Origin: Elusimicrobiota bacterium | GTDB lineage: Bacteria > Elusimicrobiota > Elusimicrobia > UBA1565 > UBA9628 | Direction: 5' to 3' | DNA length: 64,000 nucleotides | NCBI GenBank assembly: GCA_036676805.1 | Contig: JAKFCD010000110.1 | Location: 66,378 to 130,377 of the forward strand | Shown: in pieces, positions 1 to 64,000 of the stretch | Layout: each line of letters opens with the position of its first letter | How positions within the stretch are numbered: the stretch's first letter is position 1 | Notes under the pieces: generated by a model | Databases searched by the model: none | Told to the model about the DNA's origin: nothing | What the model saw: the letters and a program-made list of their open reading frames with translations, nothing else | Made by a program: the position numbers and the translations under genes

Positions 1-1286
1 CGGCCCAGGGCGTACTCGACGCGCTCTCCAAACGGTTCGTCGGCGCGGCAGAGAGCGAGTCGGGCTTCGCCAAGCAGCTTGCCAGTCTCAAAAACAGGCT
101 TGGCGACTTCAAGGAGGTGATAGGCGCGGCGGTGCTGCCCGTGTTCCGCGGCTTTCTCGAGGCCGTGCTCAGCGGAGCCCAGTTCTTCGAGATACTCGGC
201 ACCGTCATCGCCAACTTCGCGGCCAAGTCCGTGGTCCACCTGGAGGGCCTGGGGGCCAAGGCTGCCGCGGTGTTCCGGGGCCAGTTCGAGCGCCTGCCCG
301 AGATCAGCCGAGAGACTGCCGCCAAACTCGACGCCATCGAGACGGCATCAGCGGAACAGGCGGCCGAGGTCCAGAGGCGTTACTCCCAGGAAAGACAGGG
401 GCTGGTTCAGCAGGAGGTCGAGCTCAAGGCGAGGGCCAGCCAAAAGTCCATCGAGCAGGCCCGCAAGGAGGCCGACGAAAAGAAACGCCAGTCCCAGGAC
501 GCGCACGACAAGCTCATCCAGCTCGAGGCCGAGCGGCTCGACAATGAAGGCCGCGGCCTCGAGTCTCGGCTGATCCTCATCAACCAGGAGAAAGAGCAGC
601 GCTTCCGGCAGTTCGAGGAACTGCGCGCCAAGGGCCTCATCACCGAGGACGAACTGCTCAACGCCCGGCTGGCGTCTCTTGAGATCTCCATGCTCAAGTC
701 GGCCGAGGCCAGCGCCAAGTTCAACGAGGACCTCCAGGCATTGGAGGCCGGCGGCAAGGCGGTCGCATCCAGCATCGCGTCCAATTTCTCCAGCGCGGTC
801 GCCGACGTGATCCTGGAGGGCAAGAACCTCGAGGATGCCATGGACCAGGTGTTCAAGTCCGTCCTGCGCACAGCCATCGAAACCTTCACCCGCATCGCCA
901 TCGAGGCAGCCATCGCGCGAACCGCGGCTTCAGGCGCTCTGGGACCCGTAGGCGGGGCGCTTCTCTTCGGGGCCATCGCTCTGCCCGCCCTCAAGGGCTT
1001 CAAGTTCGCCGAGGGCGGGGTGGTCCGCAAACCCACGCTGGGCCTGGTCGGCGAGGCCGGCCCCGAAGCGGTGATTCCTCTCAACCGCCTGGGCGGCATC
1101 GGCGGCGGCATCAACGTTTCGGTTAATCAGACCAACCACATCACGGTGACGGGCATGGGCGACGAGCAGGTGCGCCAGCTCATGCGACGCATCTCGGAGG
1201 CGACCCGGACCGGCGCGGCCGAGGGGGCCGAGCTCGTCAAGTCCATCCTGGCCAAGCAGGGGCGGCTCGCCAAGGAGGCCGTGTGA
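1..1286 (+). CDS. phage tail tape measure protein, C-terminal part (5' end lies upstream of window)
   Basis: Frame is open from base 1. Coiled-coil Glu/Lys/Ala-rich repeats are followed by a Gly-rich hydrophobic segment and the terminal '...GLVGEAGPEAVIPL' motif typical of TMP C-termini. Directly precedes the tail genes. Confidence 0.7.
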   Translation, partial: AQGVLDALSKRFVGAAESESGFAKQLASLKNRLGDFKEVIGAAVLPVFRGFLEAVLSGAQFFEILGTVIANFAAKSVVHLEGLGAKAAAVFRGQFERLPEISRETAAKLDAIETASAEQAAEVQRRYSQERQGLVQQEVELKARASQKSIEQARKEADEKKRQSQDAHDKLIQLEAERLDNEGRGLESRLILINQEKEQRFRQFEELRAKGLITEDELLNARLASLEISMLKSAEASAKFNEDLQALEAGGKAVASSIASNFSSAVADVILEGKNLEDAMDQVFKSVLRTAIETFTRIAIEAAIARTAASGALGPVGGALLFGAIALPALKGFKFAEGGVVRKPTLGLVGEAGPEAVIPLNRLGGIGGGINVSVNQTNHITVTGMGDEQVRQLMRRISEATRTGAAEGAELVKSILAKQGRLAKEAV

Positions 1287-4060
1287 GGACGGTCTCGCAG
1301 GCATACAAGGCCGCCCAGGCGTCGCATCTCATCTTCCCCGTGCGGAAGGTGGAGCTCTTCCGAGCGCTTGCGGACGGATCATCCTGGGAGGCGACGCCGA
1401 TCGACGTGACGCGGGAGGTCGCGCGCCTTGACCGCATGTCGTGGAAGCTCGACACCGACGCCCTCAACGAGTTCAAGGCCTCCAACGTGCGCCTCGAGCT
1501 GGAGAACGCTGGGCGCTCGTGGGATGATGGCTCGCCCGGACGGTTCGCGGGGTTCCTCCGGTTCGGCTCGAAGATTCGCATTTCTCTGGGCCTCAAGGTC
1601 GCGGGCGCGGAGGAGTCCTTCCCGGTCTTTACGGGCGTGATCGATGATGTGATCGAGGACTCAGGCACGCCGACCGTGCAGCTTGAGGTCCGATCCATGG
1701 ACCAACTTCTGGAAGGAGCCGACGCGAACAAGGCCGCCATCCTGGTCACCGACGAACTGCTGGGCATAGGCGATGGCCAGGCTTTCGAGTTCGAGCTTTC
1801 GCAACTCCCGGTCGGCGAGGTCCTGGAGATCCGCGTTGGCGGCGAGGCGGCCAGGCCCGGGACGCGATGGACCGCCAGCAACCTCAACGACCCCCAAAAG
1901 AAGGCTAAGGTCCGCTTCGAGACGGTGCAGCCTCCGCCTGGAGCCGAGATCCGCGCCGACTACATCGTCTGGAAGCGCGACCTCCAGATCCACGAGGCGG
2001 TGGGCGATCTCTTGGCCACGACGCCGCAGGTTCCTGCGGCAACGGTCGAGACCGTTAACTTCGAGCCACCGGCGCAGCGGGAGATTCTCCACACGCATGT
2101 CGGCGACTTCACGCCCTACAGCATGAACAGGGCGGCCGTGGTCCAGGAGCCAGAACCGCCCGCGGGCGACGGGCAGTTGACCATCGACCCCTACGACGCC
2201 GAGGCCGAGTGGCAGGCTGCAGAGGTCATCGACAAGATCAATTTCAAGCGCCTGCCCGGCGGCGTCCACCCTCGCTGGACCGCCCAATATGAGGGCGACC
2301 GCGAGCCCAACGTCGAGAGGTTCCAGATCGACAACGAGGCGACGTTCCCCTGGAGCGAGTTCGTTTCGCAGGGGGCGTCCGCGAGCCTTCAGGACAGCGT
2401 CAGAACCGTGGACTACACCGCGACCTCGGGATTCTATTTCCTCAACAACCAGAAGAACGACGTCGCCTTCCCGTTCTGGTCATCGAGGTCCGTGACCTGC
2501 CGGCTTCGTGTCGAGGTCTTGAGCGGCGATCTCCATATCGGCGTCGCCGTGCCGAACTCGAACATCGTCGCCGCCATCAAGTTCCAGAACACGGGCAACA
2601 TCCGCGTCGTCACCAACAACACGCAAGGGCCGCTCATCGCCGTGAGCGCGACCGTCTTTCATGTCTATCGGCTCGATCTGACCCTGACCAGTTCCTCAAC
2701 CGGGAGCTACCGGGTCTATATCGACGGTGTCCAGGTCGGCTCGGGCACGCTGGGACCGTTGATCAGCCCTCTTTTCGCGCAGACCGTCGAACTCCAGGCG
2801 CAGGGCTCGTCCAAGTTCCACATCGACTTCCTGAGGTTCAACTCTCTGACCGACGCGCCCGCGAGCGGCGGGCTGACGCTCAAGGTCGACTACGGCCCGC
2901 AGCTCTCAGGGTTGGTCAGCTTTGCCCTCATCACGACTCTCGGGCCCTTCTTCGCCGAGCTCGTGAACGCCACTGCGGCCGGCGCACAGTTCTTCTGGAG
3001 CTGGAGCCAGGACGATTTCAACTACTCCCCCGAGACGCAGATCGCCAACGGCGGCGACGTGGGAAGCTGGACGAACGTCAACTCACCGCGGTTCATCAGG
3101 TTCCGCGTCGTGCTTACAGATCAGCTCACCTCGACGCCCTACGGAATCAAGCGGCTCTGGTTGCCCGCAATTGCCGCCTCGCCCATTCAGGATGGCGGCT
3201 CCGGGATCGTTTCCTGGGACACCTGGAAGGCGGCGATCCTGCCCAATGACGGGAACGTCCAGAGGTTCACCGCCGCAGCCGGAGGCGGGCAGTTCATCAC
3301 TGGCTCGGGCTTCAGCTTCCACCGCGCCCTGGGTCCTGGCGACACGATCCAGACCGACGAGTTCCAAAACGCTCAGGGCTTCGGGGTCACACGAGAGATG
3401 GTCTTCATCACGCTCATGAACACCGCCGGACCCAATCCGCCCGTACACGCCTTGAGCGTCATCACGCTCACGACCCGCAACGTTCTCATCACCATGGCCA
3501 ACTACGGCACCCGCTCCGTCTTGGACGTGCTCAAAGAACTCGCGAGGATCGCGGACTTCGATATCGGCGTGGATGGCGAAGGGCGCTTCTTCTTCAGGAA
3601 CAAGGCTGCCGCGGCGGTCCCCGTTCTTATCCTAGACGGCTCCAACGTGGAGCGCGTCCAGAGCGTCGTCCCGGGCTGGGATCGGGTCTTCAACAGCATC
3701 CGGGCCACCTTCGGCCAGTTCGTCAAGACCGCCAACCCGCAGACCGAGGGCGAGCCCGCGCCCACGTCGTTCCAGAGGTTTCGGGTACGCCCGCTGCCGG
3801 TGGGCGGCGGGAGCCTCCTCTTTCAGACGGACGTGGACCTGGCCACGGTGATGGCCAAGCGCTATTTCGGCCGCTACAAGGAGCCAAAACGTCGGGTGAC
3901 GTTGACCGCCCGCTTCATGCCCGAAGTCGAGTTGGGCGACCGCGCGACCTTCAATGTCGCGAGCCCCAGGCGAATCGGTCAAGCCTTCGACGCGCGGGTA
4001 TTGGGGATCGCCCACGATCTCATGAACTTTCGCACCGAGCTGGATCTGTTGGAGGTATAG
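1283..4060 (+). CDS. phage tail protein (large distal-tail/baseplate-like protein, 925 aa)
   Basis: ATGA overlap with TMP stop. Position immediately after the TMP. Large beta-rich protein with no enzymatic motifs, consistent with an extended Dit-like tail component. Confidence 0.55.
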   Translation: MRTVSQAYKAAQASHLIFPVRKVELFRALADGSSWEATPIDVTREVARLDRMSWKLDTDALNEFKASNVRLELENAGRSWDDGSPGRFAGFLRFGSKIRISLGLKVAGAEESFPVFTGVIDDVIEDSGTPTVQLEVRSMDQLLEGADANKAAILVTDELLGIGDGQAFEFELSQLPVGEVLEIRVGGEAARPGTRWTASNLNDPQKKAKVRFETVQPPPGAEIRADYIVWKRDLQIHEAVGDLLATTPQVPAATVETVNFEPPAQREILHTHVGDFTPYSMNRAAVVQEPEPPAGDGQLTIDPYDAEAEWQAAEVIDKINFKRLPGGVHPRWTAQYEGDREPNVERFQIDNEATFPWSEFVSQGASASLQDSVRTVDYTATSGFYFLNNQKNDVAFPFWSSRSVTCRLRVEVLSGDLHIGVAVPNSNIVAAIKFQNTGNIRVVTNNTQGPLIAVSATVFHVYRLDLTLTSSSTGSYRVYIDGVQVGSGTLGPLISPLFAQTVELQAQGSSKFHIDFLRFNSLTDAPASGGLTLKVDYGPQLSGLVSFALITTLGPFFAELVNATAAGAQFFWSWSQDDFNYSPETQIANGGDVGSWTNVNSPRFIRFRVVLTDQLTSTPYGIKRLWLPAIAASPIQDGGSGIVSWDTWKAAILPNDGNVQRFTAAAGGGQFITGSGFSFHRALGPGDTIQTDEFQNAQGFGVTREMVFITLMNTAGPNPPVHALSVITLTTRNVLITMANYGTRSVLDVLKELARIADFDIGVDGEGRFFFRNKAAAAVPVLILDGSNVERVQSVVPGWDRVFNSIRATFGQFVKTANPQTEGEPAPTSFQRFRVRPLPVGGGSLLFQTDVDLATVMAKRYFGRYKEPKRRVTLTARFMPEVELGDRATFNVASPRRIGQAFDARVLGIAHDLMNFRTELDLLEV

Positions 4061-4061
4061 C

Positions 4062-6533
4062 GTGTCCCTCAAGGAGATATTGAACCAGCCGTCCCACTTC
4101 CAGGCAAACGTCGGAACCAGCGGGCTCGATCTGACAGCCATGCCGATCAAGCTCCAACAAACATTCACGCTGCCGGTTGTGGACGACTTCAACGACGGGG
4201 CCAAGGACGCCAAGTGGCTGACTTCGCCGATCCCGCCGCCGCCCGGGCCAGCACATACGTTCGATTACGCGGGCGCGAACAGCATCACCAATACGGCGAT
4301 CGTCGAGGATTCATATCGCTATGCCCAGTCGTTTCTCCGCTCCGTGCCTTTCAAGCTGACCAACTGTAAGTGGAGAGTCCACCAGATCCAGGGATTCACG
4401 CCTCCCGGATACGTGCAGAGCGAGGTGTGGGGCACGATTGGGCCGGACGGCGAGCCGGACGAGAATCAAGTCCTGGCCGTCTCCAATCCTATCCAGGCGT
4501 TCAACCTGCCGGTAGTGTCCCAGTCGGATCTGGAAAACCCGCCGACGTACACGCTCACGACGTTCACGTTCCCGACGCCGCCCACGTTGAACGCGAACAC
4601 GAAGTACGCCATCGTGATTCGCCACATCGGGACGGCCTCGCAGCCGACGAACAGCGTCGTGGAGGTCTACAGGGATCAGAACTCGCCGTCGCCGGCTAAC
4701 GGCGGGTTCTCCTGGCTCTCATTCAACGCAGGAGTCTCCTGGAGCCGAGGCGACCAATTCGCGCCGCAGTACTCGAACTTCAACTATCAGGTCGACGGCC
4801 AGGAGATCAATACCTCGCCGCCCACGCCCAACCCGTTCCCCGTGGAGACGGGCGGGTTCCTCCAGTTCGACTACCCCGACGGCCAGCCGCACAACATCGA
4901 GACGATCTACAACTCGCCCCGAGGTTCGGTCGAACTGGAGACGCGATTCATCTGGACCATCCTCGATCCCAACGCCCAACAGTTCACTCCTCTCGAATGG
5001 GGTCTCCACATGCTTCAAGGAGCTCTCGAAGCGCCGCCTCTCTCCGATTCCAACATCGCCTCCAAGCGGCTATGGGAACTCTACATCCGGCCGTCCGCGA
5101 TCTCCAACAACCTTTCCTTCATCCCCATCGTCGTTGATGCGAACGGAAACCGCCTGACCCAGCTTCCCTCCGCGCCCACCAGTTGGCAGGGCTACTCGAA
5201 CCAGGGCGGTTGGTTCCTGCTGCCGATCAACGCGGCCGCGGGAGTACCGATCACGCTCAAGGTGCTGCGGCAGCCCAACGGCGGGGTCATCTTCACGGTC
5301 TACAAGAACGACGACCCCAACCAGGTAATCTTCCAGACGACCGCCTCGCCGCCGTTGAGGTCCCTTGCTGGCGACGTTCACCTGGGGATCGGCCACAGCC
5401 CCGAGGCCCCTGGATCTCGCTTTCGGTTCGATTACTTCGAGCTCTCAGGCGACGTGGTCGAGCCGCCCTCGGGCGAGGTGATCCTCCGGCGCTCCTACCC
5501 GGTCAAGACCAGGGTGACGGGTTATCGCATGGAGCGCGTCCTGCCGGCCGCCGGGTCCAAGATTAATGTCCGCGTCCGCGCGGCCGACACCCTGGCTGAG
5601 CTCCAGGCGGCAGCCTTCAGCACGCCCGCCGCTGGGACCGCCGTCGGCAACATCGAAACGGGCGAGCTGTCCCTCCCCGCGGCGCTCTTCTTCGATGTGA
5701 AGCTGGAGTTCATCAAGGCGAGTCCCGGCCCGAGCCTGAGCAGCTTCGACTTCACCGTAGCGCAGCAACTTATGCAGGAGGACCTGCCCGTGATCCTCTC
5801 GGTCGACGAGGCCGGCCCGGGATTGGTCTCGGCCATATCGAGCGAGGAGGGACTGGGCGAAACCGCCAACACGCGCAAGCTCGTCGACGGGGACGCTACC
5901 ACGCAGTGGGCGTCCCTAAACGCCTCAGACACGAGCCCCGTCACGCTGCAACTCACCTTCCTGGCTCCGAGCGGAGGCAACGAACTGCGCAGCACCAACT
6001 GTCTGATTCTGCGGAATACCAACCTCAAGTCGCTGCGCGTCCATGTGGGCGGGACCACGCTCTTCGACGGCGAGATCCTGGAGGATGATGTCATCATCCC
6101 TTTCGGGCTCCTGTCCACGCCGCTGGTGCAGATCGAGGCGAGGAGCACCAAGACGCCAAACCAGAACAAGAAGATCGGCGAGGTCTACGCGGGACAGGTC
6201 CTGCTCGTGCTGCCGGGCCTCGACGGCTATGAGCCCAGGCGGCGGCTCTTCGAATCTGGCGGCTTGCGGACCCTGGGTGGCCGGCTCGTAGCCTACCGCG
6301 GCAAGGATAAATACGTCAGCCGCTGGACTCTGAGGCTGCTCGACGCCGCGGCCAAGGATGAACTTGAGCGTCTGTTTCGCCAGAACCCGCTCGTGAGCTT
6401 CTGGCCCGAGCCTGGCTTCAGGCCACGCGATCTCTTCGACGTGGGTTGGAGGCTCGAGGAGCTTCCCTTCCCCTACACCGACGTGCTTAAGCCTGCCGGC
6501 CATACCATGGAAGCCGAGATGGAGGAGATATGA
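4062..6533 (+). CDS. phage tail tip / putative receptor-binding tail protein (823 aa)
   Basis: Starts 2 nt after the previous stop. Large Asn/Thr/Pro-rich beta-type protein in tail-module position. Confidence 0.5.
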   Translation: MSLKEILNQPSHFQANVGTSGLDLTAMPIKLQQTFTLPVVDDFNDGAKDAKWLTSPIPPPPGPAHTFDYAGANSITNTAIVEDSYRYAQSFLRSVPFKLTNCKWRVHQIQGFTPPGYVQSEVWGTIGPDGEPDENQVLAVSNPIQAFNLPVVSQSDLENPPTYTLTTFTFPTPPTLNANTKYAIVIRHIGTASQPTNSVVEVYRDQNSPSPANGGFSWLSFNAGVSWSRGDQFAPQYSNFNYQVDGQEINTSPPTPNPFPVETGGFLQFDYPDGQPHNIETIYNSPRGSVELETRFIWTILDPNAQQFTPLEWGLHMLQGALEAPPLSDSNIASKRLWELYIRPSAISNNLSFIPIVVDANGNRLTQLPSAPTSWQGYSNQGGWFLLPINAAAGVPITLKVLRQPNGGVIFTVYKNDDPNQVIFQTTASPPLRSLAGDVHLGIGHSPEAPGSRFRFDYFELSGDVVEPPSGEVILRRSYPVKTRVTGYRMERVLPAAGSKINVRVRAADTLAELQAAAFSTPAAGTAVGNIETGELSLPAALFFDVKLEFIKASPGPSLSSFDFTVAQQLMQEDLPVILSVDEAGPGLVSAISSEEGLGETANTRKLVDGDATTQWASLNASDTSPVTLQLTFLAPSGGNELRSTNCLILRNTNLKSLRVHVGGTTLFDGEILEDDVIIPFGLLSTPLVQIEARSTKTPNQNKKIGEVYAGQVLLVLPGLDGYEPRRRLFESGGLRTLGGRLVAYRGKDKYVSRWTLRLLDAAAKDELERLFRQNPLVSFWPEPGFRPRDLFDVGWRLEELPFPYTDVLKPAGHTMEAEMEEI

Positions 6534-6787
6534 CCGACTGCCCCACGACGCCGGAGAGACTTTCAACGCTGGAGGCCAAGACCGACCGCGTCCTCGAGGA
6601 GTTGACCATTCTGCGCGGCTCGTTCACCGATTTGGAAAAGCATCTCATCAGCAACGCTACGGAGATCGAGCGTATGAAGGTCGAGATCAATCTGGTCAAG
6701 CTCATCGGCGGCTGGATTTTCGCGCCCTTGATCGGGCTTCTCGGCACGGGAAGCGTTCTCGCGGTCTTCTATGCGCTGAGAAAATAG
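6530..6787 (+). CDS. small phage membrane protein (coiled coil plus C-terminal TM; holin-like candidate)
   Basis: ATGA overlap with upstream tail gene. The 85-aa product has an N-terminal coiled coil and a C-terminal hydrophobic helix 'GGWIFAPLIGLLGTGSVLAVFYAL'. Confidence 0.4.
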   Translation: MTDCPTTPERLSTLEAKTDRVLEELTILRGSFTDLEKHLISNATEIERMKVEINLVKLIGGWIFAPLIGLLGTGSVLAVFYALRK

Positions 6788-6846
6788 CTGCCCGGCTGTC
6801 CCGGAGATCGCCTCGCGCACCCCCTTTTATGGATAGGAGGTGCTAC

Positions 6847-7419
6847 ATGGCCAAGCCCAAGCTGGACATCCCCATCGGCACGACCGGGGCGCGACCCTGG
6901 AAAGGCATCGTCTGGCATCACTCGGCAAGCCCTGACGGCGCGACCCGGGACTGGGATGGGATCGCACGCTACCACACCTCCCACCGCGTCGACTTCGAGA
7001 TCGTCTCTCCGCAGGAGTTTGAGCGGCGGCTCGCGCTCCGACAAGGAGCGAGCTTTCAGCGGCCGTGGAAAGACGTGGGCTACCACGGCGGGACTGAGTT
7101 CGTCGGAGAGAGCCCCGCGTTCCATTGGGGCCGGCGGCTCTCCATGATCGGAGCCCATGCCGGGGTAAAGGACGCCTCCAACCGCTTCAACGAGGAGTAC
7201 CTGGGACTCTGCTGCATCGGCGACTTCGACAAGGCCCCTCCGTCGCCGCAAATGTGGGACTTCAACCTGATGCTAACCCGCGCACTCATGGAGGTCTTCC
7301 GCATCCCGGCCGGCCACGTGATCGGCCACCGCGAGGTGTTCGACCGCCTGGGCGTTCCACGCCAGAAAACCTGTCCCGGTCGGAACTGGGACATGGACTT
7401 TTTCAGGAACGAGCTCTGA
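6847..7419 (+). CDS. N-acetylmuramoyl-L-alanine amidase (amidase_2/PGRP family) endolysin
   Basis: AGGAGG lies 6 nt before ATG 6847. 'IVWHHSASP' and 'TCPGRNWD' motifs are characteristic of zinc amidase_2 (T7 lysozyme/PGRP fold). Lysis-cassette context. Confidence 0.7.
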   Translation: MAKPKLDIPIGTTGARPWKGIVWHHSASPDGATRDWDGIARYHTSHRVDFEIVSPQEFERRLALRQGASFQRPWKDVGYHGGTEFVGESPAFHWGRRLSMIGAHAGVKDASNRFNEEYLGLCCIGDFDKAPPSPQMWDFNLMLTRALMEVFRIPAGHVIGHREVFDRLGVPRQKTCPGRNWDMDFFRNEL

Positions 7420-7730
7420 TGGGCGAGCTCAAACGGCTGACCCTGACGCTCGCGCGAAAGACGCTCGGAAGCGATCTCGCGCAGAACCTGATCCGGGACC
7501 TCAAGTCTCTGAGGGCGCTGTGGAATTGGATTTACATGGCCCTCTACGTCTGGATCTGCGTCTGGACGGTCTTACACCACCCGGATGCCATCCCGACGGT
7601 GGTCACGGTGACGGGCGGGGTGGTGTCGGTCATCTTCAGCGGCTACGTCCTGAGCCGCACCTACGAGAAGGTCAAAAACGGCGGGAATGGCCTGCCGCAC
7701 AACGAGGAGGAGAATGGGAATAGCGATTAG
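7419..7730 (+). CDS. holin-like membrane protein
   Basis: Start overlaps the amidase stop (TGATG). 103-aa product has two hydrophobic helices ('ALWNWIYMALYVWICVWTVL', 'VTGGVVSVIFSGYVL') and a charged C-terminus. Confidence 0.45.
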   Translation: MGELKRLTLTLARKTLGSDLAQNLIRDLKSLRALWNWIYMALYVWICVWTVLHHPDAIPTVVTVTGGVVSVIFSGYVLSRTYEKVKNGGNGLPHNEEENGNSD

Positions 7731-8313
7731 GCTGTTCGGAGTCGCGACGAGCGTCGTGTTCTTCGCCGTCCGGCGACCCAAGGAAGCCGCGGTTGTCTTG
7801 CTGGCCGCGCTCCTCGCGATGACATTGTGGAGGCTCGAGCGCGAGAAGAGTCACGCGCGAGAACTCGCCGCCAAGCTCGAGGGCCTGCCGCCCAATACAA
7901 AGCAGGTGGTGACGGTCCACCGCAACCACGTCATCACCAAATGGCGCGATGGGCCGACCAAGATCGAGTACCGCGACCGCTACCTGCCGCCCGAAGGCCA
8001 CGTCGAAGTCGTGACCAAGATCGATGAACCGGAAAAACCACCCGAGATCGTCATCAAAGACCGCGGATTCACAAGCCGCCTCGGCGCTGGGCTTGTCTAC
8101 TCCGGCGAACCGCTGCCGATGCTCGATTTGAAATGGGCCTACTGGCGGCGATACAGCCTGCTGCTCGGGATGACGCCGGCATTCGGAGGTTTGGGCGTCT
8201 CTCGCCATATCGATGACTTCACACCATTCAGCAATCTGGAACTCGTGGGCCTCGGTGGATTGGACTGGCGTGGCGGCCCCCGCGCCGGCATCGGGCTTCG
8301 CCTGAGCTTCTAG
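7714..8313 (+). CDS. putative Rz-like spanin / lysis accessory protein
   Basis: GGAGGAG RBS before ATG 7714. N-terminal TM helix, then a coiled-coil 'WRLEREKSHARELAAKLEGL' region. Last gene of the lysis cassette. Confidence 0.35.
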   Translation: MGIAIRLFGVATSVVFFAVRRPKEAAVVLLAALLAMTLWRLEREKSHARELAAKLEGLPPNTKQVVTVHRNHVITKWRDGPTKIEYRDRYLPPEGHVEVVTKIDEPEKPPEIVIKDRGFTSRLGAGLVYSGEPLPMLDLKWAYWRRYSLLLGMTPAFGGLGVSRHIDDFTPFSNLELVGLGGLDWRGGPRAGIGLRLSF

Positions 8314-8314
8314 G

Positions 8315-8330
8315 CCTCGACTCGTCGAGG
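8315..8330 (+). terminator. hairpin (cctcgac-tc-gtcgagg) after the lysis cassette, followed by an AT-rich promoter-like spacer
   Basis: Perfect 7-bp stem with a 2-nt loop immediately after the 8313 stop. The downstream 80 nt is markedly AT-rich ('ttacttctatcgccaaatttgccataattttccaattctttcg') in a GC-rich genome. Confidence 0.3.
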
Positions 8331-8409
8331 ACGCGTTACTTCTATCGCCAAATTTGCCATAATTTTCCAATTCTTTCGTCACAGAACCGCTATGTAGGAG
8401 ATTTGTGCC

Positions 8410-10944
8410 ATGGGCCGAGGCCGCGAGCTAGAGAGCAAGAAGCCAATCGAGCAGTACGACCACGCGGGCAAGACTCGAAAGAACAACCCTCCCGTCGGCC
8501 TGGTCACGGCCGATACCGAGAAGGCCGACTCCGACAAGAAAACTTACGCATACGACCCGCACATCGACCCTCGCCTGGATTGGGCAGGGAAGAAGGAGCA
8601 CACGTCCTTCGAGGTGCCGACGGTCTCCCTTCACGTCCACGAGCGCATTGACCCAAAGACGATCATCGAAGCCGTGCGTCGCAAGAACGGCAACGGCCAG
8701 ATGCAGTTGCCGCTGTTCGAGTCCCCGAAAGAGAACCCCCCGCTCCGCGAGGCGCTAGACTTCTACAAGCACTCGCACAACTGGTCTAACCGCCTGATTG
8801 CCGGCGACTCGCTGCTCGTTATGAACTCCCTCATCGAGAAGGAGGGTATGGCCGGGCAACTTCAGATGATCTACATCGACCCGCCCTACGGCATCAAGTA
8901 CGGCTCGAACTTCCAGCCGTTCGTCAACAAACGGGATGTGAAGGATGGCAAGGACGACGATCTGACTCAGGAACCCGAGACCATCAGGGCCTTCCGGGAT
9001 ACCTGGGAACTCGGGGTCCACTCGTACCTAACCTACTTGAGGGATCGCCTCTTGCTGGCAAAGCGCTTGCTGGCCGAGAGTGGCTCTTGCTTCGTTCAAA
9101 TCTCCGACGAGAATGTTCAGCGCGTCCGCCTCCTAATGGACGAAGTCTTCGGCGCAGAGAATTTCTGTTCTCAAATCATCTTCCGAAAGACCACCGGGAA
9201 GGGAAGTGCAATGCTTGACAATACGTACGATGTCCTCCTGTGGTATGCCCGCGATAAAGCCCAAGCGCAGAAGCGGTTTCGGCGCATGTATTTTCTGCGC
9301 AAGCGCTCCGACGATGACAATTACCGGTTCGTCGAGGAACAGAATGGATCTAGACGGACCCTCAAAAAGCAGGAGTGGGAGCAGATCGATTCACTCGTCG
9401 ACCTCAAAATCTTCAGCGCGAATCCTCTGACGTCTCAGTCAGCGAGTTCTACAACCCTCTTTAATTATAAGTTCCAAGGAAAGGTCTTTTCCCCCGGCAA
9501 GGGCGGATGGAAGACGAACCTGGAGGGAATGAAGCGCCTCGAAGCCGAAAGGCGCCTCATGGGAATCGGGAACACTCTAAGATTCATCCGGTACTATGAC
9601 GACTTCCCGTATCAAAGCTTCAGCGATATTTGGGACGACACGCGACAGAGCGGGTTCGGAGAAGCAAAAATCTACGTCGTCCAGACGATGGCCCGGGTGG
9701 TTGCACGCTGCATTCAAATGACCACAGATCCGGGCGACCTGGTCTTCGATCCCACCTGCGGGTCTGGAACTACCGCTGCCGCTGCTGAACAATGGGGCCG
9801 GCGCTGGATTACTTGCGATACGTCCCGGGTCGCCATCAGCCTTGCGAAGCAACGGCTCATGACGACCTTGTACGACTACTATGAGTTGGCCCACCCTGAA
9901 GAAGGCGTCGGTAGCGGTTTCAAATACAAGAGGGTGCCGCATGTAACCCTCAAATCAATTGCGAATAGTGAGCCGCCGACTCCTGAGACTCTATATGATC
10001 AACCGCTTCCGAATGCCACTAGAGCTCGCATCACGGGCCCATTTACGGTAGAGGCAGTTCCATCGCCCGTCGTTAAGCCTCTCTCCGAGGTCCAACAAGA
10101 ACAGGCGATTAGCGATGGTTCCCTGTCTCGCGCCGGTGCCACCTCGCGGCAAGCTGACTGGCGGGCGGAGCTCCTACAGACCGGAATCCGAGGCAAGGGC
10201 AAGCAGTCCATTGATTTCTCGCGAATCGAACCCCTCCCAGGGACTCGCTGGCTACACGCAGACGGGGAGACAAAAGGTTCGAGCCCTGAGCGAGTCGTTG
10301 TGTCCTTCGGCCCAGAGCACGCACCTCTCGAGCAGAAGCAGGTCGAACTGGCATGGGAGGAGGCGCGAAAGTTGAGCCCCAAGCCGTCCATGATCGTCTT
10401 TGCCTCTTTCCACTTCGACCCCGAAGCAGCCAAGGACATCGACGAGCTCACGAAAGATAAGACCGGCATGACGTTCCTTAAGGTCCAAATGAACACGGAC
10501 CTCCTGACTGAGGATCTCAAGAAACAGCGCTCCAGCAACCAGTCATTCTGGCTCATGGGCCAGCCCGACGTCACCGTCCGAGAAATCAAGAAGGGCGAGG
10601 ACAAGGGGAAGCATCAAGTTGAGGTACACGGGTTCGACTACTACAACACAAAGACGGGCACCATCGAGTCTGGCGATACGTCCAAGATTGCCGTGTGGAT
10701 GCTGGACACTGACTACGACGGTCGGAGCCTCTACCCCCGTCAGGTATTCTTCCCGATTGCGGGAGAGAAGGATGGATGGGCTCGTCTAGCGAAGAATTTG
10801 AAGGCGGAGATCGATCGAGACCTCATCGAGGCCTACCGCGGGACAATATCGTTACCGTTCGACCTGGGCAAGCATAAGCGCGTTGCCGTCAAGATCGTTG
10901 ACGACCGCGGAATCGAGAGCCTCAAGGTGATCGAGGTCGCCTGA
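8410..10944 (+). CDS. mod: Type III restriction-modification system Mod subunit (beta-class N6-adenine DNA methyltransferase)
   Basis: Motif IV 'IYIDPPYGIKYG' near aa 150 precedes motif I 'VFDPTCGSGTTAAAA' near aa 450, which is the beta-class order. 844 aa. Directly coupled to the res gene. GTAGGAG RBS. Confidence 0.8.
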   Translation: MGRGRELESKKPIEQYDHAGKTRKNNPPVGLVTADTEKADSDKKTYAYDPHIDPRLDWAGKKEHTSFEVPTVSLHVHERIDPKTIIEAVRRKNGNGQMQLPLFESPKENPPLREALDFYKHSHNWSNRLIAGDSLLVMNSLIEKEGMAGQLQMIYIDPPYGIKYGSNFQPFVNKRDVKDGKDDDLTQEPETIRAFRDTWELGVHSYLTYLRDRLLLAKRLLAESGSCFVQISDENVQRVRLLMDEVFGAENFCSQIIFRKTTGKGSAMLDNTYDVLLWYARDKAQAQKRFRRMYFLRKRSDDDNYRFVEEQNGSRRTLKKQEWEQIDSLVDLKIFSANPLTSQSASSTTLFNYKFQGKVFSPGKGGWKTNLEGMKRLEAERRLMGIGNTLRFIRYYDDFPYQSFSDIWDDTRQSGFGEAKIYVVQTMARVVARCIQMTTDPGDLVFDPTCGSGTTAAAAEQWGRRWITCDTSRVAISLAKQRLMTTLYDYYELAHPEEGVGSGFKYKRVPHVTLKSIANSEPPTPETLYDQPLPNATRARITGPFTVEAVPSPVVKPLSEVQQEQAISDGSLSRAGATSRQADWRAELLQTGIRGKGKQSIDFSRIEPLPGTRWLHADGETKGSSPERVVVSFGPEHAPLEQKQVELAWEEARKLSPKPSMIVFASFHFDPEAAKDIDELTKDKTGMTFLKVQMNTDLLTEDLKKQRSSNQSFWLMGQPDVTVREIKKGEDKGKHQVEVHGFDYYNTKTGTIESGDTSKIAVWMLDTDYDGRSLYPRQVFFPIAGEKDGWARLAKNLKAEIDRDLIEAYRGTISLPFDLGKHKRVAVKIVDDRGIESLKVIEVA

Positions 10945-13757
10945 TGACCGGCAGCGGGACAATCGACCAACTCATCAAGAACTCCCCGTACAAGGAGCCG
11001 ATGTGTTATTGGTCCTACGATCGGGAGACGCGTTCGTTTAACCTCGTTGAGGGTAAGCGTCGGCCCGCAGGCTACGTGCGGGCATCAGAGAGTTCCCGCT
11101 CCTTCGACGACCCTGGGGAATTCATTGAACTGCCCCTCGTCAACAAGATCCGCGACCGTGTAAAGGCCTGGCGCGAACATCCCCACACGCCCTATGCAGG
11201 AACGACAGGGATCACCCGTCGACTCCTTGAGCACTGGCGCGACCCCTCTCAGCGGGACTCCAATCAGCGCCTGTTCTTCTGCCAACTCGAGGCCATTGAA
11301 ACCCTGATCTGGCTCGCCGAGGCCCCTCCCTCCGAGCGCCAGGGGATCGAGGTGCCCGGCGACGGCGGCCCTTTCACCCGCGTTTGTTCCAAGATGGCAA
11401 CCGGTTCGGGAAAGACGACGGTGATGGGGATGATTATCGCCTGGCAGGTGCTGAACAAGGCCACCTATCCCCAGGATAAGCGTTTCTCGAAGAACATCCT
11501 GATAGTCGCCCCAGGGTTAACGGTGAAGAGTCGTCTCCGAGTGCTGATTCCCGCCGGGGCCGATAACTACTACGAAGAGTTTAATCTAATTCCGCCCGGG
11601 CTTCACGATAAGCTGCGAACCGCCAAGGTGCTCATCCACAATTGGCATGCCCTGATGCCCCTTGACCCAAACGCCGGGCCGCGGGTCATGAAGAAGGGAG
11701 CAGAGAGCGACGAGGCCTTTACCCGGCGCATCCTGGCCGACATGGCCTCCGCCAGCGGCTTACTGGTGATCAACGATGAAGCTCACCATGCCTGGCGTGT
11801 GCCGCCCAAGTCCACGATCAAGGGTATCTCGAAGGACGAAATCGAGGAGGCCACCCAGTGGGTTGGCGGCCTCGACCGCATCCACAAGACGAGAGGAATC
11901 CTCCGTTGCTTCGACCTGACAGCAACCCCCTTCGCGCCCACTGGGAAACGGAGCGGCGAGGAGACTCTATTCGACTGGATCGTCAGCGACTTCGGACTCA
12001 ACGACGCCATCGAGGCCGGCCTCGTGAAGACTCCCCGCGTTGTAATCCGCGACGACGGCGTTCCCGACGCCAGGACCTACAAGTCCCGCCTCTACCACAT
12101 TTACATGGACCCGGAGGTCAAAGACGACCTCAACCGCAAAGCCGAGGCCCACGAGAAGCTGCCCGACCTGGTGATCAATGGGTACTACCTCCTGGGCAAG
12201 GACTGGCTGGAGACTGCCAAGGACTGGAGCAAGCGGGGATTTCCCACGCCGCCTGTCATGATCTCGGTCGCCAACCGAACGGAGACGGCGGCCCGCATCC
12301 AGTTTGCCATTACGCGCGGGAAGATCCGCATTGACGAGCTCAAGGCTCCGGACAAGACCCTCCACATCGACTCCAAGGTGCTGGACGAGGCCGAGGCGCT
12401 GGCGGAACCGGTGACCATCCGCGCAAACGAATCGGCGGACGATGAGACCGAGGACGACGAAGCTCCCATCAGGAAGCTTTCCAGAAAGGAGCAGGCGGAG
12501 TTGCTAAGGCGTAAGGTCGATACCGTCGGTAAGCCGGGACAGCCCGGCGAGCAGATCCAGAAGGTCATCTCGGTTGGGATGCTGTCCGAGGGCTGGGATG
12601 CGAAGACTGTGACGCATATCATGGGGCTTCGCGCCTTCACCAGCCAACTCCTGTGCGAGCAGGTGGTCGGCCGCGGCCTCCGGCGCACCTCCTACGACGT
12701 GAATCCCGATACCGGGCTTTTCGAGCCAGAGTACGTCAACATCTTCGGGGTCCCGTTCACCTTTCTGCCCCATGAGGGAGGCGATGGGCCGCCTCCGCCT
12801 CCGCCTCCGCCAAAAACTCGGATCGAGTCCCTGCCCGAGAATGTCGAGTTTCAGATTTCCTGGCCGAATATCGTGCGGATCGACCACGAGTTCCGGCCGC
12901 AGCTTGCGCTGGACTGGCCCAAGATCAAGCGCCTCACGATCAATGCCAACGACACGCGCACGCTGGCCGAACTCGCACCAGTGGTCGAGGGAAAGCCCGA
13001 CGCCACGAAGGTCACGGAGATAGACCTCGAGGATCTGGGCCGCAAGTTCCGCATGCAGAAGGTGATCTTCGAAGTCGCCGGCGACATTTTCGACCAGATG
13101 AAGCCCGGCTGGAAGGCAAACCGAGAGTACTTGCTGGCGCAGCTCATCAAACTTGTCGAGCAGTTCCTCACAAGCAATAAGCTGGACATCGATCCTCCGT
13201 TATTCAACCAGGATGATCTCAGACGGCGCATCCTCTTAACCTTGAATATGTCCAAGATCGTCCAGCACATCTGGGAGGCGATCCGGTTCTCCAACACGGA
13301 GGCGCTCGCTCCCGTCTTCGACACAGAGTGCCCCGTGCGGTCAACCGGGGACATGCGGCCGTGGTTCACCGGAAGGCCCTGCGAGCACACGAGGCGCTCC
13401 CATATCAGCCACTGCGTCTACGACAGCACCTGGGAGGCGAGCGAGGCCTTCAAGCTCGACCACGACAAGAGCGTCGAGGCGTGGGCCAAGAACGACCATC
13501 TCGGCTTCCAGGTCCTCTATATCTTCAACGGGGTCGTGCGGAAGTATTACCCCGACTTCATGATCCGCCTCAAGAGCGGCAAGATGCTGGTCCTCGAGGT
13601 GAAGGGGCAGGACTCCCAGGAGAATCGCACCAAGCGCGAGTTCCTGAAAGAGTGGGTGGAGGCCGTCAACGCCCATGGCGGCTTCGGGACATGGGCATGG
13701 GACGTCTCCCTCCAGCCGAAGGACTTGGCAGGGATACTTCTACGCCACAGCCGATGA
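10944..13757 (+). CDS. res: Type III restriction enzyme Res subunit (SF2 DEAH helicase plus C-terminal PD-ExK endonuclease)
   Basis: Walker A 'MATGSGKTTVMG', motif II 'VINDEAHHAW', and a C-terminal nuclease motif 'YYPDFMIRLKSGKMLVLEVKG'. Start overlaps the mod stop. Confidence 0.85.
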   Translation: MTGSGTIDQLIKNSPYKEPMCYWSYDRETRSFNLVEGKRRPAGYVRASESSRSFDDPGEFIELPLVNKIRDRVKAWREHPHTPYAGTTGITRRLLEHWRDPSQRDSNQRLFFCQLEAIETLIWLAEAPPSERQGIEVPGDGGPFTRVCSKMATGSGKTTVMGMIIAWQVLNKATYPQDKRFSKNILIVAPGLTVKSRLRVLIPAGADNYYEEFNLIPPGLHDKLRTAKVLIHNWHALMPLDPNAGPRVMKKGAESDEAFTRRILADMASASGLLVINDEAHHAWRVPPKSTIKGISKDEIEEATQWVGGLDRIHKTRGILRCFDLTATPFAPTGKRSGEETLFDWIVSDFGLNDAIEAGLVKTPRVVIRDDGVPDARTYKSRLYHIYMDPEVKDDLNRKAEAHEKLPDLVINGYYLLGKDWLETAKDWSKRGFPTPPVMISVANRTETAARIQFAITRGKIRIDELKAPDKTLHIDSKVLDEAEALAEPVTIRANESADDETEDDEAPIRKLSRKEQAELLRRKVDTVGKPGQPGEQIQKVISVGMLSEGWDAKTVTHIMGLRAFTSQLLCEQVVGRGLRRTSYDVNPDTGLFEPEYVNIFGVPFTFLPHEGGDGPPPPPPPPKTRIESLPENVEFQISWPNIVRIDHEFRPQLALDWPKIKRLTINANDTRTLAELAPVVEGKPDATKVTEIDLEDLGRKFRMQKVIFEVAGDIFDQMKPGWKANREYLLAQLIKLVEQFLTSNKLDIDPPLFNQDDLRRRILLTLNMSKIVQHIWEAIRFSNTEALAPVFDTECPVRSTGDMRPWFTGRPCEHTRRSHISHCVYDSTWEASEAFKLDHDKSVEAWAKNDHLGFQVLYIFNGVVRKYYPDFMIRLKSGKMLVLEVKGQDSQENRTKREFLKEWVEAVNAHGGFGTWAWDVSLQPKDLAGILLRHSR

Positions 13758-15865
13758 AGGTACAGACCCGAAAGGTTCTCCTGCCGAAGAGCGCGCGACC
13801 AAGTCCGGTGGCGTCGATACCTACATGGACCATGCTCGAGGCCGGCGATCTTCCGGTTCGCCAACTCGCGGCCTTTGCTCTGCGGGAAGGCCGGAGACCT
13901 CGGCCGATCTATACTGCCCACAAGTGGTTTGCGAGACGCCTGGGATGCGTCTTTCGAGCGATTCTCATTGGGGCAACCTCTAAGCCGAAGGACGATTTTT
14001 GGGCAGCCTACTACGGGGATGCCAACCTCAAGACACTCAAGGTCCTGGACCCGTTCGTCGGCGGAGGGACCTCTGTCGTCGAAGCTTCCCGCCTAGGTGC
14101 AACCACATTCGGAACCGATGTCGATCCCGTCGCATGCGCAGTGACGAGACTGGAACTTCACGCGGGATTGCTCCCCGACCTTAAGCCAGCTCTTGCGCGC
14201 CTTCAAGAGACAGTGGGAAAGAATTTGAGCCCGTACCACAAGACCCGTGACAGTTCTGGCCAAACCCATACCGTCCTCCATCACTTTTGGGTTCAGGTCG
14301 TGCGGTGCGCTGATTGCAGACACCAGTTCGAGGCACACCCAAATTTCCGCCTTGCCGAAGATGGCAAACATCAATGGGCATTCTGCTCGGCCTGCCACGA
14401 AATCCACAGACTTCCTGCAGCCCAGAACTCTTTCCGCTGCGCCAAGTGCGCCAATGAGACAGAGATCGATGCCGGACGAGTAGTTTATGGCACCGTCGAA
14501 TGTCCGAAGTGTCGGCTCCGGGAGCCATTGATCGAAATCGCGCGTCGAACGACCCGGCCTCCCCATTGGCGGATGTTCGCAAGCGAGGTTATTCCCGAGC
14601 AGAAGGGAACCCGCGCAGTGCCCATGCGCCTGAGAAAGTTCCTGCGGACGACGGGCTTCGATGACTCCCTGTACGAGGATGCCCATAAGGCACTGAGGAG
14701 ATGGAAACGGCGGCACCCCGGTCTCTTGCCCACCAAGGCGATCCGCGCGGGGCGGACCGACTCTCGACTTATCGACTACGGTTATCGAAAATGGACCGAC
14801 CTCTTCAACGCCCGGCAACTTCTTCACCTGTCCATGCTGGCGGAGGCGATCAGGCAGTTTGAGGGTCCCACCCGAATGGCGTTGTCGATGGCCTTTAGCG
14901 ACCATCTGACAACGAATTGTCTTCAGGCCTCGTATGCCTCGGGCTGGCGACGGCTGACTCCACTGTTTGGCGTCCGAGCTTTTCGCCATGTGCCTCGCCC
15001 AGTCGAAATCAACCCTTGGTCCGATGGCACCGGCCGTGGCACTTTCCCAAATACGATTCGCGGCCTGGCTCGCGCGGCCGAGTTTGCCCGAAACCCGAAA
15101 GAGCCGTACCGTGGTGGATTCCGACAGGTATCAGTCATCCCAGCGGATGACCCGCCTCTAATCACCAATACGGCGGCACAAGGACTAAATTTCCTGGAGG
15201 ACGAGAGCATAGATATCGTCCTAACGGACCCCCCGTACTTTGACAACATTGCGTACTCAGAACTGGCAGAGTTCTTTGTTCCCTGGCTCGAGAATCTCGA
15301 CGTGATCAAGCGCCGCGGAACGCGAGAGACAATCATGCTGCATGGGCTCGGCGGCAAGCGCGGCAAGGATCGCACCCTCGACAAGTACACTACCGGGCTC
15401 GGGGGATGCTTTCGAGAGGTCGCGCGCGTCTTGAAGCCAACAGGCCTCGTCGCATTCAGTTTTAGACATGCCGTTCCTGAGGCATGGCTTGCCCTAGCTA
15501 ATGCCATTGCATCCAATCCACTTAGAGTGGCGCAGGTACTGCCCGCGCCAGGAGAGGCCGGGGTAGGACTGCATGTCCACGAGGGCTCCGGCGTTTGGGA
15601 TGCCGTGTTCGTTCTTCGAAAAAACTCCCGGCCGCGATCCTCAAACGAACTGCGAGTCAGCACCCCCCAACAGCGTCAGGTGGATAGAATGGTCACCGCC
15701 TGGAAGAAAAAGCTGTATGGTGCGCCCCTTCCCTTCACCAAAATTGATCAACTCGCCCTAAGAAGAGCGTGTCTAATTTCGGCAGCCCTCATCTCGCGGG
15801 ACGCAAAGACCTCGGCTCAGCCAGGGACTCGTCTGCGAGATCTTTTGTCCGAACCCAAGGATTAG
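13754..15865 (+). CDS. second N6-adenine DNA methyltransferase (DUF1156-like, with CxxC zinc-ribbon insertion)
   Basis: ATGA overlap with res stop. Motif I 'VLDPFVGGGTSVVEASRLGATTFGTDVDP' is N-terminal. A Cys cluster follows (CADCRH...CSACH...CAKCAN...CPKCR). Motif IV 'IVLTDPPYFDNIAY' is C-terminal. The ORF-track start at 13328 is rejected because it lies inside res. Confidence 0.7.
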   Translation: MKVQTRKVLLPKSARPSPVASIPTWTMLEAGDLPVRQLAAFALREGRRPRPIYTAHKWFARRLGCVFRAILIGATSKPKDDFWAAYYGDANLKTLKVLDPFVGGGTSVVEASRLGATTFGTDVDPVACAVTRLELHAGLLPDLKPALARLQETVGKNLSPYHKTRDSSGQTHTVLHHFWVQVVRCADCRHQFEAHPNFRLAEDGKHQWAFCSACHEIHRLPAAQNSFRCAKCANETEIDAGRVVYGTVECPKCRLREPLIEIARRTTRPPHWRMFASEVIPEQKGTRAVPMRLRKFLRTTGFDDSLYEDAHKALRRWKRRHPGLLPTKAIRAGRTDSRLIDYGYRKWTDLFNARQLLHLSMLAEAIRQFEGPTRMALSMAFSDHLTTNCLQASYASGWRRLTPLFGVRAFRHVPRPVEINPWSDGTGRGTFPNTIRGLARAAEFARNPKEPYRGGFRQVSVIPADDPPLITNTAAQGLNFLEDESIDIVLTDPPYFDNIAYSELAEFFVPWLENLDVIKRRGTRETIMLHGLGGKRGKDRTLDKYTTGLGGCFREVARVLKPTGLVAFSFRHAVPEAWLALANAIASNPLRVAQVLPAPGEAGVGLHVHEGSGVWDAVFVLRKNSRPRSSNELRVSTPQQRQVDRMVTAWKKKLYGAPLPFTKIDQLALRRACLISAALISRDAKTSAQPGTRLRDLLSEPKD

Positions 15866-15880
15866 CCGGGGAGAATCAAG

Positions 15881-18800
15881 GTGCCATACCTTACCAAACA
15901 GGTCATCTCCAACTATCTCAGAAGCGAATGCCGGCGCAGGCTTCGCCTCGATCTCTCCCCTGACAATCAACGCTATCGAGCTGAACGTACTGCCCAAGCC
16001 ATGCCACCCGAGGCAGTCGGTCGGCCTGGCCTTCGGGCACTCGCCGCTGCAGGGACAGAATGGGAGGAGTCGAAGCTAAACGACCTCGTTCAAACCCTTG
16101 GCACGGCCGCTCTCATCGGAAATTCAGTTCGAACGACCACGGGCTCACTCCGCTTTTCCGAAACCCCACTATCCGGCGTCATTGGGCGCGCAGCCCCAGG
16201 CACATTCATCGTCCAGGGGGAGTATGACCTGGGTCCGGGCTTCGAGGCCGCCCTGGGAATCGCCTCGCTTCGCACAGCGCATGCGCTCAACTACGGGCAA
16301 CTTCGACCCGATCTCATCCAGGTACTCGCTCCCGGCACGCAATCCCACGCAGTACGGCCCGATGGGACGATCATCGATGTGCCACAGGGCGATCAACGTC
16401 TCCCACTGCGCGTAATTGAGATCAAGTTAACCGCCGAGCCTTCCGTCCCGTATTTCGTCGAAGTCACATACTACTCCATGGCCCTCGCCGCATGGCTGGC
16501 AGACCATCAGCTCGACAATCGCTTCTTTGTCGTTCCGGAAGCGGCGGTATGGCCGGGCTCGCACGAGGCCTCCGCCGTCGTGCGTTTTCAATCCGAATGC
16601 CAGGCACAGGGGATTACGCCCACCTCGGCCCAGTTGCTGCAAGCCCTCGCAGGTGACCTCGAGATCGGCGAATTTAGCGTCTTCGCTCCTCGGCTGAGGC
16701 GATTCTTCCAAGAGGAATTGGCGGCCGTACTCGGGCAACCGTGGCGGCAGCTCGAATGGCATGTTGATAACCGTTGCATCGGATGCGAGTACTTGGGATA
16801 TCCATGGCCTGGGACGACCCCGAATCCCGATCACTGTTGGCCCATGGCCAATACGCAGGATCACCTGAGCCGGGTGGCTTTCGTCTCTCGGGGAGCTCGG
16901 AACGCCCTTGAGGAAAATCTGATTGGGAGCGTCGCCGCGCTCGCGGGCACTCAGCCGGACAACGTCGCATTCGATTCACATCATGTGCTCCGCGCGACAC
17001 GCACCGTCGTCGCCGGAAGGGCCCAGTCATTGACCACGGGACAGGCGGCGGTGCCCCCTCAGGCCGGCACCTCTGCCGTGATGCCTCGGTGGACGGATCT
17101 CCGCATTTACCTTACCGCCGACTTCGACATCGGTAGTGGTATAACCATGGCGTTCGGCTTCAAAGCTGTCTGGGGCGTCGCTCAGAATCGCATCCAACAG
17201 GGTCAGCAGCACTTCCACGTCTGGCAAGCGCAGGCATTCCCCATAGACCAGAGGGACCCCGCAGTTGAGCAGCGGGAGCTTCTTCGGTTGCTAGATGCCG
17301 TGGACCAGGCGCTTCGATTTGCGACGGCGACAATTCCGACCGCAACCGTTCAAGTCTACGTCTGGGATTCCCTGACCTATGATCATCTCGTCCGAGTCAT
17401 CGGCCGCCATCTCACATCGATCATTCAAAACCGCCTGCTATCTCGTCTCGCCTGGCTGTTCCCGCCGGATACTCTTGTCGCCAACCCTGACATTTCGGAC
17501 CGGTTTTGCCCCATCACGGTCTTACGCGACGTCATGCGCGCGGTCATCGCTGCGCCGGTTCCCCATTACTACAGCTTGCTCAGCGTGGCCCGCGAATACC
17601 ATTCTGCGAGAACCCAGCCTCCATTTGATCGGTTTGATGTTCCGACGTTCTTTGAGGACCCCCTGTCTGACCAGGTCCCCTCAGAACGCGCCCACGAAAT
17701 ATGGTCGCGGGCTACAGGCGCACGGCCGTGGAACGTCCAACTTCGCAGTCTTGAACGAACTGTACAAGTGAAGCTGAATGCCATCGAGAGCATCGCCGAT
17801 AGGCTCGGGGCAGACCTTCAGGGGCAGCTCAATCAAACTGCTCCTCGGATCACCGATCTGCGAGCCCCGAGCCTGCCGCGGAGGATGGCAGATGACGCGA
17901 GGCTATGGTCAATCTTTGCGAGGCTGAATGTGGCATTGGAAGAACTTGAAATAGAGAAGACCCATGCAATGCCGCCGCATGAGCGGGAAGCCCGTTTCAA
18001 AAGTGCTTGGCTGACGAATCGTCTCGCGGGCCCGGCTGCTCAGCAGGTACTTACGCGCTTCGGGCTACAGCCGGCCTCTAACCGACTCGTTTTCACCATT
18101 CGGCCGGGCTCTCGCGAGGTCAAGGCGAAGGAAGGAGACTTTACCTTTGCGCTGGCTCCTGCAAGCGCTCCAGGGTTCCTCGGGCGACGAATTAGAACTG
18201 TAGCAGGGGCAGTTCAACTTCCACTCCCGGGAACCAATGACGAATGGAAGCCCATGGAGTATGTCACCGGCGTCTCCGTCCAGGCTATAGATCGGGATGC
18301 AGGCCACATCGTTCTTGATCTAGACACAAGATGGGCTCCCGTCTTCTTTGCACTCGAGCAAGCCGGTGTTGTGAATTTCTCAACAGATGTGATGCTTGAT
18401 CCGGTCCACAGGGATTTCTTCACGAAACGTCTGGACAAGACTCTCAACGCCATCGGAAATCCTCCCATCGCAATCGCGCATCCTGGCGTCGGACAAGCAA
18501 TCGGGCGAGCGAGGCGAGCGACCGCAGGAGCTGTCAGTCCAGTGGCAGATGTCTACTGGAATTCCGCAGCGCTATATGGATCTCAAGTTCAACGCAACCT
18601 GCCGCCGATTCAGACGCTGCTTTCCGCAAGTCCTGACTTCGACCTCAATCAGAGCCAATGGCAGGCGTGGCAGGAATCCCTGACTCATCGCCTGCGCCTG
18701 ATCTGGGGGCCGCCCGGCACGGGGAAGAGCCGCACGCTTCGAACAATCGTGATGGGCGCCTTTCATGAAGCCTCTCAGCAAGGGCAGCAGATGCGTGTCT

Positions 18801-20146
18801 TGGTTACCGGCCCGACCTACGAGGCTATTGACAACGTACTCCTCGGCGTCGCCACAGCTCTTATGGGAACGGGGCCTCTCGCGCTGCAACAAACACTCAT
18901 TGCGAGACTTCGTTCCACGACGCGACCGTCGGACTCGGCAGTGCCTCAGCAGATCGATGTTCCGACTGATCCATCGTCTCAGGCATTCCAGCAGTTGCGC
19001 GGCCGACTACAGCAGGCGCAGGGGCTGACACTCGTAGGGGCCCCGGTCCAACAGGCATACAAATTGATGGATTCAGCGGGACGGCCAGTCCAGGAGTTTT
19101 TCGACCTCGTCATCGTCGATGAAGCCTCTCAGATGGATGTCGCCACTTCGACTTTAGCGCTCGCAGGACTTGCGACAGGCGGCTCGGTTGTTGTCGCTGG
19201 AGATCCTCAACAGTTGCCGCCGATCCACCAGGCGGAGCCGCCGACAGGACTCGAGCACATGGTCGGGCCTCTCTTCAAATATCTGCGAGACCGCCACAAC
19301 CTAACTCCCTTGGTTCTGGATGTTAACTACAGATCGTGCTCAACCATCGTTGAATTGGCCCACGCGGCGAATTACCCAAGAACGCTTCAATCCTATTCAC
19401 CCAATCTTCGGCTCGAAGTTACTACGCCCATTCCAGCCGCTGCAGCCCCTCCTCAGGGATGGCCGCCTGGTTTGCTCTGGACTCCAGAATGGGCAGCGCT
19501 CCTCGATCCTGCGCAGCCAGCAACCTGCTTCATCTATCGGGAAGGACGCAGCAGCCAGTGGAATCAGTTCGAAGCCGATGCCGTCGCATCGCTCGTCTGG
19601 TTGCTTGCGAACCGGGTGGGCGACCACCTGGTGGACGAGCGAATCGCCCCAACTGGGAACATCCAGCCTACGATTGGGCTTCCATACTCCATGCAGGATT
19701 TCTGGAATAGGGGGATTGGGATTGTAACTCCGCACAGAGCGCAGCAGGCTCTCATTGTGAATCGTCTCCAATCGCTGTTCCCCGGTCCAGACGGTCGGGA
19801 TATCCGCGAAGCAGTGGACACGGTCGAGCGATTCCAGGGCCAACAACGGGACGTAATGTTGGCGACCTTCGCATTGGGAGACCCTGACGCCATTGGCGAT
19901 GAGGACGAATTTCTTCTCAGCCTCAATCGCTTCAACGTAATGGTGTCGCGGGCTCGCGCGAAGCTTATCGTATTCGCTTCGCAAGAGGTGGTCGACCATA
20001 TGTCTTCCGACATGAACGTCTTGCGTCAGTCGGCGCTACTAAAAACCTTCGTGGAGCCCTTCTGCAATCAGGGGAGGCCGATGATCCTCGGCCACATGCG
20101 CGCGGCCGGACCTCATCAGGTTCCGGGACGCTTCCGTTGGCGCTAA
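15881..20146 (+). CDS. DNA2-like nuclease-helicase: N-terminal RecB/PD-(D/E)xK-type nuclease plus C-terminal SF1B (Upf1/DNA2-like) helicase, 1421 aa
   Basis: GTG start 9 nt after GGGGAGA. Helicase motifs 'LIWGPPGTGKSRT', 'LVIVDEASQMDV', 'LDVNYRS', 'TVERFQGQQRDV', 'NVMVSRARAKLIVF'. N-terminal 'RPDLIQV ... VIEIKLTAE ... YYSMALAAW' resembles PD/ExK/QxxxY nuclease motifs. Confidence 0.7.
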   Translation: MPYLTKQVISNYLRSECRRRLRLDLSPDNQRYRAERTAQAMPPEAVGRPGLRALAAAGTEWEESKLNDLVQTLGTAALIGNSVRTTTGSLRFSETPLSGVIGRAAPGTFIVQGEYDLGPGFEAALGIASLRTAHALNYGQLRPDLIQVLAPGTQSHAVRPDGTIIDVPQGDQRLPLRVIEIKLTAEPSVPYFVEVTYYSMALAAWLADHQLDNRFFVVPEAAVWPGSHEASAVVRFQSECQAQGITPTSAQLLQALAGDLEIGEFSVFAPRLRRFFQEELAAVLGQPWRQLEWHVDNRCIGCEYLGYPWPGTTPNPDHCWPMANTQDHLSRVAFVSRGARNALEENLIGSVAALAGTQPDNVAFDSHHVLRATRTVVAGRAQSLTTGQAAVPPQAGTSAVMPRWTDLRIYLTADFDIGSGITMAFGFKAVWGVAQNRIQQGQQHFHVWQAQAFPIDQRDPAVEQRELLRLLDAVDQALRFATATIPTATVQVYVWDSLTYDHLVRVIGRHLTSIIQNRLLSRLAWLFPPDTLVANPDISDRFCPITVLRDVMRAVIAAPVPHYYSLLSVAREYHSARTQPPFDRFDVPTFFEDPLSDQVPSERAHEIWSRATGARPWNVQLRSLERTVQVKLNAIESIADRLGADLQGQLNQTAPRITDLRAPSLPRRMADDARLWSIFARLNVALEELEIEKTHAMPPHEREARFKSAWLTNRLAGPAAQQVLTRFGLQPASNRLVFTIRPGSREVKAKEGDFTFALAPASAPGFLGRRIRTVAGAVQLPLPGTNDEWKPMEYVTGVSVQAIDRDAGHIVLDLDTRWAPVFFALEQAGVVNFSTDVMLDPVHRDFFTKRLDKTLNAIGNPPIAIAHPGVGQAIGRARRATAGAVSPVADVYWNSAALYGSQVQRNLPPIQTLLSASPDFDLNQSQWQAWQESLTHRLRLIWGPPGTGKSRTLRTIVMGAFHEASQQGQQMRVLVTGPTYEAIDNVLLGVATALMGTGPLALQQTLIARLRSTTRPSDSAVPQQIDVPTDPSSQAFQQLRGRLQQAQGLTLVGAPVQQAYKLMDSAGRPVQEFFDLVIVDEASQMDVATSTLALAGLATGGSVVVAGDPQQLPPIHQAEPPTGLEHMVGPLFKYLRDRHNLTPLVLDVNYRSCSTIVELAHAANYPRTLQSYSPNLRLEVTTPIPAAAAPPQGWPPGLLWTPEWAALLDPAQPATCFIYREGRSSQWNQFEADAVASLVWLLANRVGDHLVDERIAPTGNIQPTIGLPYSMQDFWNRGIGIVTPHRAQQALIVNRLQSLFPGPDGRDIREAVDTVERFQGQQRDVMLATFALGDPDAIGDEDEFLLSLNRFNVMVSRARAKLIVFASQEVVDHMSSDMNVLRQSALLKTFVEPFCNQGRPMILGHMRAAGPHQVPGRFRWR

Positions 20147-21030
20147 AACCGCGGATGCGCCCTCTGGCAAGCCTTCTTCAGATGCTCGGCTGTGACGTGG
20201 GTGTAGCGGGCCGTCGTCAGCACGGACGCGTGACCCAATAGCTCGGCAAGGGTCCGCAGGTCGACGCCTCCCTGGAGCAGATGCGTCGCGCAGCTATGGC
20301 GGATCTGATGGGGCGTCACGCGGCCAAGAAGCCCAGCCCGGCGCGCTGCCGCCCCAAGACGCCTCCCGAAGCCGCCACGAGTGATCGGACCCCGGCCTCG
20401 CCCATTGAGAAACACGACGTCGCCCGTCGCCGGGAAGCGCGCGGCGCGGGCATCAAGGTAGCGCCCCAGGGCGGCCCCAGCGCGGGGCCCGAAGGGGACA
20501 AGGCGCTCCTTTGAGCCCTTCCCCGTCACGCGCGCCCAACCCTCCCGGAGGTCTACCTGCCCCAGGCGCAGGCCGGTCAGCTCCGAGACCCGCATCCCCG
20601 TGGCGTACATGAGCTCGAGCATGGCGTGGTCGCGCAAGGCCGCGAACTTGCCCCCCACAGGCGGGCGAAGCAGGCGATCCATGCCCTCCTCGGCCAACGG
20701 TTTCGGGATTCGCTGCTTGAACCGCGGCAGCCTCATCCCGCTGGTCGGGTCGGCCGGGACGAGGCCGACCGCGACCAGATGGCGATGGAACTGTCGGACG
20801 GCCATCGCAGCGATGAATAGCGACGCGGACTTGAGCCCGGCGTCCCGGCGGCGCTCGTGGTAGGCGAGGACGTCGCCGCGGGTGGCAGTGGCCACCGCCC
20901 GGCCATTCTCCCGCAGGTGGGCCACGTAGGCCCCGAGCTGATACCCGTAGGACAGGCAGGTGTTGGGGGCAAGCCCCCGCTCCACCCGCAGATGCTGCAC
21001 GAAAGCGTCGACCAGCGGATCAGTCGCCAT
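20143..21030 (-). CDS. site-specific tyrosine recombinase, XerC/XerD family (295 aa, no phage-type arm-binding domain)
   Basis: N-terminus 'LVDAFVQHLRVERGLAPNTCLSYGYQL'. C-terminal catalytic region 'RHSCATHLLQGGVDLRTLAELLGHASVLTTARYTHV'. The size and N-terminus match Xer-type recombinases rather than phage integrases. Confidence 0.8.
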   Translation of the reverse strand: MATDPLVDAFVQHLRVERGLAPNTCLSYGYQLGAYVAHLRENGRAVATATRGDVLAYHERRRDAGLKSASLFIAAMAVRQFHRHLVAVGLVPADPTSGMRLPRFKQRIPKPLAEEGMDRLLRPPVGGKFAALRDHAMLELMYATGMRVSELTGLRLGQVDLREGWARVTGKGSKERLVPFGPRAGAALGRYLDARAARFPATGDVVFLNGRGRGPITRGGFGRRLGAAARRAGLLGRVTPHQIRHSCATHLLQGGVDLRTLAELLGHASVLTTARYTHVTAEHLKKACQRAHPRF

Positions 21031-21039
21031 CGACGCGCC

Positions 21040-21465
21040 CTACGCCTTCTGGACGACGCGCACCCGCTTCTTCTCGTCGCGGACCACCTGCCAGCCCTTC
21101 CTGGCGTAGGAGACCATCCGGGCCCGCACGTTGGCCTGGAGGTCCTTACCCTTGGCGGCGTCGCCGGCCTTCTTGGCGAGCTCGGCGGCGATCTCCTGGA
21201 CCGTATGCTGCCCCGTCGTCAGCATGGGGTCGATGAACGCCGCCAGCGACCCATCCCTGCCCGCGCCCTGGGCCTTGCCCGCCTTCTTCACGCCGTTGGC
21301 GGCGACCGTCTTCGCGACCTTCCCGTTCTTCTTCGCCATAGCTCTCTCCTCCCATTCGATTCGTCGGACCTCTTCCGCGCAGCCGTGGCAGGCGAAGCCC
21401 GCGAAGGACCGCCTCACCACCAGCCGTCCGGCCATCACGTTCGTGCCGCACTTCTCGCAGATCAT
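21040..21465 (-). CDS. small basic Lys/Ala-rich putative DNA-binding protein, possibly with an N-terminal zinc ribbon (alternative start 21366)
   Basis: A strong internal RBS (GGGAGGAGAG) precedes 'MAKKNGKVAKTVAANGVKKAGKAQGAG'. Upstream in frame lies 'CEKCG...CHGC'. The C-terminal 'GKDLQANVRARMVSYARKGWQVV' module is shared with the 22869-23291 product. Confidence 0.45.
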   Translation of the reverse strand: MICEKCGTNVMAGRLVVRRSFAGFACHGCAEEVRRIEWEERAMAKKNGKVAKTVAANGVKKAGKAQGAGRDGSLAAFIDPMLTTGQHTVQEIAAELAKKAGDAAKGKDLQANVRARMVSYARKGWQVVRDEKKRVRVVQKA

Positions 21466-21474
21466 CGCCTGCTC

Positions 21475-21714
21475 TCAGGCCAACTCGTCGGGCTTGGCTC
21501 CGGGCCGGAAAGACCCAATGAGTTTCTCCACCTCGCGCATCTCCTTGCGGCGTTCCGTGAATTCGGAAATGCCGTGCGACACGCCGCGCGCCACGGCCAC
21601 CTCGACTTCCTTGCGGCCGAAGCCGAGTTGCAGCGCCCGGATGACCTGGTCCGCCAGCAGGTCGGTGACCAGACAGTTGAGCACATCGTCCTTGGGCATC
21701 TTCATCTCTTTTCC
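21475..21714 (-). CDS. hypothetical small protein (HTH-like)
   Basis: GGAGG RBS precedes 'MKMPKDD...'. The segment 'GFGRKEVEVAVARGVSHGISEFTERRKEM' resembles an HTH. Confidence 0.4.
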   Translation of the reverse strand, partial: GKEMKMPKDDVLNCLVTDLLADQVIRALQLGFGRKEVEVAVARGVSHGISEFTERRKEMREVEKLIGSFRPGAKPDELA

Positions 21715-21932
21715 TCCCGGAGCGCGGCGTCGTATTTCTTGAAGGCGGTCATGATGCGCTCGGCCTCCCGCTGCGCCTCGTTGCAGGCCGTGTAGACGGC
21801 GTGGATCTCCTCGGGGTCGAGCCCTCCCTTGAATTGGAGAGCCAGACCCTTGGCGTCCGTCTCGAAGCAGATGTCGGTGAATTCGCTCGAGGGGTGCGGC
21901 CGCGTCACGACCCAAAACTTCTCGATCTTCAT
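21702..21932 (-). CDS. hypothetical small protein
   Basis: GGGAGG RBS. 'MKIEKFWVVTRPHPSSEFTDICFETDAKG...' has coding-like composition. Its 3' end overlaps the next gene's start (21702-21714). Confidence 0.4.
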   Translation of the reverse strand: MKIEKFWVVTRPHPSSEFTDICFETDAKGLALQFKGGLDPEEIHAVYTACNEAQREAERIMTAFKKYDAALREEKR

Positions 21933-22141
21933 TGGCCCCTCCCAGGTGCTTGAAGCTTCTCTCGAATGAGGTGGATCGCCAACCCAAACGCCTCGGCGGC
22001 CGCGCAATTGCCGTCGTTGATCGCCTCGCCGAGCCATTCGTCCAAGACCGCCTCCGCCTCCCTCAGGTACGAGGGGTGTCGCGCGTTCTTGGCCGCGATC
22101 TTCGTCACCGTGTCCTTGTCGAATCTCTCCCTGGTCGCCAT
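21929..22141 (-). CDS. hypothetical small protein
   Basis: GGGAGG RBS precedes 'MATRERFDKDTVTKIAAKNARHPSYL...'. 4-nt overlap with the downstream gene. Confidence 0.4.
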   Translation of the reverse strand: MATRERFDKDTVTKIAAKNARHPSYLREAEAVLDEWLGEAINDGNCAAAEAFGLAIHLIREKLQAPGRGQ

Positions 22142-22543
22142 CTCTTGCCTCCCACCCTCGGGGCAAACCCCTTGGGTCAGGAAGGAAGCTACAGCGACTT
22201 CCCGAAGTAATCCATAGGCCTGAAGGCCCAATTCTCGTCGGAAAGCCGCAACACCTTGCGACGTTCGGCTCGAAATTCGGGACCCCGAATCGGAGGCGAA
22301 AAGTCGCGCGAATTTGGGGAAGACGCCGGCCGCCGCGATGCGCTGCGGCGGCCGGGCTACTTCGATGGGCTTGGCCGCTGCTCCCGGCGGCCGCGGATCG
22401 CGCGGACGTGGGGCAGGAACCCGCTCGCTGGCTTCGCGTGGAGCAGCCGCCACAAGAACGAGTCGATGCCGCCCCAATCGACGCGGTCCTCCCACACGGT
22501 GACCACGAACTCTGTCAGGATCAGCCGCTTGCGCCGGGCCACT

Positions 22544-22795
22544 CTACGCGCCCGACCCGGCCTCCGCAGCCTTCAGGTAGCCCTCGCGCTTCAGGCGATC
22601 CGAGATGGCCTCGAACCCCAGGCTGTAGAAGCTCGTGCCCGTGGCCTTCTTGTACGCCTTCGCCGCGTCCAGGAGATCCTGAGTGACGCGGATCGCGCGG
22701 ACGATTGGCTTGGGAGGCCCTTCGGGCTTCGGCGCGGCCTGCTTGGCGGCGGGTGCCGCCGCGGTCTTCTTTCCGTTTTTCTTCGATTTGGACAT
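22544..22795 (-). CDS. small basic Lys/Ala/Pro-rich (histone H1-like tail) protein
   Basis: AGGAGGGA RBS 5 nt before the ATG. The N-terminus 'MSKSKKNGKKTAAAPAAKQAAPKPEGPPKP' has a KKNGK prefix that is shared with the 21040 product. Confidence 0.5.
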   Translation of the reverse strand: MSKSKKNGKKTAAAPAAKQAAPKPEGPPKPIVRAIRVTQDLLDAAKAYKKATGTSFYSLGFEAISDRLKREGYLKAAEAGSGA

Positions 22796-22868
22796 GGTGT
22801 CCCTCCTCTTGGTCGGGCGGTTGGCCGCCCGTTGCGAGGACAGGACTACCTTCTAACTCGGCGGCTCA

Positions 22869-23291
22869 TCAAGCTACCTGGCAGGGATGCGCCCTAAGAT
22901 GGCCGTTCGAGTCCTTCTCGATCCGGTATCCCTTCGCGCGGAGCCAGTAGACCCGGGCGCGGACGTTGGCTGGGAGGTCCTTGCCCCGGCAAGCGGCGCT
23001 GGCCTTGCGCCTGGTCTCGCGTAGTATGCCGCGCATGGTCAGCTCTCCCCGGACCAGGAGGGAGTCGATGACCGCGGACAGGGGCGGGCCCGATGCGCGC
23101 GCCGGGGTCGCGCCAATGGCTGGAGCGCCCCGCTGGACTCGCTTGAGGGGGTAGGCCGCCGGGATCGCGTAGCGATTGCCCGAGGCAAGGCTGGTCACGA
23201 TCATGGCCCCAGGGCGCGCCACCTCGACCCGGACTGAGAGGCCGGAGGCCGTGACGCAGATGTCGCCCCTCCCCGGCCTATGGGTCGCCAT
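22869..23291 (-). CDS. hypothetical protein with C-terminal module paralogous to the 21040-21465 product
   Basis: C-terminus '...CRGKDLPANVRARVYWLRAKGYRIEKD' compared with 'KGKDLQANVRARMVSYARKGWQVVRDE'. The N-terminal ~90 aa are unrelated. Confidence 0.45.
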   Translation of the reverse strand: MATHRPGRGDICVTASGLSVRVEVARPGAMIVTSLASGNRYAIPAAYPLKRVQRGAPAIGATPARASGPPLSAVIDSLLVRGELTMRGILRETRRKASAACRGKDLPANVRARVYWLRAKGYRIEKDSNGHLRAHPCQVA

Positions 23292-23677
23292 GGCCCCCCG
23301 ATTCGCTGCCCTGTTGGGGCGGCGATGGTGGTAAAGTCCAGCCGTTCTTCAAACGACCGGATTCGAACTTCTTGCTCTTGGGGCGGGCATCCGAACGCGC
23401 GTCGCCTCGCTCGAAACCCGCCTCCGGGTCTCGAAAAACCTTCTCGCCGTTCGCGATCAGGGCGAAATCGGCGGGCCAGCGGGCCGGGAAAGACGGGATA
23501 TATTGCGTTGTTTCGGTCGATGGAACAGGCGGACGAATTAAAGCGGTGGTATTATGACCTCGCCGTCCCCGCCAGCTTTTCCGTGATTCGGCAACCGCTG
23601 TTTCAGTCCCGTTTTTTCGCGGGTCAGGGACAGCGGTTATTATTTTGGATTCTCAGCTTGCTCGTGGGGGAGGCGCC

Positions 23678-24205
23678 ATGCTTGAAAACTGCTCGAGGGC
23701 CTTGGGGTCGCTGCTGGGCGCAATGCTGGTTTTGCAGTCGGTCGGCTGCGGGACCATCCTGCATCCCGAGCGCAAGGGGCAGCAAGCCGGAAAGATCGAC
23801 GTGGCCGTCGCCGCTCTGGATGCGATCGGCCTGCTGTTTTTCATCGTTCCCGGGGTGATCGCTTTCGCCGTGGACTTCAATAACGGGACGATTTATCTTC
23901 CCGCGGGCGGGAAAGGCCTGCTGAACCGGAACGATTTGGAAAAAGTGAGATTCGATCCCCGGGCCAACGCCAAAGCGAACGTCGAGAAGGTCCTTCGGGA
24001 AAGAACCGACCTCGTTATCCAATTGGACCAAGATGACCTGGAAGTCATCGAGTTGATGTCCCTCGATGAGCTGCCGGCGCGCTTCGCTTCCGCGTCGAGG
24101 GTAGGCAACTCGATCCGGATAGCCATGATGACAAGCGATTCGTTCAAGAAGCCCGGCGGGGTCATGGCTCCGCCCGCGGCTAAGGACGAACCGTCAGTCC
24201 GTTGA
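23678..24205 (+). CDS. lipoprotein, hypothetical
   Basis: GGGGGAGG RBS. Signal peptide with lipobox 'LVLQSVGC'. Confidence 0.5.
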   Translation: MLENCSRALGSLLGAMLVLQSVGCGTILHPERKGQQAGKIDVAVAALDAIGLLFFIVPGVIAFAVDFNNGTIYLPAGGKGLLNRNDLEKVRFDPRANAKANVEKVLRERTDLVIQLDQDDLEVIELMSLDELPARFASASRVGNSIRIAMMTSDSFKKPGGVMAPPAAKDEPSVR

Positions 24206-24611
24206 TCACCTTGCCTTGGCCCGCGAGCGCCTCGGCCCGCCTGCCGGCCTCGGCCTTGTCCCACTCGGTGCGCACGATCCCGCTGAGAATCACGCTGCCC
24301 CGGTTCGTCTCGACGCGCAGGCCGTCGACGGGGATTCCGGCGTTGCCCATGGGCGGAAGGCCCTGAAGCTCGTTGGGGCCCCGCGTGATGGAGATGAAGA
24401 CGTTGACCGTCAGCGGCCGGCCGCTCGGGGAGGGCGGGGCCGGCGTTCCGGCCGGGCGCGGCGGCTGGAGCGTCTGGCTCGGGTTGATCGGAGGGATCGT
24501 CTGGCTCGGGTTGATGTTCACCGGAGGCCTCTCCGTGCGCATGCGCCTGACTTCCTGCGCGACCGCGAAAGACGCGAGCAAGACCAGTATGAGCGGAGAT
24601 GAGCTTTTCAT
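24180..24611 (-). CDS. secreted BON-domain protein with Pro-rich tandem repeat
   Basis: Signal peptide 'MKSSSPLILVLLASFAVAQ'. Repeat 'NINPSQTIPPINPSQT' arises from a DNA direct repeat at ~24470-24520. C-terminal BON-like 'SVILSGIVRTEWDKAEAGRRAEAL...VINGLTV'. Confidence 0.55.
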   Translation of the reverse strand: MKSSSPLILVLLASFAVAQEVRRMRTERPPVNINPSQTIPPINPSQTLQPPRPAGTPAPPSPSGRPLTVNVFISITRGPNELQGLPPMGNAGIPVDGLRVETNRGSVILSGIVRTEWDKAEAGRRAEALAGQGKVINGLTVRP

Positions 24612-24721
24612 CGCGAACCTCCCGGGGAGCGTCTCGGCGCCCGCCTCGAGCGTAGTTTAGCGGCGCCCGGCGGGCGCGGCCATGGAGGCGCGGGAACGGC
24701 CCCGTCAGGCTTCCGTGACGC

Positions 24722-25735
24722 CTACCGCGCGGTCGCTTCGTGCCGCACGAGAAGCGCGGCGCCGAGCAGGAGCAGCGCGGCGCCCTGATGGGCGGCGCCG
24801 AGAACCACGGGGACCCGGTACAGCAAGGCGAACGCCCCGAGCGCGACCTGCGCCGCGGTGACGGCGGCGAGCAGGTGCAGCGCCGTCATCGCGCGCCGCG
24901 GCAGGCGCGCGCGCAGGCCGCCGAGCCAGCCCGCCAGCGCGGCCAGCGCCAGCACCCCGGCCAGGACGCGGTGATCGTATTGGACCGTGAGCTTGTTCTC
25001 GAAGAAGTTGGACCAGAGCGGGCGCAGCTCCAGCAGGTAGGGCGGCACCCAGTAGCCGCCGATGAGCGGAAAGGTATTGAACGCCAGGCCGGCGCGCAGC
25101 CCGGCCACGAGGCCGCCTGACGCGATAGTAAGGAAGCTCAGGCCGACGAGGACCCCCGAGAGGCGGCAGAGCCACGGGCGTCGCGGCGCCGGGGGGACGT
25201 CCGCGGGCCGCAGCCGCTCCAGCGCGATGGACAGCATGGCCGCGTAGAGCAGGCAGGCCGCCAGCAGGTGCGCGGTCAGGCGGTAATGGCTCACGCGCGG
25301 CTCGTGGACCAGGCCGCTGGCGACCATGTACCAGCCGAGCGCCCCCTGCAGCGCCCACAGCAAAGCGACCCCGGAGAGCTTGAGCGCCAAGGAGCGGTCG
25401 AGGGCCCGCTTGAACGCGAAATAAAGGAAAGGGACGAGGAAGACGAGGCCCGCCCCGCGGGCCAGGAGGCGATGGGAGTACTCCATGAGGTAGATCGACT
25501 TGAAGGCGGCGAGGCTCATCCCCGCGTTGACCTTACGGTACTCCGGGGTGCCTCGGTATTTCTCGAACTCCGCCTCCCAGCGGGCGGCGCCGAGCGGGGG
25601 CACGACCCCCGCGACGGGCTCCCATTCGACGATGGAAAGCCCGCTGCGGGTCAGCCGCGTCACCCCGCCCGTCACGAGCACGACCCAGACGCACGCCGTG
25701 CACAGCAGCAGCCAGCTCCCGATCGCTTTTCTCAC
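24722..25735 (-). CDS. ctaA: heme A synthase (CtaA/COX15 family)
   Basis: Polytopic membrane protein with conserved segments 'TGGVTRLTRSGLSIVEWEP', 'HRLLA', 'HLLAA'. GTG start at 25735; upstream ORF-track extension rejected. Confidence 0.7.
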   Translation of the reverse strand: MRKAIGSWLLLCTACVWVVLVTGGVTRLTRSGLSIVEWEPVAGVVPPLGAARWEAEFEKYRGTPEYRKVNAGMSLAAFKSIYLMEYSHRLLARGAGLVFLVPFLYFAFKRALDRSLALKLSGVALLWALQGALGWYMVASGLVHEPRVSHYRLTAHLLAACLLYAAMLSIALERLRPADVPPAPRRPWLCRLSGVLVGLSFLTIASGGLVAGLRAGLAFNTFPLIGGYWVPPYLLELRPLWSNFFENKLTVQYDHRVLAGVLALAALAGWLGGLRARLPRRAMTALHLLAAVTAAQVALGAFALLYRVPVVLGAAHQGAALLLLGAALLVRHEATAR

Positions 25736-25782
25736 GGGAAGGATGCCTCGCAACGAACCTGCCGGCGGCGCCGGGGACGTTT

Positions 25783-26013
25783 CTAGCGCTTCCCGGCGAC
25801 GGCGGCCTGATGCTCCCCGTCGACGGCGAAGGAGAGCTTGGCGTCGAGGCGGAAGACCAGGCGGCCGTCGTCGACCACCGCCTGGAAGTTCTCGACGTAG
25901 AGCGACTTGATGTTGCGCACCGACTTGCCCGCTTCCTTCACGGCCTGCTGGGCGGCGTCCTCCCAGCTCGTCTCGGACTGCGCCAGGACCTCGATGACTT
26001 TCATGACGGACAT
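25783..26013 (-). CDS. dodecin family flavin-binding protein
   Basis: 76 aa. 'VIEVLAQSETSWEDAAQQAVKEAGKSVRNIKSLYVENFQAVVDDGRLVFRLDAKLSF' fits the dodecin fold signature. Confidence 0.7.
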   Translation of the reverse strand: MSVMKVIEVLAQSETSWEDAAQQAVKEAGKSVRNIKSLYVENFQAVVDDGRLVFRLDAKLSFAVDGEHQAAVAGKR

Positions 26014-26040
26014 GATGAACCTCCGTGGAATGGACGGCGA

Positions 26041-26472
26041 TCAGGCGGCGACGGGCTGGGAGACCTCGCGCACGACCTCGCTGGTGACGTCCGAGTTGCA
26101 CTTGCGCGCGATGTCGGCCTGGGACACGATGCCGCAGCAGCGGCCCTTCTCGTCGACGACGACGACGCGGCGGATGAGACGTTCCTCGAGGACGCGGCAG
26201 CAGTCCTCGAGGCTCGTGTTCGGCGTCACGGAAACGACGGTGCGCGTCATGACATCGCGCGCCTTCATCTCCTGGGGGTTGCGGCCTTGGGCGAGCGAGC
26301 GGCAGACGATGTCACGGTCGGTGACGACGCCGATGGGCTTGAGGCCCTCCTGGCTGTCGACGACGGGAAGCTCTCCGATGTTGCGCTCGCACATGGTCTT
26401 GGCGACTTCGGCCAGCGGCGTCTCCGGCGTGCAGCAGACGGGATTCTTCGTCATGAGGTCGCGGACTTTCAT
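26041..26472 (-). CDS. CBS domain pair protein
   Basis: AAGGAG RBS. Two CBS repeats ('VRDLMTKNPVCCTPETPL...IGELPVVD', 'ARDVMTRTVVSVTPNTSL...IRRVVVVD'). Confidence 0.75.
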   Translation of the reverse strand: MKVRDLMTKNPVCCTPETPLAEVAKTMCERNIGELPVVDSQEGLKPIGVVTDRDIVCRSLAQGRNPQEMKARDVMTRTVVSVTPNTSLEDCCRVLEERLIRRVVVVDEKGRCCGIVSQADIARKCNSDVTSEVVREVSQPVAA

Positions 26473-26728
26473 GGTTCGTTCTCCTTGGGGCCTGGAGTCT
26501 AACGCTTCAGGCCGCTGCGGTCCATGGCGGCGCGCTGACAACGTTGTAGCGCTCCGGTGACGCCCCGCGCCTGGACGGGGAAGGCCGAAGATTGGTATCA
26601 TGTCCGTCGGAACGGAACACCGTCCGCCGGCGGCCCAAGCCCCGGAAGCTTTTCTCACCCGAAGACAGAACCGACCGGTTCAGCTGGCCGTCCTCGATGG
26701 GGGCGGCCTTTTCTATTCCAGGAGAACC

Positions 26729-28000
26729 ATGAGCTTCGAAGCCTTCAAGCTGCATCCCACCCTCAACGCCGCCCTCAAGTCGCACGGCTACGCGATCCCC
26801 ACCCCCATCCAGGTCCAAGCCATCCCGAAGGTCCTCGAGGGCCGCGACGTCCTCGGACTCGCCCAGACGGGCACCGGCAAAACGGCCGCGTTCGCGCTGC
26901 CCATACTCCACCGCCTGAGCTCCGGCGCGCGCGGCCACGTCCGCGCCCTCGTCGTGGCCCCCACCCGCGAGCTCGCCGAGCAGATCAAGGAAAGCTTCGA
27001 CGCCCTCGGCCGCGGCACCGGCATCCGCGCCGCCACGGTGTACGGCGGCGTCAGCATGCACCAGCAGATCCAGGCCCTGCACGGCCGCTGCGAGATCGTC
27101 GTCGCCTGCCCCGGGCGGCTGATCGACCACATGGAGCAAGGTCACTTCAACGCCAAAGGCGTTGAAGTTCTTGTCCTTGATGAAGCCGACCAGATGTTCG
27201 ACATGGGCTTTCTGCCCTCGATCCGCAAGATCCTCGCGAAGATCCCCAAGCAGCGCCAGACCTTGCTGTTCTCGGCGACGATGCCCGAGGCCCTGCGCGG
27301 CCTGGCCCACGAGTGCCTGACCAACCCGATCACGATCCAGGTCAACCACGACGTCGCGCTGACCACGGTCACGCACGCGCTGTATCCCGTCGTCGAGCAC
27401 CTCAAGACGCCGCTGCTGCTGGCGCTGCTCCGGAAGATCGACAGCGAGTCCGTGCTCGTCTTCACCCGCACCAAGCACCGCGCCAAGCGCATCGCCGAGA
27501 AGGTCAAGGACGCCGGCCATTCCTCGACCTCCCTGCAGGGCAACCTGTCCCAGAACAGGCGCAAGGCCGCCCTCGACTCCTTCCGCGAGGGGAAGGTGCA
27601 CGTGCTCGTGGCCACCGACATCGCCGCGCGCGGCATCGACGTCTCCCAGATCTCCCACGTCATCAATTACGACATCACCGACACGCCCGAGGCCTACGTC
27701 CACCGCATCGGCCGCACCGGCCGCGCGGCGAAGACCGGCGACGCCTACACTTTCGTCACCTCGGTCGACGACGGCATGATCCGCACGATCGAGCGCAAGC
27801 TCGGCAAGAGCATCGAGCGGCGCACGCTCGAGGGCTTCGACTACCGCTCGGCGCCCGCGTCCACCCACGGCCAGCATCACACCGGGCCGCGCCCTCCGCA
27901 GAAGCAGCACACGCCGAGCGGCGCGCCTCGCCCGGCCGGTGTCCCCGTCCCCGGACGCCCCGCCCGGAAGTTCTGGCGCACGCGCCGCCGTCCCCGCTGA
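26729..28000 (+). CDS. DEAD-box ATP-dependent RNA helicase (RhlE-like)
   Basis: Q-motif 'PTPIQ', Walker A 'AQTGTGKT', 'LVLDEADQM', 'SAT', 'HRIGRTGRAAKTG'. Arg/Pro-rich C-terminal tail. Confidence 0.85.
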   Translation: MSFEAFKLHPTLNAALKSHGYAIPTPIQVQAIPKVLEGRDVLGLAQTGTGKTAAFALPILHRLSSGARGHVRALVVAPTRELAEQIKESFDALGRGTGIRAATVYGGVSMHQQIQALHGRCEIVVACPGRLIDHMEQGHFNAKGVEVLVLDEADQMFDMGFLPSIRKILAKIPKQRQTLLFSATMPEALRGLAHECLTNPITIQVNHDVALTTVTHALYPVVEHLKTPLLLALLRKIDSESVLVFTRTKHRAKRIAEKVKDAGHSSTSLQGNLSQNRRKAALDSFREGKVHVLVATDIAARGIDVSQISHVINYDITDTPEAYVHRIGRTGRAAKTGDAYTFVTSVDDGMIRTIERKLGKSIERRTLEGFDYRSAPASTHGQHHTGPRPPQKQHTPSGAPRPAGVPVPGRPARKFWRTRRRPR

Positions 28001-28027
28001 CCCCGCGGACCCTGCTATAATCGCCGC

Positions 28028-29818
28028 ATGAGCGAGAAGCGGCGCCCCGTCCTCGTCTTCGACGGCGACTGCGGGTTCTGCCGCCTGTGGATCGCGCGCT
28101 GGCGCCGCGCCACCGGCGACGCGGTCGACTACGAGCCCTTTCAGAGCGCCGCAGCGCGCCACCCGGAGGTCTCGAAGGAGTCCTTCGTCGAGGCTATTCA
28201 CCTCTTCGAGGCGGATCGCACATCCCGCGGCGCCGAGGCCGCCCTGCGCGCCCTCGCTTACGCTCCGGGGCTTTCATGGCTGCCGCGCCTCTACGCCCTC
28301 CCGGGCGCCGCTTTCGCCGCCGAGGCCGTCTACCGCTTCGTCGCCGCGCGCCGCCCGCTCTTCGCGCGCCTGACCCGGCTCCTCTGGGGCTCGACGACGG
28401 TGCCCGCGCCCGTGGGCTTCACGGTCCGCCTGTTCCTGGCCGGCCTCGGCCTGTGCTACCTGGTCGCCTTCGCCTCCTTCGGCACCCAGGTCCACGGCCT
28501 CATCGGCTCGGAGGGGATCATGCCCGCCGCCGCGATGCTCGACTCCGCCCGCGCCCAGCTCGGCGCGGAGCGCTATTGGCTCCTCCCGACCGCCGCCTGG
28601 CTCTCGGCCTCCGACGCCGCGCTGACGGCGTACTGCCGGCTCGGGGCGCTCGCCTCGCTCGGCCTGATCGCCGGCGTCGCCGCCGGCCCCTGCGCTTTGC
28701 TGTGCTGGGCGCTTTACCTGTCCTTGTGCGCGATCGGCGCGGACTTCATGAGCTTCCAGTGGGACGTGCTCCTTTTAGAAGCGGGCCTGCTCGCCTGCTT
28801 CCTCGCTCGCTGGCGGAGGAAGGCCGCTGAGCCTTCGCGCCTGGCGCTGTGGCTGATCCGCCTGCTCCTCTTCAAGCTGATGCTCCAGTCCGGCCTCGTC
28901 AAGCTGTTCTCCGGCGACCCGTCCTGGCGCGACCTGACCGCGCTCACTTATCATTACTGGACCCAGCCTCTCCCCACCCCGTTGGCGTGGTGGTTCAACC
29001 AATTGCCGTTGTGGTTCCATAAAGCGTCCTGTCTGACGTTGTTGGCGATAGAGCTCATCGCCCCGGTCCTCATCCTTTTGCCGCGACGCGGCCGCGCCGT
29101 CGGCGCGGCCGCGATCGCCGTTTTGATGGGCTTGATCGCCGCCACCGGCAATTACGGGTACTTCAACCTGCTCACCGTCGTGCTGTGCCTCGCCTGCCTC
29201 GACGATCGCTTCCTGCGCCGCGCCGAAAGGGCCCCCGCCGGCATCGCCGCGCCGAAGGCGCGGACCTGGAGCCTCGCGATCGTCGCCGTCGTCTCCCTGA
29301 CGCTCGGCGTGTTCGGGACCCTCGGGATCATGGGCGTCAACCCGCCGGCCCCCGTGCGCGCCCTCGGCGCCGCGGCCGCGCCCCTGCGCTCCTTCAACGG
29401 CTACGGCCTGTTCGCCGTCATGACCCGCTCGCGCGACGAGATCTCCGTCGAGGTCTCCGCCGACGGACGGGAATGGCGGGAGTGGCCGCTTCCTTATAAA
29501 CCCGGAGATCCGCGACGCGCCCCGCCGGTGATCGCGCCCTTCATGCCCCGCCTCGATTGGCAGCTCTGGTTCGCGGCGCTCGGCGAGCCGGGCGACAGCC
29601 CGTGGTTCCCCAACCTTCTCTTCCGCCTGCTCGAGGGCAGCCCGTCCGTCGCGGGCCTCATGGGGCCGAGCCCCCTCGGCGGCGCGCGGCCGCTCTACGT
29701 CCGCGCCGTCCGCCACGAGACCGCGTTCGCCTCGGCCGAGGCCCGCCGCGCCGACGGCGTCTGGTGGACGCGCGAGCGCCGGGGTTTGTTCTTCCCCGTG
29801 GTCTCCCTGAAGCGGTAG
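28028..29818 (+). CDS. DCC-family thiol-disulfide oxidoreductase (DUF393) fused to a polytopic LMF/HTTM-like membrane domain
   Basis: N-terminal 'VLVFDGDCGFCRLWIARW'. C-terminal ~450 aa has many hydrophobic helices. Confidence 0.5.
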   Translation: MSEKRRPVLVFDGDCGFCRLWIARWRRATGDAVDYEPFQSAAARHPEVSKESFVEAIHLFEADRTSRGAEAALRALAYAPGLSWLPRLYALPGAAFAAEAVYRFVAARRPLFARLTRLLWGSTTVPAPVGFTVRLFLAGLGLCYLVAFASFGTQVHGLIGSEGIMPAAAMLDSARAQLGAERYWLLPTAAWLSASDAALTAYCRLGALASLGLIAGVAAGPCALLCWALYLSLCAIGADFMSFQWDVLLLEAGLLACFLARWRRKAAEPSRLALWLIRLLLFKLMLQSGLVKLFSGDPSWRDLTALTYHYWTQPLPTPLAWWFNQLPLWFHKASCLTLLAIELIAPVLILLPRRGRAVGAAAIAVLMGLIAATGNYGYFNLLTVVLCLACLDDRFLRRAERAPAGIAAPKARTWSLAIVAVVSLTLGVFGTLGIMGVNPPAPVRALGAAAAPLRSFNGYGLFAVMTRSRDEISVEVSADGREWREWPLPYKPGDPRRAPPVIAPFMPRLDWQLWFAALGEPGDSPWFPNLLFRLLEGSPSVAGLMGPSPLGGARPLYVRAVRHETAFASAEARRADGVWWTRERRGLFFPVVSLKR

Positions 29819-29827
29819 AATCAGTCC

Positions 29828-30628
29828 ATGCTCCTCCTTCTCGCCTTCCTGCTCGTCGTGCCGCTGAGCGCCGGCGAGGTCACCCCTTCCGTTCTCACTT
29901 TTATTTCCGGCGACAAGGAGGTCCTGAGGCTGACCCCCGCCGACCTCGCCCAGCGCCCGGCGGCCCGGACCATCGAGGTCGACGACCCGTTCTACGCGCG
30001 GCGCATGCGCTACAGGGCCGTGCCTCTCAGGGACCTGCTCACGGCGGCGTACGGCGGCTCCTGGGGAACGAACGTGCTCGGCGAGGTCTTCTTCGAGGCG
30101 CTCGACGGCTACCGCTCTCATGCCCGGGTCTCCGTGCTCATCAACGACGGCGGCATGATCGCCTTCGCCGACGCGGACTCTCCCGCCTGGCGGCCGATGC
30201 CCAAAGGCGTGCTCCCCGGCCCGTTCTACCTCGTCTGGACGGGCCCCGGCCAGACCCCGGACGAGGGTTTCCCTTGGCCCTGGCAGATCACGGGCATCAA
30301 GATGACCGTCCTCGAGGACGAATATCCCCAAGCCCTCCCGAAGGGCGCCGCGCCGGACTCGGCCGCGGCTCGCGGCTGGAAGACCTTCCGCCGCGCCTGC
30401 ATCTCCTGTCACTCCATCAGCGGCGCCGGCGGCACGGTCGGACCCGACCTCAACGAGCCTCGCGGCATCACCCGCTACCAGAAGAAATCCTTCCTCAAAC
30501 CCTTCATCCGCAAGGCCTCCTCCTTCCGCCGCTCGAAGATGCCCGACTTCGACGAGCTGTCCAACAAGGAGCTCAACGACCTCATGGCCTACTTCGACCA
30601 CATGACCCGCCTCGCGGGCACGAAGTAG
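29828..30628 (+). CDS. secreted c-type cytochrome domain protein
   Basis: Signal peptide 'MLLLLAFLLVVPLSAGE'. Single heme-binding motif 'CISCHS'. Starts 10 nt after the upstream gene. Confidence 0.55.
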   Translation: MLLLLAFLLVVPLSAGEVTPSVLTFISGDKEVLRLTPADLAQRPAARTIEVDDPFYARRMRYRAVPLRDLLTAAYGGSWGTNVLGEVFFEALDGYRSHARVSVLINDGGMIAFADADSPAWRPMPKGVLPGPFYLVWTGPGQTPDEGFPWPWQITGIKMTVLEDEYPQALPKGAAPDSAAARGWKTFRRACISCHSISGAGGTVGPDLNEPRGITRYQKKSFLKPFIRKASSFRRSKMPDFDELSNKELNDLMAYFDHMTRLAGTK

Positions 30629-30635
30629 CCGACGA

Positions 30636-30706
30636 AGGAGTGTCAGGCTTTGACTTTTGTGCAGTATTTGATGAATACGGCAAATAAGTAAAAGCCTGAC
30701 ACTCCT
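30636..30706. promoter_or_regulatory. perfect 16-bp inverted repeat (AGGAGTGTCAGGCTTT / AAAGCCTGACACTCCT) bracketing a 39-nt AT-rich spacer, 23 nt upstream of the XDH-family operon start
   Basis: Read directly. Arms at 30636-30651 and 30691-30706. The spacer carries -35/-10-like hexamers (TTGATG ... TAAAAG). Confidence 0.45.
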
Positions 30707-30728
30707 ATGCTTTGGTAAGATTTCGGGC

Positions 30729-32906
30729 ATGAGCGTCGGGAAGAACGAGCCGAGGCGGGACGGGCCCGCGAAGCTGACGGGACGCGCGCTTTACCTCGAC
30801 GATGTGAATATACCGGGCTGCTGGCACGGGGTGACGGTCCGCTCCGCGGTGCCGCACGGCCGGATAAAGTCGATCGCCTACGACCCGGCCTTCCCCTGGG
30901 ACGAGTGCGTCGTCGTCACCGCCAAGGATATCCCGGGGAAAAACCTGGTGACCTTGATCGAGGCCGATCAGCCCCTGCTCGCCGACGGGCTCGTGCGCCA
31001 CCGCGAGGAGGCGATCGTGCTCATCGCCCACGCCGACCGCGCGACGGCGTACGAGGCGGCCAAGCGCGTCAAGATCGAGTACGAGCCGCTGCCGCCCGTC
31101 CTCGACATGGAGAAGTCGGAAAAGGTCTTCAAGTCCTACCTGATTGAGCGCGGCGACCTCGCGGCGGGCTTCGCGGCGGCCGACGTCGTCGTCGAGGGCG
31201 AGTACCGCACCCCGTCCCAGGAGCAGGCCTACATCGAGAACAACGCGATCGCGGCCTACGAGGAAGACGGCGTGCTGATCGTGACCGGCTCGCTGCAGTG
31301 CCCTTACTACGTGCTCAAGGCGATGAAGGCGATCTTCAACCGCGGCGAGGACAAGATCCGGGTCATCCAGACCGTCACCGGCGGCGGCTTCGGCGGAAAG
31401 GAGGAGTACCCCTCCATGCTCGCCGGCCACGCGGCATTGCTCGCGCTCAAGGCCGGGCGCCCGGTCAAGATCGTCTACGACCGCCACGAGGACATGGCCG
31501 CGACCACCAAGCGCCACCCCGCCGTCGTGCGCCATCGCACCGGCCTTTCCAAGGACGGGCGGCTGCTCGCGCAGGACATCGAGGTGCTCATGGACGGGGG
31601 CGCGTACGCGACCTTGTCGGCCGTCGTGCTCTCGCGCGGGACCTTGCACGCGGCCGGCGCCTACGAGTGCCCGAACGTGCGCGTGCGCTCGAAGGTGGTC
31701 ATGACGCACACCCCGCCCAACGGCGCCTTCCGCGGCTTCGGCGCGCCGCAGACTTTGTTCGCCGCGGAGCTGCACTGGGAGAAGATCGCCGACGTCCTTC
31801 AAATCGACTCGCTGACCTTGCGCCGGCGCAACATCTTCAAGATAGGCTCGACGACGTCCACCGGCCAGAACCTCATGGAGTCCGTCGGCGCGCAGGAATG
31901 CCTCGAGAAGACCGTCACGGCCTCGAAGTACGTCGCCAAGCGCAAAGAATACGACCGTTGGAACAAAAACCCAAAGAACAGGACCTGGAAAGGCATCGGC
32001 TTGTCGGTCTGCCACCACGGCGCCGGCTTCACGGGCTCGGGCGAGGTGTATCTCGCCTCGCGCGCGGGCGTCGCGCTGACCAAGGAAGGCGAGCTGATCG
32101 TGCTCGCGGCCTCGACCGAGATCGGCCAAGGCACGAACACCATGTTCGCCCAGGTCGCCGCCGACGCGCTGGGCGCGCCCGCGTCGTGGTTCTCCGTCGA
32201 GACGCCCGACACCCACAAGGTCCCGGACTCGGGACCGACGGTGGCGTCTCGAACCTGCATGGTCGTCGGCGGGCTCGTCGGCCGGGCGACCCATGAGCTC
32301 AAACGCGCGTTCGAGCAAGAGCACGGCCGCGTACCGCGCACGCGCGACGAGCTCCGCAAAGCGGCCGCCGTCCTGTGCCAGGGCGCTCCCGCGAGACGCT
32401 TCGAGGTGCAGTACGAGAAGCCCCCGGAGGTGACCTGGGACGACGCGACCTATCGCGGCGACGCGTACGGCGTCTATTCCTACGCGGCCATCGCCGTCGA
32501 CCTCGAGATCGACAAGCTCACCTTCGAGGTGCGCCTCGTCAAGGTCACGACCGCCCAGGACATCGGCAAGGCGATCAACCCCGTGCTCGCCGAGGGCCAG
32601 ATCATCGGCGGCTCGACGCAAGGCCTGGGGTGGGCGCTCCTGGAGGAGCCCGTTTTCAAGGACGGCGTCATGATCAACAACCAGCTCACGAACTACGTGA
32701 TCCCGACGAGCCTGGACGCGCCGCCCTTCGAGGTGATGCTCGTCGAGAAGCCGTACTCGCGCGGGCCGTTCGGCGCCAAGGGCCTGGGCGAGCTGCCGAT
32801 GGACATTCCGGGACCGGCCGTCGCGGCCGCGGTCAAGCACGCGACCGGCCGCCTGATCCCGACCTTGCCGCAGACTCCCGAACGGATATCCCAGGCCCTG
32901 CAATGA
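30729..32906 (+). CDS. xanthine dehydrogenase/aldehyde oxidoreductase family, molybdopterin-binding large subunit
   Basis: 725 aa. N-terminal 'GRALYLDDVNIPGCWHGVTVRS', 'GGGFGGKE', 'ELPMDIPGPAVAAAV' are typical of the xanthine oxidase family. Confidence 0.85.
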   Translation: MSVGKNEPRRDGPAKLTGRALYLDDVNIPGCWHGVTVRSAVPHGRIKSIAYDPAFPWDECVVVTAKDIPGKNLVTLIEADQPLLADGLVRHREEAIVLIAHADRATAYEAAKRVKIEYEPLPPVLDMEKSEKVFKSYLIERGDLAAGFAAADVVVEGEYRTPSQEQAYIENNAIAAYEEDGVLIVTGSLQCPYYVLKAMKAIFNRGEDKIRVIQTVTGGGFGGKEEYPSMLAGHAALLALKAGRPVKIVYDRHEDMAATTKRHPAVVRHRTGLSKDGRLLAQDIEVLMDGGAYATLSAVVLSRGTLHAAGAYECPNVRVRSKVVMTHTPPNGAFRGFGAPQTLFAAELHWEKIADVLQIDSLTLRRRNIFKIGSTTSTGQNLMESVGAQECLEKTVTASKYVAKRKEYDRWNKNPKNRTWKGIGLSVCHHGAGFTGSGEVYLASRAGVALTKEGELIVLAASTEIGQGTNTMFAQVAADALGAPASWFSVETPDTHKVPDSGPTVASRTCMVVGGLVGRATHELKRAFEQEHGRVPRTRDELRKAAAVLCQGAPARRFEVQYEKPPEVTWDDATYRGDAYGVYSYAAIAVDLEIDKLTFEVRLVKVTTAQDIGKAINPVLAEGQIIGGSTQGLGWALLEEPVFKDGVMINNQLTNYVIPTSLDAPPFEVMLVEKPYSRGPFGAKGLGELPMDIPGPAVAAAVKHATGRLIPTLPQTPERISQALQ

Positions 32907-33364
32907 TCAAGCTCACCGTCAACGGCTCGAAGAAATCCTTCAAGGGCGCCCCTTTCAAGCGGCTCATCGACGCCCTGCGCGAGGATTTCGGGCTCACCGG
33001 CGTCAAGGAGGGCTGCGGCGAGGGCGAGTGCGGGGCCTGCACCGTGCTGCTCGACGGCGCGCCGGTCAACTCCTGCCTCGTCCCCCTCTGCCAGGCGGAA
33101 GGCCGCAAGGTGGAGACGGTCGAGTCGCTCGGGTCCCCGGAGAAGCTCTCCAAGCTCCAGGCCGGCTTCCTCGCCTGCGGCGGCGCCCAATGCGGCATCT
33201 GCACGCCGGGCATGCTGATGACGGCACACGCGCACGTGCGCTCCAAGGCGAAGTGCGACGACAAGTCCGTCCGCGCGGCGCTCTCGGGCAACCTGTGCCG
33301 CTGCACCGGCTACCAGGACATCGTGAAGTCCGTGATCAAGGCCGCCAAAGGCGGCAAGAGATGA
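32903..33364 (+). CDS. [2Fe-2S] iron-sulfur small subunit of XDH-family enzyme
   Basis: ATGA overlap. 'CGEGECGACTV' plant-type ferredoxin cluster motif, and a second cluster 'CGGAQCGICTPG...CRCTGY'. Confidence 0.85.
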   Translation: MIKLTVNGSKKSFKGAPFKRLIDALREDFGLTGVKEGCGEGECGACTVLLDGAPVNSCLVPLCQAEGRKVETVESLGSPEKLSKLQAGFLACGGAQCGICTPGMLMTAHAHVRSKAKCDDKSVRAALSGNLCRCTGYQDIVKSVIKAAKGGKR

Positions 33365-34227
33365 GGGGCGACGCGGGGTCGATGACCGTGCTGTCGCCGC
33401 GCACCGCCGCCGAGGCGGTGAAGGCGTACGCCAAGGCGCCCTCCGCGCTCCCGCTCGCGGGCGGGACCGATCTCATGGTCGGGTGGAACCTGGGGCTGAT
33501 GAACGGACGGTCCGTGCTCGATCTTTCGCGCGTAGCCGAGTGGAAGAAGATCAACGTCGTGAGCGACGGGGTCGACTTGGGAAGTCTGGTCACCCACGCG
33601 CAGATACAGGCGCATCCCGTCCTGCGCAAGCGCTTCCCGCTCCTCGTCGCGGCGTGCGCGACCGTCGGGGCCGCGCAGATACAGAACCGGGGCACGCTGG
33701 GCGGGAACATCGCCAACGCGTCTCCGGCGGGAGACACCTTCCCCGCGCTGATGGTGTACGAGGCGACGGCGCGCGTGGTCGGGCCGCACGGCCGCCGGGC
33801 GATCCCGATCGGGGACATCTTCGCGGGGGTCAAGAAAACGACGCTGAAGCCGGGGGAGCTCATCGAGGCGGTGTTTCTGCCGTTCCCTGATGAAGCGCCG
33901 ACGCGGGGGGCCTTCAGGAAGGTGGGGACGCGGGCGGCGCAGGCGATATCAAAAACGGTTTTCGCGGGACTCATTTGGAACGGCAAAGGTGGAGTACTCG
34001 GCCAAGTACGGCTCTCGTTCGGGAGCATGGCTCCGACGGTCCGCAGGCTGCACGCGGTGGAGGAGTTCTTGCGGGGGCGGCGGCTGGACGAGATCTCGAT
34101 CTCCGCCGCCGCGGAATTACTGACTAACGACGTGTCACCCATAGATGATATTCGCTCGACCCGCGAATACCGACTGAGGGTCTCGCGGAACATTTTGACC
34201 GCATTCTTGAAGGGAGAATTGAAATGA
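33361..34227 (+). CDS. FAD-binding subunit of XDH-family enzyme (CoxM/XdhB-like)
   Basis: Overlapping start. 'LAGGTDLMV', 'NRGTLGGNIANASPAGD', C-terminal CO-dehydrogenase flavoprotein domain. Confidence 0.8.
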   Translation: MRGDAGSMTVLSPRTAAEAVKAYAKAPSALPLAGGTDLMVGWNLGLMNGRSVLDLSRVAEWKKINVVSDGVDLGSLVTHAQIQAHPVLRKRFPLLVAACATVGAAQIQNRGTLGGNIANASPAGDTFPALMVYEATARVVGPHGRRAIPIGDIFAGVKKTTLKPGELIEAVFLPFPDEAPTRGAFRKVGTRAAQAISKTVFAGLIWNGKGGVLGQVRLSFGSMAPTVRRLHAVEEFLRGRRLDEISISAAAELLTNDVSPIDDIRSTREYRLRVSRNILTAFLKGELK

Positions 34228-35573
34228 AGCCTCAGGCCACCCTCGATCCTAAAGCTCTCAAGGCCGCTTTCGCGGCCTTGAATCGCCAGAATCTTCTCCA
34301 CGCCGAACGATTTCCGGGGGATTCGTTCGGGCGGCAGCCGGTGCATACGGTTTACGGCGGAGCCCACCTGTTCAAATCCGACTCCGCCAAGAAGCTGGGA
34401 GAACTTTCCCTTCGAGCCTTGTCGCGCTACGCGCCCGACGCGATCACCTTCTCCCGCGCGGTCGGCATGGACGAGCTCCTCGCCCTCAAGGTCTACGACC
34501 GCGTGGTCGAAAAGCTGAAGCGCGAAGCGGTCGAGGATTTCCGCATCGACTTCGAGGACGGCTACGGAAATCGTCCGGACGCCGAGGAGGACGGCCACGC
34601 CGTCTCCGCCGCGGAGGAGGTCGCCAAGGGCCTCGCCGACGGGACCCTGCCGCCGTTCATCGGCATCCGGATCAAGACCTTCTCCAACGAATTATCGGTC
34701 CGCTCGGCTCGTACGATGGACATCTTCCTGACGACCTTGATCCGCGCCACCAAGGGCCGCCTCCCCGACCCGTTCTACGTGACCTTGCCCAAGGTCGTCC
34801 ACGCCGGGCAGGCCGCCGCGCTGCATAAGCTCCTCAACGCCTTCGAGAAGAAGAAGAGGCTCAAGCCCAACGCGATCAAGGTCGAGCTCATGGTCGAGAC
34901 GCCGCAGTCGATCATCGGCTTCGAAGGCGCCGCCCCCCTGCGCGCGATGGTCGACGCCCTGCCCGGCCGCTGCGTGAGCGCGCACTTCGGCACCTACGAC
35001 TACACCGCCTCCTGCAACATCACCGCGGCGCATCAGCGGATGGACCACGCTTCCTGCGACTTCGCCAAGCACGTCATGCAGGTGACCCTCGCGGGCACCG
35101 GCATCAACATGTCCGACGGCGCCACGAACGTGATGCCCGTGGGGCCGCACCGCCCCGCGGCCGGGGAATACCTCTCCGCCGAGCAGGACCGGGAGAACGT
35201 CGAGGCGGTCAAGCGCGCCTGGAAGCTCCACTACGGCCACGCGACGCATTCCCTCGTCAACGGTTTCTATCAGGGCTGGGACCTCCATCCCGCGCAGCTG
35301 CCCACGCGCTACGGGGCCGTCTACGCCTTCTTCCTCGGAGGCCTGCCCGCCGCGACCGCGCGCCTGAAGAACTTCATCGACAAAGCCGCGCAGGCGACCT
35401 TGGTCGGCGACGTGTTCGACGACGCCGCCACCGGCCAGGGCCTCCTCAATTATTTCCTGCGCGCGCGGAACTGCGGCGCGATCACCGAGGCCGAGGCCTC
35501 CGCGACGGGCCTCACCCCCGCCGAGTTCGCCTCGCGCTCCTTCCTCAAGATACTGGAAGGGAGGCGAAAATGA
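34224..35573 (+). CDS. hypothetical protein, possible HpcH/CitE-like lyase family (uncertain)
   Basis: Overlapping start. 449 aa. 'VELMVETPQSI' weakly resembles the CitE/HpcH 'ET' motif. No strong family call from the sequence alone. Confidence 0.3.
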   Translation: MKPQATLDPKALKAAFAALNRQNLLHAERFPGDSFGRQPVHTVYGGAHLFKSDSAKKLGELSLRALSRYAPDAITFSRAVGMDELLALKVYDRVVEKLKREAVEDFRIDFEDGYGNRPDAEEDGHAVSAAEEVAKGLADGTLPPFIGIRIKTFSNELSVRSARTMDIFLTTLIRATKGRLPDPFYVTLPKVVHAGQAAALHKLLNAFEKKKRLKPNAIKVELMVETPQSIIGFEGAAPLRAMVDALPGRCVSAHFGTYDYTASCNITAAHQRMDHASCDFAKHVMQVTLAGTGINMSDGATNVMPVGPHRPAAGEYLSAEQDRENVEAVKRAWKLHYGHATHSLVNGFYQGWDLHPAQLPTRYGAVYAFFLGGLPAATARLKNFIDKAAQATLVGDVFDDAATGQGLLNYFLRARNCGAITEAEASATGLTPAEFASRSFLKILEGRRK

Positions 35574-36154
35574 ACGAACGGGGCTTGCTTCTTTCGCTTC
35601 TCCTTCTCGCCTCGCCGCTCGCCGCCTCGGCGGCGGGACGCGTGGTCTCGACGACCGGCAAGCTGACCGCCGGCGGCAAGACGCTCCGGGCGGGAGACGC
35701 CCTGCCCGACGCCGAGGTCCGGCTCGACTCCGGCACGGCGACGCTCGCCATCGAAGGGGGCCGGTTCCTCCTGACGGGCCCCGCGCGCCTCACCCCGCGC
35801 AGGACCGTCTTCCACCTCCGGCTCGGCGCCTTGCTCAGCGTACTGGAGAAGCGCGCCGGGCGCACGTTCTCCGTGCGCACGCCGATCGCCGTCGCCGCGG
35901 TGCGCGGCACCGACTTCTTCACCGAGATCACGCCGGAGGGCGAGCTCGACGTCTGCATCTGCCGCGGCAGGATCGAGGTCGCGGGCAAAGGCGCCAAGCC
36001 CGTGCCCATGGCCGCCGAGAACCACCTTCACTACCGCTTCGCCAAGGCCAAGTCCGGCACCACGGTCGACCGCGATCCCCCTCCCGAGCATCTCGGCCAC
36101 GACGACGACGAGCTCGACGAGCTTCACGCGCTCCTCGCCGCCGAAAAGCCCTAG
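35570..36154 (+). CDS. FecR-domain secreted protein
   Basis: Signal peptide. 'VRTPIAVAAVRGTDFF' matches a FecR domain. Confidence 0.55.
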   Translation: MNERGLLLSLLLLASPLAASAAGRVVSTTGKLTAGGKTLRAGDALPDAEVRLDSGTATLAIEGGRFLLTGPARLTPRRTVFHLRLGALLSVLEKRAGRTFSVRTPIAVAAVRGTDFFTEITPEGELDVCICRGRIEVAGKGAKPVPMAAENHLHYRFAKAKSGTTVDRDPPPEHLGHDDDELDELHALLAAEKP

Positions 36155-36158
36155 ACGC

Positions 36159-36656
36159 GTGGCGACCAGGGCCGCCTCCGACTCCGAGCTCGAGTCGGTC
36201 TACCGCATGGGTTATGACGCCTGGGGCGAAGGCCTCGGACTCGAAGCCTACCTCGCCGCCTGCCGCGCGTCGCCGAAGTACGCCGCGGGAAAATGGTGGG
36301 TTTCGGTCGACGGCGACGGCGTTCCCCTGAGCTCCCTGCTCGCGCATGAGATCGCTCTTCCGTCGGGACCGCCGGCCGTCGGCCTCGGCTCCATCGCCAC
36401 GCCGCCGGAGCTGAGGGGCCGAGGGCATGCCTCGCGCCTGATCTCCGCGTTCCTTCGCGCCCGGGAAGCGTCCCACCGCACGGAGGTCTTCTTCCTCTTC
36501 TCCGACATCGCCCCCGCGTTCTACGAACGCTCCGGCTTCGCCGCGCTCATGCCCTGCCCCGGCAAGCCGGGCTCCATCCTGATGGCACGGGCCGAAGCGA
36601 AGCGCCTCTCGAGCCTGCTGTCGGATCCAGCCTTCACGGTCCCGGGCTACTTCTAA
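36159..36656 (+). CDS. GNAT-like acetyltransferase (GTG start)
   Basis: 'IATPPELRGRGHASRLISAFL...FYERSGF' resembles the GNAT acetyl-CoA-binding core. Confidence 0.45.
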   Translation: MATRAASDSELESVYRMGYDAWGEGLGLEAYLAACRASPKYAAGKWWVSVDGDGVPLSSLLAHEIALPSGPPAVGLGSIATPPELRGRGHASRLISAFLRAREASHRTEVFFLFSDIAPAFYERSGFAALMPCPGKPGSILMARAEAKRLSSLLSDPAFTVPGYF

Positions 36657-36781
36657 GGACCGACCATCCTTGAGGATAGCCCGTCGCCCCCGGGCCCCCA
36701 GGGCCACTCCTTAGTAGGACCATTGCCCGCCGATAAGGGGTCCTTCGCTCCATCCGTCGAATCGTCCCCCGGGGCTATGAT

Positions 36782-38086
36782 ATGACCATGATGAGAACCC
36801 TCTTTGCCGCCGTCGCGGCCTGCGCGCTTGCCGCCGGAAGCGCCTCGGCGCAAACCCAAGTCTCCGTTCGCGCCGGCCAAGGCGCCGCTCCCATCGCGCC
36901 GATCCTTCCTTTCTCCGCGGCGCCCGGCGGCGCCATGCTCGTCTCGCCGCTCTCGGGCCTGGGGCTGACGCCCTCGCTGTCCGCGCCGTCGCTTGCCGCT
37001 CCCGCGCTCTCGTTGGCTCCCTCGGCTCTCGCCCCCGCGCCCTCGGCCGTCGCCGCCGCCGCGCAGCCCGCCGCCGTTCGCCCCGCCGCGATCGCCGCGG
37101 CCAAGGCGGTCGCGGTCAAACCCGCCGCCGCCGCGACCGCTCTCGACCAGGCCGCGTCCCCCGCCCTCTCCGTCCTCTCGGCCGCCGCCGTCGAGGATCA
37201 AAAGTCCCCGGCGAACGCCGCCAAGCTCGACGCGCTGTTCGACGGCTCGGCCGCGCGCTCCGGCGAGGCCTCCGCCGTCGCCGCGCCGGCGCCCAAGCGG
37301 ACGCGCTCCTTCCTCGGCCGCGCCGCCCTCGCCGCCGGCGTGTTCATCGCGCATCCCGGGATCGCGCTCGCCGCCCAGGCCCCGGCCGCCGTCGATCCCG
37401 GCGCGATGGCGCTCATCGGCTCCTACGCTCCGCTCGCCACCGCGATCGCCGCCGTGCTCGGCGCGCTGTTCGGCCTCTGGTCGACGCGCAGCCGCGACGG
37501 GTCTCCCGCCAACGCGGGAAGCGTCTTCGCCGCGGCGCTGAGCCACGGCGCCATCGCCGGCGCCGCCGCCTTCACCTTAATCGACCTGACCAAGGTCGCC
37601 TTCCTCGGCGCCTCCGCCGCCGCGCTCACGCCGCTGACCGCGGCCGTGGCGACGGCCGCGCTCGCGCAGACCGCCTTCGCCGCCAAGTTCATGGACCCCG
37701 CCACGACGCCCGCCGAGCGCGTCATGGGAGCCTTCCCCGCCGTCGCCATGGCCTTTGGGCTCAGCGTCGGCGCCGTCGCCTTCCTGCCCGCCGCGACCAT
37801 GGTCACGGTCGGGGCCGCGGCCCTGATGATGACGGGTGCCGCGACCGCGCTGTACACCGCCTTGTTCCGCCTGGAGAAGTCCCCCGCCGGCGGCCCCGCC
37901 GCGATGGGCCGCGGCTTCGTCCTGCAAGGGCTGATGACGGGCCTGGCGCTGGCGCTCGGGCCCTCGCCCTACGCGCTGTTCTTCTTCGCGCTCGGCATGG
38001 CCGGCTTCGGCCTGGTGCTGCTGGCGACCGCCAAGGAGCTCTGGGCGGCCGTGCCGCAGTCCTTCAAGGACCGCCTCAAGCGCTAG
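36782..38086 (+). CDS. Ala-rich secreted/membrane protein, hypothetical
   Basis: Signal peptide, then a long Ala/Pro/Ser low-complexity region, then a C-terminal block of hydrophobic helices. Confidence 0.45.
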   Translation: MTMMRTLFAAVAACALAAGSASAQTQVSVRAGQGAAPIAPILPFSAAPGGAMLVSPLSGLGLTPSLSAPSLAAPALSLAPSALAPAPSAVAAAAQPAAVRPAAIAAAKAVAVKPAAAATALDQAASPALSVLSAAAVEDQKSPANAAKLDALFDGSAARSGEASAVAAPAPKRTRSFLGRAALAAGVFIAHPGIALAAQAPAAVDPGAMALIGSYAPLATAIAAVLGALFGLWSTRSRDGSPANAGSVFAAALSHGAIAGAAAFTLIDLTKVAFLGASAAALTPLTAAVATAALAQTAFAAKFMDPATTPAERVMGAFPAVAMAFGLSVGAVAFLPAATMVTVGAAALMMTGAATALYTALFRLEKSPAGGPAAMGRGFVLQGLMTGLALALGPSPYALFFFALGMAGFGLVLLATAKELWAAVPQSFKDRLKR

Positions 38087-38087
38087 G

Positions 38088-38426
38088 TCAGCTTCCCCGA
38101 TACGTCGAGTAGCCGAACGGCGAGAGCAGCAGCGGCACGTGGTGGTGCCGGGAATCCCTCACGGTGAAGACGATCGAGATCGACGGGTAGAACGCGTTCT
38201 GACGCGTGCGCTTGAAGTAGGACGCGACGCCGAAGGTCAGGCGATAGACTCCCGTTTTGAGCTTCGCGTTCCCCCTGAGGAGCGTCTTGCAGCGGCCGTC
38301 GAGGTCGGTAGCGCCCCGCCCCACGGCGGCCCAGCCGCCGCCGCTTCCCTTGGCGAGGATGAGCGGGACGCCCGACGCGGGCCGGCCGGTCGAGGTATCG
38401 AGGACGTGGGTGGTGATCGTGCTCAT
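38088..38426 (-). CDS. uraH: 5-hydroxyisourate hydrolase (transthyretin-like HIUase)
   Basis: 112 aa. 'HVLDTSTGRPA', and a C-terminal 'YRGS' tetrapeptide diagnostic of HIUase. Confidence 0.85.
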   Translation of the reverse strand: MSTITTHVLDTSTGRPASGVPLILAKGSGGGWAAVGRGATDLDGRCKTLLRGNAKLKTGVYRLTFGVASYFKRTRQNAFYPSISIVFTVRDSRHHHVPLLLSPFGYSTYRGS

Positions 38427-38926
38427 GAGATCAGTTTCTCCAGGCGGATCTTGGTGATCTTGCTCTGCTCGCCCGCGGCGACGCGCAGCTCGGCCGCGGC
38501 GCCGTTGGGCAGCCTTGATTTCAGCAAATCGAGCATCTCCGCGGCGGATTTTCCGGTGGCGCACACGACGAAGATGTGACCGAACTTCTTCTCGTAGGCG
38601 GCGTTGCCCGCGGCGAGCGCGTCGAGCGTCTTCTCATCCGCGGCCGCCGCGCCGGCCTGCTCGCCTTTCGCCCAGGCCCGCGTCGCGGCGAACTTCTCGC
38701 GCAGGGCGTCCTTGCCGCCGATGCGCGGGTGGTGGGCCAGCGCCTCGCGCCAGTCGGGCTCCTCCGTCCTCGCCCACGCCCCGTCGGAGGCGGCGAGCAG
38801 GGAGGCCAGGTCCTTGAAAGGGCGGGCGGCGAGCACTTCCGCGGCCCACCGCGCGCAGCCGCAGCAGCGCAGCAGCTCGCCGCGCGCGGCCTCGACGCTC
38901 AACGCGTTGAACGTTTCAAGGGTCAC
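38423..38926 (-). CDS. uraD: OHCU decarboxylase (2-oxo-4-hydroxy-4-carboxy-5-ureidoimidazoline decarboxylase)
   Basis: 'ALAHHPRIG' motif. Size 167 aa. 4-nt overlap with HIUase. Confidence 0.8.
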   Translation of the reverse strand: MTLETFNALSVEAARGELLRCCGCARWAAEVLAARPFKDLASLLAASDGAWARTEEPDWREALAHHPRIGGKDALREKFAATRAWAKGEQAGAAAADEKTLDALAAGNAAYEKKFGHIFVVCATGKSAAEMLDLLKSRLPNGAAAELRVAAGEQSKITKIRLEKLIS

Positions 38927-39312
38927 GGCGCGCAGCCCTTGGCGGAGGGAAGCTTATCGGGGTTCTTCAAGAGGAACCCGTGCAGCCCGGTGACGAGCTT
39001 CGCCTGCCACGCGTCGCCCTTGTAGCGGAACTTGAAGCCGCCGAGGCGCTCGCCGCAGGGCGAGTAGACGCCCTGCTTCATCCACGCGCGCATGAGCCAG
39101 CCCACGCCGAAGGACTCGGTCTCGACGACGACGCCGCAGGACGGGAACGGGCCCTTTCCCTCGACGAGCGCCACCGACTCGAAGAGCCCTTCGCCCGCCG
39201 CCCGGGCGTCGGGAAGGTCCTTGCTCCACTTCACGCACGCCTTGACCGGCAGCGGCCCGGCGGCGGCCGCGGCGGACGGGACCAGCAGCGCGGCGGCGAG
39301 CAGGAGCTTCAC
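38923..39312 (-). CDS. secreted hypothetical protein (129 aa, Cys-containing)
   Basis: Signal peptide 'MKLLLAAALLVPSAAAAAG'. Co-oriented and overlapping with the purine catabolism genes. Confidence 0.45.
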   Translation of the reverse strand: MKLLLAAALLVPSAAAAAGPLPVKACVKWSKDLPDARAAGEGLFESVALVEGKGPFPSCGVVVETESFGVGWLMRAWMKQGVYSPCGERLGGFKFRYKGDAWQAKLVTGLHGFLLKNPDKLPSAKGCAP

Positions 39313-40265
39313 GCGCGCACCCCCGGCAGGCGCAGGCGCGAGACGCCTCCGTCCGGGTATATGTTCAGGCGCACGTGGGTGATCGGGCCGTGCGGCAGGA
39401 TCTCCTTGCGGAAGAAATGGCGCTTGTGGGCCGACAGCTTCGTCTGGGGCAGCACGGGCAGCCAGGGGGTGAACTCATCGGCGAGGTCGGCCCCCTCGGC
39501 GCCGGGCTTGTGCACGCCCTCGAGCATGCAGGAGTCCGGATAGTTGCCTTTGAAGAAATTGGTGTCGACCTCGATCTTCCGGATCTGCCCCGGGGCCCCG
39601 AGCTTCAGGATCGCCCAGTCCCAGCCCGGCCCGCGGCGGCGCTTGGTCTCCCAGCCGTCGCCCATATTCCTCGATCTCCCGGGCATGATCAGGTTCTGCG
39701 GGTGAGAGTAGTGCGCGTCGCTCGCGAGAAGAGGCAGCCCGCCGTTCTCCACGGCGACGAGGTCCACCAAGGTCTTCTTCGGAATCTTCGACCAGTTCGG
39801 AGAGACCTCGCCGTACACGCGCAGCCGCGCGACGCCCCCGTCGGGGAAGATGTTCAAGCGCACCTGATCGAATGGCTTGTCGGACTTGACCGGCAGAAGG
39901 TTGTCGCCGTTGCCTTTCAGGACGGTCTTGGGCAGGAGCTCGGTCCACGGCCCCTTGCCGTCCCGCGCGTCGAGGCTCGCGTGGGAAGGATAGTTGCCGG
40001 TAAAGAACGAGGTGTCGACGTTGATCCCCCTGATGAGGCCTCGAAGGCCGAGCTTCACGATGCACCAGTCGTAGCCCGGCGTCCGCCGGCGCCGCGATTC
40101 CCAGCCGTCCATCCACTTTCCCCGCGAAGTATACTTGTCGGCGAGCCACACCGCCTTTCGCGGCTTGAGCAGGCTCGACCTCGGCGCGAAGAACTCGTCG
40201 CTGGCCGCGACGGCCTTGCCGCCGACGCGCGCGGAGGCCAGGTCGATCAGGTGGATGAAGTCCAT
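39309..40265 (-). CDS. alc: allantoicase
   Basis: Two internal repeats of the allantoicase domain ('DGWESRRRR...NYP' and 'DGWETKRRRGPG...NYPD'). Confidence 0.85.
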   Translation of the reverse strand: MDFIHLIDLASARVGGKAVAASDEFFAPRSSLLKPRKAVWLADKYTSRGKWMDGWESRRRRTPGYDWCIVKLGLRGLIRGINVDTSFFTGNYPSHASLDARDGKGPWTELLPKTVLKGNGDNLLPVKSDKPFDQVRLNIFPDGGVARLRVYGEVSPNWSKIPKKTLVDLVAVENGGLPLLASDAHYSHPQNLIMPGRSRNMGDGWETKRRRGPGWDWAILKLGAPGQIRKIEVDTNFFKGNYPDSCMLEGVHKPGAEGADLADEFTPWLPVLPQTKLSAHKRHFFRKEILPHGPITHVRLNIYPDGGVSRLRLPGVRA

Positions 40266-41614
40266 GTCTCGCTCCCTTTGAGGAGGGTCTTTCCCCGCCG
40301 TCCGGCGGGGAAATTTCCGTTATTATCGTAGATCTCCGCGCCGCGCTGATAGTGCGCGACGACCTCGCCCTGAAGCCGCAGGCCGGCGTACGCCGTGACC
40401 TTGTGGCGGTGCAGCACGCCGGCGGACCCGACCTCGAACAAGGCCGCGTCGTCGAGCACGACCATATCCGCGTCCCGGCCCTTCTCGAGCCGCCCCTTGG
40501 CCGACAGCCCCGCGAAATCGGCGGTTCGCTCCGCCGTCCAGCGCACCACGTCCTCGAGCTGAAAGCCCCGCCGCTTGGCGCCCATCCACACGGCGGGCAA
40601 CGTGAACTGCAGGCCGGCGATGCCGCCCCATGCGGCCATGAAGTCCCCCGAGGAGAACTTCTTGAGCTCGGGGGCGCAGGGGCTGTGGTCCGACACGACG
40701 AAGTCGATGACGCCGCGCCCGAGGGCGCGCCACAACCGCTCGCGGTTCTCCGCGGAGCGGATCGGCGGCGCGCACTTGAACTGCGTGGCGCCGTCGGGTA
40801 TGCCGTCGTCGGCGAAGGTCAGGTAATGCGGGCAGGTCTCCGCCGTGAACGGAAGGCCCTCGGCCTTGGCCGCCTCGATGTCGGGCAGGGCCTCGGCCGA
40901 GGACAGATGCACGATGTGGGTCCGGCACCGCGTCTTGCGGCACAGCTCGATCATCAGGCGGATCGCGCGCGCCTCCATCTCCCCGGGGCGCGAGGCCAGG
41001 TAGGACGCGAACTTGCGCGGATCTTGGGCGTTAAGAGCCGGCGGAGCCGGCTCGTCGAGCTCGGCGTGCACGATCAGCGGCAGGCCCAACCCCGCGATCA
41101 CCGGCATCGCCGCCTCGAGGTCACCCCGGGTGACGTTGGGAAACTCGTCGAGGCCGCTGTGCGTCAGGAAGGCCTTGAAGCCGACGACGCCGTCGGCCGC
41201 GAGAAGGGGGAGCTCGGCGAGGTTCCCGGGAACCACGCCTCCCCAGAACGCCGCGTCGACGGTGAGCTTGCCCTTGACCGCGTCGAGCTTCGCCTTGAGC
41301 GCGCGACGGGTGGTGGTGACGGGAGAACAATTCAACGGCATGTCGATTATCGTTCCGACTCCTCCCGCCGCCGCCGCGCGAGTGGCGGTGAGATATCCTT
41401 CCCACTCGGTTCTTCCAGGTTCGTTGACGTGGACGTGCGAGTCCACGAGTGAAGGGATCACCGCAAGGTCACCCACGTCGTTGACGTTCAATCCGTTGGG
41501 GATATCGTCGACGTTGACGATATCCCCGATTTTCCCGTCCTCGATCAAGATCGCGCCCTCTCGAGGCCCGTCAGGCGTATAGATCCGAGTCCCCTTCACC
41601 GCGAACTCGATCAT
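40247..41614 (-). CDS. allB: allantoinase (cyclic amidohydrolase)
   Basis: 'DSHVHVNEPGRTEWEG' metal-binding motif, 'FKAF', 'IVHLSS', 'VVSDHSPC'. 455 aa. Confidence 0.85.
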   Translation of the reverse strand: MIEFAVKGTRIYTPDGPREGAILIEDGKIGDIVNVDDIPNGLNVNDVGDLAVIPSLVDSHVHVNEPGRTEWEGYLTATRAAAAGGVGTIIDMPLNCSPVTTTRRALKAKLDAVKGKLTVDAAFWGGVVPGNLAELPLLAADGVVGFKAFLTHSGLDEFPNVTRGDLEAAMPVIAGLGLPLIVHAELDEPAPPALNAQDPRKFASYLASRPGEMEARAIRLMIELCRKTRCRTHIVHLSSAEALPDIEAAKAEGLPFTAETCPHYLTFADDGIPDGATQFKCAPPIRSAENRERLWRALGRGVIDFVVSDHSPCAPELKKFSSGDFMAAWGGIAGLQFTLPAVWMGAKRRGFQLEDVVRWTAERTADFAGLSAKGRLEKGRDADMVVLDDAALFEVGSAGVLHRHKVTAYAGLRLQGEVVAHYQRGAEIYDNNGNFPAGRRGKTLLKGSETWTSST

Positions 41615-42150
41615 TTTCCGGCCCCGTTGAGGTTCGCGAAAATCACGTCGGTGTTCACCGCCACCTCGGCCACGCTCCGTCCCCGCAGGAACTCATCCAG
41701 CCGTCCCGACGCCGGGTCCAACCGCGAGACCTCCTCCCACGCGTCCGCCCCCAGCAGCACCGGATGCCCACGGCGCCCCGCGTGCACCGGCACCGCGTCC
41801 CCCTGGGCCGTCTCGAGCGCCCGCCACACGCGCAGGTCGAACACCGGCATGTCGACGTGCACCATGAAGGCGCGCGACCGCGGCGAAGCCGCGAGCAGGA
41901 CCTGAAGCGATTTCAGCGCCGGTCCCTCCGGGTCCGCCGCGACCCAGTTCACGCGCGGCGACAGCGCGCGGCAGCGCTCGAGCCATTCGCCCTGCACGGC
42001 GACGTCGATATTCCCGGGCTCGGTCACCGTCGCCAGAAAGCCGAGCTGCGCCTCGAGCAAGGTGCTTCCCGCGTACGGCCGCCACGCCTTGGGCCCGCCG
42101 GCGCGCCGGCCTCGGCCCGCGGCGAGCAGACGGACGCGGACTTCGCTCAT
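41611..42150 (-). CDS. mocA: MobA/MocA-like nucleotidyltransferase (molybdenum cofactor cytidylyltransferase candidate)
   Basis: 179-aa product 'LLAAGRGRRAGGPKAWRPYAGSTLLE...' with an NTP-transferase Gly-rich loop. ATGA overlap with xdhC. Upstream ORF-track extension rejected. Confidence 0.65.
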   Translation of the reverse strand: MSEVRVRLLAAGRGRRAGGPKAWRPYAGSTLLEAQLGFLATVTEPGNIDVAVQGEWLERCRALSPRVNWVAADPEGPALKSLQVLLAASPRSRAFMVHVDMPVFDLRVWRALETAQGDAVPVHAGRRGHPVLLGADAWEEVSRLDPASGRLDEFLRGRSVAEVAVNTDVIFANLNGAGK

Positions 42151-42941
42151 GCGTTGACGGCCGCCGACTTCGACAGGATTCGATACGCCCATTTCTCGAG
42201 CAGCTCGGCCGCGACCGAGACGGCGATCGCCTTGGGGTTCTTCGAGGGAATCTTGCGCCCGATCGGGCAGCGCATGGCCGCGTCCCACAGCGCCCGCCGC
42301 GGCGGCGGCAGGCGAGAGCGGAACACGCGGGATTTGTGCATGGAGCCGATCAAGCCGAGATAACCCAGGGGCTTGTCCAGGAGGACGTCGATCAAGGCGA
42401 AATCGAGCTCGTGATCGTTCGTCATGACGCAGGCGGCGTCCAAGGGGCCGTAGCCCGCGGCGCGCGCCAGGGGAACGGGGTCCGTCCGCAGGATCTTCGT
42501 TTTGGCGGGGAAAGCCGACGCCTCGGCCCACTCCGGGCGAGGGTCGTAGATGCAGACCTCGAGATCCAGACCATCCAAGGTGGAGGCCAAAGCCCTCGCC
42601 ACATGTCCCGCCCCGAATACGTGCACCGCCTTGCGGCGCCCGCATGGCTCGAAAAACACCGTGACCTTGCCGCCGCAGCACTGCCCCATCTCGCGGCACA
42701 AGGTGTACTCGCGCAGCAGCGCCTCCGGCCGGTCCGCCGAGAGGATCAGGCGCGCCTGCGTCAGCACCTCCGCCTCGAAGCGCCCTCCGCCGACCGTCCC
42801 GGAGAACCCGTCGGCCCACACCCACATCTTGGCCCCCGGCGCCTGGGGAGCCGAGCCGACGACCTTCGCGAGCGTGCACAGCACGCCCGGACGCGGCAGG
42901 TCCCCGGCGAGCTCGGAGAGAGCGAGAGGCTCCATGACCAA
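42147..42941 (-). CDS. xdhC: XdhC/CoxI family Moco-insertion accessory protein
   Basis: 'VHVFGAGHVARALA' Rossmann-like segment and family-typical length. Confidence 0.7.
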   Translation of the reverse strand: MVMEPLALSELAGDLPRPGVLCTLAKVVGSAPQAPGAKMWVWADGFSGTVGGGRFEAEVLTQARLILSADRPEALLREYTLCREMGQCCGGKVTVFFEPCGRRKAVHVFGAGHVARALASTLDGLDLEVCIYDPRPEWAEASAFPAKTKILRTDPVPLARAAGYGPLDAACVMTNDHELDFALIDVLLDKPLGYLGLIGSMHKSRVFRSRLPPPRRALWDAAMRCPIGRKIPSKNPKAIAVSVAAELLEKWAYRILSKSAAVNA

Positions 42942-42969
42942 ATTCTACTTAATTGCTAGACTGGCGACG

Positions 42970-44346
42970 ATGCGTCCCTCTCTGCTCGTCAAGAACGCCC
43001 TGCGCGTAGCCACCATGGACGACGCCGGCACCGAGTTCGAGGGCGCCGACGTCCTGATCAAAGGCCGCGTCATCCTCGCGGTCGGCAAGGACCTCGAGGC
43101 CCCCGACGACGCGCAGATCCTCGACGCGCGCGGCTGCGTCGTGATCCCGGGCTTGGTCAACACGCACCATCACCTCTGCCAGACCCTCACGAGGGCCACG
43201 CCCGCCGCGCAGGACGACAAGCTCTTCGACTGGCTCGTCTACCACTATCAGGTCTGGCGCCACCTGACGCCCGAATACGCGGCCCTGGGCGCCCAGGTCG
43301 GCCTCGGCGAGCTGCTGCTCACGGGCTGCACCACGTCCGCCGACCACACCTACCTGTACCCTCGCGGTCTGACCGGTCTGGTCGACGCCCAGATCGACGC
43401 GGCCCGTTCGCTCGGCATCCGCTTCGCCCCCACCCGCGGTTCGATGTCGGTCGGCGCGTCGAAGGGCGGCCTGCCTCCCGACGACTGCACGGAATCCGAG
43501 GAAGAGATTCTCCGCGACGGCGAGCGCCTGATCAAGGAGCACCACGACAAAGGCCCCTACGCCATGATCCAGATCGGCCTCGCGCCCTGCGCCCCGTTCT
43601 CGGTCTCCACCGACCTCATGAAGGCGACGGCGGCCCAGGCCAAGCGCTGGGGCGTGCGGATCCACACCCATCTCTGCGAGACCCTCGACGAGGAGGCCTA
43701 CTGCCTCGAGAAGTACAAGCTGCGCCCCATCGACTTTCTCGATTCGCTGGGCTGGCTGGACTCGAACGTCTGGCTCGCGCATATGGTCCACGTCAACGAT
43801 GAGGAAATAAGCCGGCTTGCCAAAGCCGGCGTCGGGATCGCCCACTGCCCGTCCTCAAACCTGCGCCTGGGCTCGGGCGTGCCGCCCGTCCGCAAATACC
43901 TCGACGGCGGCGTCCAGGTCGGCCTCGCCGTCGACGGCTCCGCGTCCAACGACACCTCCGACATGCTGGCCGAGGCGCGCCAGGCGATGCTCGTGCACCG
44001 CGTGAAGTCCGGCGTCGGCAGCATGACGGCGCGGCAGGTCCTTCATATGGCCACCCGCGGCGGCGCCTCCGTGCTCGGCCGGGACGACCTCGGCCAGATC
44101 GCCCCCGGCAAGGCCGCCGACCTCGCGATCTTCGACGTCAACCGCCTCGACTACGCGGGCTCCGCCGGCGACCCCGTCGCCTCCCTGCTGTTCTGCGGCG
44201 CTGGGCACCGTACCAAGTGGACCATCGTCAACGGCCATGTCGTCGTCGAGAACGGCGTCCTCAAGAACCTCGATGAGGGCGACATCACCCGCCAGGCCAA
44301 CGCCGCCTGCCTCGACCTCCTTAAGAAGGCCGGCGCCATCGCGTGA
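42970..44346 (+). CDS. amidohydrolase, guanine/8-oxoguanine deaminase-like
   Basis: 'PGLVNTHHHLCQTL' metal-binding motif, 'HTHLCET', 'HCPSSN', 'DGSASND'. Purine-cluster context. Confidence 0.65.
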   Translation: MRPSLLVKNALRVATMDDAGTEFEGADVLIKGRVILAVGKDLEAPDDAQILDARGCVVIPGLVNTHHHLCQTLTRATPAAQDDKLFDWLVYHYQVWRHLTPEYAALGAQVGLGELLLTGCTTSADHTYLYPRGLTGLVDAQIDAARSLGIRFAPTRGSMSVGASKGGLPPDDCTESEEEILRDGERLIKEHHDKGPYAMIQIGLAPCAPFSVSTDLMKATAAQAKRWGVRIHTHLCETLDEEAYCLEKYKLRPIDFLDSLGWLDSNVWLAHMVHVNDEEISRLAKAGVGIAHCPSSNLRLGSGVPPVRKYLDGGVQVGLAVDGSASNDTSDMLAEARQAMLVHRVKSGVGSMTARQVLHMATRGGASVLGRDDLGQIAPGKAADLAIFDVNRLDYAGSAGDPVASLLFCGAGHRTKWTIVNGHVVVENGVLKNLDEGDITRQANAACLDLLKKAGAIA

Positions 44347-44741
44347 AGGAGGTCCGGGTGACGCCGGCCAAGTTCCGCCTGATGGCGGAGGCCGAGCTCG
44401 GCCGCATCCCTCCGGAGGTGCGCGCTTTGCTCGTCAACGTGACGATCGAGACCAAGGAGGAGCCCGGCGAGGAGGCCGACGACCTCGAGGACGGCGACGA
44501 GAACGACGTCACCGACCTCCTCGGCCTGTACTGCGGCCCCGAGCGCGAGGACTTCCTCGGCCCCGACGCCCACGGTCAGCTCCCCGCCAAGGTCTACCTC
44601 TATCAGTGGAACCTCGAGGACTCCGTCGGCAGCGTCGAGGAGCTCCAAAAAGAGATCCGCTTGACCCTTCGCCACGAGCTCGCCCACCACTTCGGCTTCG
44701 ACGACGACGAGCTCGAGCGCGTCTGGCCCGAAGGCGCCTAA
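44343..44741 (+). CDS. zincin-like metallopeptidase family protein
   Basis: 'LRHELAHHFGF' HExxH-type motif. Acidic linker. 132 aa. Confidence 0.55.
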   Translation: MKEVRVTPAKFRLMAEAELGRIPPEVRALLVNVTIETKEEPGEEADDLEDGDENDVTDLLGLYCGPEREDFLGPDAHGQLPAKVYLYQWNLEDSVGSVEELQKEIRLTLRHELAHHFGFDDDELERVWPEGA

Positions 44742-44778
44742 CGATAATATCGGGGTCAGACCTCCCGTTGTTGCGTTG

Positions 44779-44841
44779 TTGGTGTCAGTCCTACCGGTTT
44801 CACTTTGCGGTCCGAACTGAAACCGGTAGGACTGACACCAA
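44779..44841. repeat. perfect 24-bp inverted repeat (TTGGTGTCAGTCCTACCGGTTTCA ... TGAAACCGGTAGGACTGACACCAA) with 15-nt loop
   Basis: Read directly. Arms at 44779-44802 and 44818-44841. Intergenic between the metallopeptidase gene and citrate synthase. Confidence 0.6.
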
Positions 44842-44907
44842 TTTGACGCGCCAACCTCAAAAGGATAACCTCGTCGAGCCGTCGGCGTGATCCCGGAGGA
44901 ATCGAAT

Positions 44908-46044
44908 ATGGCCGCTACCACCGTCAAAGCCGGACTCGAAGGCGTCGTCGCCACCGAGACCAAGCTGTCCATGGTCGACGGCCAGAACGGCGTGCTCATC
45001 ATCGCCGGCTATCCGATCGAGGAGATCGCGGCGAAGGTATCCATCGAGGAGCTCGCGATGCTCCTCTGGACCGGCCACTTGCCTGCGAAGGAGGAGGCCG
45101 ACGGCATCCAGAAGGACCTCGCGGCCTACCGCGCCCTGCGCCCGGAGACGCTCGAGATCATCAAGACCGCCCGCAACGCGCCGCCGATCGACGCCCTGCG
45201 CATGGCCTGCGCCACGCTCTCGCTCGACGTGTCCAACCCCAACGACATCTCCCCCGCCGGAGACCTGGCGCTCGCCAAGCGCCTGCTCGCGCGCTTCCCG
45301 ACTGTGATCGCCGCGCACTCCCGCCTGCGCTCCGGCCTCGAGCCGATCGCGCCGCGCGCGGACCTGAGCCTGGCCGCGAACTTCCTGTACATGACCTTCG
45401 GCACCGAGCCCGATCCGATGGCGGCCAAGGCGCTCGAGACTTATTGGGTCACCGTCTCCGACCACGGCATGAACGCCTCGACGTTCACGGCGCGCGTGAT
45501 CGCCTCCACCCGCTCGGACATGGTCAGCGCGGTGACCGGCGCGGTCGGCGCCCTCAAGGGCCCGCTGCACGGCGGAGCGCCCGGCCCGGTGCTCGACATG
45601 CTCGTCGACATCAAGACCGCGGGAAAGGCCGAAGCCTGGCTGCGCAAGGAGCTCAAGGAAGGCCGGCGGATCATGGGCTTCGGCCACCGCGTCTACAAGG
45701 TGCGCGACCCGCGCGCCGAGGTGCTCGCCAAGACCGCCTCCGAGATGGCCGGCGCCCACCTGCAGAACACCAAGCTCTACGACCTCGCCCGCTCCGTCGA
45801 GAAGACCGCGATCAAGGTGCTCGAGGAGCTTAAGCCCGGCCGCAACCTCAAGACGAACGTCGAGTTCTATACCGCGCTGGTCCTTCAATCGATCGGCCTG
45901 CAGCCCGACCAGTTCGTCTCGATGTTCGCCTGCGGCCGCGCGGCCGGCTGGTGCGCGCACGTGATGGAGCAGCACGCGCAGGACCGGCTGATCCGGCCTC
46001 AGTCCCTGTACGTCGGGCCGAAGGACCTGAAGCTCGAGCGCTAA
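44908..46044 (+). CDS. citrate synthase (small/type I-like)
   Basis: GGAGGA RBS. 'GFGHRVYKVRDPRA', 'HGGA', 'DHGMNASTF' citrate synthase signatures. Confidence 0.85.
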   Translation: MAATTVKAGLEGVVATETKLSMVDGQNGVLIIAGYPIEEIAAKVSIEELAMLLWTGHLPAKEEADGIQKDLAAYRALRPETLEIIKTARNAPPIDALRMACATLSLDVSNPNDISPAGDLALAKRLLARFPTVIAAHSRLRSGLEPIAPRADLSLAANFLYMTFGTEPDPMAAKALETYWVTVSDHGMNASTFTARVIASTRSDMVSAVTGAVGALKGPLHGGAPGPVLDMLVDIKTAGKAEAWLRKELKEGRRIMGFGHRVYKVRDPRAEVLAKTASEMAGAHLQNTKLYDLARSVEKTAIKVLEELKPGRNLKTNVEFYTALVLQSIGLQPDQFVSMFACGRAAGWCAHVMEQHAQDRLIRPQSLYVGPKDLKLER

Positions 46045-46850
46045 CGCTTCGGGGCGAGACCGGCGTCGCTCACGATCAACCGGCCGTCGGCGGACCTGAG
46101 CAGGACCAGAACGCGGCCGAAGGCCGGGACGCGGACGGGGACGCCGGGCGCCAGGGCCGACTCCCGCAGCGCGTAGCCCTTGGACTTCATCCCGGCGAAG
46201 CGGGCCAGGAAGATCGAGCGCTCAGAGGATAGCGCGCTCCCTCCCGCGGCCGCCTCGGACTGGAGGAACAAGTGCAGCTCGACGTCCCCCGCCCGGAACG
46301 CCCGGCCCTTGGACTTCAGCGCCTCGACGAGCTCTCCGACCGTGAAGGAATCCCGGGTCTTGCGCCCAACGACGGCGTCCACGGCCACGACCGAGGTGCC
46401 GTTGATCGGGTGCAGCAGGCTGATGCGCGCGTTGAGGCGCAGCACCGGCCCTTCCTCGCCGGAGACGACGACGCCCTCGTCGCGGAGGAACCGCCTCAAG
46501 GGGGCGAGCGCGGCGAGCAGGCGCTCGCGGCCCGAGGTCAGCACGAGGTAGAAGTCGTCGTACTCCGCGTCCGCCGTCGCGCCGACGTCCCAGGTCCGCC
46601 CCGCGATGTCCACGGTCACCGCCGAGAGCGCCGCGTCGCGCAGCTCCGCGAGCGGCGCGTCGAAGACCGGGGGAAGCGCGGCGTCGCCCGGAAGGGCGGG
46701 TACGGACGCCAACGGGAAGAGCTTGCGCTTTTTCTCCTTCTTGGCAGCCTCGGCGGCCGCCTTGGACAGGTCGGCGAAGGCGTCCTCGAGCCGGAACCCG
46801 GCGCTCGCCGGCGCGGCCGCGAGAAGAAGTAGCAGGACCGGAATCTTCAC
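46041..46850 (-). CDS. secreted hypothetical protein
   Basis: GTG start. Signal peptide 'MKIPVLLLLLAAAPASAG'. Upstream ORF-track extension is Arg/Pro-rich and rejected. Confidence 0.4.
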   Translation of the reverse strand: MKIPVLLLLLAAAPASAGFRLEDAFADLSKAAAEAAKKEKKRKLFPLASVPALPGDAALPPVFDAPLAELRDAALSAVTVDIAGRTWDVGATADAEYDDFYLVLTSGRERLLAALAPLRRFLRDEGVVVSGEEGPVLRLNARISLLHPINGTSVVAVDAVVGRKTRDSFTVGELVEALKSKGRAFRAGDVELHLFLQSEAAAGGSALSSERSIFLARFAGMKSKGYALRESALAPGVPVRVPAFGRVLVLLRSADGRLIVSDAGLAPKR

Positions 46851-46968
46851 CTCGACATGATACCCGCCGGGGGGGGTCCCCGCTTGGGCCTTCGGTCCCC
46901 CGGGGGGCCCGGCAAACGTCCTATGCGGTAATCCCCAAGATTCCACCGGTGGAAATTTGGAGATAAGG

Positions 46969-47460
46969 TCAGTCGAGGATGCGACGCGCGCGCAGGAAGC
47001 GCTTGCGCCAGTAGTCGCTGTGCAGGCTTTCCTGCCGCACGCCCTCGCCGGGATTGGCCTGATGGATGAAGATGCCGTTGTTGATGTAGATGCCCACGTG
47101 GCCGATCTTGCGTCCGCCTTTCCTGCCCGCGAAGAATACCAGGTCGCCCATGCGCAGCTCGCGCGCGGAGACCTCCTCCCCCTCGATGGACATCGCCGCG
47201 GACGTCCGCGGCAGCTTGATCGTGTTCTCGGCGAAGACCTTGGCCACGAAGTCCGAGCAGTCCTTGGGCAGCGGCCGGTCCTTCTCCTCTTCCGGAAGGT
47301 AGGTCTTAGCGGTGCGCGCGATCGCCTTGCACTGGGGCGTCGGGGGCGGGGGTCCCGCGCGGCGGACCTTCCCGCCCCCGCAGGCGGAAGCGAAAAAGAG
47401 AGCGGGAATAAGCGCAATCGCGAGCTTCACCGGCGAGATAATACTAATTCCTAGGCCCAT
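46969..47460 (-). CDS. NlpC/P60 (C40) peptidase lipoprotein
   Basis: Lipobox 'LFFASAC'. Catalytic-region-like 'DCSDFV...' Cys and 'GHVGIYI' His. Confidence 0.65.
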   Translation of the reverse strand: MGLGISIISPVKLAIALIPALFFASACGGGKVRRAGPPPPTPQCKAIARTAKTYLPEEEKDRPLPKDCSDFVAKVFAENTIKLPRTSAAMSIEGEEVSARELRMGDLVFFAGRKGGRKIGHVGIYINNGIFIHQANPGEGVRQESLHSDYWRKRFLRARRILD

Positions 47461-47525
47461 CGGCCCCGGGGGTCCTGGGCCCAACGAACCTGTCCGCGAA
47501 AACGTTCCGCTTATATACTTGACGC

Positions 47526-48671
47526 ATGATCCGCACCGCCTTACTCGCGGGACTTGTCGCCTTCGGCGCCGCCGCTCCGGCGCTCGCGGCCGGCGACCCC
47601 GCCGCCGTGGCGGCGGTCGAGGCCTTCCTGCGCGACGACGAGAAGGCGATGCTGGCGGCGGTCCTAGTGGACAAGGCCGCCTCCGATGAATTCAACGCCG
47701 ACGTGAAGTTCGCCGCCGGCGATCCCAAGATCATGAAGCTCGTCCTCGATAAGTGGCGCGGACGCATCGTCGCGTTCGCCGAGAAGGACGGCCGCATCGC
47801 CACCCCGGACCTCGAGGGCACCTACAAGAACTACGGGGCCCTGATGACGCCCCAGACCCGCGCCTACATGGTGCGCCGCCTCAAGACGATGAAGGACGGA
47901 GACCGCAACACCCTCATCGAGTATCTCGACGCCGTCGACAACGCGCTGAAATCCAACGGCGGCAAGCTGACCTGGTACACCAAGAAGGTCGTCGGCGGCA
48001 TCTTCGACAAGTATCGCGAGGACCTGAACCTGTATCTGCCCGAGCCCCTCGCCAAGAACGCGAAGGCCGCGGCCCCCGCCGCCGCCGCCGACCTGGCCGC
48101 GCGCCGCAAGGCCGCGGAGGCCCCGCCCGCGGCCGTGGTCGCCCCTCCGGCCGTCGTGGTCAAGGATCCCCCGAAAGCTCCCGCCAAGGCCCCCGCGAAG
48201 CAGCCGGTCGCGAAGCCGGACGAGGAGCCCGCCGTGCCCGTCGAGGAGGTCGCCGTCTCGACCGGGAACTCCGCCCTCGATCAGGCCCGCCGCGCGGCCG
48301 AGGCCGCCGAGCGCGCCGGCCGGGTGTTCGACGGCGGCGGCGCGGCCGCCCCCGAGGCCGGCGGAGTCGTCTCCGGCGGCGAGGGCACGGGGCGTCCCCC
48401 GTTGGCCCCGTCCACGGGCCCCGGCGGCAAGCCAAGCCTCATCGCCGACGTCCCCTCCCCGGTCGACCCCGACGAGGAGTTCCTGCGCAGCGTCAGGAAG
48501 CTCAAGACGGGTAAGGCGCCGATGCAGCCCCGGGAGTACCTCCCCGGCGCGGCGGGCGCCGCGCTCGGGGGCCTCCTCGGCTTCCTGCTGGGCGGCCCGA
48601 TCGGCGCCTTGATCGGCGCGGGCATCGGCGTCATCGCCGGCGACGTCATCGGCGGCAAGCTCTTCAAGTAA
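47526..48671 (+). CDS. secreted hypothetical protein with Ala/Pro/Lys-rich linker and C-terminal Gly-zipper helix
   Basis: Signal peptide 'MIRTALLAGLVAFGAAAPALAAG'. 'PAKAPAKQPVAKP' repeats. C-terminal 'GGLLGFLLGGPIGALIGAGIGVIAG'. Confidence 0.45.
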   Translation: MIRTALLAGLVAFGAAAPALAAGDPAAVAAVEAFLRDDEKAMLAAVLVDKAASDEFNADVKFAAGDPKIMKLVLDKWRGRIVAFAEKDGRIATPDLEGTYKNYGALMTPQTRAYMVRRLKTMKDGDRNTLIEYLDAVDNALKSNGGKLTWYTKKVVGGIFDKYREDLNLYLPEPLAKNAKAAAPAAAADLAARRKAAEAPPAAVVAPPAVVVKDPPKAPAKAPAKQPVAKPDEEPAVPVEEVAVSTGNSALDQARRAAEAAERAGRVFDGGGAAAPEAGGVVSGGEGTGRPPLAPSTGPGGKPSLIADVPSPVDPDEEFLRSVRKLKTGKAPMQPREYLPGAAGAALGGLLGFLLGGPIGALIGAGIGVIAGDVIGGKLFK

Positions 48672-48687
48672 GGGGTATAATCTCCCC

Positions 48688-49662
48688 GTGACGCTCGTCG
48701 ACGGCTTCGGCCGCTCTTTCCATTATCTGCGCCTCTCCGTCGAGGACGCCTGCAATTTCCGCTGCCGGTACTGCCTTCCCCACGGCTATCACAAGTCCGA
48801 GGCCGAGCCGCCGCTGAGCGTCGCCGAGATCGGCCGCCTCGCGCGCGCCTTCGCGGAGCTCGGCTTCTGGAAAGTCCGCCTCACCGGCGGCGAGCCGACG
48901 GTGCGCCGGGACATCATCGAGATCGCGAAAACCGTCTCGGCCGCGCCCGGGATACGGCGCGTCGCGCTGTCAACCAACGGCTACCGGCTGCTCGAGCTGG
49001 CCCCGGATTTGAAGGCCGCCGGCGTCGCCGCGGTCAACGTGAGCGTGGACAGCCTCGACGCGGCGCGCTTCGCCGCGCTGACGGGACAGGACGGCCTCGG
49101 CGGCGTCCTGGCGGGCATCCATCGGAGCCTCGAGCTGGGCCTCGAGACGAAGCTCAACGCGGTGCTGATGAAGGGGCTCAACGACGACGAGTTCTCGAAA
49201 TTCGTGGAACTTGCCCGCGAACGGCCGCTGTCGGTGAGGTTCATCGAGCTGATGCCGGTAGCGGACAACATGGAGTTCTTCACGGAACGGCATTTGAAGG
49301 CCGAGACGCTCGTCGCCTGGCTAAGAGAGAACGGCTGGGCCGAGAGGGATCGCCGCGAGGGGGACGGGCCCGCGCGTGAGTTCCATAAAGCTGGCTATAA
49401 CGGATCCATCGGGGTGATCGCGCCTTATGCCAAGGATTTCTGCGCGACCTGCAACAGATTGAGGGTTACGAGTCGAGGAAGACTTCGCCTTTGCCTTTTC
49501 TCCGAGGCGGACCATTCGCTGAGGCCGCTGCTCCAGGACGATTCACAGCGCGGGGAGCTCAAGGAACGGGTCAAGGCTTTGTTGGGGCTCAAGGAAGTTT
49601 CGCATTATCTCCCCGATGGGAAGATCGGCAACACGAAGCACTTCGCGATGATGGGGGGCTGA
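48688..49662 (+). CDS. moaA: GTP 3',8-cyclase MoaA (radical SAM)
   Basis: 'CNFRCRYC' radical-SAM motif, 'GGEPT'. 324 aa. Confidence 0.9.
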   Translation: MTLVDGFGRSFHYLRLSVEDACNFRCRYCLPHGYHKSEAEPPLSVAEIGRLARAFAELGFWKVRLTGGEPTVRRDIIEIAKTVSAAPGIRRVALSTNGYRLLELAPDLKAAGVAAVNVSVDSLDAARFAALTGQDGLGGVLAGIHRSLELGLETKLNAVLMKGLNDDEFSKFVELARERPLSVRFIELMPVADNMEFFTERHLKAETLVAWLRENGWAERDRREGDGPAREFHKAGYNGSIGVIAPYAKDFCATCNRLRVTSRGRLRLCLFSEADHSLRPLLQDDSQRGELKERVKALLGLKEVSHYLPDGKIGNTKHFAMMGG

Positions 49663-50612
49663 TGGGCGTGAATATGGCTGATGTATCGGCCAAGAAAATC
49701 ACCGAACGCCGCGCAGCGGCGGTCGGAACAATTATCATGCGCCGCAAGGCCTTCGACCTGCTCAAGTCGGGGCGCCTCCCGAAGGGCGACGCGATCAGCC
49801 TCGCCCAGGCGGCCGGCGTAATGGCCGCTAAACGAACGCCTGATCTTTTGCCGTTGTGCCATCCGATATCTTTGGATTCCGTCGATGTCGAGATTTCCCT
49901 CGATGCATCGCTGCCGGGAGCGCACGTCCGGTGCATCGCCGCGGTAGCGGCGAAGACCGGGGTGGAGATGGAGGCGTTGACGGGAGCCACCGCGGCGTTG
50001 CTTTGCCTTTATGATCTGTTGAAGCCCGTCGATCCGGTCCTTGAAATCGCTGCCGTTCGATTGGAGTATAAATCAGGCGGCAAGAAGGGGTTTTGGACGC
50101 ATCCCAAATACGTTAAAGCGCCGCCGAAGGCGGCGAGGGTCGTGAAGCTCGGCAACGCCGCCGTGATTACCGTGAGCGACCGTGCTTTTAAAAAAATATA
50201 CCGCGACAAATCGGGACCGGCTTTGGCCTCCGGCCTTGAACGAATTGGGTTCTCGATTAAAAAGCGCATTATAAGCCCCGACGACCAAAAGACGATAGAA
50301 ACCCATATTCGCCGCGCTGCGCGCGGCGTGGATGCGGTCATACTGACCGGGGGCACCGGCCTTTCGACTCGCGACGTGACCCCCGAAGCGGTTTTGGCGG
50401 TCTGCGACCGCCAGATACCTGGAATCGGTGAATCGCTGCGCGCCTCCGGCGGACCCGTCACCGCGGCATTATCTCGATCGGTCGCCGGGCAACTGGGGAA
50501 GTGCGTGATCGTCGCGCTGCCCGGAAGCGAGGGCGGAGTGCGCGACGGTTTATGCGTCCTGGAAAATCTTTTGCCTCACGCGATCCATATATCCAACAAC
50601 GGCAAGCACTGA
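49662..50612 (+). CDS. moaC: bifunctional MoaC (cPMP synthase) plus MogA/MoaB-type molybdopterin adenylyltransferase fusion
   Basis: The N-terminal ~160 aa match MoaC ('LLPLCHPI', 'EMEALTGA'). The C-terminal ~150 aa match MogA/MoaB ('VILTGGTGLSTRDVTPEA', 'GIGE'). Confidence 0.8.
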   Translation: MGVNMADVSAKKITERRAAAVGTIIMRRKAFDLLKSGRLPKGDAISLAQAAGVMAAKRTPDLLPLCHPISLDSVDVEISLDASLPGAHVRCIAAVAAKTGVEMEALTGATAALLCLYDLLKPVDPVLEIAAVRLEYKSGGKKGFWTHPKYVKAPPKAARVVKLGNAAVITVSDRAFKKIYRDKSGPALASGLERIGFSIKKRIISPDDQKTIETHIRRAARGVDAVILTGGTGLSTRDVTPEAVLAVCDRQIPGIGESLRASGGPVTAALSRSVAGQLGKCVIVALPGSEGGVRDGLCVLENLLPHAIHISNNGKH

Positions 50613-51817
50613 TGATTCCTTACGGCGAAGCCCGCAAACTCATTTCCGAGCTCGCCCTCTCGCGCCCGCCGCTGTCCGAGGAGACGATCTCCCTTTCCCA
50701 GGCTCTCGGGCGCGTCTGTTCCGTAGAATTGCACGGACGCGAACCTATCCCCCCATTCGATAACTCGTCCATGGACGGCTACGCCTTGGCCCATGCGCGG
50801 GCTTTCGGCGCCTCCGGCGCCCCATTGACCATGCCCGTTCTCGGCACGATCCTCGCGGGAGACCCGCCCCGATGCCAGGCCGAATCCGGCGTGTGGCGGA
50901 TCATGACCGGCGCCCCCATCCCCGCCGGCTGCGACTCCGTCGTTCCCGTGGAACAGACCCGGGAAATGGATGGCGGCCGCGCCGTCGAGATTTTGAAGAC
51001 GCCGAATGAAGGCGACTTCATCCGCAAGACCGGCCACGATTTCCCCGCCGGAGGCCAAATCTGCCCCGCCGGAACCTCGCTCACGCCCCGCCACCTCATG
51101 GCGCTGGCCGCGGCCGGCCTCGCGCATGTCCCCGTCCGCCGCAAGCCCCGCGTCGCCCTGATCGCCACCGGCCGCGAGCTCTCCCCCGCCGGCGAGCCCC
51201 TGGCCCCCGGCAGGATCCGCGACGCGTCCTCGGCGTACCTCGCCGCCGAGTGCGAGCGCCTGGGCTGCCATTTCGAGTTTCACGGCGTCATCGCCGACGA
51301 CCCCGACGCCTTCGCCGCGAGGCTCGATTCGGTTCTCGACATGAGCTTCGACATCGTCCTCACCACCGGCGCCGTGTCGATGGGCGACAAGGATTTCATA
51401 CCGGCGTCTTTAAAATCCTTAGGGGCAAGAACTATCTTCCATAAGGTCGCCATTCGACCAGGCCGTCCTCTGTTGTTCGCCGAATTTCCGGCAGGCCCTT
51501 TCATATTTGGATTGCCCGGTAATCCGGTATCCTCGGTCGTCGGCATGCGATTTTTCGCGACGCCGTGCCTCCGTGACCTGCTGGGCCAGTCCGAAGAGTC
51601 CCCCATTCGTTGCCGTTTAGATAAACAAGCTGATAAGCCTGAAGGTCTCCGCTGCTTCTATAAAGCCAGGCGTCTCGAGCTCGGCTCCGTCGAGATCCTC
51701 CCCGCTCAAGCGTCCTTCCAGATCCATTCCCTGCTCGCCGCCGACTCCTGGGCCGTTCTCCCCGAAGAAGGCGACCATATCAAGGCCGGCGCCGAGGTCG
51801 ACGTCTATGAAGCGTAA
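50612..51817 (+). CDS. moeA: molybdopterin molybdenumtransferase MoeA
   Basis: 'PPFDNSSMDGYA', 'TGAVSMGDKDF', 'GLPGNPVS' MoeA signatures. Confidence 0.85.
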   Translation: MIPYGEARKLISELALSRPPLSEETISLSQALGRVCSVELHGREPIPPFDNSSMDGYALAHARAFGASGAPLTMPVLGTILAGDPPRCQAESGVWRIMTGAPIPAGCDSVVPVEQTREMDGGRAVEILKTPNEGDFIRKTGHDFPAGGQICPAGTSLTPRHLMALAAAGLAHVPVRRKPRVALIATGRELSPAGEPLAPGRIRDASSAYLAAECERLGCHFEFHGVIADDPDAFAARLDSVLDMSFDIVLTTGAVSMGDKDFIPASLKSLGARTIFHKVAIRPGRPLLFAEFPAGPFIFGLPGNPVSSVVGMRFFATPCLRDLLGQSEESPIRCRLDKQADKPEGLRCFYKARRLELGSVEILPAQASFQIHSLLAADSWAVLPEEGDHIKAGAEVDVYEA

Positions 51818-52049
51818 GATCGAGCTCTACGGCCGCCTGCGCGACGCCGGCCTGGGCTCCTCCGTTTCCGTCGACCTTCCCGAGAACGCCACCGCCCGCC
51901 AGGCCCTCGCCGTCCTCAAGTCGGCGTTCGGCGCGAAAGCCTCCCTCCTGCAGGGCTGCGCGCTGGCCACCGACGAGGCGGTCCTCGCCTCCGGCGACGC
52001 GCTTCCCGCGGGCCGCCTGGCGCTCCTCCCCCCCGTATGCGGCGGCTGA
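51807..52049 (+). CDS. moaD: molybdopterin synthase sulfur-carrier subunit MoaD
   Basis: 80 aa ending in Gly-Gly, in a moa operon. Confidence 0.65.
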   Translation: MKRKIELYGRLRDAGLGSSVSVDLPENATARQALAVLKSAFGAKASLLQGCALATDEAVLASGDALPAGRLALLPPVCGG

Positions 52050-52474
52050 GCTTCGTGACGGCCGCCCGCCTGGACCACGCGGCCCTGTGCCGCGCGGTGT
52101 CCTCCCCCAACCACGGCGCCCTGGCGTCCTTCGTGGGCACGGTCCGCGCCGTGCACGCCGGACGCCGCGTCAAGGCCGTGAGCTATGACTGCTTCGTCCC
52201 CCTGGCCGAAAAAGAGCTCGCGCGCATCAAGGCCGCCGCCGAAAGACGCTGGCCCGCGCGCGTCGCCGTGGCGCACCGCACCGGACGCCTCAAGGTCGGG
52301 GAGGCCAGCGTGGCGATCGCGGCCGGCTGCGGCCACCGCGCCGAGGCGTTCGCGGCCTGCCGCTTCGTCATCGAGGAAATCAAGCGGCGCGTGCCCGTCT
52401 GGAAAAAGGAGCATTACGTCTCGGGCGACGGCCGCTGGCTCGCCGGCTGCGCCCTTCACCGGAGGCGCGCGTGA
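52037..52474 (+). CDS. moaE: molybdopterin synthase catalytic subunit MoaE
   Basis: 'GALASFVGTVR', 'VPVWKKEHY' MoaE signatures. Confidence 0.8.
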   Translation: MRRLSFVTAARLDHAALCRAVSSPNHGALASFVGTVRAVHAGRRVKAVSYDCFVPLAEKELARIKAAAERRWPARVAVAHRTGRLKVGEASVAIAAGCGHRAEAFAACRFVIEEIKRRVPVWKKEHYVSGDGRWLAGCALHRRRA

Positions 52475-53259
52475 GCGACCTCAGCGCCCTGCGCTTCGGG
52501 CTTTTCCTCGCCATCCTGCTCGCCTGCGCCGCGGCGGAGCGCCTGCTCCCGCGCCGCAAGCCCACGGCCGGCGCCGGACCGCGCTGGACGGCGAACCTGG
52601 GCCTCGCGGTCCTCGGCGCCGTCCTCGTGCGCCTGCTGCTCCCCTTCACGCTCGTCGAGGCCGCTTACAAAGTGGAAGCCGCCCAACTGGGCCTGCTCAA
52701 CCAGGCGCCGCTCTATTTCCCCCTCAAGTTCGTCCTGTCCTTCCTCCTCCTCGACATGCTCATCTATTTCCAGCACCGCCTGTTCCACTGGTCGCCCGCG
52801 TTGTGGCGCCTGCACGCCGTGCACCACACCGACCTCGACCTCGACGCGAGCTCGGGCGTGCGCTTCCACCCCGCGGAGATTCTGCTGTCGGCCCTGATCA
52901 AGCTCGCCGCCATCGCCCTGCTCGGCGCGCACTTCCTCGCGGTCCTGGCCTTCGAGATCGTCCTCAACGCGACCTCGCTCTTCAACCACGCGAACATCCG
53001 CCTCGGCCCCCTCGACGCCCACCTGCGGCTCGTCCTGGTGACGCCCGACATGCACCGCGTCCACCACAGCCCGAGCCGGGACGAGACCGACTCCAACTTC
53101 GGCTTCAACATGCCCTGGTGGGACCGCCTGTTCGGCACTTACCGCGCCCAGCCCCGCCAGCCGCACGAGACGATGGCGCTCGGGCTCGACGGCGCGCGCG
53201 ACCCGGACAAGCTCGGCCTGTTCGCTTTGCTCGGCCGGCCGTTCCGGAGGTCCGCATGA
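52471..53259 (+). CDS. sterol desaturase / fatty-acid hydroxylase family membrane protein
   Basis: Histidine boxes 'HRLFH', 'HAVHH', 'HRVHH'. Confidence 0.75.
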   Translation: MSDLSALRFGLFLAILLACAAAERLLPRRKPTAGAGPRWTANLGLAVLGAVLVRLLLPFTLVEAAYKVEAAQLGLLNQAPLYFPLKFVLSFLLLDMLIYFQHRLFHWSPALWRLHAVHHTDLDLDASSGVRFHPAEILLSALIKLAAIALLGAHFLAVLAFEIVLNATSLFNHANIRLGPLDAHLRLVLVTPDMHRVHHSPSRDETDSNFGFNMPWWDRLFGTYRAQPRQPHETMALGLDGARDPDKLGLFALLGRPFRRSA

Positions 53260-53780
53260 AGATCCGCTGCGACCTGACCTTTAACGGCGAGACCCGCAAG
53301 CCGTACCTCGTCTCGGGGCCCAGCGAGCCCGACGACCACCTCGCGCACCGCATCGCGGCCTTCATTTTGTTCTGGAACGAGAAGGCCATGGTGGACGCCA
53401 CCACGAAGACGCCCGCGCTGACCGATTTCGAGTTCCTCCCCGACCTGCTCGCCGTGAACGACGCCGGGGAGGCGACGGTCTGGATCGAGTGCGGCACGGT
53501 CACGATGAACAAGCTCACCAAGGTGACGCGGCGCATGCCGCGCGCGCGCGTCGTCATCATGAAGGAGAACGAGCGCGCGGCGGCGGACCTGCGCCGCGAC
53601 CTAGACGACCAGTTCGACCGACCGGAGCGGATCGAGATCCTGGCCTGGCCGGGGAGCTCCTACAAAGAGTGGGCGAAGACCGTCGGCGACGCCATCGAGG
53701 CCTTCGGCGACGCGGACGGACGCTCCATCAACGCCGTGGTCAACGGGGAGATGGTCGTCGTCGAGTTCAAGACGTTCTAG
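53256..53780 (+). CDS. YaeQ family protein
   Basis: 174 aa. Colinear with E. coli YaeQ segments ('...VWIECG...' compared with 'LWIELG'). Confidence 0.6.
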   Translation: MKIRCDLTFNGETRKPYLVSGPSEPDDHLAHRIAAFILFWNEKAMVDATTKTPALTDFEFLPDLLAVNDAGEATVWIECGTVTMNKLTKVTRRMPRARVVIMKENERAAADLRRDLDDQFDRPERIEILAWPGSSYKEWAKTVGDAIEAFGDADGRSINAVVNGEMVVVEFKTF

Positions 53781-54657
53781 CGCGCAGGAACGCCGCGACG
53801 CGCGCCTCGTAGTCGGCGGGCGCGGCCTGGCGGCACTTGGCGTGGATGGCGCCGGGCACCAGCCAGAACTCCTTGGGGCCGCGCGCGGCGTCGTAGAGGC
53901 GGCGCACGTCCTCGGGCGGCATGATCCCGTCGCGCTCGGCGGCGATGATGAATACGGGCGTCTTCGCCGAGGGCAGGTACGCCTCCGGGCTGTAGCGGTC
54001 GAGGTCGGGATGGCCGGAGCGCAGGCGCGCGACGTACATGAGGGTCATGATGATCGGGAAGTACGGCACCCGCGCGTGATGCCAGGCCCAGCGGCTGCCG
54101 ACCTCCCGGAAGTCGGCGAACGGGCTTTCCAGGACGGCGGCCTTGAGCTCGGGGTGGGCCGGCAGTGACATGGCGGCGATCGCCGCGCCCATGGATAAGC
54201 CGAAGACGCTCAGGTTCGCGGCTTGGCGCGGAAAGCGCTTCCTTAAGCAGTCCACGGCTGCGGCGAAATCCACCAGCTCCATCTTGCCCATCGTGACCTG
54301 CTTGCCCTCGCTCTCGCCGTGGGCGCGAAAATCGAAGTAGAAGAGATTGAAGCCCTCCGCCTTACTGAGGAACAAGGTCTGCTCCAGGATCTCCCCCTTG
54401 TTGTCGCCCCAGCCGTGGCAGATCAGGATGGTCTTGTCTGCGCCCGTCGGGGACGGCACGAACCAGCCCGACAAGGTCAGGCCGTCCTCGGTGGGAAACG
54501 AGATCTTCTCGTACTTCACCCCGTAGCGCTCCGGGAAGAAGGCCATCGGGCTCATGTACGGAGGGTAGATGAGCATGCCCGCCCCGTAATAGGCGAGCGC
54601 GAAGTTCACGAGCAGAAGCACCGCCGCGACGGCCGCGGCGGCGAGAAGAAGGTCCAC
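53767..54657 (-). CDS. alpha/beta hydrolase
   Basis: N-terminal TM anchor. 'ICHGWGDN', nucleophile elbow 'GLSMGAA'. Confidence 0.7.
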   Translation of the reverse strand: MDLLLAAAAVAAVLLLVNFALAYYGAGMLIYPPYMSPMAFFPERYGVKYEKISFPTEDGLTLSGWFVPSPTGADKTILICHGWGDNKGEILEQTLFLSKAEGFNLFYFDFRAHGESEGKQVTMGKMELVDFAAAVDCLRKRFPRQAANLSVFGLSMGAAIAAMSLPAHPELKAAVLESPFADFREVGSRWAWHHARVPYFPIIMTLMYVARLRSGHPDLDRYSPEAYLPSAKTPVFIIAAERDGIMPPEDVRRLYDAARGPKEFWLVPGAIHAKCRQAAPADYEARVAAFLRARTS

Positions 54658-54688
54658 GCCTCATTCTAGCGGATTTTAGTAATCTAGC

Positions 54689-55846
54689 GTGGAACCCATG
54701 GACTTCGAGCTCTCGGAGACGGCGAAGGAGGCGCAGGGCGCCGCGCGCGCCTTCGCCGAGCGCCTCAAGCCCCTGGCCGGCGAGTGGGAGGAGGCGGAGG
54801 CCATCCCCGAGGAGTTTCTGCGCGAGGGCGGGCGCCTGGGCTTCTTCGGCCTGATGGTGGCCGAGGAGCACGGCGGCCTCGGCCTCGACGCTCTGAGCTA
54901 CGCCGTCGCCATGGAGGAGCTCGCCCGGGCCAACGCCAGCTACCAGGGCTGCCTGAGCATCCACAACTCCTTGGTGTGCGCGGCCGTGCAGCGCTTCGGC
55001 ACGCCCGAGCAGAAAAGCCGCTGGCTGCCCAAGCTCTCCGCCGGCGAGATCATCGGCGCCTACAGCCTCTCCGAGCCCGGGGCCGGCAGCGACGCCGGCT
55101 CCATCCGCACGTCGGCCGTCCCCGACGGGGACGATTTCGTCATCGACGGGACGAAGTGCTGGGTCAGCAACGGCGGCATCGCCGGCCTCTTCGTCCTCTT
55201 CGTCTCCACCAGCCCGGCCAGCGCCAGCCGGGGGATCACCTGCTTTCTCGTCGAGAAAGGGCTGCCGGGCTTCATCGTCGGGCGCAAGGAGAAGAAGATG
55301 GGCCTGAGGGCCTCCGATACGCGCGAGCTGACCTTCAAGGGCTGCCGCGTCCCGCGCTCGGCGATCCTGGGGTCCCTCAACGGGGGATTTAAGATCGCGA
55401 TGAGCCTGCTCGACGGCGGCCGCGTCGGCATCGGCGCCCAGGCGGTCGGCATCGCCCAAGCCGCCCTCGAGGAGACGGTCTCCTACGCGAAGGCCCGCAA
55501 GCAGTTCGGCAGGAGCATCTCCGAGTTCCAGCTCGTCCAGGCCAAGCTCGCGGACATGGCCGTGGGGGTCGACGCCGCGCGCCTGCTGGTCCGGCGCGCG
55601 GCCGCGCTGCTGGCTGCCGGCAGGCGCTGCACGAAGGAGGCGTCCATGGCCAAGCTGTTCGCCACCGTCACGGCCAACCGCGTCGCCTACGACGCGGTGC
55701 AGATTCACGGAGGAAATGGATTCGTGCGCGAGTTCCCGGTGGAGCGCTATTACCGGGACGCGCGTGCCGGCGAGATCTACGAGGGCACCTCGGAGATACA
55801 GCGCATGATCATCGCGCGCGAGGTCCTGCGCGAGAGGGACGCATGA
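54689..55846 (+). CDS. acyl-CoA dehydrogenase
   Basis: Full ACAD architecture. C-terminal 'QIHGGNGFVREFPVERYYRDARAGEIYEGTSEIQR'. Confidence 0.9.
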   Translation: MEPMDFELSETAKEAQGAARAFAERLKPLAGEWEEAEAIPEEFLREGGRLGFFGLMVAEEHGGLGLDALSYAVAMEELARANASYQGCLSIHNSLVCAAVQRFGTPEQKSRWLPKLSAGEIIGAYSLSEPGAGSDAGSIRTSAVPDGDDFVIDGTKCWVSNGGIAGLFVLFVSTSPASASRGITCFLVEKGLPGFIVGRKEKKMGLRASDTRELTFKGCRVPRSAILGSLNGGFKIAMSLLDGGRVGIGAQAVGIAQAALEETVSYAKARKQFGRSISEFQLVQAKLADMAVGVDAARLLVRRAAALLAAGRRCTKEASMAKLFATVTANRVAYDAVQIHGGNGFVREFPVERYYRDARAGEIYEGTSEIQRMIIAREVLRERDA

Positions 55847-56889
55847 GAGTTCCCCTTCCCGGACGCCCCCTCGGCGGCTTGCGCGGCCCCTGCGCGGGCT
55901 TCGAGAATCTCAAGGTCCTCGACTTCACGAAGCTCCTTCCCGGCCCCTACGCGACCCAGGTCCTCGCCGACCTCGGCTGCCGCGTGACCAAGGTCGAGCT
56001 GCCGCATTTCCCCGACGAGGCCCGCGGGATGCCTCCGCTGATCGACGGCGTCGGCGCGGTGTTCCGCATGGTCAACGAAGGCAAGGAGCTGCTCTCCGCG
56101 GACTTCCGCAAGCCCGAGGGCCTCGAGCGCGTGCGCGCGCTCGCCGCGGAGGCCGACGTCGTCATCGAGGGCTTCCGCCCCGGCCTGATGGACCGCTGCG
56201 GACTGGGTCCGGCCGAGCTCATGGCCGCCAATCCGCGCCTGATCTACTGCTCCCTGACCGGCTATCCCGACCAGGGGCCGTGGCGGCGCAAGGCCGGGCA
56301 CGACCTGAACTTCCTCGCCGTCAGCGGCCTGCTCGGCCTGATGCCCGCTCCAAGCGTGCTCCCGACCCAGGCCGCCGACCTAAGCGGCAGCCTCGCCGCG
56401 GTCGCCGCGGTGCTCGCCGCGCTCGTCGAGCGAGGAACGACGGGAAAGGGCAAGCGCGTCACCATCTCCATGGCCGAGACCGCCCACTCCCTCCTGCCCG
56501 TCCCCCTCGCCGAGTCGCTCGCCGAGGGCAAGGACCCTCAAGGCCCGCGCTGGTGGAACGGCGCCCACCCCTTCTACCGCCTCTACGAGACGTCCGACGG
56601 CCGGCGTCTGGCGGTCGCCGCCCTCGAGAAGCCCTTCGCGCTGTCTTTGCTCGACGCGCTCGGCCTCCAGGACCTGCGCGGGCTGGCCGACGCCCCCTTG
56701 GCCCACGCGGAGAAGCTGACGGCGGAGCTGTCCCGAGTCCTGCGCGGGGCGACGGCGGCCGAGTGGGAAGACCGGCTCAAGGACAAGGACGTGTGCGTCA
56801 CGAAGGTGCTGGGGCTCGGCGAGGCCCGCGCCTTCATGGACGAGCTGCGCGCGCCGGCCCCCGAATCCAGACCCAGGAGGAAGCTATGA
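55843..56889 (+). CDS. CoA-transferase family III (CaiB/BaiF-like)
   Basis: '[30 protein letters not shown]' N-terminus typical of family III CoA-transferases. Confidence 0.8.
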
Positions 56890-57626
56890 GGCTCAAGGAC
56901 AAGGTCGCGATCGTCACCGGAGGGGCGCAGGGCATCGGCCTGGCCACCGCCGAGCTGTTCGTCTCCGAGGGCGCGCGCGTCGCGATCGTGGACGTCGACG
57001 CCGCCAAGGCCCAGGCCGCGGCTCTGGCGCTCGACGCCGGGCGGGACGCGTGCCTCGGCCTCGCCTGCGACGTCACCAAATACGACGACTGCGAGGGCGT
57101 GGTCAAGGCCGTGACCGCGAAGTGGGGCAAGCTCGACATATTGGTCAACAACGCGGGCATCACCAAGGACAACCTCGTGATGAGGATCTCCGAGGCCGAC
57201 TGGGACCTCGTGCTGAACGTGAACCTCAAGGGGACCTTCAACTTCACCAAGGCCGCGATCCGTCCGATGATGAAGGCCCGCTGCGGCAAGATCGTCAACC
57301 TGAGCTCCGTCGTCGGCCTGGAGGGCGCCGCCGGGCAGGCCAACTACGCCGCCTCGAAGGGCGGCGTGATCGCGATGACGAAGTCCATCGCCCGCGAGTT
57401 CGCCTCGCGCGGCATCAACGCCAACGCCGTCGCTCCCGGCTTCATCCGCACCCGGCTGACCGACGCGATCCCCGAGGACGCCAAGAAGAAGCTGCTCGAG
57501 CGCATACTCCTGGGGCGCGTGGGCGAGCCGCTCGATATCGCGCGGGCGGTCCTTTTCCTATCGTCGGACGAGGCCTCCTACATCACCGGCCACGTCCTGA
57601 GCGTCAACGGCGGGGTGTACATGTGA
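56886..57626 (+). CDS. SDR family 3-oxoacyl reductase (FabG-like)
   Basis: 'VTGGAQGIG', 'NNAG', 'YAASKGG' SDR motifs. Confidence 0.85.
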
Positions 57627-57955
57627 TGGATTACCAGCTGACCGAGGAGCAGACGGAGATGCAGGCGGCCGCCCGACAGGCCGCCCTGAAATGCTTCAAG
57701 CCCGCGCGCGAGCGCTGCGACGAGAAAGGCGAGTTCCCCTGGGACGTCGTGCGCGAGGTCGCCAAGGCCGAGGTGGCCGACGCCTGCGTGCAGATGTGCG
57801 GCGGCATCGGGTATATGAGGGATTTCCCGGTGGAAAAGTACATGCGCGACGCGAAGATCACCCAGATCTACGAGGGCACCAACCAGATCCAGCGCAACGA
57901 GATCGCGATGATGATGATCAAGGAGCTGGCTTCGGCGGAGAAGGCCGCTTCTTAA
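57626..57955 (+). pseudogene. acyl-CoA dehydrogenase remnant: N-terminal ~50 aa joined in frame to C-terminal ~60 aa (internal deletion)
   Basis: '[18 protein letters not shown]...[13 protein letters not shown]' joins directly to '[39 protein letters not shown]'. Compare with the full-length paralog at 54689-55846. Confidence 0.45.
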
Positions 57956-57968
57956 AGGAGAGAGCACC

Positions 57969-59321
57969 ATGTTCGCCGAATCGAAGAAGATCGTCCTGTG
58001 CGGAGGCGCGCGCACGCCGATCGGGCACATCGCGCGCTCGCTGTCGGCCCTGAGGCCCGAGGAGCTCCTCGTCCAGGCCCTGACCGCCGTCTTCGAGCGG
58101 ACCAAGCTGCCCAAGGACGCCGTCGACGGGCTCGTCGCCGGCTGGGTCGGCCAGGCTTTCAACGCGCCGAACATCGCCCGCGTGGCCGCGCTGCGCGTGG
58201 GCCTGCCGGAAAAATCCCAGGCCGTCACCGTGCAGAACAACTGCGTCTCCTCCATCGAGGCCGTCTCCGCCGCCGCGCGCTTCATCCTGGCCGGAGAAGG
58301 CGAGGTTTACCTCGCCTGCGGCACGGAGTCCATGTCGCGCCTGCCCTATTCCATCGACGGCACGCGCTCGGCCAAGCCCCTGCGCAGCATGGCCGTGGTG
58401 AAGGAAAAGTGGGCCGAGCTCATCGCGAGCCCGGACGTCGCCGTCCTGGATTCCATCGAGCAGGGCCTCACCGACCCCGTCGCGGGCATCAACATGGCCG
58501 GCTGCGCGGAGGTCAGCGCGCAGATGCACGGCGTGCCGCGCGAGGCTCAGGACGAATACGCGCGCGAGAGCTTCCGCCGCTCCGTCGCCGGCTGGAACTC
58601 CGGCTTTTACGCCGGCCACGTCGTCCCGGTCGCCGGACCCGGCGGGGCGGCGCTCCTCGAGAAGGACGAGTATCCGTTCCTGCGCGAGGACCTGATCGAC
58701 AAGCCGAGGATGTTCGCGAAGGCCGGCGCGTTCTACGACAACGCCGCCTATCCGCTCGCCGACTTCTACCGCGACTTCGGCCGCCACGTCTCCGGCAAGG
58801 AGTACCGCGAGGGCGACAAGGGCACCGTCACCTTGTTCAACTCCTGCGGCCGCTCCGACGGCGCCGCCGCCGTGATCGTGGCGACCGAGGATAAGGCCAA
58901 GGAGCTCGGCCTCGAGATCCTCGCCGAGCTCAAGGGCTGGGGCTATCACGGCAGCAACCCCGCCCACATGGGCACGGCCCCCGCCCTCGCCGCCCCCGTG
59001 GCGCTCGAGCGCGCCGGCGCCGCCTTCGAGGACCTGGACCTCATCGAGCTCCACGAGCCCTTCGCCGCCACCGTGCTGGCCATCTTCAAGGTCGGCCGCG
59101 AGAAGTTCGGCCACGACTGGGAGGCGAAGAACGCGGCCGGCGCCCTCAACCCGCACGGCGGCTCGATCGCGCTCGGCCACCCTCTGGGTGCTACCGGCGT
59201 GCGCCTGCTGCTCAACCTGCTCTACGGCCTCAAGGCCCGGCCGAAGGCGCGCCTGGGCATGATCGCCGCCTGCGCCGGCGGCGGCATGGGCGGGGCGCTG
59301 GTCGTCGAAAAAAGTCGATGA
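57969..59321 (+). CDS. thiolase-like acetyl-CoA C-acyltransferase
   Basis: 'NNCVSSIEAV' (active-site Cys region) and a C-terminal 'NPHGGSIALGHPLGATG' thiolase signature. Confidence 0.8.
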   Translation: MFAESKKIVLCGGARTPIGHIARSLSALRPEELLVQALTAVFERTKLPKDAVDGLVAGWVGQAFNAPNIARVAALRVGLPEKSQAVTVQNNCVSSIEAVSAAARFILAGEGEVYLACGTESMSRLPYSIDGTRSAKPLRSMAVVKEKWAELIASPDVAVLDSIEQGLTDPVAGINMAGCAEVSAQMHGVPREAQDEYARESFRRSVAGWNSGFYAGHVVPVAGPGGAALLEKDEYPFLREDLIDKPRMFAKAGAFYDNAAYPLADFYRDFGRHVSGKEYREGDKGTVTLFNSCGRSDGAAAVIVATEDKAKELGLEILAELKGWGYHGSNPAHMGTAPALAAPVALERAGAAFEDLDLIELHEPFAATVLAIFKVGREKFGHDWEAKNAAGALNPHGGSIALGHPLGATGVRLLLNLLYGLKARPKARLGMIAACAGGGMGGALVVEKSR

Positions 59322-59324
59322 CGC

Positions 59325-59354
59325 TTGACATGGCCGCCGGGCTCAAACTTTACT
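59325..59354 (+). promoter_or_regulatory. candidate sigma70-type promoter for nrfHA (TTGACA-18nt-TTTACT)
   Basis: Read directly in the 50-nt gap upstream of nrfH. Hexamer match only. Confidence 0.25.
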
Positions 59355-59371
59355 AGTCTGGGCGCAGGCCC

Positions 59372-59821
59372 ATGGAGCTCACGACCCGCCGCCTCTTTCT
59401 CGCCTTCGCCGCCGTCTGCGGCGTGTTCCTGGGCTTCGCCGTGTATACCTTCGTCTACGCGCGCGGCTACTCCTACCTCACCGACGACCCGCGCGCCTGC
59501 GCCAACTGCCACGTCATGAACGAGCAGTACGCGGGCTGGGTCAAGGCGCCGCATCGCTCCGTCGCGGTCTGCAACGACTGCCACACCCCGGCGAACCTCG
59601 TCGGGAAATACGCGGTCAAGGCCAAGAACGGCTTCTGGCACTCGTACTACTTCACCACCCAGACCTTCCACGAGCCGATCGCGATCACCGACTTCGACCG
59701 CGATATCGCGCTCGACAACTGCCGCCGCTGCCACGAGCCGATCGTCACGGCGATCGACGGGCCGCACAACAACACGAAAAGGCTCGACTGCCTGCGCTGC
59801 CATCAGGGCGTGGGCCACTGA
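59372..59821 (+). CDS. nrfH: cytochrome c nitrite reductase small subunit NrfH (NapC/NirT family tetraheme)
   Basis: N-terminal TM helix plus four CxxCH motifs (CANCH, CNDCH, CRRCH, CLRCH). Confidence 0.85.
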   Translation: MELTTRRLFLAFAAVCGVFLGFAVYTFVYARGYSYLTDDPRACANCHVMNEQYAGWVKAPHRSVAVCNDCHTPANLVGKYAVKAKNGFWHSYYFTTQTFHEPIAITDFDRDIALDNCRRCHEPIVTAIDGPHNNTKRLDCLRCHQGVGH

Positions 59822-59830
59822 GGAATCGAC

Positions 59831-61231
<1,401 letters not shown>

Positions 61232-61245
61232 AGTAAAATCGACCT

Positions 61246-62103
61246 ATGGATCTGACCGCCCTCGCTTTGGCCTTCGGGACCGCCTGGTCCCCCGTCGCCG
61301 TGACCGTTCCCAAAGGCGTGCCGGTGGGCCCCGTCGCCGCGCGCCCCGTGGGCGCCGTCTTCGACGCCTCCGGCGCCGCCCGCTCCTGGGCCGAGGCCGC
61401 GGCGGCCCTGGCCTCGGCGCGCATCGTCGCGGTGGGCGAGTCGCACGACGACGCCGGGCACCACGCGATCCAAGCCGAGGTCCTCACGGCGCTCGCCGCG
61501 CGCGTGCCCTTGGCCGTCGGCCTCGAGATGGTCGAGGCCGAGGATCAGGCCGTGCTCGACGCGTTCATGTCCGGCGCGACGGCCGAGGCGGACTTCGCCG
61601 TCTGGTGGAAGGCCAACTGGGGCTTCGACTTCGCGCTGTACAAGCCCGTCTTCGACGCCGCCCGCGCCGCCGGCGTCCCGGTGCGCGGGCTCAACGCCCC
61701 GCGCGAGGTGGTCAAGGCCGTCGGCCAAAGGGGCCTCGCGGGCCTGACGCCCGCCGAGCGCGGCCGCATCCCCGCCGTCGTGCTCCAGAGCGCCGACGCC
61801 CGCTACCGCAAGTACGTGCTCGACTCCGTGTCCGGCCACGGCGCCCCGGCCGCGGCGATCCCGCGCATGCTCGAGGCGATGGCCGTCTGGAACGAGACCA
61901 TGGGCGAGAACGCCGCCAAGCTCGCCGCCGAGGGCCGCGTCGTGCTCGTCATCGCGGGCCAGGGCCACGTGTTCTACAAGGCCGGCATCCTCGAGAGCGC
62001 CGCCCGCCGCGGCGCCGGCCCCGCCCAGGTCCTTCTTCCCTGGTCGGACGTCCCCCAGGCCGGCGAGCTCCCGCTCGCCGACTGGTTCCGCGTCGCGCCC
62101 TGA
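61246..62103 (+). CDS. ChaN-like (heme-binding/DUF399-type) protein
   Basis: 'RIVAVGESHDDAGHHAIQAEVLTAL', 'VLVIAGQGHV' resemble the ChaN/Tiki fold. Confidence 0.45.
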   Translation: MDLTALALAFGTAWSPVAVTVPKGVPVGPVAARPVGAVFDASGAARSWAEAAAALASARIVAVGESHDDAGHHAIQAEVLTALAARVPLAVGLEMVEAEDQAVLDAFMSGATAEADFAVWWKANWGFDFALYKPVFDAARAAGVPVRGLNAPREVVKAVGQRGLAGLTPAERGRIPAVVLQSADARYRKYVLDSVSGHGAPAAAIPRMLEAMAVWNETMGENAAKLAAEGRVVLVIAGQGHVFYKAGILESAARRGAGPAQVLLPWSDVPQAGELPLADWFRVAP

Positions 62104-62115
62104 CCTCGCCGTCCA

Positions 62116-62133
62116 ACTGTTTCCGGAAACAGT
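62116..62133. promoter_or_regulatory. perfect 18-bp palindrome ACTGTTTCCGGAAACAGT
   Basis: Read directly, 13 nt after the 62103 stop. Candidate operator/terminator stem. Confidence 0.35.
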
Positions 62134-62157
62134 CGGCGGGCACCCGACCCGGTCACC

Positions 62158-62325
62158 GGCGGCGCCTACCTGCTTCCCTTCGACGGCGACCCGAACTACC
62201 TCGGCGACACGGCCTACCCTCTCAAGACGCTCTACGGGAAGCTCGCCGCCCTCCGGGCCAAGGAGACGATCGTGGCGCTCGACGCCTGCTTCACCGGCGC
62301 CGGAGGCCGCTCTGCGCTGAGCGTC
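62158..62325 (+). pseudogene. possible caspase-like (peptidase C14) C-terminal fragment without start
   Basis: Translation '...KLAALRAKETIVALDACFTGAGG' resembles the catalytic-Cys segment of the caspase domain. No N-terminal half is present. Confidence 0.2.
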
Positions 62326-64000
62326 AGTCCGGGGAAGCCCCGCGCGCCAGGCGCAGCCAGCGCAGCAGGTTGTGCTGGGTGAGCAGGCGGGGACGGCGGC
62401 TCGACGCCGCGCGCGACAGCCGGTCCCGGTAAGCCGCGTCGCTCCACAGGCGGTGCATCGCCGCGGCCGCGGCCATGGGGTCCTTGGGCGCGATGAGCAG
62501 GCCGGTGCGCTCGTGCTCGATCTGCAGCGGGATGCCGCCGGTGAGGCTGCCGATCACCGGCACGCCCTTCATGAGCTCCTCGGTGACCTTGATCTCGAAG
62601 CCCTCGGCGTCGGAAAGCTGCAGCCCGAACAGGGCGCCGCGCGCCACCGCGTCGAGGACCTGGTCGGAGTGCGGCAAGGACGCGGCCTTGATGTCGCCGG
62701 CCCACTCCGGGTACAAGGTTCTCACGGCCTCCAAGGTGCGCAGGAAGACCTCGCCGCCCTCCGCGTCGTCGACCGCGCCGTGGCCGGCGAAGACGAGCTG
62801 GGGCGCGCGCGCGTCGGGCACGCCCTCCCGGCGCAGGCGCTCGCGCAGGAGCGCGTAGCCGGCCAGCACGGTGTCGATGCCCTTGGACGGGTCGAAGCGG
62901 GCGATCTGGACCATATAGGGACGCTCAGGATCGAGCGGAGTCTGGCCCATCGACTCCAGGCGCCGGTCGAAGGCGGCCATGAGGCGCGCGCGCCGGCCTT
63001 CGCTCAGCGGCTTGTTGAGGCCGTCGAGGGCGTCGGTCGTGGCGGGCATGAAGGCGACGATCTCGCGCGGCACCACGGCGGGGACGAACTGCTCGAGGGG
63101 ATGGCTGACGAAGGCGGCCGCGTGGCGTATGTTCTCCCAGAGGAACGCCCACGTGCGGGCCTGCGCCGTGCCGGGGTGATCGGTGAGCTCGGCGCGGACC
63201 TGGATGTGGGAGCGGTACAGGATGCGCGCGGACGGGTTGACCGCGCGGATGAAGGGGATCAGGCCGGAGGGCTGATAGTCGTCGATGACGACCACCGCCG
63301 CGGCGCGCAGCACCGGCTCGAACTTCGCGGTCTGGCGGTCCCACCAGCCCTGCAGGAGCGCCTTGTCGGCCGCGTTAAGCTCCACGCCCTCGGGCGCCAC
63401 GCCCTGAAGGACGTTGTGGATCTTTCGCTTGGTCACCTGGAACACGGCCGGGTCGGGGTCGAGCACGTACCAGCGCGCGTCGACGCCGAGCAGGCGCGCG
63501 AGGCGGACCAAGGCGTGGCGCATGAGGGCCACGCCCCCGCCCTGCGGCGTGGAGCTGAAGAAGGCGATCGGCCCCGGCGCGCGGCGGGCCTCCTCGCGCA
63601 AAGCCTTGAAGTCCTTGGCCGAGACCTGGCGCCGGTAGGGCGACAGGCGGGTCAAAGCGGCGGGGTCCACCTCGCCGTCGGGGCGCGCGCCGACGACGGG
63701 CCAGGCCAGGCCGCCTTGCTCGACGAAGCTCTCCGCCGACGCGCGCGCGGCGGCGGCCGCGTCGGGCGCTCCCGGGACCGGCACCGGCACGGCGTCGTGC
63801 TCGAGCCAGAGCCGCTCCGAGAGCGCCCGCGGCGCGCGGCCGGCGAGGCCGACGCTAGCGATCTCGGCGCTTTGCTCGCGCGACCACGCCGCGAGCCACG
63901 CCAAGGCCTGGCGGTAGGCGCCGCCCTTGGCGGCCGGCACGAAGCGCGAGAAGGAGCGCTCCCCGTCCCGCACCGCGGCCTCGAAGCCGCCCGGGACGAA
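62324..64000 (-). CDS. GT-B glycosyltransferase, family 4-like (N-terminus beyond window end)
   Basis: C-terminal 'EGFEIKVTEELMKGVPVIGSLTGGIPLQIEHERTGLL' EX7E-type motif. ORF is open to the window edge. Confidence 0.55.
   Translation of the reverse strand, partial: FVPGGFEAAVRDGERSFSRFVPAAKGGAYRQALAWLAAWSREQSAEIASVGLAGRAPRALSERLWLEHDAVPVPVPGAPDAAAAARASAESFVEQGGLAWPVVGARPDGEVDPAALTRLSPYRRQVSAKDFKALREEARRAPGPIAFFSSTPQGGGVALMRHALVRLARLLGVDARWYVLDPDPAVFQVTKRKIHNVLQGVAPEGVELNAADKALLQGWWDRQTAKFEPVLRAAAVVVIDDYQPSGLIPFIRAVNPSARILYRSHIQVRAELTDHPGTAQARTWAFLWENIRHAAAFVSHPLEQFVPAVVPREIVAFMPATTDALDGLNKPLSEGRRARLMAAFDRRLESMGQTPLDPERPYMVQIARFDPSKGIDTVLAGYALLRERLRREGVPDARAPQLVFAGHGAVDDAEGGEVFLRTLEAVRTLYPEWAGDIKAASLPHSDQVLDAVARGALFGLQLSDAEGFEIKVTEELMKGVPVIGSLTGGIPLQIEHERTGLLIAPKDPMAAAAAMHRLWSDAAYRDRLSRAASSRRPRLLTQHNLLRWLRLARGASPD

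Follow-up and report, generated by a model that had tools for sequence, protein, structure and literature searches.

An operon in an Elusimicrobiota prophage that probably stacks a Type III restriction-modification system and a candidate methylase/Bad-like nuclease-helicase pair

In the 64,000-nt stretch of DNA analysed here (the window), four co-directional genes at positions 8410-20146 place a Type III modification and restriction gene pair directly before a second methyltransferase gene and a gene for a large nuclease-helicase. Do the four products work as a single machine, or do two defence systems share one operon? The initial annotation had proposed both, that is, either a stacked two-layer restriction system or a new four-component system. 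Taking all our observations together, the best explanation is that the operon probably stacks two self-sufficient modules of the restriction-modification (RM) type in the cargo slot of a prophage.

Operon layout and prophage setting

The joins between the four genes, which we read directly, agree with those given in the initial annotation, namely a 1-nt overlap, a 4-nt overlap and a 15-nt gap that holds a ribosome-binding site. Gene 1 (8410..10944, + strand, 844 aa) has an AGGAG 8 nt 5' of its ATG, and its TGA stop (10942-10944) overlaps by one nucleotide the ATG of gene 2 at 10944 (cctgATGacc, hence TGATG at the mod/res join). Gene 2 (10944..13757, + strand, 937 aa) stops at TGA 13755-13757, which overlaps by 4 nt the gene 3 start (gccgATGAag). 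Because of this ATGA overlap with the res stop, the start of gene 3 is the ATG at 13754, and the gene is 13754..15865 (+ strand, 703 aa) rather than the longer mechanical open reading frame from 13328. In agreement with this start, relatives of gene 3 are 674-721 aa long, and the called gene is exactly 703 aa in a sibling contig with 92% identity, in which the ATGA coupling between res and gene 3 is also kept. Gene 3 ends with TAG at 15863-15865 and is followed by the ribosome-binding site GGGGAGA (15868..15874, + strand), 6 nt before the GTG at 15881 that opens gene 4 (15881..20146, + strand, 1421 aa). Relatives of gene 4 begin with M-P-x-L-x-K, which agrees with this start as well. Judging from these junctions, it is plausible that all four genes are carried on one transcript, and the four-gene arrangement is also present in the locus L150. 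Scans of the region around the operon for promoters, terminators and repeats yielded no informative sites.

The operon occupies the cargo slot of a prophage, between the lysis genes and the integrase. Upstream lies a phage tail module with the tape measure and tail proteins (117..7419, + strand; PHROG tail and lysis matches) and, at 6829-7419 on the same + strand, an amidase endolysin (Pfam Amidase_2). Downstream and outside the system, a XerC/D-like tyrosine integrase (20143..21030, - strand; Pfam Phage_integrase, 2.8e-40; phrog_1 integrase) is convergent with gene 4 and overlaps its stop by 4 nt, the same arrangement being found in L150. The GC3 of genes 3 and 4 is 0.63 for both, compared to 0.72 and 0.80 for genes 1 and 2 and 0.83-0.85 for the phage genes.

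A Type III pair, a second methylase and a DNA2-like enzyme

Catalytic motifs are conserved in all four operon proteins. By sequence, genes 1 and 2 are a conventional Type III system and an ordinary member of that class. As in RM systems of the EcoP15I/EcoP1I type, a beta-class DPPY Mod is followed, in the same operon, by an overlapping Res that combines an SF2 ATPase with a C-terminal PD-(D/E)xK nuclease. The gene 1 product is a Mod of the N6-adenine methyltransferase type, with matches to Pfam N6_N4_Mtase (1e-32, spanning profile positions 2-220 of 221) and to PADLOC MTase_III (PDLC03632, 4.8e-161), and with its DPPY at aa 157-160 (nt 8878-8889). It differs from the classical enzymes by its length, the C-terminal third being without assignment, and is otherwise ordinary. 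The gene 2 product matches the NCBIfam model NF046055 “BPTD_3080 family restriction endonuclease” over its full length (1114.7 bits, cut-off 800) as well as Pfam ResIII (2.8e-8). It carries the SF2 ATPase motifs GSGKT (aa 154-158), DEAH (278-281) and QVVGRG (573-578), and a C-terminal nuclease with PD...EVK at aa 870-888. In this first module, Mod would methylate its own site and a Mod-Res complex would use ATP to find and cut unmethylated DNA; Type III enzymes hemimethylate an asymmetric site and, for cleavage, require ATP and two unmethylated sites in inverse orientation.

Gene 3 encodes an amino-methyltransferase of the DPPY type, as judged from its motifs and profile matches. The motifs are HKWFARR (aa 56-62), motif I LDPFVGGGTS (aa 98-107) and motif IV TDPPY (aa 491-495), and four CxxC between aa 185 and 253 are predicted to bind zinc. 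While the profile matches fall among DNA methylases (phrog_10183, Type II, PglX and DUF1156), the best structural matches are tRNA m2G/m6A methyltransferases, which makes an RNA substrate conceivable. For genes 2 and 3, searches of PDB sequences gave no relative with a solved structure.

The label “DUF1156-like”, given to gene 3 in the initial annotation, holds only loosely. Gene 3 shares with the DUF1156 methylases of DISARM class 1 (DrmMI) and of the Hma or 'BREX-related' systems (PMC12839542) partial profile matches around DPPY and the N-terminal H-K-W-F-A-R-R. However, it is ~250 aa shorter and its DUF1156 scores lie far under cut-off, with 91.7 bits for NCBIfam DUF1156_antiphage (cut-off 1000), and HmaB gave only a partial match of 60.7 bits. 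Like the DUF1156 methylases of DISARM and Hma, gene 3 has a helicase-nuclease effector as its partner and an RM-like layout, but this partner is an SF1B Fe-S enzyme and not an SNF2 or DrmA helicase, and the DUF499/BrxC ATPase, DrmB and DrmC are absent. The DrmA, DrmB, DrmC and DrmD models of DISARM class 1 match none of the four operon proteins, nor is there among these four any DUF499/BrxC-like or SNF2 match, although Hma/BREX-related systems are made of a DUF499 ATPase, a DUF1156 methylase and an SNF2 helicase-nuclease. Since all matches are partial and sub-threshold, we rejected membership of gene 3 in the DUF1156, DISARM or Hma groups.

Gene 4 belongs to a family of ~1400-1500-aa proteins with conservation over their full length. 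Its N-terminal part (aa 1-330; 15881..16870, + strand) is a Cas4/DNA2-type PD-(D/E)xK nuclease with catalytic D144 and E180-x-K182. Four invariant cysteines, one before (17) and three after (299, 302 and 319) the catalytic core, are placed as in 'iron-staple' 4Fe-4S nucleases. At aa ~400-600 (17078..17680, + strand) a putative DEDD/RNase-H-like 3'-5' exonuclease fold has conserved D414, D416, E463, D496 and H562. In the secondary structure of the AF2 model, aa ~617-900 (17729..18580, + strand) form a pair of long helices and then a beta-rich domain; from the known Upf1/DNA2 architecture, these may be the accessory stalk and barrel domains found in Upf1-like helicases. The C-terminal part (aa 914-1391; 18620..20053, + strand) is an SF1B (Upf1-like) helicase core (Pfam AAA_11, 4e-21; AAA_12, 5.6e-18), with invariant Walker A GTGKS at 946-950 and Walker B DEASQ at 1080-1084, and the PDB sequence matches of gene 4 are Sen1, DNA2, Upf1 and IGHMBP2. 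The initial description of a DNA2-like nuclease-helicase is thus backed by both structure and homology. Nevertheless, gene 4 is not an orthologue of eukaryotic or archaeal DNA2, from which it differs by the extra exonuclease-like domain, by its methylase partner and by a distribution that is sporadic and mobile rather than one of a replication enzyme.

With the single-gene or two-gene defences based on Upf1-like helicases, Mokosh (MkoA/MkoC), Hhe and DpdJ, gene 4 has in common the AAA_11/AAA_12 core (PADLOC DpdJ, 9.8e-50; MkoA, 8.3e-30), but these systems use other nuclease types and partners, and none has a dedicated methylase of the gene 3 type. There was no full-length match of gene 4 to MkoA/MkoC, Hhe or DpdJ, the matches being confined to the helicase core, and its scores against the NCBIfam models Hhe and ProA were far under their cut-offs. 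With only partial, sub-threshold matches, gene 4 was rejected as a member of Mokosh, Hhe or Dpd.

A further counterpart is Bad, a DNA2-like helicase-nuclease of Geobacillus stearothermophilus, which has an Fe-S cluster, is processive in the 5'-3' direction and loads on a junction or end. The gene for Bad adjoins a DNA methylase, and its authors proposed in 2020 a new, methylase-linked restriction class (Wilkinson et al. 2020, PMC7430649); the follow-up literature to that paper contains no restriction test. By BLASTP, gene 4 is collinear with a 1273-aa protein of Methanoculleus chikugoensis (residues 4-577, 3e-23; residues 922-1365, 8e-42), so that the homology takes in the full length, central domain included. 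The relatives of this protein come from Methanoculleus, Methanohalobium and Competibacteraceae, which are taxa in the Bad alignment of PMC7430649. On these alignments to Methanoculleus family proteins, with Bad itself compared by description, gene 4 is remotely related to Bad over its full length, and it forms a separate subfamily because its identity to the Methanoculleus relative is only 25-31%. Both enzymes have the same three-part plan, with an N-terminal Fe-S 'iron-staple' RecB/Cas4-type nuclease (D150 in Bad, D144 in gene 4), a large central domain and a C-terminal SF1B helicase (K815 in Bad, K949 in gene 4), and both genes adjoin a methylase. In contrast to Bad, gene 4 is ~175 aa longer and has as partner a 700-aa Zn-ribbon methylase, whereas the partner of Bad is Type III-Mod-like; the central domain, undescribed in 2020, is in gene 4 assigned a DEDD-exonuclease-like fold. 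Bad-clade members of archaea and Competibacter are without an adjacent methylase, so a helicase-nuclease of this kind can exist without one.

Linkage of genes 3 and 4 across genomes

We assembled 78 non-redundant loci with a gene 4 homologue from many phyla, the metagenome and viral scans using as query the family-specific central domain of gene 4. A gene-3-type methylase abuts the gene 4 homologue on the same strand in 64 of them, upstream in 59 and downstream in 5. Thirteen of the other 14 loci are unreadable upstream (mostly contig ends, and a truncated match in L137), and the last one has a D12 Dam-type methylase at that place (L004). The linkage of the two genes is therefore 64/65 among readable loci. 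In the reverse look-up, two gene 3 homologues on megabase contigs were each followed by a 1457-1464-aa AAA_11/12 protein. We also scanned genome contigs with the generic Walker-A peptide WGPPGTGK; this returned mostly unrelated helicases, and at least six loci among the matches listed (L005-L010) had full-length or near-full-length relatives of gene 4. The gene 3 and gene 4 distances are correlated (r = 0.81; Spearman 0.42). In a search for a gene 4 segment co-varying with the methylase, as might be expected of a contact or target-recognition surface, sliding partial correlations peaked at only 0.35, in the N-terminal nuclease domain, a signal that physical linkage to the adjacent gene could explain equally well.

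Remote relatives of gene 4 (27-34% identity) adjoin methylases of other families. On Bradyrhizobium and Rhizobium plasmids, a convergent 370-aa methylase lies beside the relative (of the N6_N4 type in the one scanned), and in Fibrella it is a D12 methylase. Such swapping of methylase partners is typical of RM systems. Genes 3 and 4 thus have what broadly defines RM, that is, a methyltransferase and a nuclease encoded together as a conserved pair with exchangeable methylase families.

The gene 4 family is sporadic across phyla; of 1.84 billion representatives, its members make up only ~400 clusters at 50% identity. The neighbours of the gene 3-4 pair include Hachiman and Kiwa, BREX BrxL/PglZ with a DrmD-like SNF2, pAgo with a Type I HsdR, TIR, dGTPase and T4SS genes, and the pair is found on three IMG/VR viral contigs; cultured phage genomes contained no full-length relative of gene 4. 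No other flanking gene family is common to more than 9 of the 78 loci. In particular, a BPTD_3080 Res was near the pair in only two (L139 and L086) of the 49 loci whose flanks extend for at least 5.5 kb. L139 has the order g4-g3-res-mod and a 412-nt gap; the Res of L086 lies ~3.8 kb from the pair on the opposite strand.

These data bear on both readings of the initial annotation. A stacked two-layer system gains support, since the pair recurs in almost every readable locus, nearly always without Type III genes, and its codon composition differs from that of genes 1 and 2. A new four-component system does not, as the pair is not accompanied by any further conserved gene and the Res of L139 and L086 differ from that of the window in order, strand or spacing. 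The same annotation had envisaged that genes 3 and 4 might turn out never to be linked with each other or with Type III systems, or might belong to an already named defence system. They are in fact tightly linked, and no defence model or named system in PADLOC v2 or NCBIfam 2026 claims the pair; literature searches gave neither a description of a methylase/Bad-like pair nor any experiment on this family.

Possible functions of the pair and rival explanations

Taken by its genomic context, the gene 3-4 pair is reasonably likely to act as an RM-like defence, and we read it as a candidate RM variant. In this second module, the gene 3 methylase would mark host DNA, most likely with N6-methyladenine because of its DPPY motif, and the gene 4 enzyme would engage DNA without this mark. 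By analogy with Bad, gene 4 would first enter at a single-strand/duplex junction or end and translocate 5'->3' while unwinding; the Fe-S nuclease would cut the displaced strand, and the DEDD-like domain may trim the other polarity. Gene 3 might provide protection alone (Type II logic) or might also, as a subunit of a complex, recognise the site (Type I/III/BREX logic). What counts against a restriction role is that loading at a junction or end sits poorly with an intact unmethylated duplex as target.

To our knowledge, the known ATP-dependent restriction enzymes (Types I, ISP, III, CglI and the BREX/DISARM relatives) rely on SF2 translocases or sliding switches, neither of which unwinds the DNA. 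The methylase/Bad-like pair could be a mechanistically new RM class, in which an unwinding SF1B motor, equipped with a DEDD-type exonuclease as well as an Fe-S nuclease, degrades DNA not marked by a dedicated Zn-ribbon methylase, although we hold this only tentatively. If true, a methylation-controlled processive SF1B helicase with two nuclease folds would be a different physical route to destroying foreign DNA, and Bad, a biochemically characterised bacterial DNA2-like enzyme, would gain a cellular role. The pair is compact (6.4 kb) and occurs across many phyla in defence islands and prophages, which makes it directly clonable and testable. For annotation, the four genes should be recorded as a Type III system and a separate two-gene candidate system, and not as a new four-component system.

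That the four genes are two independent modules is very probable. The opposite view, in which they form one integrated system, would have the Type III Mod/Res recognise and nick or cut unmethylated DNA, the Bad-like enzyme act as obligate downstream shredder, and the second methylase serve as a second self-mark or as a regulator of the effector. Start/stop overlaps and a ribosome-binding site do join all four genes, and the arrangement is kept in L150. Moreover, cleavage by a Type III enzyme would create the junction or end that Bad requires for loading. The ATGA coupling kept in the sibling, together with the presence, in two distant lineages (L139 and L086), of a BPTD_3080 Res no more than 10 kb from the pair, may be an association beyond chance, and in L005 a remote gene 4 relative follows Type III-like mod/res. 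Type III loci with an accessory helicase-nuclease also have a precedent in the UvrD-Cas4 fusions beside mod/res (Hudaiberdiev et al. 2017, PMC5704561), which like gene 4 fuse a Cas4-like nuclease to an SF1 helicase and of which L005 has an example. However, these fusions have an SF1A UvrD helicase with a C-terminal nuclease, the window contains none of them, and gene 4 travels with its own methylase, not with Type III genes. The pair is without a BPTD_3080 Res in 47 of the 49 loci with readable flanks, the two exceptions are laid out differently, GC3 is unlike between the two halves, and each half, having its own methylase and its own nuclease-ATPase, is complete by RM logic. We therefore regard an integrated system as quite unlikely. 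Just as improbable is a full coupled reading, that is, a new RM class translationally coupled to a Type III enzyme that makes double-strand breaks and so generates the ends or junctions for the shredder, in a recognise-cut-destroy cascade of four genes.

With two independent modules as the preferred reading, a function outside immunity has still to be weighed for genes 3 and 4. The pair could serve in DNA repair, replication or mobile-element maintenance, for example in methylation-guided end or flap processing as with DNA2 and AddAB, or as a post-segregational addiction pair. DNA2 and Bad act on flaps and junctions, Bad-clade members of Methanosarcina and Competibacter lie amid housekeeping genes without a methylase neighbour, and mobile elements frequently carry the pair. 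RM systems are themselves known to show addiction behaviour. The sporadic spread across phyla in only ~400 clusters, the repeated vicinity of known defence systems, the foreign composition of the pair within the prophage cargo slot and the swapping of methylase families make it more like defence than like core repair genes, so that a non-immune role is unlikely. Even less probable is that the pair targets RNA, with gene 3 methylating tRNA or rRNA and gene 4 acting as a Upf1/Mokosh-like RNA helicase-nuclease. Despite the tRNA methyltransferases among its structural matches, gene 3 is placed by its profiles with DNA methylases, the characterised relative Bad acts on DNA, and both Cas4-type Fe-S nucleases and exonuclease folds of the PolB type belong to enzymes that act on DNA.

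Organization of the operon and its position in a prophage

By reading the sequence directly, we confirmed that the region 8410–20146 holds four co-directional genes with tight junctions, as claimed in the initial annotation: the long ORFs, all on the + strand, lie at 8410–10944 (gene 1), at 10944–13757 (gene 2), up to 15865 (gene 3) and at 15881–20146 (gene 4). One base is common to the stop of the Mod gene (TGA, 10942–10944) and the ATG of the Res gene, whose own stop overlaps an ATG at 13754 within ATGA. Because of this second overlap, we set gene 3 at 13754–15865 (703 aa) rather than at the longer mechanical ORF from 13328. Its TAG (15863–15865) is followed by GGGGAGA (15868–15874) and by the GTG of gene 4 at 15881. 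Homologues back both starts: relatives of gene 3 measure 674–721 aa, with a called gene of exactly 703 aa in a sibling contig, and relatives of gene 4 start with M-P-x-L-x-K. Judged from these junctions, the four genes likely form a single transcript; a promoter and terminator scan around the operon gave no useful sites.

Upstream of the operon lies a phage tail module (117–7419; tape measure and tail proteins) that includes an amidase endolysin (6829–7419). Downstream, a convergent XerC/D-like integrase gene (from 20143) overlaps the gene-4 stop, and from about 24.7 kb the sequence turns to host genes, among them CtaA (24722–26101) and a xanthine-dehydrogenase-type cluster. Given this order, the operon looks like prophage cargo, located near the right end between the lysis genes and the integrase, a position consistent with protection of the lysogen. 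The prophage extends beyond the window on its left side, and no attachment site was found. Between endolysin and operon, an ORF that can be read as 7687–8313 (+, 208 aa) or as 7672–8382 (−, 236 aa) is unmatched in Pfam, PHROGs and PADLOC, and may encode a regulator or an accessory lysis function.

Within the operon, G+C is 54–62%, compared to 62–77% in the rest of the window. GC3 is 0.63 in both genes 3 and 4, 0.72 in gene 1, 0.80 in gene 2 and 0.83–0.85 in the phage genes, while neighbouring phage and host genes together span 0.78–0.93. From GC3, the upstream and downstream halves of the operon seem to be of separate origin, and neither resembles the prophage.

Gene 1 matches Type III Mod (Pfam N6_N4_Mtase, 1e-32; PADLOC MTase_III, 4.8e-161) and has DPPY at aa 157–160; its C-terminal third (aa ~520–844) is without a Pfam match and lies beyond residue 520, where the best PADLOC Type III model ends. 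Over its full length, gene 2 passes the curated NCBIfam equivalog "BPTD_3080 family restriction endonuclease" (1114.7 bits for a cut-off of 800), and we could read GSGKT, DEAH, QVVGRG and a C-terminal PD...EVK nuclease motif in it. By these matches, genes 1 and 2 are assigned to an ordinary Type III system, of a kind already known.

The methylase and the nuclease-helicase of the downstream half

In gene 3, motif I (LDPFVGGGTS, aa 98–107), four CxxC pairs (aa 185–253) and motif IV (TDPPY, aa 491–495) do not vary across an alignment of 32 sequences, and all are conserved at 95% or more among 62 homologues. Its best structural matches, tRNA m2G/m6A methyltransferases, keep RNA alive as a possible substrate, but the sequence profiles point to DNA methylases (phrog_10183 at 4.9e-80; partial matches to Type II, PglX, HmaB and DUF1156), and DNA is thus the likely substrate. 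The label "DUF1156-like" proposed for gene 3 holds as far as these partial matches go, but not at the level of the named system, since DUF1156_antiphage gave 91.7 bits against a threshold of 1000 and every other named-system model was also far under threshold. DUF1156 methylases belong to DISARM and to Hma or "BREX-related" systems, together with SNF2 helicase-nucleases and DUF499 ATPases (PMC12839542); gene 3 is no more than remotely related to these, and the other components of those systems are missing here.

The description of gene 4 as a DNA2-like nuclease-helicase proved correct, because it combines an N-terminal iron-staple-type nuclease core with an SF1B helicase. The Upf1-like SF1B helicase (residues 914–1391) was recognized by AAA_11/AAA_12 matches and by PDB sequence matches to Sen1, DNA2, Upf1 and IGHMBP2, and its GTGKS and DEASQ are invariant among relatives. 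Since Pfam has no match in the first 900 residues, we modelled residues 1–910 from a 34-sequence alignment (pLDDT 85.5, pTM 0.79). The alignment places the nuclease core at D144 and D/E180-x-K182, with C17, C299, C302 and C319 invariant and laid out as in 'iron-staple' 4Fe-4S nucleases. A predicted exonuclease-like (DEDD-like) domain follows at about aa 400–600 (D414, D416, E463, D496 and H562 kept). Then, ahead of the motor, a pair of long helices followed by a beta-rich domain (about aa 617–900) would correspond, on secondary structure, to the stalk and barrel of Upf1-like helicases. The family is of moderate size: with a profile of its central domain, 172 clusters (represented at 50% identity) score at E <= 1e-30, and 398 at the looser E <= 1e-3. 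Full-length matches mostly span 1400–1500 aa and carry the domain at about the same position.

Genes 3 and 4 recur as a pair

Loci with gene-4 relatives were gathered from metagenomes, viral contigs and individual look-ups, and scored by tblastn. A gene-3-type methylase abuts the helicase gene on the same strand in 64 of 78 non-redundant loci (59 upstream, 5 downstream). Thirteen of the remaining 14 are unreadable on the upstream side, mostly at a contig end; in one of them (L137), 5 kb of upstream sequence is present but the match begins at residue 121. The sole readable exception, locus L004, has a Dam-type D12 methylase in the methylase position. In the reverse look-up, from gene-3 homologues on megabase contigs, a 1457–1464-aa AAA_11/12 protein came next in both cases (2/2). 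Clustering of all flanking ORFs gave no further conserved partner, the largest flanking family occurring in 9 loci.

The initial annotation had proposed either a stacked two-layer restriction system or a new four-component system. With no extra conserved flanking gene, and with a BPTD_3080 Res in only 2 of the 49 loci with one flank of 5.5 kb or longer, and there in another order or strand, the four-component reading is not supported, whereas the recurrence of the pair, with no regular Type III mod/res beside it, supports the stacked one. In both loci, L139 (5524–21044) and L086 (333–13393), family membership of the Res was confirmed, it lies within 10 kb of the pair, and gene 4 is only 45–46% identical to that of the window. 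The order in L139 is g4-g3-res-mod with a 412-nt gap ahead of res; in L086, about 3.8 kb separate the pair from a Res of opposite orientation. Among the loci compared, the arrangement of the window was found elsewhere only in L150 (Logan SRR22388013), whose positions 1–7969 match window positions 13035–21003 at 92% nucleotide identity in the same res-g3-g4-integrase order. Since this second sample carries it, the element is present in at least one related strain or phage.

It is conceivable that the Type III module and the pair act in synergy inside this operon, because a Type III cut would make exactly the ends that a Bad-like motor needs; the tight ATGA coupling of gene 3 to res and the two other co-occurrences with a BPTD_3080 Res are in line with it, but the comparative data do not require it, and the co-occurrences may be no more than ordinary clustering of defence genes in islands. 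Taking together the linkage counts, the reverse look-up, the lack of a conserved third partner, the rarity of the BPTD_3080 Res and the GC3 split, genes 3 and 4 very probably form a self-contained module behind an unrelated Type III module.

A Bad-like enzyme in a candidate restriction-modification variant

The closest characterised protein to gene 4 is Bad of Geobacillus stearothermophilus, a 1245-aa Fe-S enzyme that binds ss/ds junctions, has ssDNA endonuclease activity, and translocates and unwinds in the 5'-3' direction, processively for more than 4 kb; its nuclease motif is at D150 and its Walker A lysine at K815 (PMC7430649). Its family alignment takes in Methanoculleus, Methanohalobium and Candidatus Competibacter proteins, and according to its authors, bad always adjoins a Type III-Mod-like methylase gene in Geobacilli (PMC7430649); they proposed a new class of restriction, of which we found no test in the follow-up literature. 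Gene 4 is collinear with a 1273-aa protein of Methanoculleus chikugoensis (residues 4–577 at 3e-23, helicase at 8e-42), whose relatives (Methanoculleus, Methanohalobium, Competibacteraceae) fit the taxa of the Bad alignment, which makes gene 4 the representative of a distant Bad-like subfamily. Within the Bad clade, the genes of Methanoculleus, Methanosarcina and a Competibacteraceae MAG have no adjacent methylase where the flank is readable, so that methylase coupling would be a property of particular clades, strongest in that of gene 4.

More remote gene-4 relatives (27–34% identity) are also paired with methylases, of other families: a convergent 370-aa methylase on Bradyrhizobium and Rhizobium plasmids (N6_N4 type in Bradyrhizobium, the sole one scanned) and a D12 methylase in Fibrella. 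Exchange of the methylase family, with the nuclease still paired to a methylase, is the signature of restriction-modification. Neighbours of the pair include Hachiman and Kiwa in one locus, BREX BrxL/PglZ, a DrmD-like SNF2 helicase, pAgo, Type I HsdR, a TIR protein, T4SS genes and an anti-phage dGTPase on a conjugative plasmid, and three copies of the pair are on IMG/VR viral contigs. Genes 3 and 4 get only partial, sub-threshold matches to the anti-phage models of PADLOC v2 and NCBIfam (June 2026), and no named system there claims them. Together, these data lead us to lean towards the pair being a restriction-modification-like defence, as an unnamed candidate variant.

In the mechanism we propose, genes 1 and 2 would work as a standard Type III enzyme, while the gene-3 methylase would mark host DNA, probably as m6A, and the Bad-like enzyme would engage DNA without the mark. 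By analogy with Bad, gene 4 would unwind 5'-3' from a junction or end, its Fe-S nuclease cutting the displaced strand, and the DEDD-like domain may handle the opposite polarity. The role of the methylase could be limited to protection, or it could in addition act within a complex as recognition subunit. What we document here for the pair is how it is conserved, which domains it contains and that it stands on its own; work from 2020 had already foreshadowed its existence. It is a well-defined candidate open to direct testing rather than a system of a wholly new category.

Independently of Bad, helicase-nucleases are known from Type III loci in the form of the UvrD-Cas4 fusion (PMC5704561), which is absent from the window and present in locus L005. 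There (721–14263), a UvrD-PD-(D/E)xK (Cas4-like) fusion is followed by Type III-like mod/res, a PNP_UDP_1 phosphorylase-family gene and a remote gene-4 relative, an arrangement that fits the published association (PMC5704561). In locus L007 (7218–13759), a similar UvrD-nuclease fusion precedes a Bad-like gene, with NERD-UvrD and RecQ genes after it.

The 9-locus flanking family lies next to the helicase gene in L004, L091, L095, L096, L101, L102, L111, L119 and L123; its L004 member is a TIR-domain protein (TIR_2; 14363–15358), directly downstream of the helicase gene on the opposite strand. This family may represent a further defence gene that accompanies the pair within a single subclade. 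In locus L059 (1–9987), the pair is preceded by a DrmD-like SNF2 helicase of 929 aa, a 164-aa gene and a protein of 1175 aa that matches DUF1156 in part; these may represent an adjoining Hma or 'BREX-related' system.

Follow-up and report, generated by a model that had tools for sequence, protein, structure and literature searches.

A predicted zinc-finger adenine methyltransferase gene stacked behind a Type III-like mod/res pair, and its conserved nuclease-helicase neighbour: a candidate two-gene restriction-modification-like module

Introduction

In a contig of an Elusimicrobiota bacterium, the start codon of a predicted DNA methyltransferase gene overlaps the stop codon of a restriction subunit gene (res). 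Does this methylase serve that restriction subunit, or does it belong with something else? An earlier note on the 64,000-nt stretch that we analysed (the window) had taken the overlap to tie the expression of the methylase to res. Our analysis points to the gene that follows. We propose that 13754-15865 encodes the modification subunit and 15881-20146 the restriction subunit of a compact two-gene, ATP-dependent restriction-modification (R-M)-like module, and we give this reading a probability of about two thirds. The proposal was built on sequence, predicted structure and gene neighbourhood: motifs, homology, fold, the conserved pairing of the two genes and their defence-island and mobile-element context.

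Results

The methylase gene and its motifs

The methylase gene was read as follows:

13754-15865, + strand: methyltransferase gene, 703 aa, with a split Rossmann core and an insertion of ~385 aa
13754-13757, + strand: ATGA, shared by the start codon of the methylase and the stop codon of res, as read from the letters
13832-14023, + strand: DUF1156-like N-terminal helical domain, aa 27-90, with the invariant REGRRPRPIYTAHKWFARRLG, placed by invariant columns and by alignment to a DUF1156 protein
14048-14074, + strand: motif I (SAM-binding loop) DPFVGGGTS, aa 99-107, followed by the motif II acidic residue D122
14306-14512, + strand: two predicted four-Cys zinc fingers, aa 185-253, in a beta-rich insertion with four CxxC pairs
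14930-15028, + strand: ultra-conserved loop, aa 393-425, SYASGWRRLTPLFGVRAFRHVPRPVEINPW, top-residue frequency 0.88
15224-15238, + strand: catalytic motif IV TDPPY, aa 491-495, amino-methyltransferase (N6-adenine) type by sequence

The methylase ATG (13754-13756) overlaps the TGA of res (13755-13757), and translation of 13754-15865 on the + strand ends at the TAG at 15863-15865. The first 26 residues are weakly conserved among homologues, some of which begin at the position equivalent to M27, and a GTG at V19 is an alternative start. Since a conserved 'IP..SLLEAG' begins near residue 22, the true start should be at 13754 or close by.

The layout that the earlier note had described (motif I, motif IV, the CxxC insertion and the ATGA) was borne out by the sequence and its translation, and the motifs and cysteines also by their invariance in 42 homologues. 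Its figures needed sharpening: the spacing between motifs I and IV, put at ~400 aa, is 383 residues, and the 'at least four' CxxC pairs are exactly four (C185/188, C211/214, C229/232 and C250/253). All eight cysteines, D99/G103-G105, D122 and D492-P-P-Y495 are invariant in the 42 homologues, which are only 48-58% identical overall, so this layout, as judged from the alignment, is not a chance arrangement.

In a profile comparison, motif I aligned with that of 2zie and CcrM, two beta-class methylases of solved structure. Together with motif I FxGxG, the protein has the acidic residue after strand 2, the (D/N/S)PPY motif and the Rossmann fold of SAM-dependent amino-methyltransferases. These features support a methylase whose SAM-binding site is intact and whose type is adenine (DPPY), in keeping with the earlier description of a second adenine methylase. 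DPPY and the genomic context favour DNA N6-adenine as the likely substrate. That DNA is the substrate does not follow from the fold, since the core finds its best structural matches among tRNA m2G methyltransferases.

The residues between the zinc-finger cysteines are variable (mean top-residue frequency 0.59), and weak zinc-ribbon Pfam matches were found in 17 of 18 family members. Target recognition probably lies in the zinc-finger insertion. No part of the protein is better conserved than the loop at aa 393-425, yet the pLDDT of this loop is below 50 at residues 393-411; it may be an interface with DNA or with a partner.

Relation to DUF1156 and HmaB

The only Pfam match above threshold was N6_N4_Mtase (36 bits). 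PF06634 (DUF1156) scored 10.6 bits (E 0.64, aa 33-74) against a cutoff of 24 and was not called. Across the family it gave any match in only six of 18 members (best E 0.059), and precomputed PF06634 matches were present in none of the 120 homologues listed. The NCBIfam model NF042963 (HmaB / anti-phage-associated DUF1156 equivalog) reached 91.7 bits over aa 484-648 only, against a cutoff of 1000, and the PADLOC HmaB models gave 55-62 bits as local matches only. By curated thresholds the methylase is outside both DUF1156 and HmaB.

When the 42-sequence profile was compared with an NCBI-annotated DUF1156 protein, hhalign returned a probability of 100 (E 1.4e-72, 594 columns), and the alignment spanned the N-terminal HKWFARR motif, motif I, all four CxxC pairs and motif IV. 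By tblastn the coverage was 96% (E 6e-74), and identity to annotated DUF1156 proteins was 29-31%. By these alignments the methylase is a full-length but distant homologue of the DUF1156/COG1743 zinc-finger methylases. The DUF1156-type layout of the earlier note therefore stands as homology along the whole protein and falls short as Pfam membership.

With HmaB and the BR-MTases (DUF1156/COG1743) the methylase shares full-length homology, the HKWW/FARR domain, motif I, DPPY and a target-recognition insertion after core strand 2 with four-Cys zinc finger(s). The same insertion is described in the literature on DUF1156-type methylases, where one subset has two zinc fingers. Those proteins are 880-970 aa long, whereas ours has 703 aa and is ~200 aa shorter. 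The HmaB and BR systems also have a DUF499 ATPase and an SNF2/DUF3883 helicase-nuclease. Here neither a DUF499 nor an SNF2 protein was found in the window operon or its flanks, and the partner is SF1B Dna2-like. We considered and rejected identity with Hma or another DUF499-centred, BREX-related system, whose tripartite core consists of a DUF499 ATPase, a methylase and an SF2 helicase(-nuclease), because there is no DUF499 ATPase.

The upstream mod/res system

The genes that precede the methylase form a system of their own:

8410-13757, + strand: separate Type III-like R-M system identified with PADLOC and NCBIfam, with mod at 8410-10944 and a BPTD_3080-family res at 10944-13757

This system matched PADLOC MTase_III with 536 bits and NCBIfam NF046055 with 1114.7 bits (cutoff 800). 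The four genes mod, res, methylase and nuclease-helicase share a strand and are probably in one transcript; their two overlaps measure 1 and 4 nt, and 15 nt separate the methylase from the nuclease-helicase. A consensus scan of 7300-21200 called no sigma-70-like promoter, and between res and the methylase it called no terminator-like site; these results carry no evidential weight either way. The weak terminator-like sites that it placed within genes, for example at 15589 in the methylase, occur at the background rate.

The codon composition divides the four genes differently. GC3 is 0.63 for both the methylase and the nuclease-helicase, 0.72 for mod and 0.80 for res; the recombinase gene has 0.83. 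Elsewhere, on Rhizobium etli and Planktothrix plasmids, a BPTD_3080 res stands alone with its own upstream methylase.

The conserved partner

The gene downstream of the methylase encodes a large protein of several domains:

15868-15873, + strand: Shine-Dalgarno-like GGGGAG, 7 nt 5' of the nuclease-helicase GTG start
15881-20146, + strand: conserved partner, nuclease-helicase, 1421 aa
15881-16870, + strand: Cas4/Dna2/AddB-like PD-(D/E)xK 'iron-staple' nuclease domain, aa 1-330, by fold assignment
17078-17716, + strand: DEDD 3'-5' exonuclease-like (RNase H-like) fold, ~aa 400-612, in which D414, D416 and D496 are conserved
17729-18580, + strand: long helices and a beta-barrel before the motor, ~aa 617-900, resembling Upf1-like stalk/1B elements
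18608-20143, + strand: SF1B Dna2/Upf1-like helicase, aa 910-1421, by Pfam AAA_11/AAA_12 and PDB profile

The key residues of the nuclease domain are C17, D144, E180-x-K182, E194xxxY198, C299, C302 and C319. In the DEDD-like domain D414, D416 and D496 occupy the expected Exo I/Exo II positions, and no clear Exo III residue was found. The helicase has the Walker A motif GPPGTGKS (943-950) and the Walker B motif DEASQ (1080-1084). Its profile matched DNA2 best in the PDB (E 1.1e-20), followed by IGHMBP2, SEN1 and Upf1. Among 29 homologues there is no variation at the nuclease, Fe-S, Walker A or Walker B residues, and the protein is predicted to have nuclease and helicase activity. We identified no domain in it that would read methyl marks or sequence.

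We then took a census of 80 related genome loci carrying a methylase homologue, from Planctomycetota, Acidobacteriota, Chloroflexota, Actinomycetota, Pseudomonadota, Myxococcota, Nitrospirota, Bacillota and other phyla. A full-length nuclease-helicase homologue was found beside the methylase in 72 loci by tblastn; BLASTP added a Bacillota locus, L084 (E 2e-75), as the 73rd. Five of the others are truncated at a contig end. Among the 72 tblastn loci, the nuclease-helicase is downstream on the same strand in 59, upstream in 10 and convergent in 3. With L084 included, 60 of the 73 loci have both genes on one strand with the methylase leading, and methylase-first is the usual R-M gene order. The expression order that had seemed atypical in the earlier note disappears once the methylase is set beside its real partner.

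Neither res nor mod of the BPTD_3080 type was present in any of the 80 loci; the methylase shows no conserved co-occurrence with res that would make it a second Mod of a Type III system, and the res family goes with its own mod only. Because of this absence, and because the GC3 of the methylase equals that of the downstream gene, its coupling to res is incidental: two systems are tightly stacked. The functional tie to res suggested by the ATGA was thus not upheld, whereas the proposal to delete the methylase with and without the nuclease-helicase did name the right partner.

The pair is sporadic and rare: at least 434 of ~185,000 species genomes gave a hit, and 562 clusters at 50% identity were counted among 1.84 billion proteins. 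On plasmids of Rhizobium and Bradyrhizobium, distant homologues of the nuclease-helicase are paired with an unrelated 370-aa SPPY methylase. From locus to locus, methylase and nuclease identities correlate poorly (Spearman 0.16), a sign that the two lineages have been shuffled; co-evolution as a sign of a complex was dropped on this result. Swappable methylases and shuffled lineages fit R-M logic.

One observation on the methylase itself speaks against the R-M reading. An identity of 50-58% across phyla is unusually high for an R-M specificity subunit, and hard to square with recognition sequences that diversify.

Prophage and defence-island context

Both modules lie between an endolysin gene and a tyrosine recombinase gene and appear to be prophage cargo. 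A search for a tRNA attachment site found none. The composition of the methylase and nuclease-helicase genes is atypical for the host. Across the census, Type I hsdR/hsdM-like genes lie within 10 kb in at least 15 of the 80 loci, and other loci adjoin integrases, transposases or HEPN genes. The neighbours of the pair at mobile elements and defence islands include Type I and III R-M, dGTPase, DUF262 and HEPN genes. This setting and the pairing in 73 of 80 loci support membership of an R-M-like defence module, as the earlier note had suggested from the layout. No close relative of the methylase was found among 50,697 phage records; a distant one occurs in Sulfolobus virus STSV2. The window operon and its flanks contain no DUF499/BrxC-type ATPase, PglZ or other BREX-like component.

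Discussion

Comparison with known systems

By analogy of architecture, the closest characterised counterpart of the pair is Bad (WP_053413574), a DNA2-like helicase-nuclease of Geobacillus stearothermophilus with an Fe-S nuclease and an SF1B helicase (Wilkinson et al. 2020, PMC7430649). Bad moves along DNA and unwinds it processively in the 5'-3' direction, cleaves ssDNA and without exception has an m6A methylase adjacent, and its authors proposed a new class of restriction enzyme that unwinds and degrades (PMC7430649). Our nuclease-helicase is likewise built in three parts: a RecB-family nuclease of the four-Cys Fe-S ('iron-staple') type at the N-terminus, then an unannotated central domain, then an SF1B helicase at the C-terminus, with a methylase gene adjacent. 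This likeness is one of architecture. The nuclease aspartate is at a near-equal position (D150 in Bad, D144 here), and both proteins neighbour a DNA adenine methylase, which is a predicted one here. Bad is shorter (1245 versus 1421 aa), with 665 residues between the nuclease aspartate and the Walker A lysine compared with 805 here. Its neighbouring methylase is by description related to Type III Mod, whereas ours is of the zinc-ribbon DUF1156 type. With the Bacillota homologue of L084 as the query, a protein search gave 12 proteins; one was from Clostridium botulinum and none was from Geobacillus.

Type I, ISP and III R-M systems likewise combine a self-marking methylase with an NTP-dependent motor-nuclease, and they are found side by side with the pair in defence islands. 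Those systems do not unwind DNA, their motors being SF2 translocases or sliding switches. Here an SF1B helicase shares its chain with a Cas4/Dna2-type nuclease and a DEDD-like domain, and there is no S subunit. The UvrD-Cas4-like fusions that accompany Type III Mod/Res also join an SF1 helicase to a Cas4-family nuclease and are encoded next to methylase genes in a defence setting (Hudaiberdiev et al. 2017, PMC5704561). Those, however, are SF1A with a C-terminal Cas4-like domain and a Type III link, while our protein is SF1B, has its nuclease at the N-terminus and lacks a conserved tie to Type III R-M.

Alternative explanations

The methylase and nuclease-helicase might instead work in a BREX- or Hma-like mode, as one obligate complex in which the methylase is a sensor and defence may block replication and not shred DNA. 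The methylase does belong to the same superfamily as the HmaB/BR and Type-3 BREX methylases (PMC12839542), and its ultra-conserved, low-confidence loop could be a protein interface. We still regard this as unlikely, given that the BREX-like components are missing from the operon and flanks, that the nuclease active site and Fe-S ligands of the partner are invariant, and that the two lineages recombine freely. A role outside defence is harder to maintain: methylation-linked DNA repair, recombination or end-processing, with a Dna2/AddAB-like enzyme directed or limited by marks, would suit the Dna2/AddB architecture of the partner. It is poorly matched by the rarity and patchiness of the pair, its host-atypical composition, its mobile-element and defence-island locations and its swappable methylases, and we hold it to be decidedly improbable.

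Two further readings separate the methylase from the nuclease-helicase. As an orphan or prophage-protective enzyme, it would act independently of the downstream gene, and its methylation of phage or host DNA would serve epigenetic regulation or the evasion of host restriction. Methylases are common in phages, the gene occupies a cargo position between the endolysin and recombinase genes, and the Sulfolobus virus relative can be counted in favour. Against this, the nuclease-helicase adjoins in 73 of 80 loci across many phyla and in three gene orders, and close relatives are lacking among the phage records searched, so that there is very little to recommend an independent role. The least credible alternative makes the methylase a second modification subunit of the BPTD_3080 Type III-like system, providing a second specificity or a safeguard and translationally coupled to res. 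The ATGA and the tight co-strand spacing of the four genes would agree with it, and the consensus scan of promoters and terminators adds nothing. The census largely refutes it with 0 of 80 loci, BPTD_3080 res manages with its own methylase alone on the plasmids mentioned above, and the GC3 of the methylase is that of the downstream gene and not of res.

Proposed mechanism and meaning

In the two-gene R-M-like module that we prefer, the methylase, its Rossmann core split after strand 2 by the ~385-aa insertion, would most likely read its target through the zinc fingers. As predicted from DPPY, it would methylate N6-adenine in host DNA and so protect self DNA. The nuclease-helicase would load on DNA that lacks the mark and, as an SF1B motor moving 5'-3', would then unwind and degrade it at the expense of ATP. 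The module sits directly behind an unrelated Type III-like mod/res system, apparently as prophage cargo.

More tentatively, and with somewhat less than even confidence, we suggest that the pair represents a distinct, widespread but rare class of ATP-dependent R-M, in which a DUF1156-like mark is combined with a single-chain, RecBCD/AddAB-like 'restriction shredder'. Such a chain would hold a Cas4-type Fe-S nuclease, a DEDD-type exonuclease and a Dna2-like SF1B helicase. On this reading the methylase loop at aa 393-425 might be a handle by which the motor is licensed or blocked. A restriction enzyme that processively unwinds and degrades would differ mechanistically from all classical R-M types, and this logic, if true, would be unlike the SF2 translocate-and-cut of Types I, ISP and III.

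In the literature searched we found no description or functional test of the methylase/nuclease-helicase pair, and no later test of the restriction role proposed for Bad in 2020. PADLOC 2.0 contains no model of the pair, and its matches to the two proteins were local ones only. If this is a working defence, it would be a compact two-gene R-M-like module that current defence finders (PADLOC 2.0) do not flag. For annotation, the locus teaches that a start/stop overlap between stacked defence genes does not amount to functional partnership, and that conserved neighbourhood identifies partners. If the reading is true, such a module would be present in those 434 or more species genomes, in most bacterial phyla, and would give bacterial DNA2-like helicase-nucleases a biological role of the kind proposed for Bad.

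Pairing of the methylase with the downstream nuclease-helicase

The methylase gene lies between a Type III-like mod/res pair and the gene of a large nuclease-helicase, in the following surroundings:

117-1286, tape-measure-like fragment
1283-4060, tail protein
4062-6533, 823-aa protein without assigned function
6829-7419, Amidase_2 endolysin
8410-13757, plus strand, mod and res
13754-15865, plus strand, methylase
15881-20146, plus strand, nuclease-helicase (Pfam AAA_11/AAA_12)
20143-21030, minus strand, tyrosine recombinase gene, overlapping the nuclease-helicase stop codon

Phage-type genes precede the defence genes, and the recombinase gene follows directly downstream on the opposite strand. 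Between 8 and 20 kb of the window the G+C content drops to 0.57-0.61, compared with about 0.64-0.73 outside, and the window holds no tRNA genes. The four defence genes are probably cargo at the prophage end and transcribed together. In the mod/res stretch (8410-13757), res belongs clearly to the NCBIfam 'BPTD_3080 family restriction endonuclease' (1114.7 bits), and the 844-aa Type III-like mod is encoded upstream of res, the two reading frames sharing base 10944. Our literature searches found no mention of the BPTD_3080 family by name.

The methylase ATG (13754-13756) and the res TGA (13755-13757) overlap as ATGA, just as the earlier note had read them. It had also concluded that this coupling ties the methylase to res, in an atypical order of expression. 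From 434 genome hits we took 80 related loci with 10-kb flanks and searched these with the four window proteins. A BPTD_3080 res or mod homologue adjoined the methylase in none of the 80, which argues that the methylase and nuclease-helicase do not belong to the Type III-like system. A full-length homologue of the 1421-aa nuclease-helicase was directly adjacent to the methylase in 72/80 loci (59 downstream and 10 upstream on the same strand, 3 convergent), with gaps typically of 24-255 nt, measured between alignment ends. L084, from Bacillota, is the 73rd paired locus (BLASTP 23% identity, E 2e-75, full length). In five of the remaining census loci the sequence ends less than 500 nt from the methylase. 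Other effectors were seen in just three loci (L081-L083), whose methylases are 33-38% identical; they are a ~470-aa protein without assigned identity, an SNF2 helicase and a NOV_C/DUF3883 protein, and they follow the methylase relative in this order in L081 (10007-16519) and L083 (7088-13708). The set resembles that of the Hma / DUF499-centred BREX-related systems, but the ORFs examined there include no DUF499 ATPase. Gene calls and Pfam labels brought out the methylase and nuclease-helicase pair in six more loci, of which five are independent, L004 being a repeat of L003.

Within the window, GC3 is 0.63 for both the methylase and the nuclease-helicase, 0.72 for mod, 0.80 for res and 0.83 for the recombinase gene. 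The spacing between the methylase and the nuclease-helicase is 15 nt, with GGGGAG placed 7 nt 5' of the GTG start. On other replicons, the BPTD_3080 res forms a self-contained pair with its own upstream methylase. Since res and mod are absent beside the methylase in the 80 loci, GC3 is shared with the downstream gene and BPTD_3080 pairs stand alone, the ATGA overlap is best read as the packing of two stacked systems. Judged from these sequence comparisons, the true nuclease of the methylase is its downstream partner and the gene order is the ordinary one with the methylase first, so neither the proposed link to res nor the atypical order was upheld.

A distant DUF1156-type methylase

Translation of 13754-15865 gives 703 aa and a TAG stop. 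The earlier note had put motif I (DPFVGGGTS, aa 99-107) and motif IV (TDPPY, aa 491-495) about 400 aa apart with at least four CxxC pairs; we found a spacing of 383 residues and, between the motifs, exactly four pairs (C185/188, C211/214, C229/232 and C250/253). Two alignments, of 18 and of 42 homologues with 48-58% identity to the window protein, show no variation at the eight cysteines, the glycines of motif I, D122 (which follows strand 2) or D492-P-P-Y495. By these alignments, the motifs and cysteine pairs are genuine and under selection. Residues 1-26 are weakly conserved and the conserved block begins near residue 22, which places the start at or very near 13754.

In the conservation profile, no internal region varies more than the double zinc-finger insertion. 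Conservation is highest at aa 393-425 (window 14930-15028), above the catalytic motifs, and residues 393-411 are predicted with very low confidence (pLDDT <50). This pattern suggests a segment that would be ordered only on DNA or a partner protein.

The only Pfam call on the methylase was N6_N4_Mtase (36 bits). PF06634 (DUF1156) scored 10.6 bits at the expected place (aa 33-74), below its cutoff of 24, the NCBIfam anti-phage DUF1156 equivalog reached 91.7 bits where 1000 are required, and matches to the PADLOC HmaB/DUF1156_MTase models were local only. In tblastn, the methylase matched proteins annotated by NCBI as 'DUF1156 domain-containing' over 96% coverage (29% identity, E 6e-74). hhalign of its family profile to one annotated DUF1156 protein gave a probability of 100 (E 1.4e-72, 594 columns), with the N-terminal HKWFARR, motif I, all four CxxC pairs and TDPPY aligned, and the profile comparison indicates homology end to end. 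In the published DUF1156 BR-MTases, the TRD is inserted after core strand 2 and bears a single zinc finger, a subset having two (PMC12839542), and the window methylase follows the same plan. The DUF1156-type layout claimed earlier thus stands at the superfamily level, while the curated thresholds place the protein outside DUF1156 and HmaB. The family is large and uniform, with more than 1,600 proteins of ~690 aa at E 1e-5 or better and a relative encoded in 434 of ~185,000 species genomes.

Architecture of the nuclease-helicase

Pfam detected the C-terminal SF1 helicase (AAA_11/AAA_12) alone and had no match in the first 900 residues. The top PDB matches of the family profile were the DNA2 helicase domain (E 1.1e-20), IGHMBP2, SEN1 and Upf1. 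Walker A (GPPGTGKS) spans 943-950 and Walker B (DEASQ) 1080-1084, and neither varies among the homologues. A HMMER scan of the full library with residues 1-910 gave 562 clusters at 50% identity, and the best 150 of these were nearly all proteins of ~1400-1500 aa or fragments, which points to a fixed architecture and a rare family. In one subgroup the protein is encoded by two overlapping genes that divide it at the domain border, one for 884 aa (nuclease and middle domains) and one for ~545 aa (SF1B helicase):

L063, 12094-16357
L065, 12094-16357
L079, 12148-14802 and 14783-16414

Because the same split is found in three independent genomes, it is a natural split or a programmed frameshift and not a sequencing error. 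Proteins with the N-terminal part only also exist (P0128, P0212, P0222).

Exchange of partners

Rhizobium and Bradyrhizobium plasmids encode distant full-length nuclease-helicase homologues (25-28% identity), each partnered by a methylase of 370 aa that is unrelated to the window methylase, has motif I at aa 42 and SPPY at aa 238, and is convergent with a 4-nt overlap:

L088, 5974-11324
L089, 5971-11330

This shows that the methylase partner is exchangeable. The Bradyrhizobium pair sits amid dGTPase and DUF262 defence genes. Identities of the methylase and the nuclease-helicase are discordant across loci; the closest methylases pair with 47-48% identical helicases and the closest helicases with 51% identical methylases. 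Other effectors beside methylase relatives are DUF3883/DUF499 (Hma-like), DUF262 with HEPN, and DISARM-like genes. A methylase and a potentially toxic nuclease that are mixed and matched in this way are the signature of R-M-type systems. Type I hsdR/hsdM-like genes lie within 10 kb in at least 15/80 loci, and integrases, primases, transposases or HEPN genes flank other loci.

The tiny, mobilisable 8.2-kb MOBQ plasmid of Tabrizicola piscis (L086, 2367-6936) also encodes a member of this methylase superfamily (29% identity). The genes that follow are for a DUF262 protein and a HEPN-like nuclease, a further set of effectors found with such methylases. On the Methylorubrum extorquens AM1 megaplasmid (L090, 6001-10348), a nuclease-helicase homologue (32-38% identity) is apparently interrupted, since its alignment falls into pieces at 6846/6857. 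A methylase relative was not found within 6 kb, and this may be a decaying copy.

Proposed mechanism and relation to known systems

The methylase would read a DNA sequence through its double zinc-finger insertion and then put N6-adenine methyl marks on host and prophage DNA. The nuclease-helicase would engage DNA lacking the mark, its 5'-3' SF1B motor unwinding it while strand degradation falls to the Cas4-type nuclease, possibly helped by the DEDD-like domain. Lack of the mark could be sensed by the nuclease-helicase when complexed with the methylase, the aa 393-425 loop being a possible contact, or by the nuclease-helicase itself; intrinsic sensing is favoured because the methylase and nuclease lineages shuffle.

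The biochemical plausibility of this scheme is drawn by analogy from Bad of Geobacillus stearothermophilus, an Fe-S nuclease/SF1B helicase that moves along DNA and unwinds it processively in the 5'-3' direction, acts as an ssDNA endonuclease, and always adjoins an m6A methylase (GCCAT) (PMC7430649). According to its published description, Bad has the same three-part plan as the nuclease-helicase. Hma/BR systems have a DUF499 ATPase and an SF2 helicase; the window pair lacks both and is therefore not Hma/BR. PADLOC 2.0 (2023) gave local matches alone for the two proteins, and literature searches found no published name or test for the pair. The idea of such a pair already has a published precursor in Bad, and the methylase superfamily is likewise already known.

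Follow-up and report, generated by a model that had tools for sequence, protein, structure and literature searches.

The 1421-aa protein encoded at positions 15881 to 20146 of the plus strand, here named BIG, belongs by sequence comparison to the Bad (bacterial DNA2-like) family, in which it is divergent, and probably represents the DNA-destroying half of a putative kind of restriction-modification system. Together with the 703-aa methyltransferase encoded just upstream (MT703), it is likely to form a two-gene restriction-modification-like defence module that is carried as prophage cargo at the integrase end. The window, i.e. the whole stretch of 64,000 nucleotides that was analysed, contains the following features of relevance.

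117 to 7419, + strand: prophage genes preceding the cassette, assigned by PHROG to a tape measure (2.5e-14), a tail protein and an amidase/endolysin
8410 to 10944, + strand: Type III-like Mod methyltransferase, 844 aa, first gene of the cassette (PADLOC MTase_III 4.8e-161, Pfam N6_N4_Mtase 1e-32)
10944 to 13757, + strand: BPTD_3080-family Type III-like restriction subunit (Res), 937 aa (NCBIfam NF046055, Pfam ResIII)
13754 to 15865, + strand: MT703, 703-aa DNA amino-methyltransferase, putative cognate partner of BIG (Pfam, PADLOC, PHROG)
15881 to 20146, + strand: BIG, Bad-family (bacterial DNA2-like) nuclease-helicase, 1421 aa (open reading frame list and translation)
15881 to 16855, + strand: Cas4/Dna2-type PD-(D/E)XK 'iron-staple' nuclease, BIG residues 1-325
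16856 to 17065, + strand: predicted (HhH)2-like helical DNA-binding module, BIG residues ~326-395
17078 to 17725, + strand: predicted RNase H-like/DnaQ-type exonuclease fold, BIG residues ~400-615
17726 to 18595, + strand: long helical (coiled-coil-like) segment and beta-barrel, BIG residues ~616-905 (secondary structure of the model)
18623 to 20050, + strand: SF1B (Upf1/Dna2-like) helicase, BIG residues ~915-1390 (Pfam, PDB profile search, conservation)
20143 to 21030, - strand: prophage tyrosine integrase (Pfam Phage_integrase 2.8e-40, phrog_1 1.1e-46)

The BIG gene starts with a GTG codon, and the sequence GGGGAG is located just 5′ of this start. An initial annotation of the region had proposed an N-terminal RecB-type nuclease, and the pattern on which it relied is present as P143-D144...E180-I-K182...E194xxxY198; structure prediction resolved known folds in the N-terminus and left this proposal standing. 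The putative catalytic residues are D144, E180 (D in most relatives), K182 and E194/Y198, with D144, K182 and Y198 each found in 202 of 202 full-length relatives and position 180 always occupied by D or E. A four-cysteine Fe-S signature (C17, C299, C302 and C319), which had been overlooked, shows the 'iron-staple' layout with one cysteine before the nuclease motifs and three after them. The helicase motifs named in the initial annotation were all recovered, namely GPPGTGKS at residues 943-950, DEASQ at 1080-1084, YRS at 1150-1152, QGQQRD at 1319-1324 and VMVSRAR at 1353-1359. SF1B motifs 1-6 are present in the C-terminal helicase and are invariant or nearly so throughout the family; the Walker A lysine K949 and D1080 of motif II (D1080-E1081) occur in all 202 full-length relatives. 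Pfam assigned AAA_11 (4e-21) and AAA_12 (5.6e-18) to residues 922-1368, and the mouse DNA2 helicase was the best solved match in the PDB profile search (E 7.7e-21), which also returned Sen1, IGHMBP2 and Upf1. Since the nuclease residues, the four cysteines, Walker A and motif II are kept in 202 of 202 relatives or nearly so, down to 26% identity, purifying selection is indicated.

The Bad prototype from Geobacillus stearothermophilus was characterized by Wilkinson, Carrasco et al. (NAR 2020; PMC7430649) as a protein with an Fe-S cluster, ssDNA endonuclease activity, 5′-3′ helicase activity with a processivity of more than 4 kb, and loop extrusion. For profile comparison, a Bad-like family from Methanoculleus, Methanohalobium and Competibacter was used as a stand-in for the prototype WP_053413574. 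The hhalign probability was 100% (E 6e-132, 1206 columns), and the alignment ran continuously from 4 to 1402 of the query and from 20 to 1264 of the template, so that the Bad-specific central domain is matched as well. Membership of BIG in the Bad family is assigned because BIG is homologous to proteins from genera listed in the Bad paper: Methanoculleus, Methanohalobium and Competibacter are among the Bad proteins in its Supplementary Figure 1 (PMC7430649). Fe-S content, ssDNA endonuclease activity and processive 5′-3′ unwinding may accordingly be expected of BIG by homology to Bad. The architecture is common to at least 561 clusters at 50% identity, and among 398 close relatives the best 120 are mostly ~1420 aa long; many relatives carry the annotation 'Dna2' by JGI. 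The earlier description of this design as unusual was thus overstated, the more so as the prototype was published in 2020 together with the restriction hypothesis.

The region between nuclease and helicase had been described as devoid of recognisable motifs, which holds at the sequence level, where Pfam returned no hit in the first 900 residues of BIG even at E<=10, but not at the level of predicted structure, where known folds were resolved. The RNase H-like domain is closest in fold to the exonuclease domains of the DnaQ-like DEDD 3′-5′ type. Its conserved acidic residues are D416 at the end of beta1, E463 at the start of helix A, D496 after beta4 and E602 in the C-terminal helix, a pattern which, as far as residues can tell, resembles RNase H more closely than DEDD. 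D416, D496, E602 and W608 are kept in both the BIG clade and the Bad-like clade, while E463 is invariant in the former and replaced by Cys in the latter. As the D150A mutation in Bad abolished all detected nuclease activity (PMC7430649) and left no residual activity, the RNase H-like domain is to be regarded as a putative nuclease only. The structure model places helices at 617-696 and strands at 709-841, and this helical segment with its barrel is possibly the equivalent of the stalk/1B elements of Upf1/Dna2-type helicases; the top Foldseek match was Upf1, a weak hit below significance (E 0.056).

BIG is not fused to a methyltransferase, as had been supposed, and instead is a separate gene starting 15 nt past the MT703 stop codon. 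MT703 displays the motif order FxGxG, Cys-rich Zn-ribbon-like inserts and TDPPY, and matches Pfam N6_N4_Mtase, phrog_10183 DNA methyltransferase (4.9e-80) and, partially, the PADLOC models MTase_II and DUF1156_MTase-like. Of 69 non-redundant loci, 60 have a DNA methyltransferase gene next to BIG, and 7 of the remaining 9 are without flanking sequence. Three unrelated partner types were found: the MT703 type (50 clusters), a convergent type of 370-460 aa (7) and Dam/D12 (3). An MT703 orthologue lies directly upstream of BIG in 45 of the 69 loci.

In the window, the four genes Mod, Res, MT703 and BIG point the same way and form one cassette, flanked by prophage lysis genes on one side and the integrase on the other. 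The Mod stop and the Res start share position 10944, the MT703 start overlaps the Res stop via ATGA (13754-13757), and the 15-nt gap precedes BIG, whose stop in turn overlaps the convergent integrase gene by 4 nt. Res combines an SF2 DEAH helicase with a C-terminal PD-(D/E)XK/TnsA-like nuclease and scores 1114.7 bits against NCBIfam NF046055 (cut-off 800). The GC content of the prophage cargo is 0.57-0.61 as compared to 0.63-0.73 in the flanks. Elsewhere, BIG loci are distributed sporadically among defence islands, prophages and plasmids, with BREX, Type I R-M, TIR, HipA, anti-phage dGTPase and serine/tyrosine recombinases as neighbours, and ten IMG/VR viral contigs carry a BIG-family gene.

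These observations make BIG a strong candidate for a restriction effector. The Bad family, its biochemistry and the restriction hypothesis were already known: a restriction role was proposed by the authors of the Bad study, and a DNA methyltransferase neighbours the Geobacillus bad gene (PMC7430649). The present observations concern architecture, folds, residue conservation, family membership and methyltransferase linkage. The initial idea of an effector that translocates along and cleaves unmodified DNA gains support from characterized Bad, which translocates 5′-3′ and cleaves ssDNA (PMC7430649), whereas discrimination of unmethylated DNA, the defence role and the part played by the central domain are inferred. 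The literature searched yielded no experiment linking any Bad-family member to phage defence or methylation sensing, and no follow-up study. In the proposed mechanism, the methyltransferase would mark host and prophage DNA, and BIG would load on a 5′-tailed or single-stranded stretch of unmarked incoming DNA and translocate 5′-3′ at the expense of ATP. The Fe-S nuclease ahead of the motor would cut the tracked strand, and the central HhH/RNase H-like module might hold, and possibly trim, the opposite strand, so that the invader would be taken apart by unwinding and repeated cutting instead of a single cut. Bad does not initiate on intact or nicked duplex and requires a 5′ ssDNA tail (PMC7430649); the entry site for BIG would therefore have to be made by something else.

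It is conceivable, although we hold this with less than even confidence, that the pair of methyltransferase and Bad-like protein constitutes a distinct, unclassified class of ATP-dependent R-M systems. Its restriction subunit would be an SF1B unwinding enzyme with two nuclease-fold domains, one of Fe-S Cas4/Dna2 type ahead of the motor and one of RNase H-like/DnaQ type on the other strand, unmethylated DNA would be destroyed processively, and the module would also dock onto Type III-like Mod/Res as a degradative add-on. If true, invader DNA would be unzipped and destroyed in a RecBCD-style manner as opposed to cleavage at or near a site.

The requirement of Bad for a pre-existing ssDNA entry site also fits a composite four-gene system, in which BIG and MT703 are auxiliary to Mod/Res, Mod/Res recognises and breaks unmethylated DNA, and BIG enters the break and degrades processively. 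The co-directional arrangement with overlapping or nearly abutting genes agrees with this, as do the analogous UvrD-Cas4 fusions beside Type III Mod/Res (PMC5704561) and the Type III-like Res genes that 8 of the 69 loci, the window among them, carry at a distance of about 5 kb or less from BIG. These Res genes occur in several arrangements: Res-MT703-BIG as in the window (L056/L058), BIG-MT703-Res with a true BPTD_3080 member of 928 bits (L075), and Mod-Res-BIG (L007 and L021-L024/L026). However, ~87% of the loci contain the methyltransferase-BIG pair with no Type III-like genes in the flanks examined, defence genes cluster anyway, with BREX and Type I R-M adjoining the pair as well, and there would be no need for another dedicated methyltransferase in a host that Mod already protects. 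A composite system is thus considered unlikely.

Much less probable still is a housekeeping or mobile-element function of BIG in DNA processing, i.e. Dna2- or AddAB-like end resection, flap removal or fork repair for host or prophage, with an unrelated or regulatory (epigenetic) methyltransferase. The biochemistry of Bad closely resembles that of Dna2 (PMC7430649), and the JGI label points in the same direction. The shorter archaeal/Competibacter Bad-like clade has no adjacent methyltransferase in three loci examined, and its Methanoculleus gene adjoins the repair genes HhH-GPD (a glycosylase) and UvdE. Against this stand the sporadic distribution in variable islands, prophages and plasmids, where no conserved housekeeping context was found for the BIG clade, the annotated defence genes next to plasmid homologues, the low-GC cargo position between prophage lysis genes and integrase, and a methyltransferase pairing that survives swaps among three methyltransferase families. 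Least probable is a methylation-independent sensor-effector directed at intermediates of phage replication or recombination, namely 5′ flaps and ssDNA gaps; the methyltransferase would then have another task, e.g. shielding against some other restriction activity or prophage anti-restriction. Bad favours 5′-overhang junctions with no sequence specificity in the reported assays (PMC7430649), and given the small stand-alone Dam-like partners in some loci, a conserved recognition complex physically uniting methyltransferase and BIG is less evident. However, the adjacency in 60 of 69 loci persists across three methyltransferase families and in several gene orders, which would be difficult to account for without a functional dependence on methylation.

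Comparison with known systems places BIG as follows. Like eukaryotic Dna2 (PDB 5EAN), BIG has an Fe-S PD-(D/E)XK nuclease first and an SF1B helicase second, as initially noted. Dna2 is found throughout the eukaryotes and is essential there, whereas BIG is sporadic, mobile and methyltransferase-linked. The parallel with Dna2 ends at the ~500 residues between nuclease and helicase, which in BIG comprise (HhH)2, the RNase H-like fold and more, while Dna2 joins the two by barrel and stalk only; the central domain of Bad is likewise absent from Dna2 (PMC7430649).

With Type III R-M systems BIG shares an ATP-dependent helicase-like motor, a PD-(D/E)XK nuclease and an N6_N4-type methyltransferase partner. 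Type III Res is an SF2 DEAH protein that slides without unwinding and has a C-terminal nuclease, in contrast to the SF1B unwinding motor, N-terminal Fe-S nuclease and RNase H-like extra domain of BIG. Assignment of BIG as a Type III Res subunit was rejected because its helicase belongs to SF1B, its nuclease is N-terminal, and neither the REase_III nor the BPTD_3080 models are matched. UvrD-Cas4 fusions reported with Type III Mod/Res by Hudaiberdiev et al. in 2017 (PMC5704561) likewise join a Cas4-family Fe-S nuclease to an SF1 helicase beside Mod/Res and a methyltransferase and are a predicted defence component. Their helicase is of the SF1A type (UvrD, 3′-5′) as opposed to SF1B (5′-3′) with an N-terminal nuclease in BIG, and in these different families the nuclease appears to follow the helicase, judged from the fusion name and pfam12705 membership. 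AddAB, RecBCD and AdnAB are multi-subunit DNA-end repair machines under Chi regulation; BIG, in contrast, consists of one polypeptide chain, has an SF1B motor and shows no sign of a repair role.

DpdJ, MkoA/MkoC (Mokosh), Hhe, ProA and the PLuB helicase have an AAA_11/AAA_12-type core in common with BIG, and none has its N-terminal 900 residues with Fe-S nuclease and RNase H-like fold. PADLOC matches (DpdJ 9.8e-50, MkoA 8.3e-30) were limited to residues ~914-1391, and identity with a known SF1-helicase defence protein was rejected at NCBIfam scores of 35-96 bits, far under the cut-offs of 349-2000. Neither PADLOC 2.0 nor the NCBIfam antiphage models contain a whole-protein model of the BIG family; only the helicase part is matched.

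The closest known counterpart is Bad itself, with which BIG shares the Fe-S iron-staple RecB nuclease, the conserved central domain, the SF1B helicase, four cysteines in the same pattern and a neighbouring methyltransferase gene. Identity between BIG and the Bad-like clade sampled is only ~25%, and BIG exceeds these proteins in length by ~170 residues. Its insertions lie in the nuclease domain, in the 700-900 region and in the loop that separates C-terminal cysteines two and three, where the spacing is C-x2-C-x16-C in BIG and C-x2-C-x5-C in the Bad-like clade. The methyltransferase partner also differs, being a permuted Zn-ribbon-containing 700-aa enzyme for BIG and Type III Mod-like for Bad.

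The 1421-aa nuclease-helicase (BIG) is encoded at the end of a series of four genes on one strand, in which each stop overlaps the next start or comes close to it:

8410-10944, + strand, Type III-like Mod, 844 aa (PADLOC MTase_III, 4.8e-161)
10944-13757, + strand, Type III-like Res of the BPTD_3080 family, 937 aa (NCBIfam, 1114.7 bits at a cut-off of 800)
13754-15865, + strand, 703-aa methyltransferase (MT703), its start overlapping the Res stop as ATGA
15881-20146, + strand, BIG, 1421 codons, GTG start with GGGGAG ahead of it

The GC content of this cassette is 0.57-0.61 versus 0.63-0.73 around it, and it is flanked by prophage tape-measure, tail and endolysin genes on one side and by a convergent tyrosine integrase gene on the other. 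It is cargo at the integrase end of the prophage (117-7419 upstream with tape measure, tail proteins and amidase/endolysin; 20143-24700 downstream with the integrase and small ORFs), which carries two methyltransferases and two helicase-nucleases within ~11.7 kb. The chromosomal genes start at ~24.7 kb (CtaA, xanthine dehydrogenase-like, amidohydrolases, DUF6986, trehalose synthase-like). No tRNA gene marking the prophage attachment site was found, and a scan of 7000-21500 for promoters and terminators yielded 0 promoter-like sites, with terminator-like sites about as frequent as in shuffled sequence. Endolysin and cassette are separated by a region where an ORF of 208 aa (7687-8313, +) overlaps one of 236 aa (7672-8382, -); one of them, if either is a gene, could perhaps encode a holin, spanin or regulator, and the + strand ORF had no PHROG match. 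The Mod/Res pair (8410-13757) directly upstream, in the same operon as MT703 and BIG, is seemingly intact, and Res carries ATGSGKT, DEAH and a C-terminal PD...EVK nuclease. In MT703 the motif order is FxGxG (VLDPFVGGGTS), several CxxC pairs (Zn-ribbon-like) and TDPPY, which is circularly permuted compared with the usual PF01555; its likeness to DUF1156/HmaB-type defence methylases is weak.

In the initial annotation, BIG was described as an N-terminal RecB-type nuclease followed by an SF1B helicase. The nuclease pattern was found as P143-D144 ... E180-x-K182 ... Y198, and every quoted helicase motif is present in the protein:

residues 943-950, GPPGTGKS
residues 1080-1084, DEASQ
residues 1150-1152, YRS
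residues 1319-1324, QGQQRD
residues 1353-1359, VMVSRAR

Residues 922-1368 correspond to Pfam AAA_11/AAA_12, and the last 480 residues are an SF1B helicase, for which the best solved-structure match of the family profile was the DNA2 helicase (E 7.7e-21), with Sen1, IGHMBP2 and Upf1 ranking next. Separate Pfam searches with residues 1-350, 351-700 and 701-920 gave no match at E<=10. PADLOC and NCBIfam matches were confined to the helicase part and stayed far under the curated cut-offs (DpdJ model 9.8e-50, MkoA 8.3e-30, IGHMBP2, PLuB, ProA and Hhe); with the match limited to the helicase, DpdJ, Mokosh, Hhe, ProA and PLuB were rejected as the family of BIG.

AlphaFold2 models were generated for two segments (1-400 and 381-920), each with a 58-sequence family alignment, and residue conservation was scored over 202 full-length relatives with identities down to 26%. 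The model of residues 1-400 reached a pLDDT of 90.9, and its matches after the top one were MGME1, RecE, Exo5, AdnAB, AddB and lambda exonuclease. D144, K182, Y198, C299, C302 and C319 are kept in 202/202 relatives, position 180 is D or E in all 202, and C17 is kept in 190, the remaining 12 having a gap. This pattern is the "iron-staple" signature known from the Fe-S nucleases AddB, Dna2 and Cas4. The model of residues 381-920 (pLDDT 82.4) starts with a beta-beta-beta-alpha-beta-alpha core, which is followed by long helices (protein residues 617-696) and a beta-barrel (709-841). Within it, D416 closes beta1 (D in 200 and E in 2 of the 202 relatives), E463 opens helix A (201/202), D496 follows beta4 (187 D, 8 E) and E602 lies in the C-terminal helix (196 E, 4 D); these conserved acidic residues occupy positions at which RNase H-like enzymes coordinate metal and are candidate catalytic residues. 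A canonical DEDD exonuclease looks unlikely for this domain, as the acidic pattern does not fit the DEDD motifs and is closer to that of RNase H. The central-domain alignment, used as a profile against the PDB, gave no match, and Foldseek of the 381-920 model against PDB returned nothing below E 0.05. The models assign (HhH)2 and an RNase H-like/DnaQ-type domain, whose acidic triad is conserved, to the central domain of the bacterial DNA2-like (Bad) family, a new fold assignment for a region called "completely unknown" in structure and function by Wilkinson, Carrasco et al. (NAR 2020, PMC7430649).

For the N-terminal 900 residues of BIG, 398 close relatives were found, the best 120 being mostly ~1420 aa long, and an exhaustive search gave 561 clusters at 50% identity, of which 230 had E<=1e-30; the full-length matches among 150 listed clusters share the length and layout of BIG. 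The hosts are Phycisphaerae, Rubrobacter, Chloroflexota, Delta-, Gamma- and Alphaproteobacteria, Bacteroidota and Archaea, and many of the proteins bear the JGI label "Dna2". A Bad-like alignment was seeded with a Methanoculleus homologue, its relatives including Methanohalobium and Competibacteraceae; proteins of Methanoculleus, Methanohalobium and Competibacter are Bad members in Supplementary Figure 1 of PMC7430649. Profile-profile comparison of the two families gave a probability of 100% and E 6e-132 over 1206 columns, covering query 4-1402 and template 20-1264 and thus including the central domain. The four Cys, the D...D-x-K...Y residues and D416/D496/E602/W608 are common to both clades. 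Since the profiles match over the full length and these residues are conserved in both clades, sequence comparison places BIG as a divergent member of the published Bad family and not as a new kind of protein, with the Methanoculleus-seeded alignment standing in for the Geobacillus stearothermophilus prototype (WP_053413574).

For the neighbour analysis, ORFs were analysed in 106 related loci drawn from genomes, IMG/VR and metagenomes, and the BIG proteins were collapsed at 90% identity to 69 clusters. Because a contig profile scan was swamped by the Walker-A pattern (6 loci), a central-domain-only alignment (A3) was built for the viral and metagenome scans.

Methyltransferase genes beside BIG homologues
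45/69 clusters, MT703 orthologue immediately upstream
4/69, MT703 orthologue downstream, same strand
1/69, MT703 orthologue ~1 kb downstream, opposite strand
7/69, a different N6_N4-type methyltransferase of 370-460 aa directly downstream, convergent except at one locus
3/69, adjacent Dam/D12-class methyltransferase
7/69, flanking sequence absent
2/69, flank present but methyltransferase not recognised (L008; archaeal L010/L011)

The BIG homologue of L008 (Ardenticatenaceae MAG) is abutted by only one co-directional gene, a 566-aa ORF (8604-10304) without Pfam match; it may code for a methyltransferase that escaped recognition or for some other partner. The exchange among three unrelated methyltransferase families with adjacency kept is the classic hallmark of a modification-dependent toxin/antidote pair, following restriction-modification (R-M) logic. 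On two annotated plasmids the convergent gene is annotated as "site-specific DNA-methyltransferase", and on one of them genes for an anti-phage dGTPase and for a DUF262 protein lie alongside. Further neighbours are BREX, Type I R-M, TIR, HipA and serine or tyrosine recombinases. In an IMG/VR contig (L020, 1013-5640), the BIG homologue and its convergent methyltransferase have BREX PglZ and BrxL genes directly upstream, the BrxL carrying a MIT_C/PLD-like domain at its C-terminus, and in Rubrobacter marinus (L005) BrxB/BrxC/PglX-like genes follow directly downstream. The BIG gene was present on ten IMG/VR contigs; isolated phage genomes (INPHARED) gave no match. With this methyltransferase linkage and mobile/defence context, the restriction effector proposed in the initial annotation is the best explanation of BIG. 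The role may be limited to some Bad clades, because three loci of a shorter archaeal and Competibacter Bad-like clade (L110 10115-11939; L107/L108) have no adjacent methyltransferase. In Methanoculleus, genes for two repair enzymes, the HhH-GPD glycosylase and the UV-damage endonuclease UvdE, follow downstream, which points to a repair role for the shorter archaeal proteins and to functions that diverge within the family.

A Type III-like Res, counting BPTD_3080 proper and distant relatives with a TnsA-like nuclease, occurs within ~5 kb of BIG in 8/69 clusters:

Mod-Res-MT703-BIG, the window
Res-MT703-BIG, L056/L058
BIG-MT703-Res, L075 (928 bits to BPTD_3080)
convergent arrangement, L042
Mod-Res-BIG, then a convergent methyltransferase, L007 and L021-L024/L026

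In L007 (gammaproteobacterial MAG) a 381-aa protein of the nucleoside phosphorylase superfamily (PNP_UDP_1, 6390-7535) lies between Res and the BIG homologue, in the place of MT703 in the window; a weak relative was seen in L054 (26-1171).

The prototype Bad (1245 aa) contains an Fe-S cluster, a Mg-dependent ssDNA endonuclease that is lost in D150A and an ssDNA-dependent ATPase that is lost in K815A; it translocates and unwinds 5′-3′ over >4 kb at ~200 bp/s with the non-translocated strand extruded as a loop, and it needs a 5′ ssDNA tail, nicked or intact duplex not being unwound (PMC7430649). By analogy with this homologue, BIG may likewise combine an Fe-S cluster, an ssDNA endonuclease ahead of a processive 5′-3′ motor and loop extrusion. 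Self DNA would be marked by the methyltransferase, whereas on unmarked DNA BIG would reach a 5′-tailed entry site, possibly supplied by a complex with the methyltransferase, by DNA breaks that neighbouring systems introduce or by intermediates of phage replication, and would then unwind and shred the DNA. The (HhH)2 and RNase H-like modules could serve as a second site of DNA binding, keeping hold of the non-translocated strand and perhaps trimming it, although trimming is weakened by the lack of residual nuclease activity in Bad D150A on the substrates tested (PMC7430649). Because Bad cannot begin on intact duplex, a composite system in which the Type III-like partner breaks the DNA for BIG is mechanistically attractive, and UvrD-Cas4 fusions are likewise associated with Type III systems (PMC5704561); as most loci lack Type III-like genes, this composite ranks as a rival or add-on to the methyltransferase-BIG core.

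Single-molecule biochemistry of Bad-family enzymes is well described. The methyltransferase encoded beside bad is Type III Mod-like (GCCAT, m6A), and the authors proposed Bad as a possible subunit of a new restriction enzyme class (PMC7430649), so that the restriction hypothesis is already in print. Searches of a literature library found no tests or follow-ups of Bad as a restriction enzyme, and nothing relevant on BPTD_3080 or on AAA_11/AAA_12 with methyltransferase; the methyltransferase-BIG module is absent from PADLOC 2.0 and the NCBIfam antiphage models. New here are the extent and consistency of the methyltransferase linkage, the central-domain fold and the recurrent Type III-like association. 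The window and the related loci provide the strongest genomic case so far for one large Bad clade as a methylation-linked defence effector, which, if true, would add a restriction mechanism based on an SF1 unwinding motor. Among known systems, identity with the UvrD-Cas4 fusion (Hudaiberdiev 2017) was rejected, as helicase class and domain order differ. From the Bad-like clade BIG differs in sequence (~25% identity), in being ~170 residues longer and in E463, which is conserved in the window's clade only.
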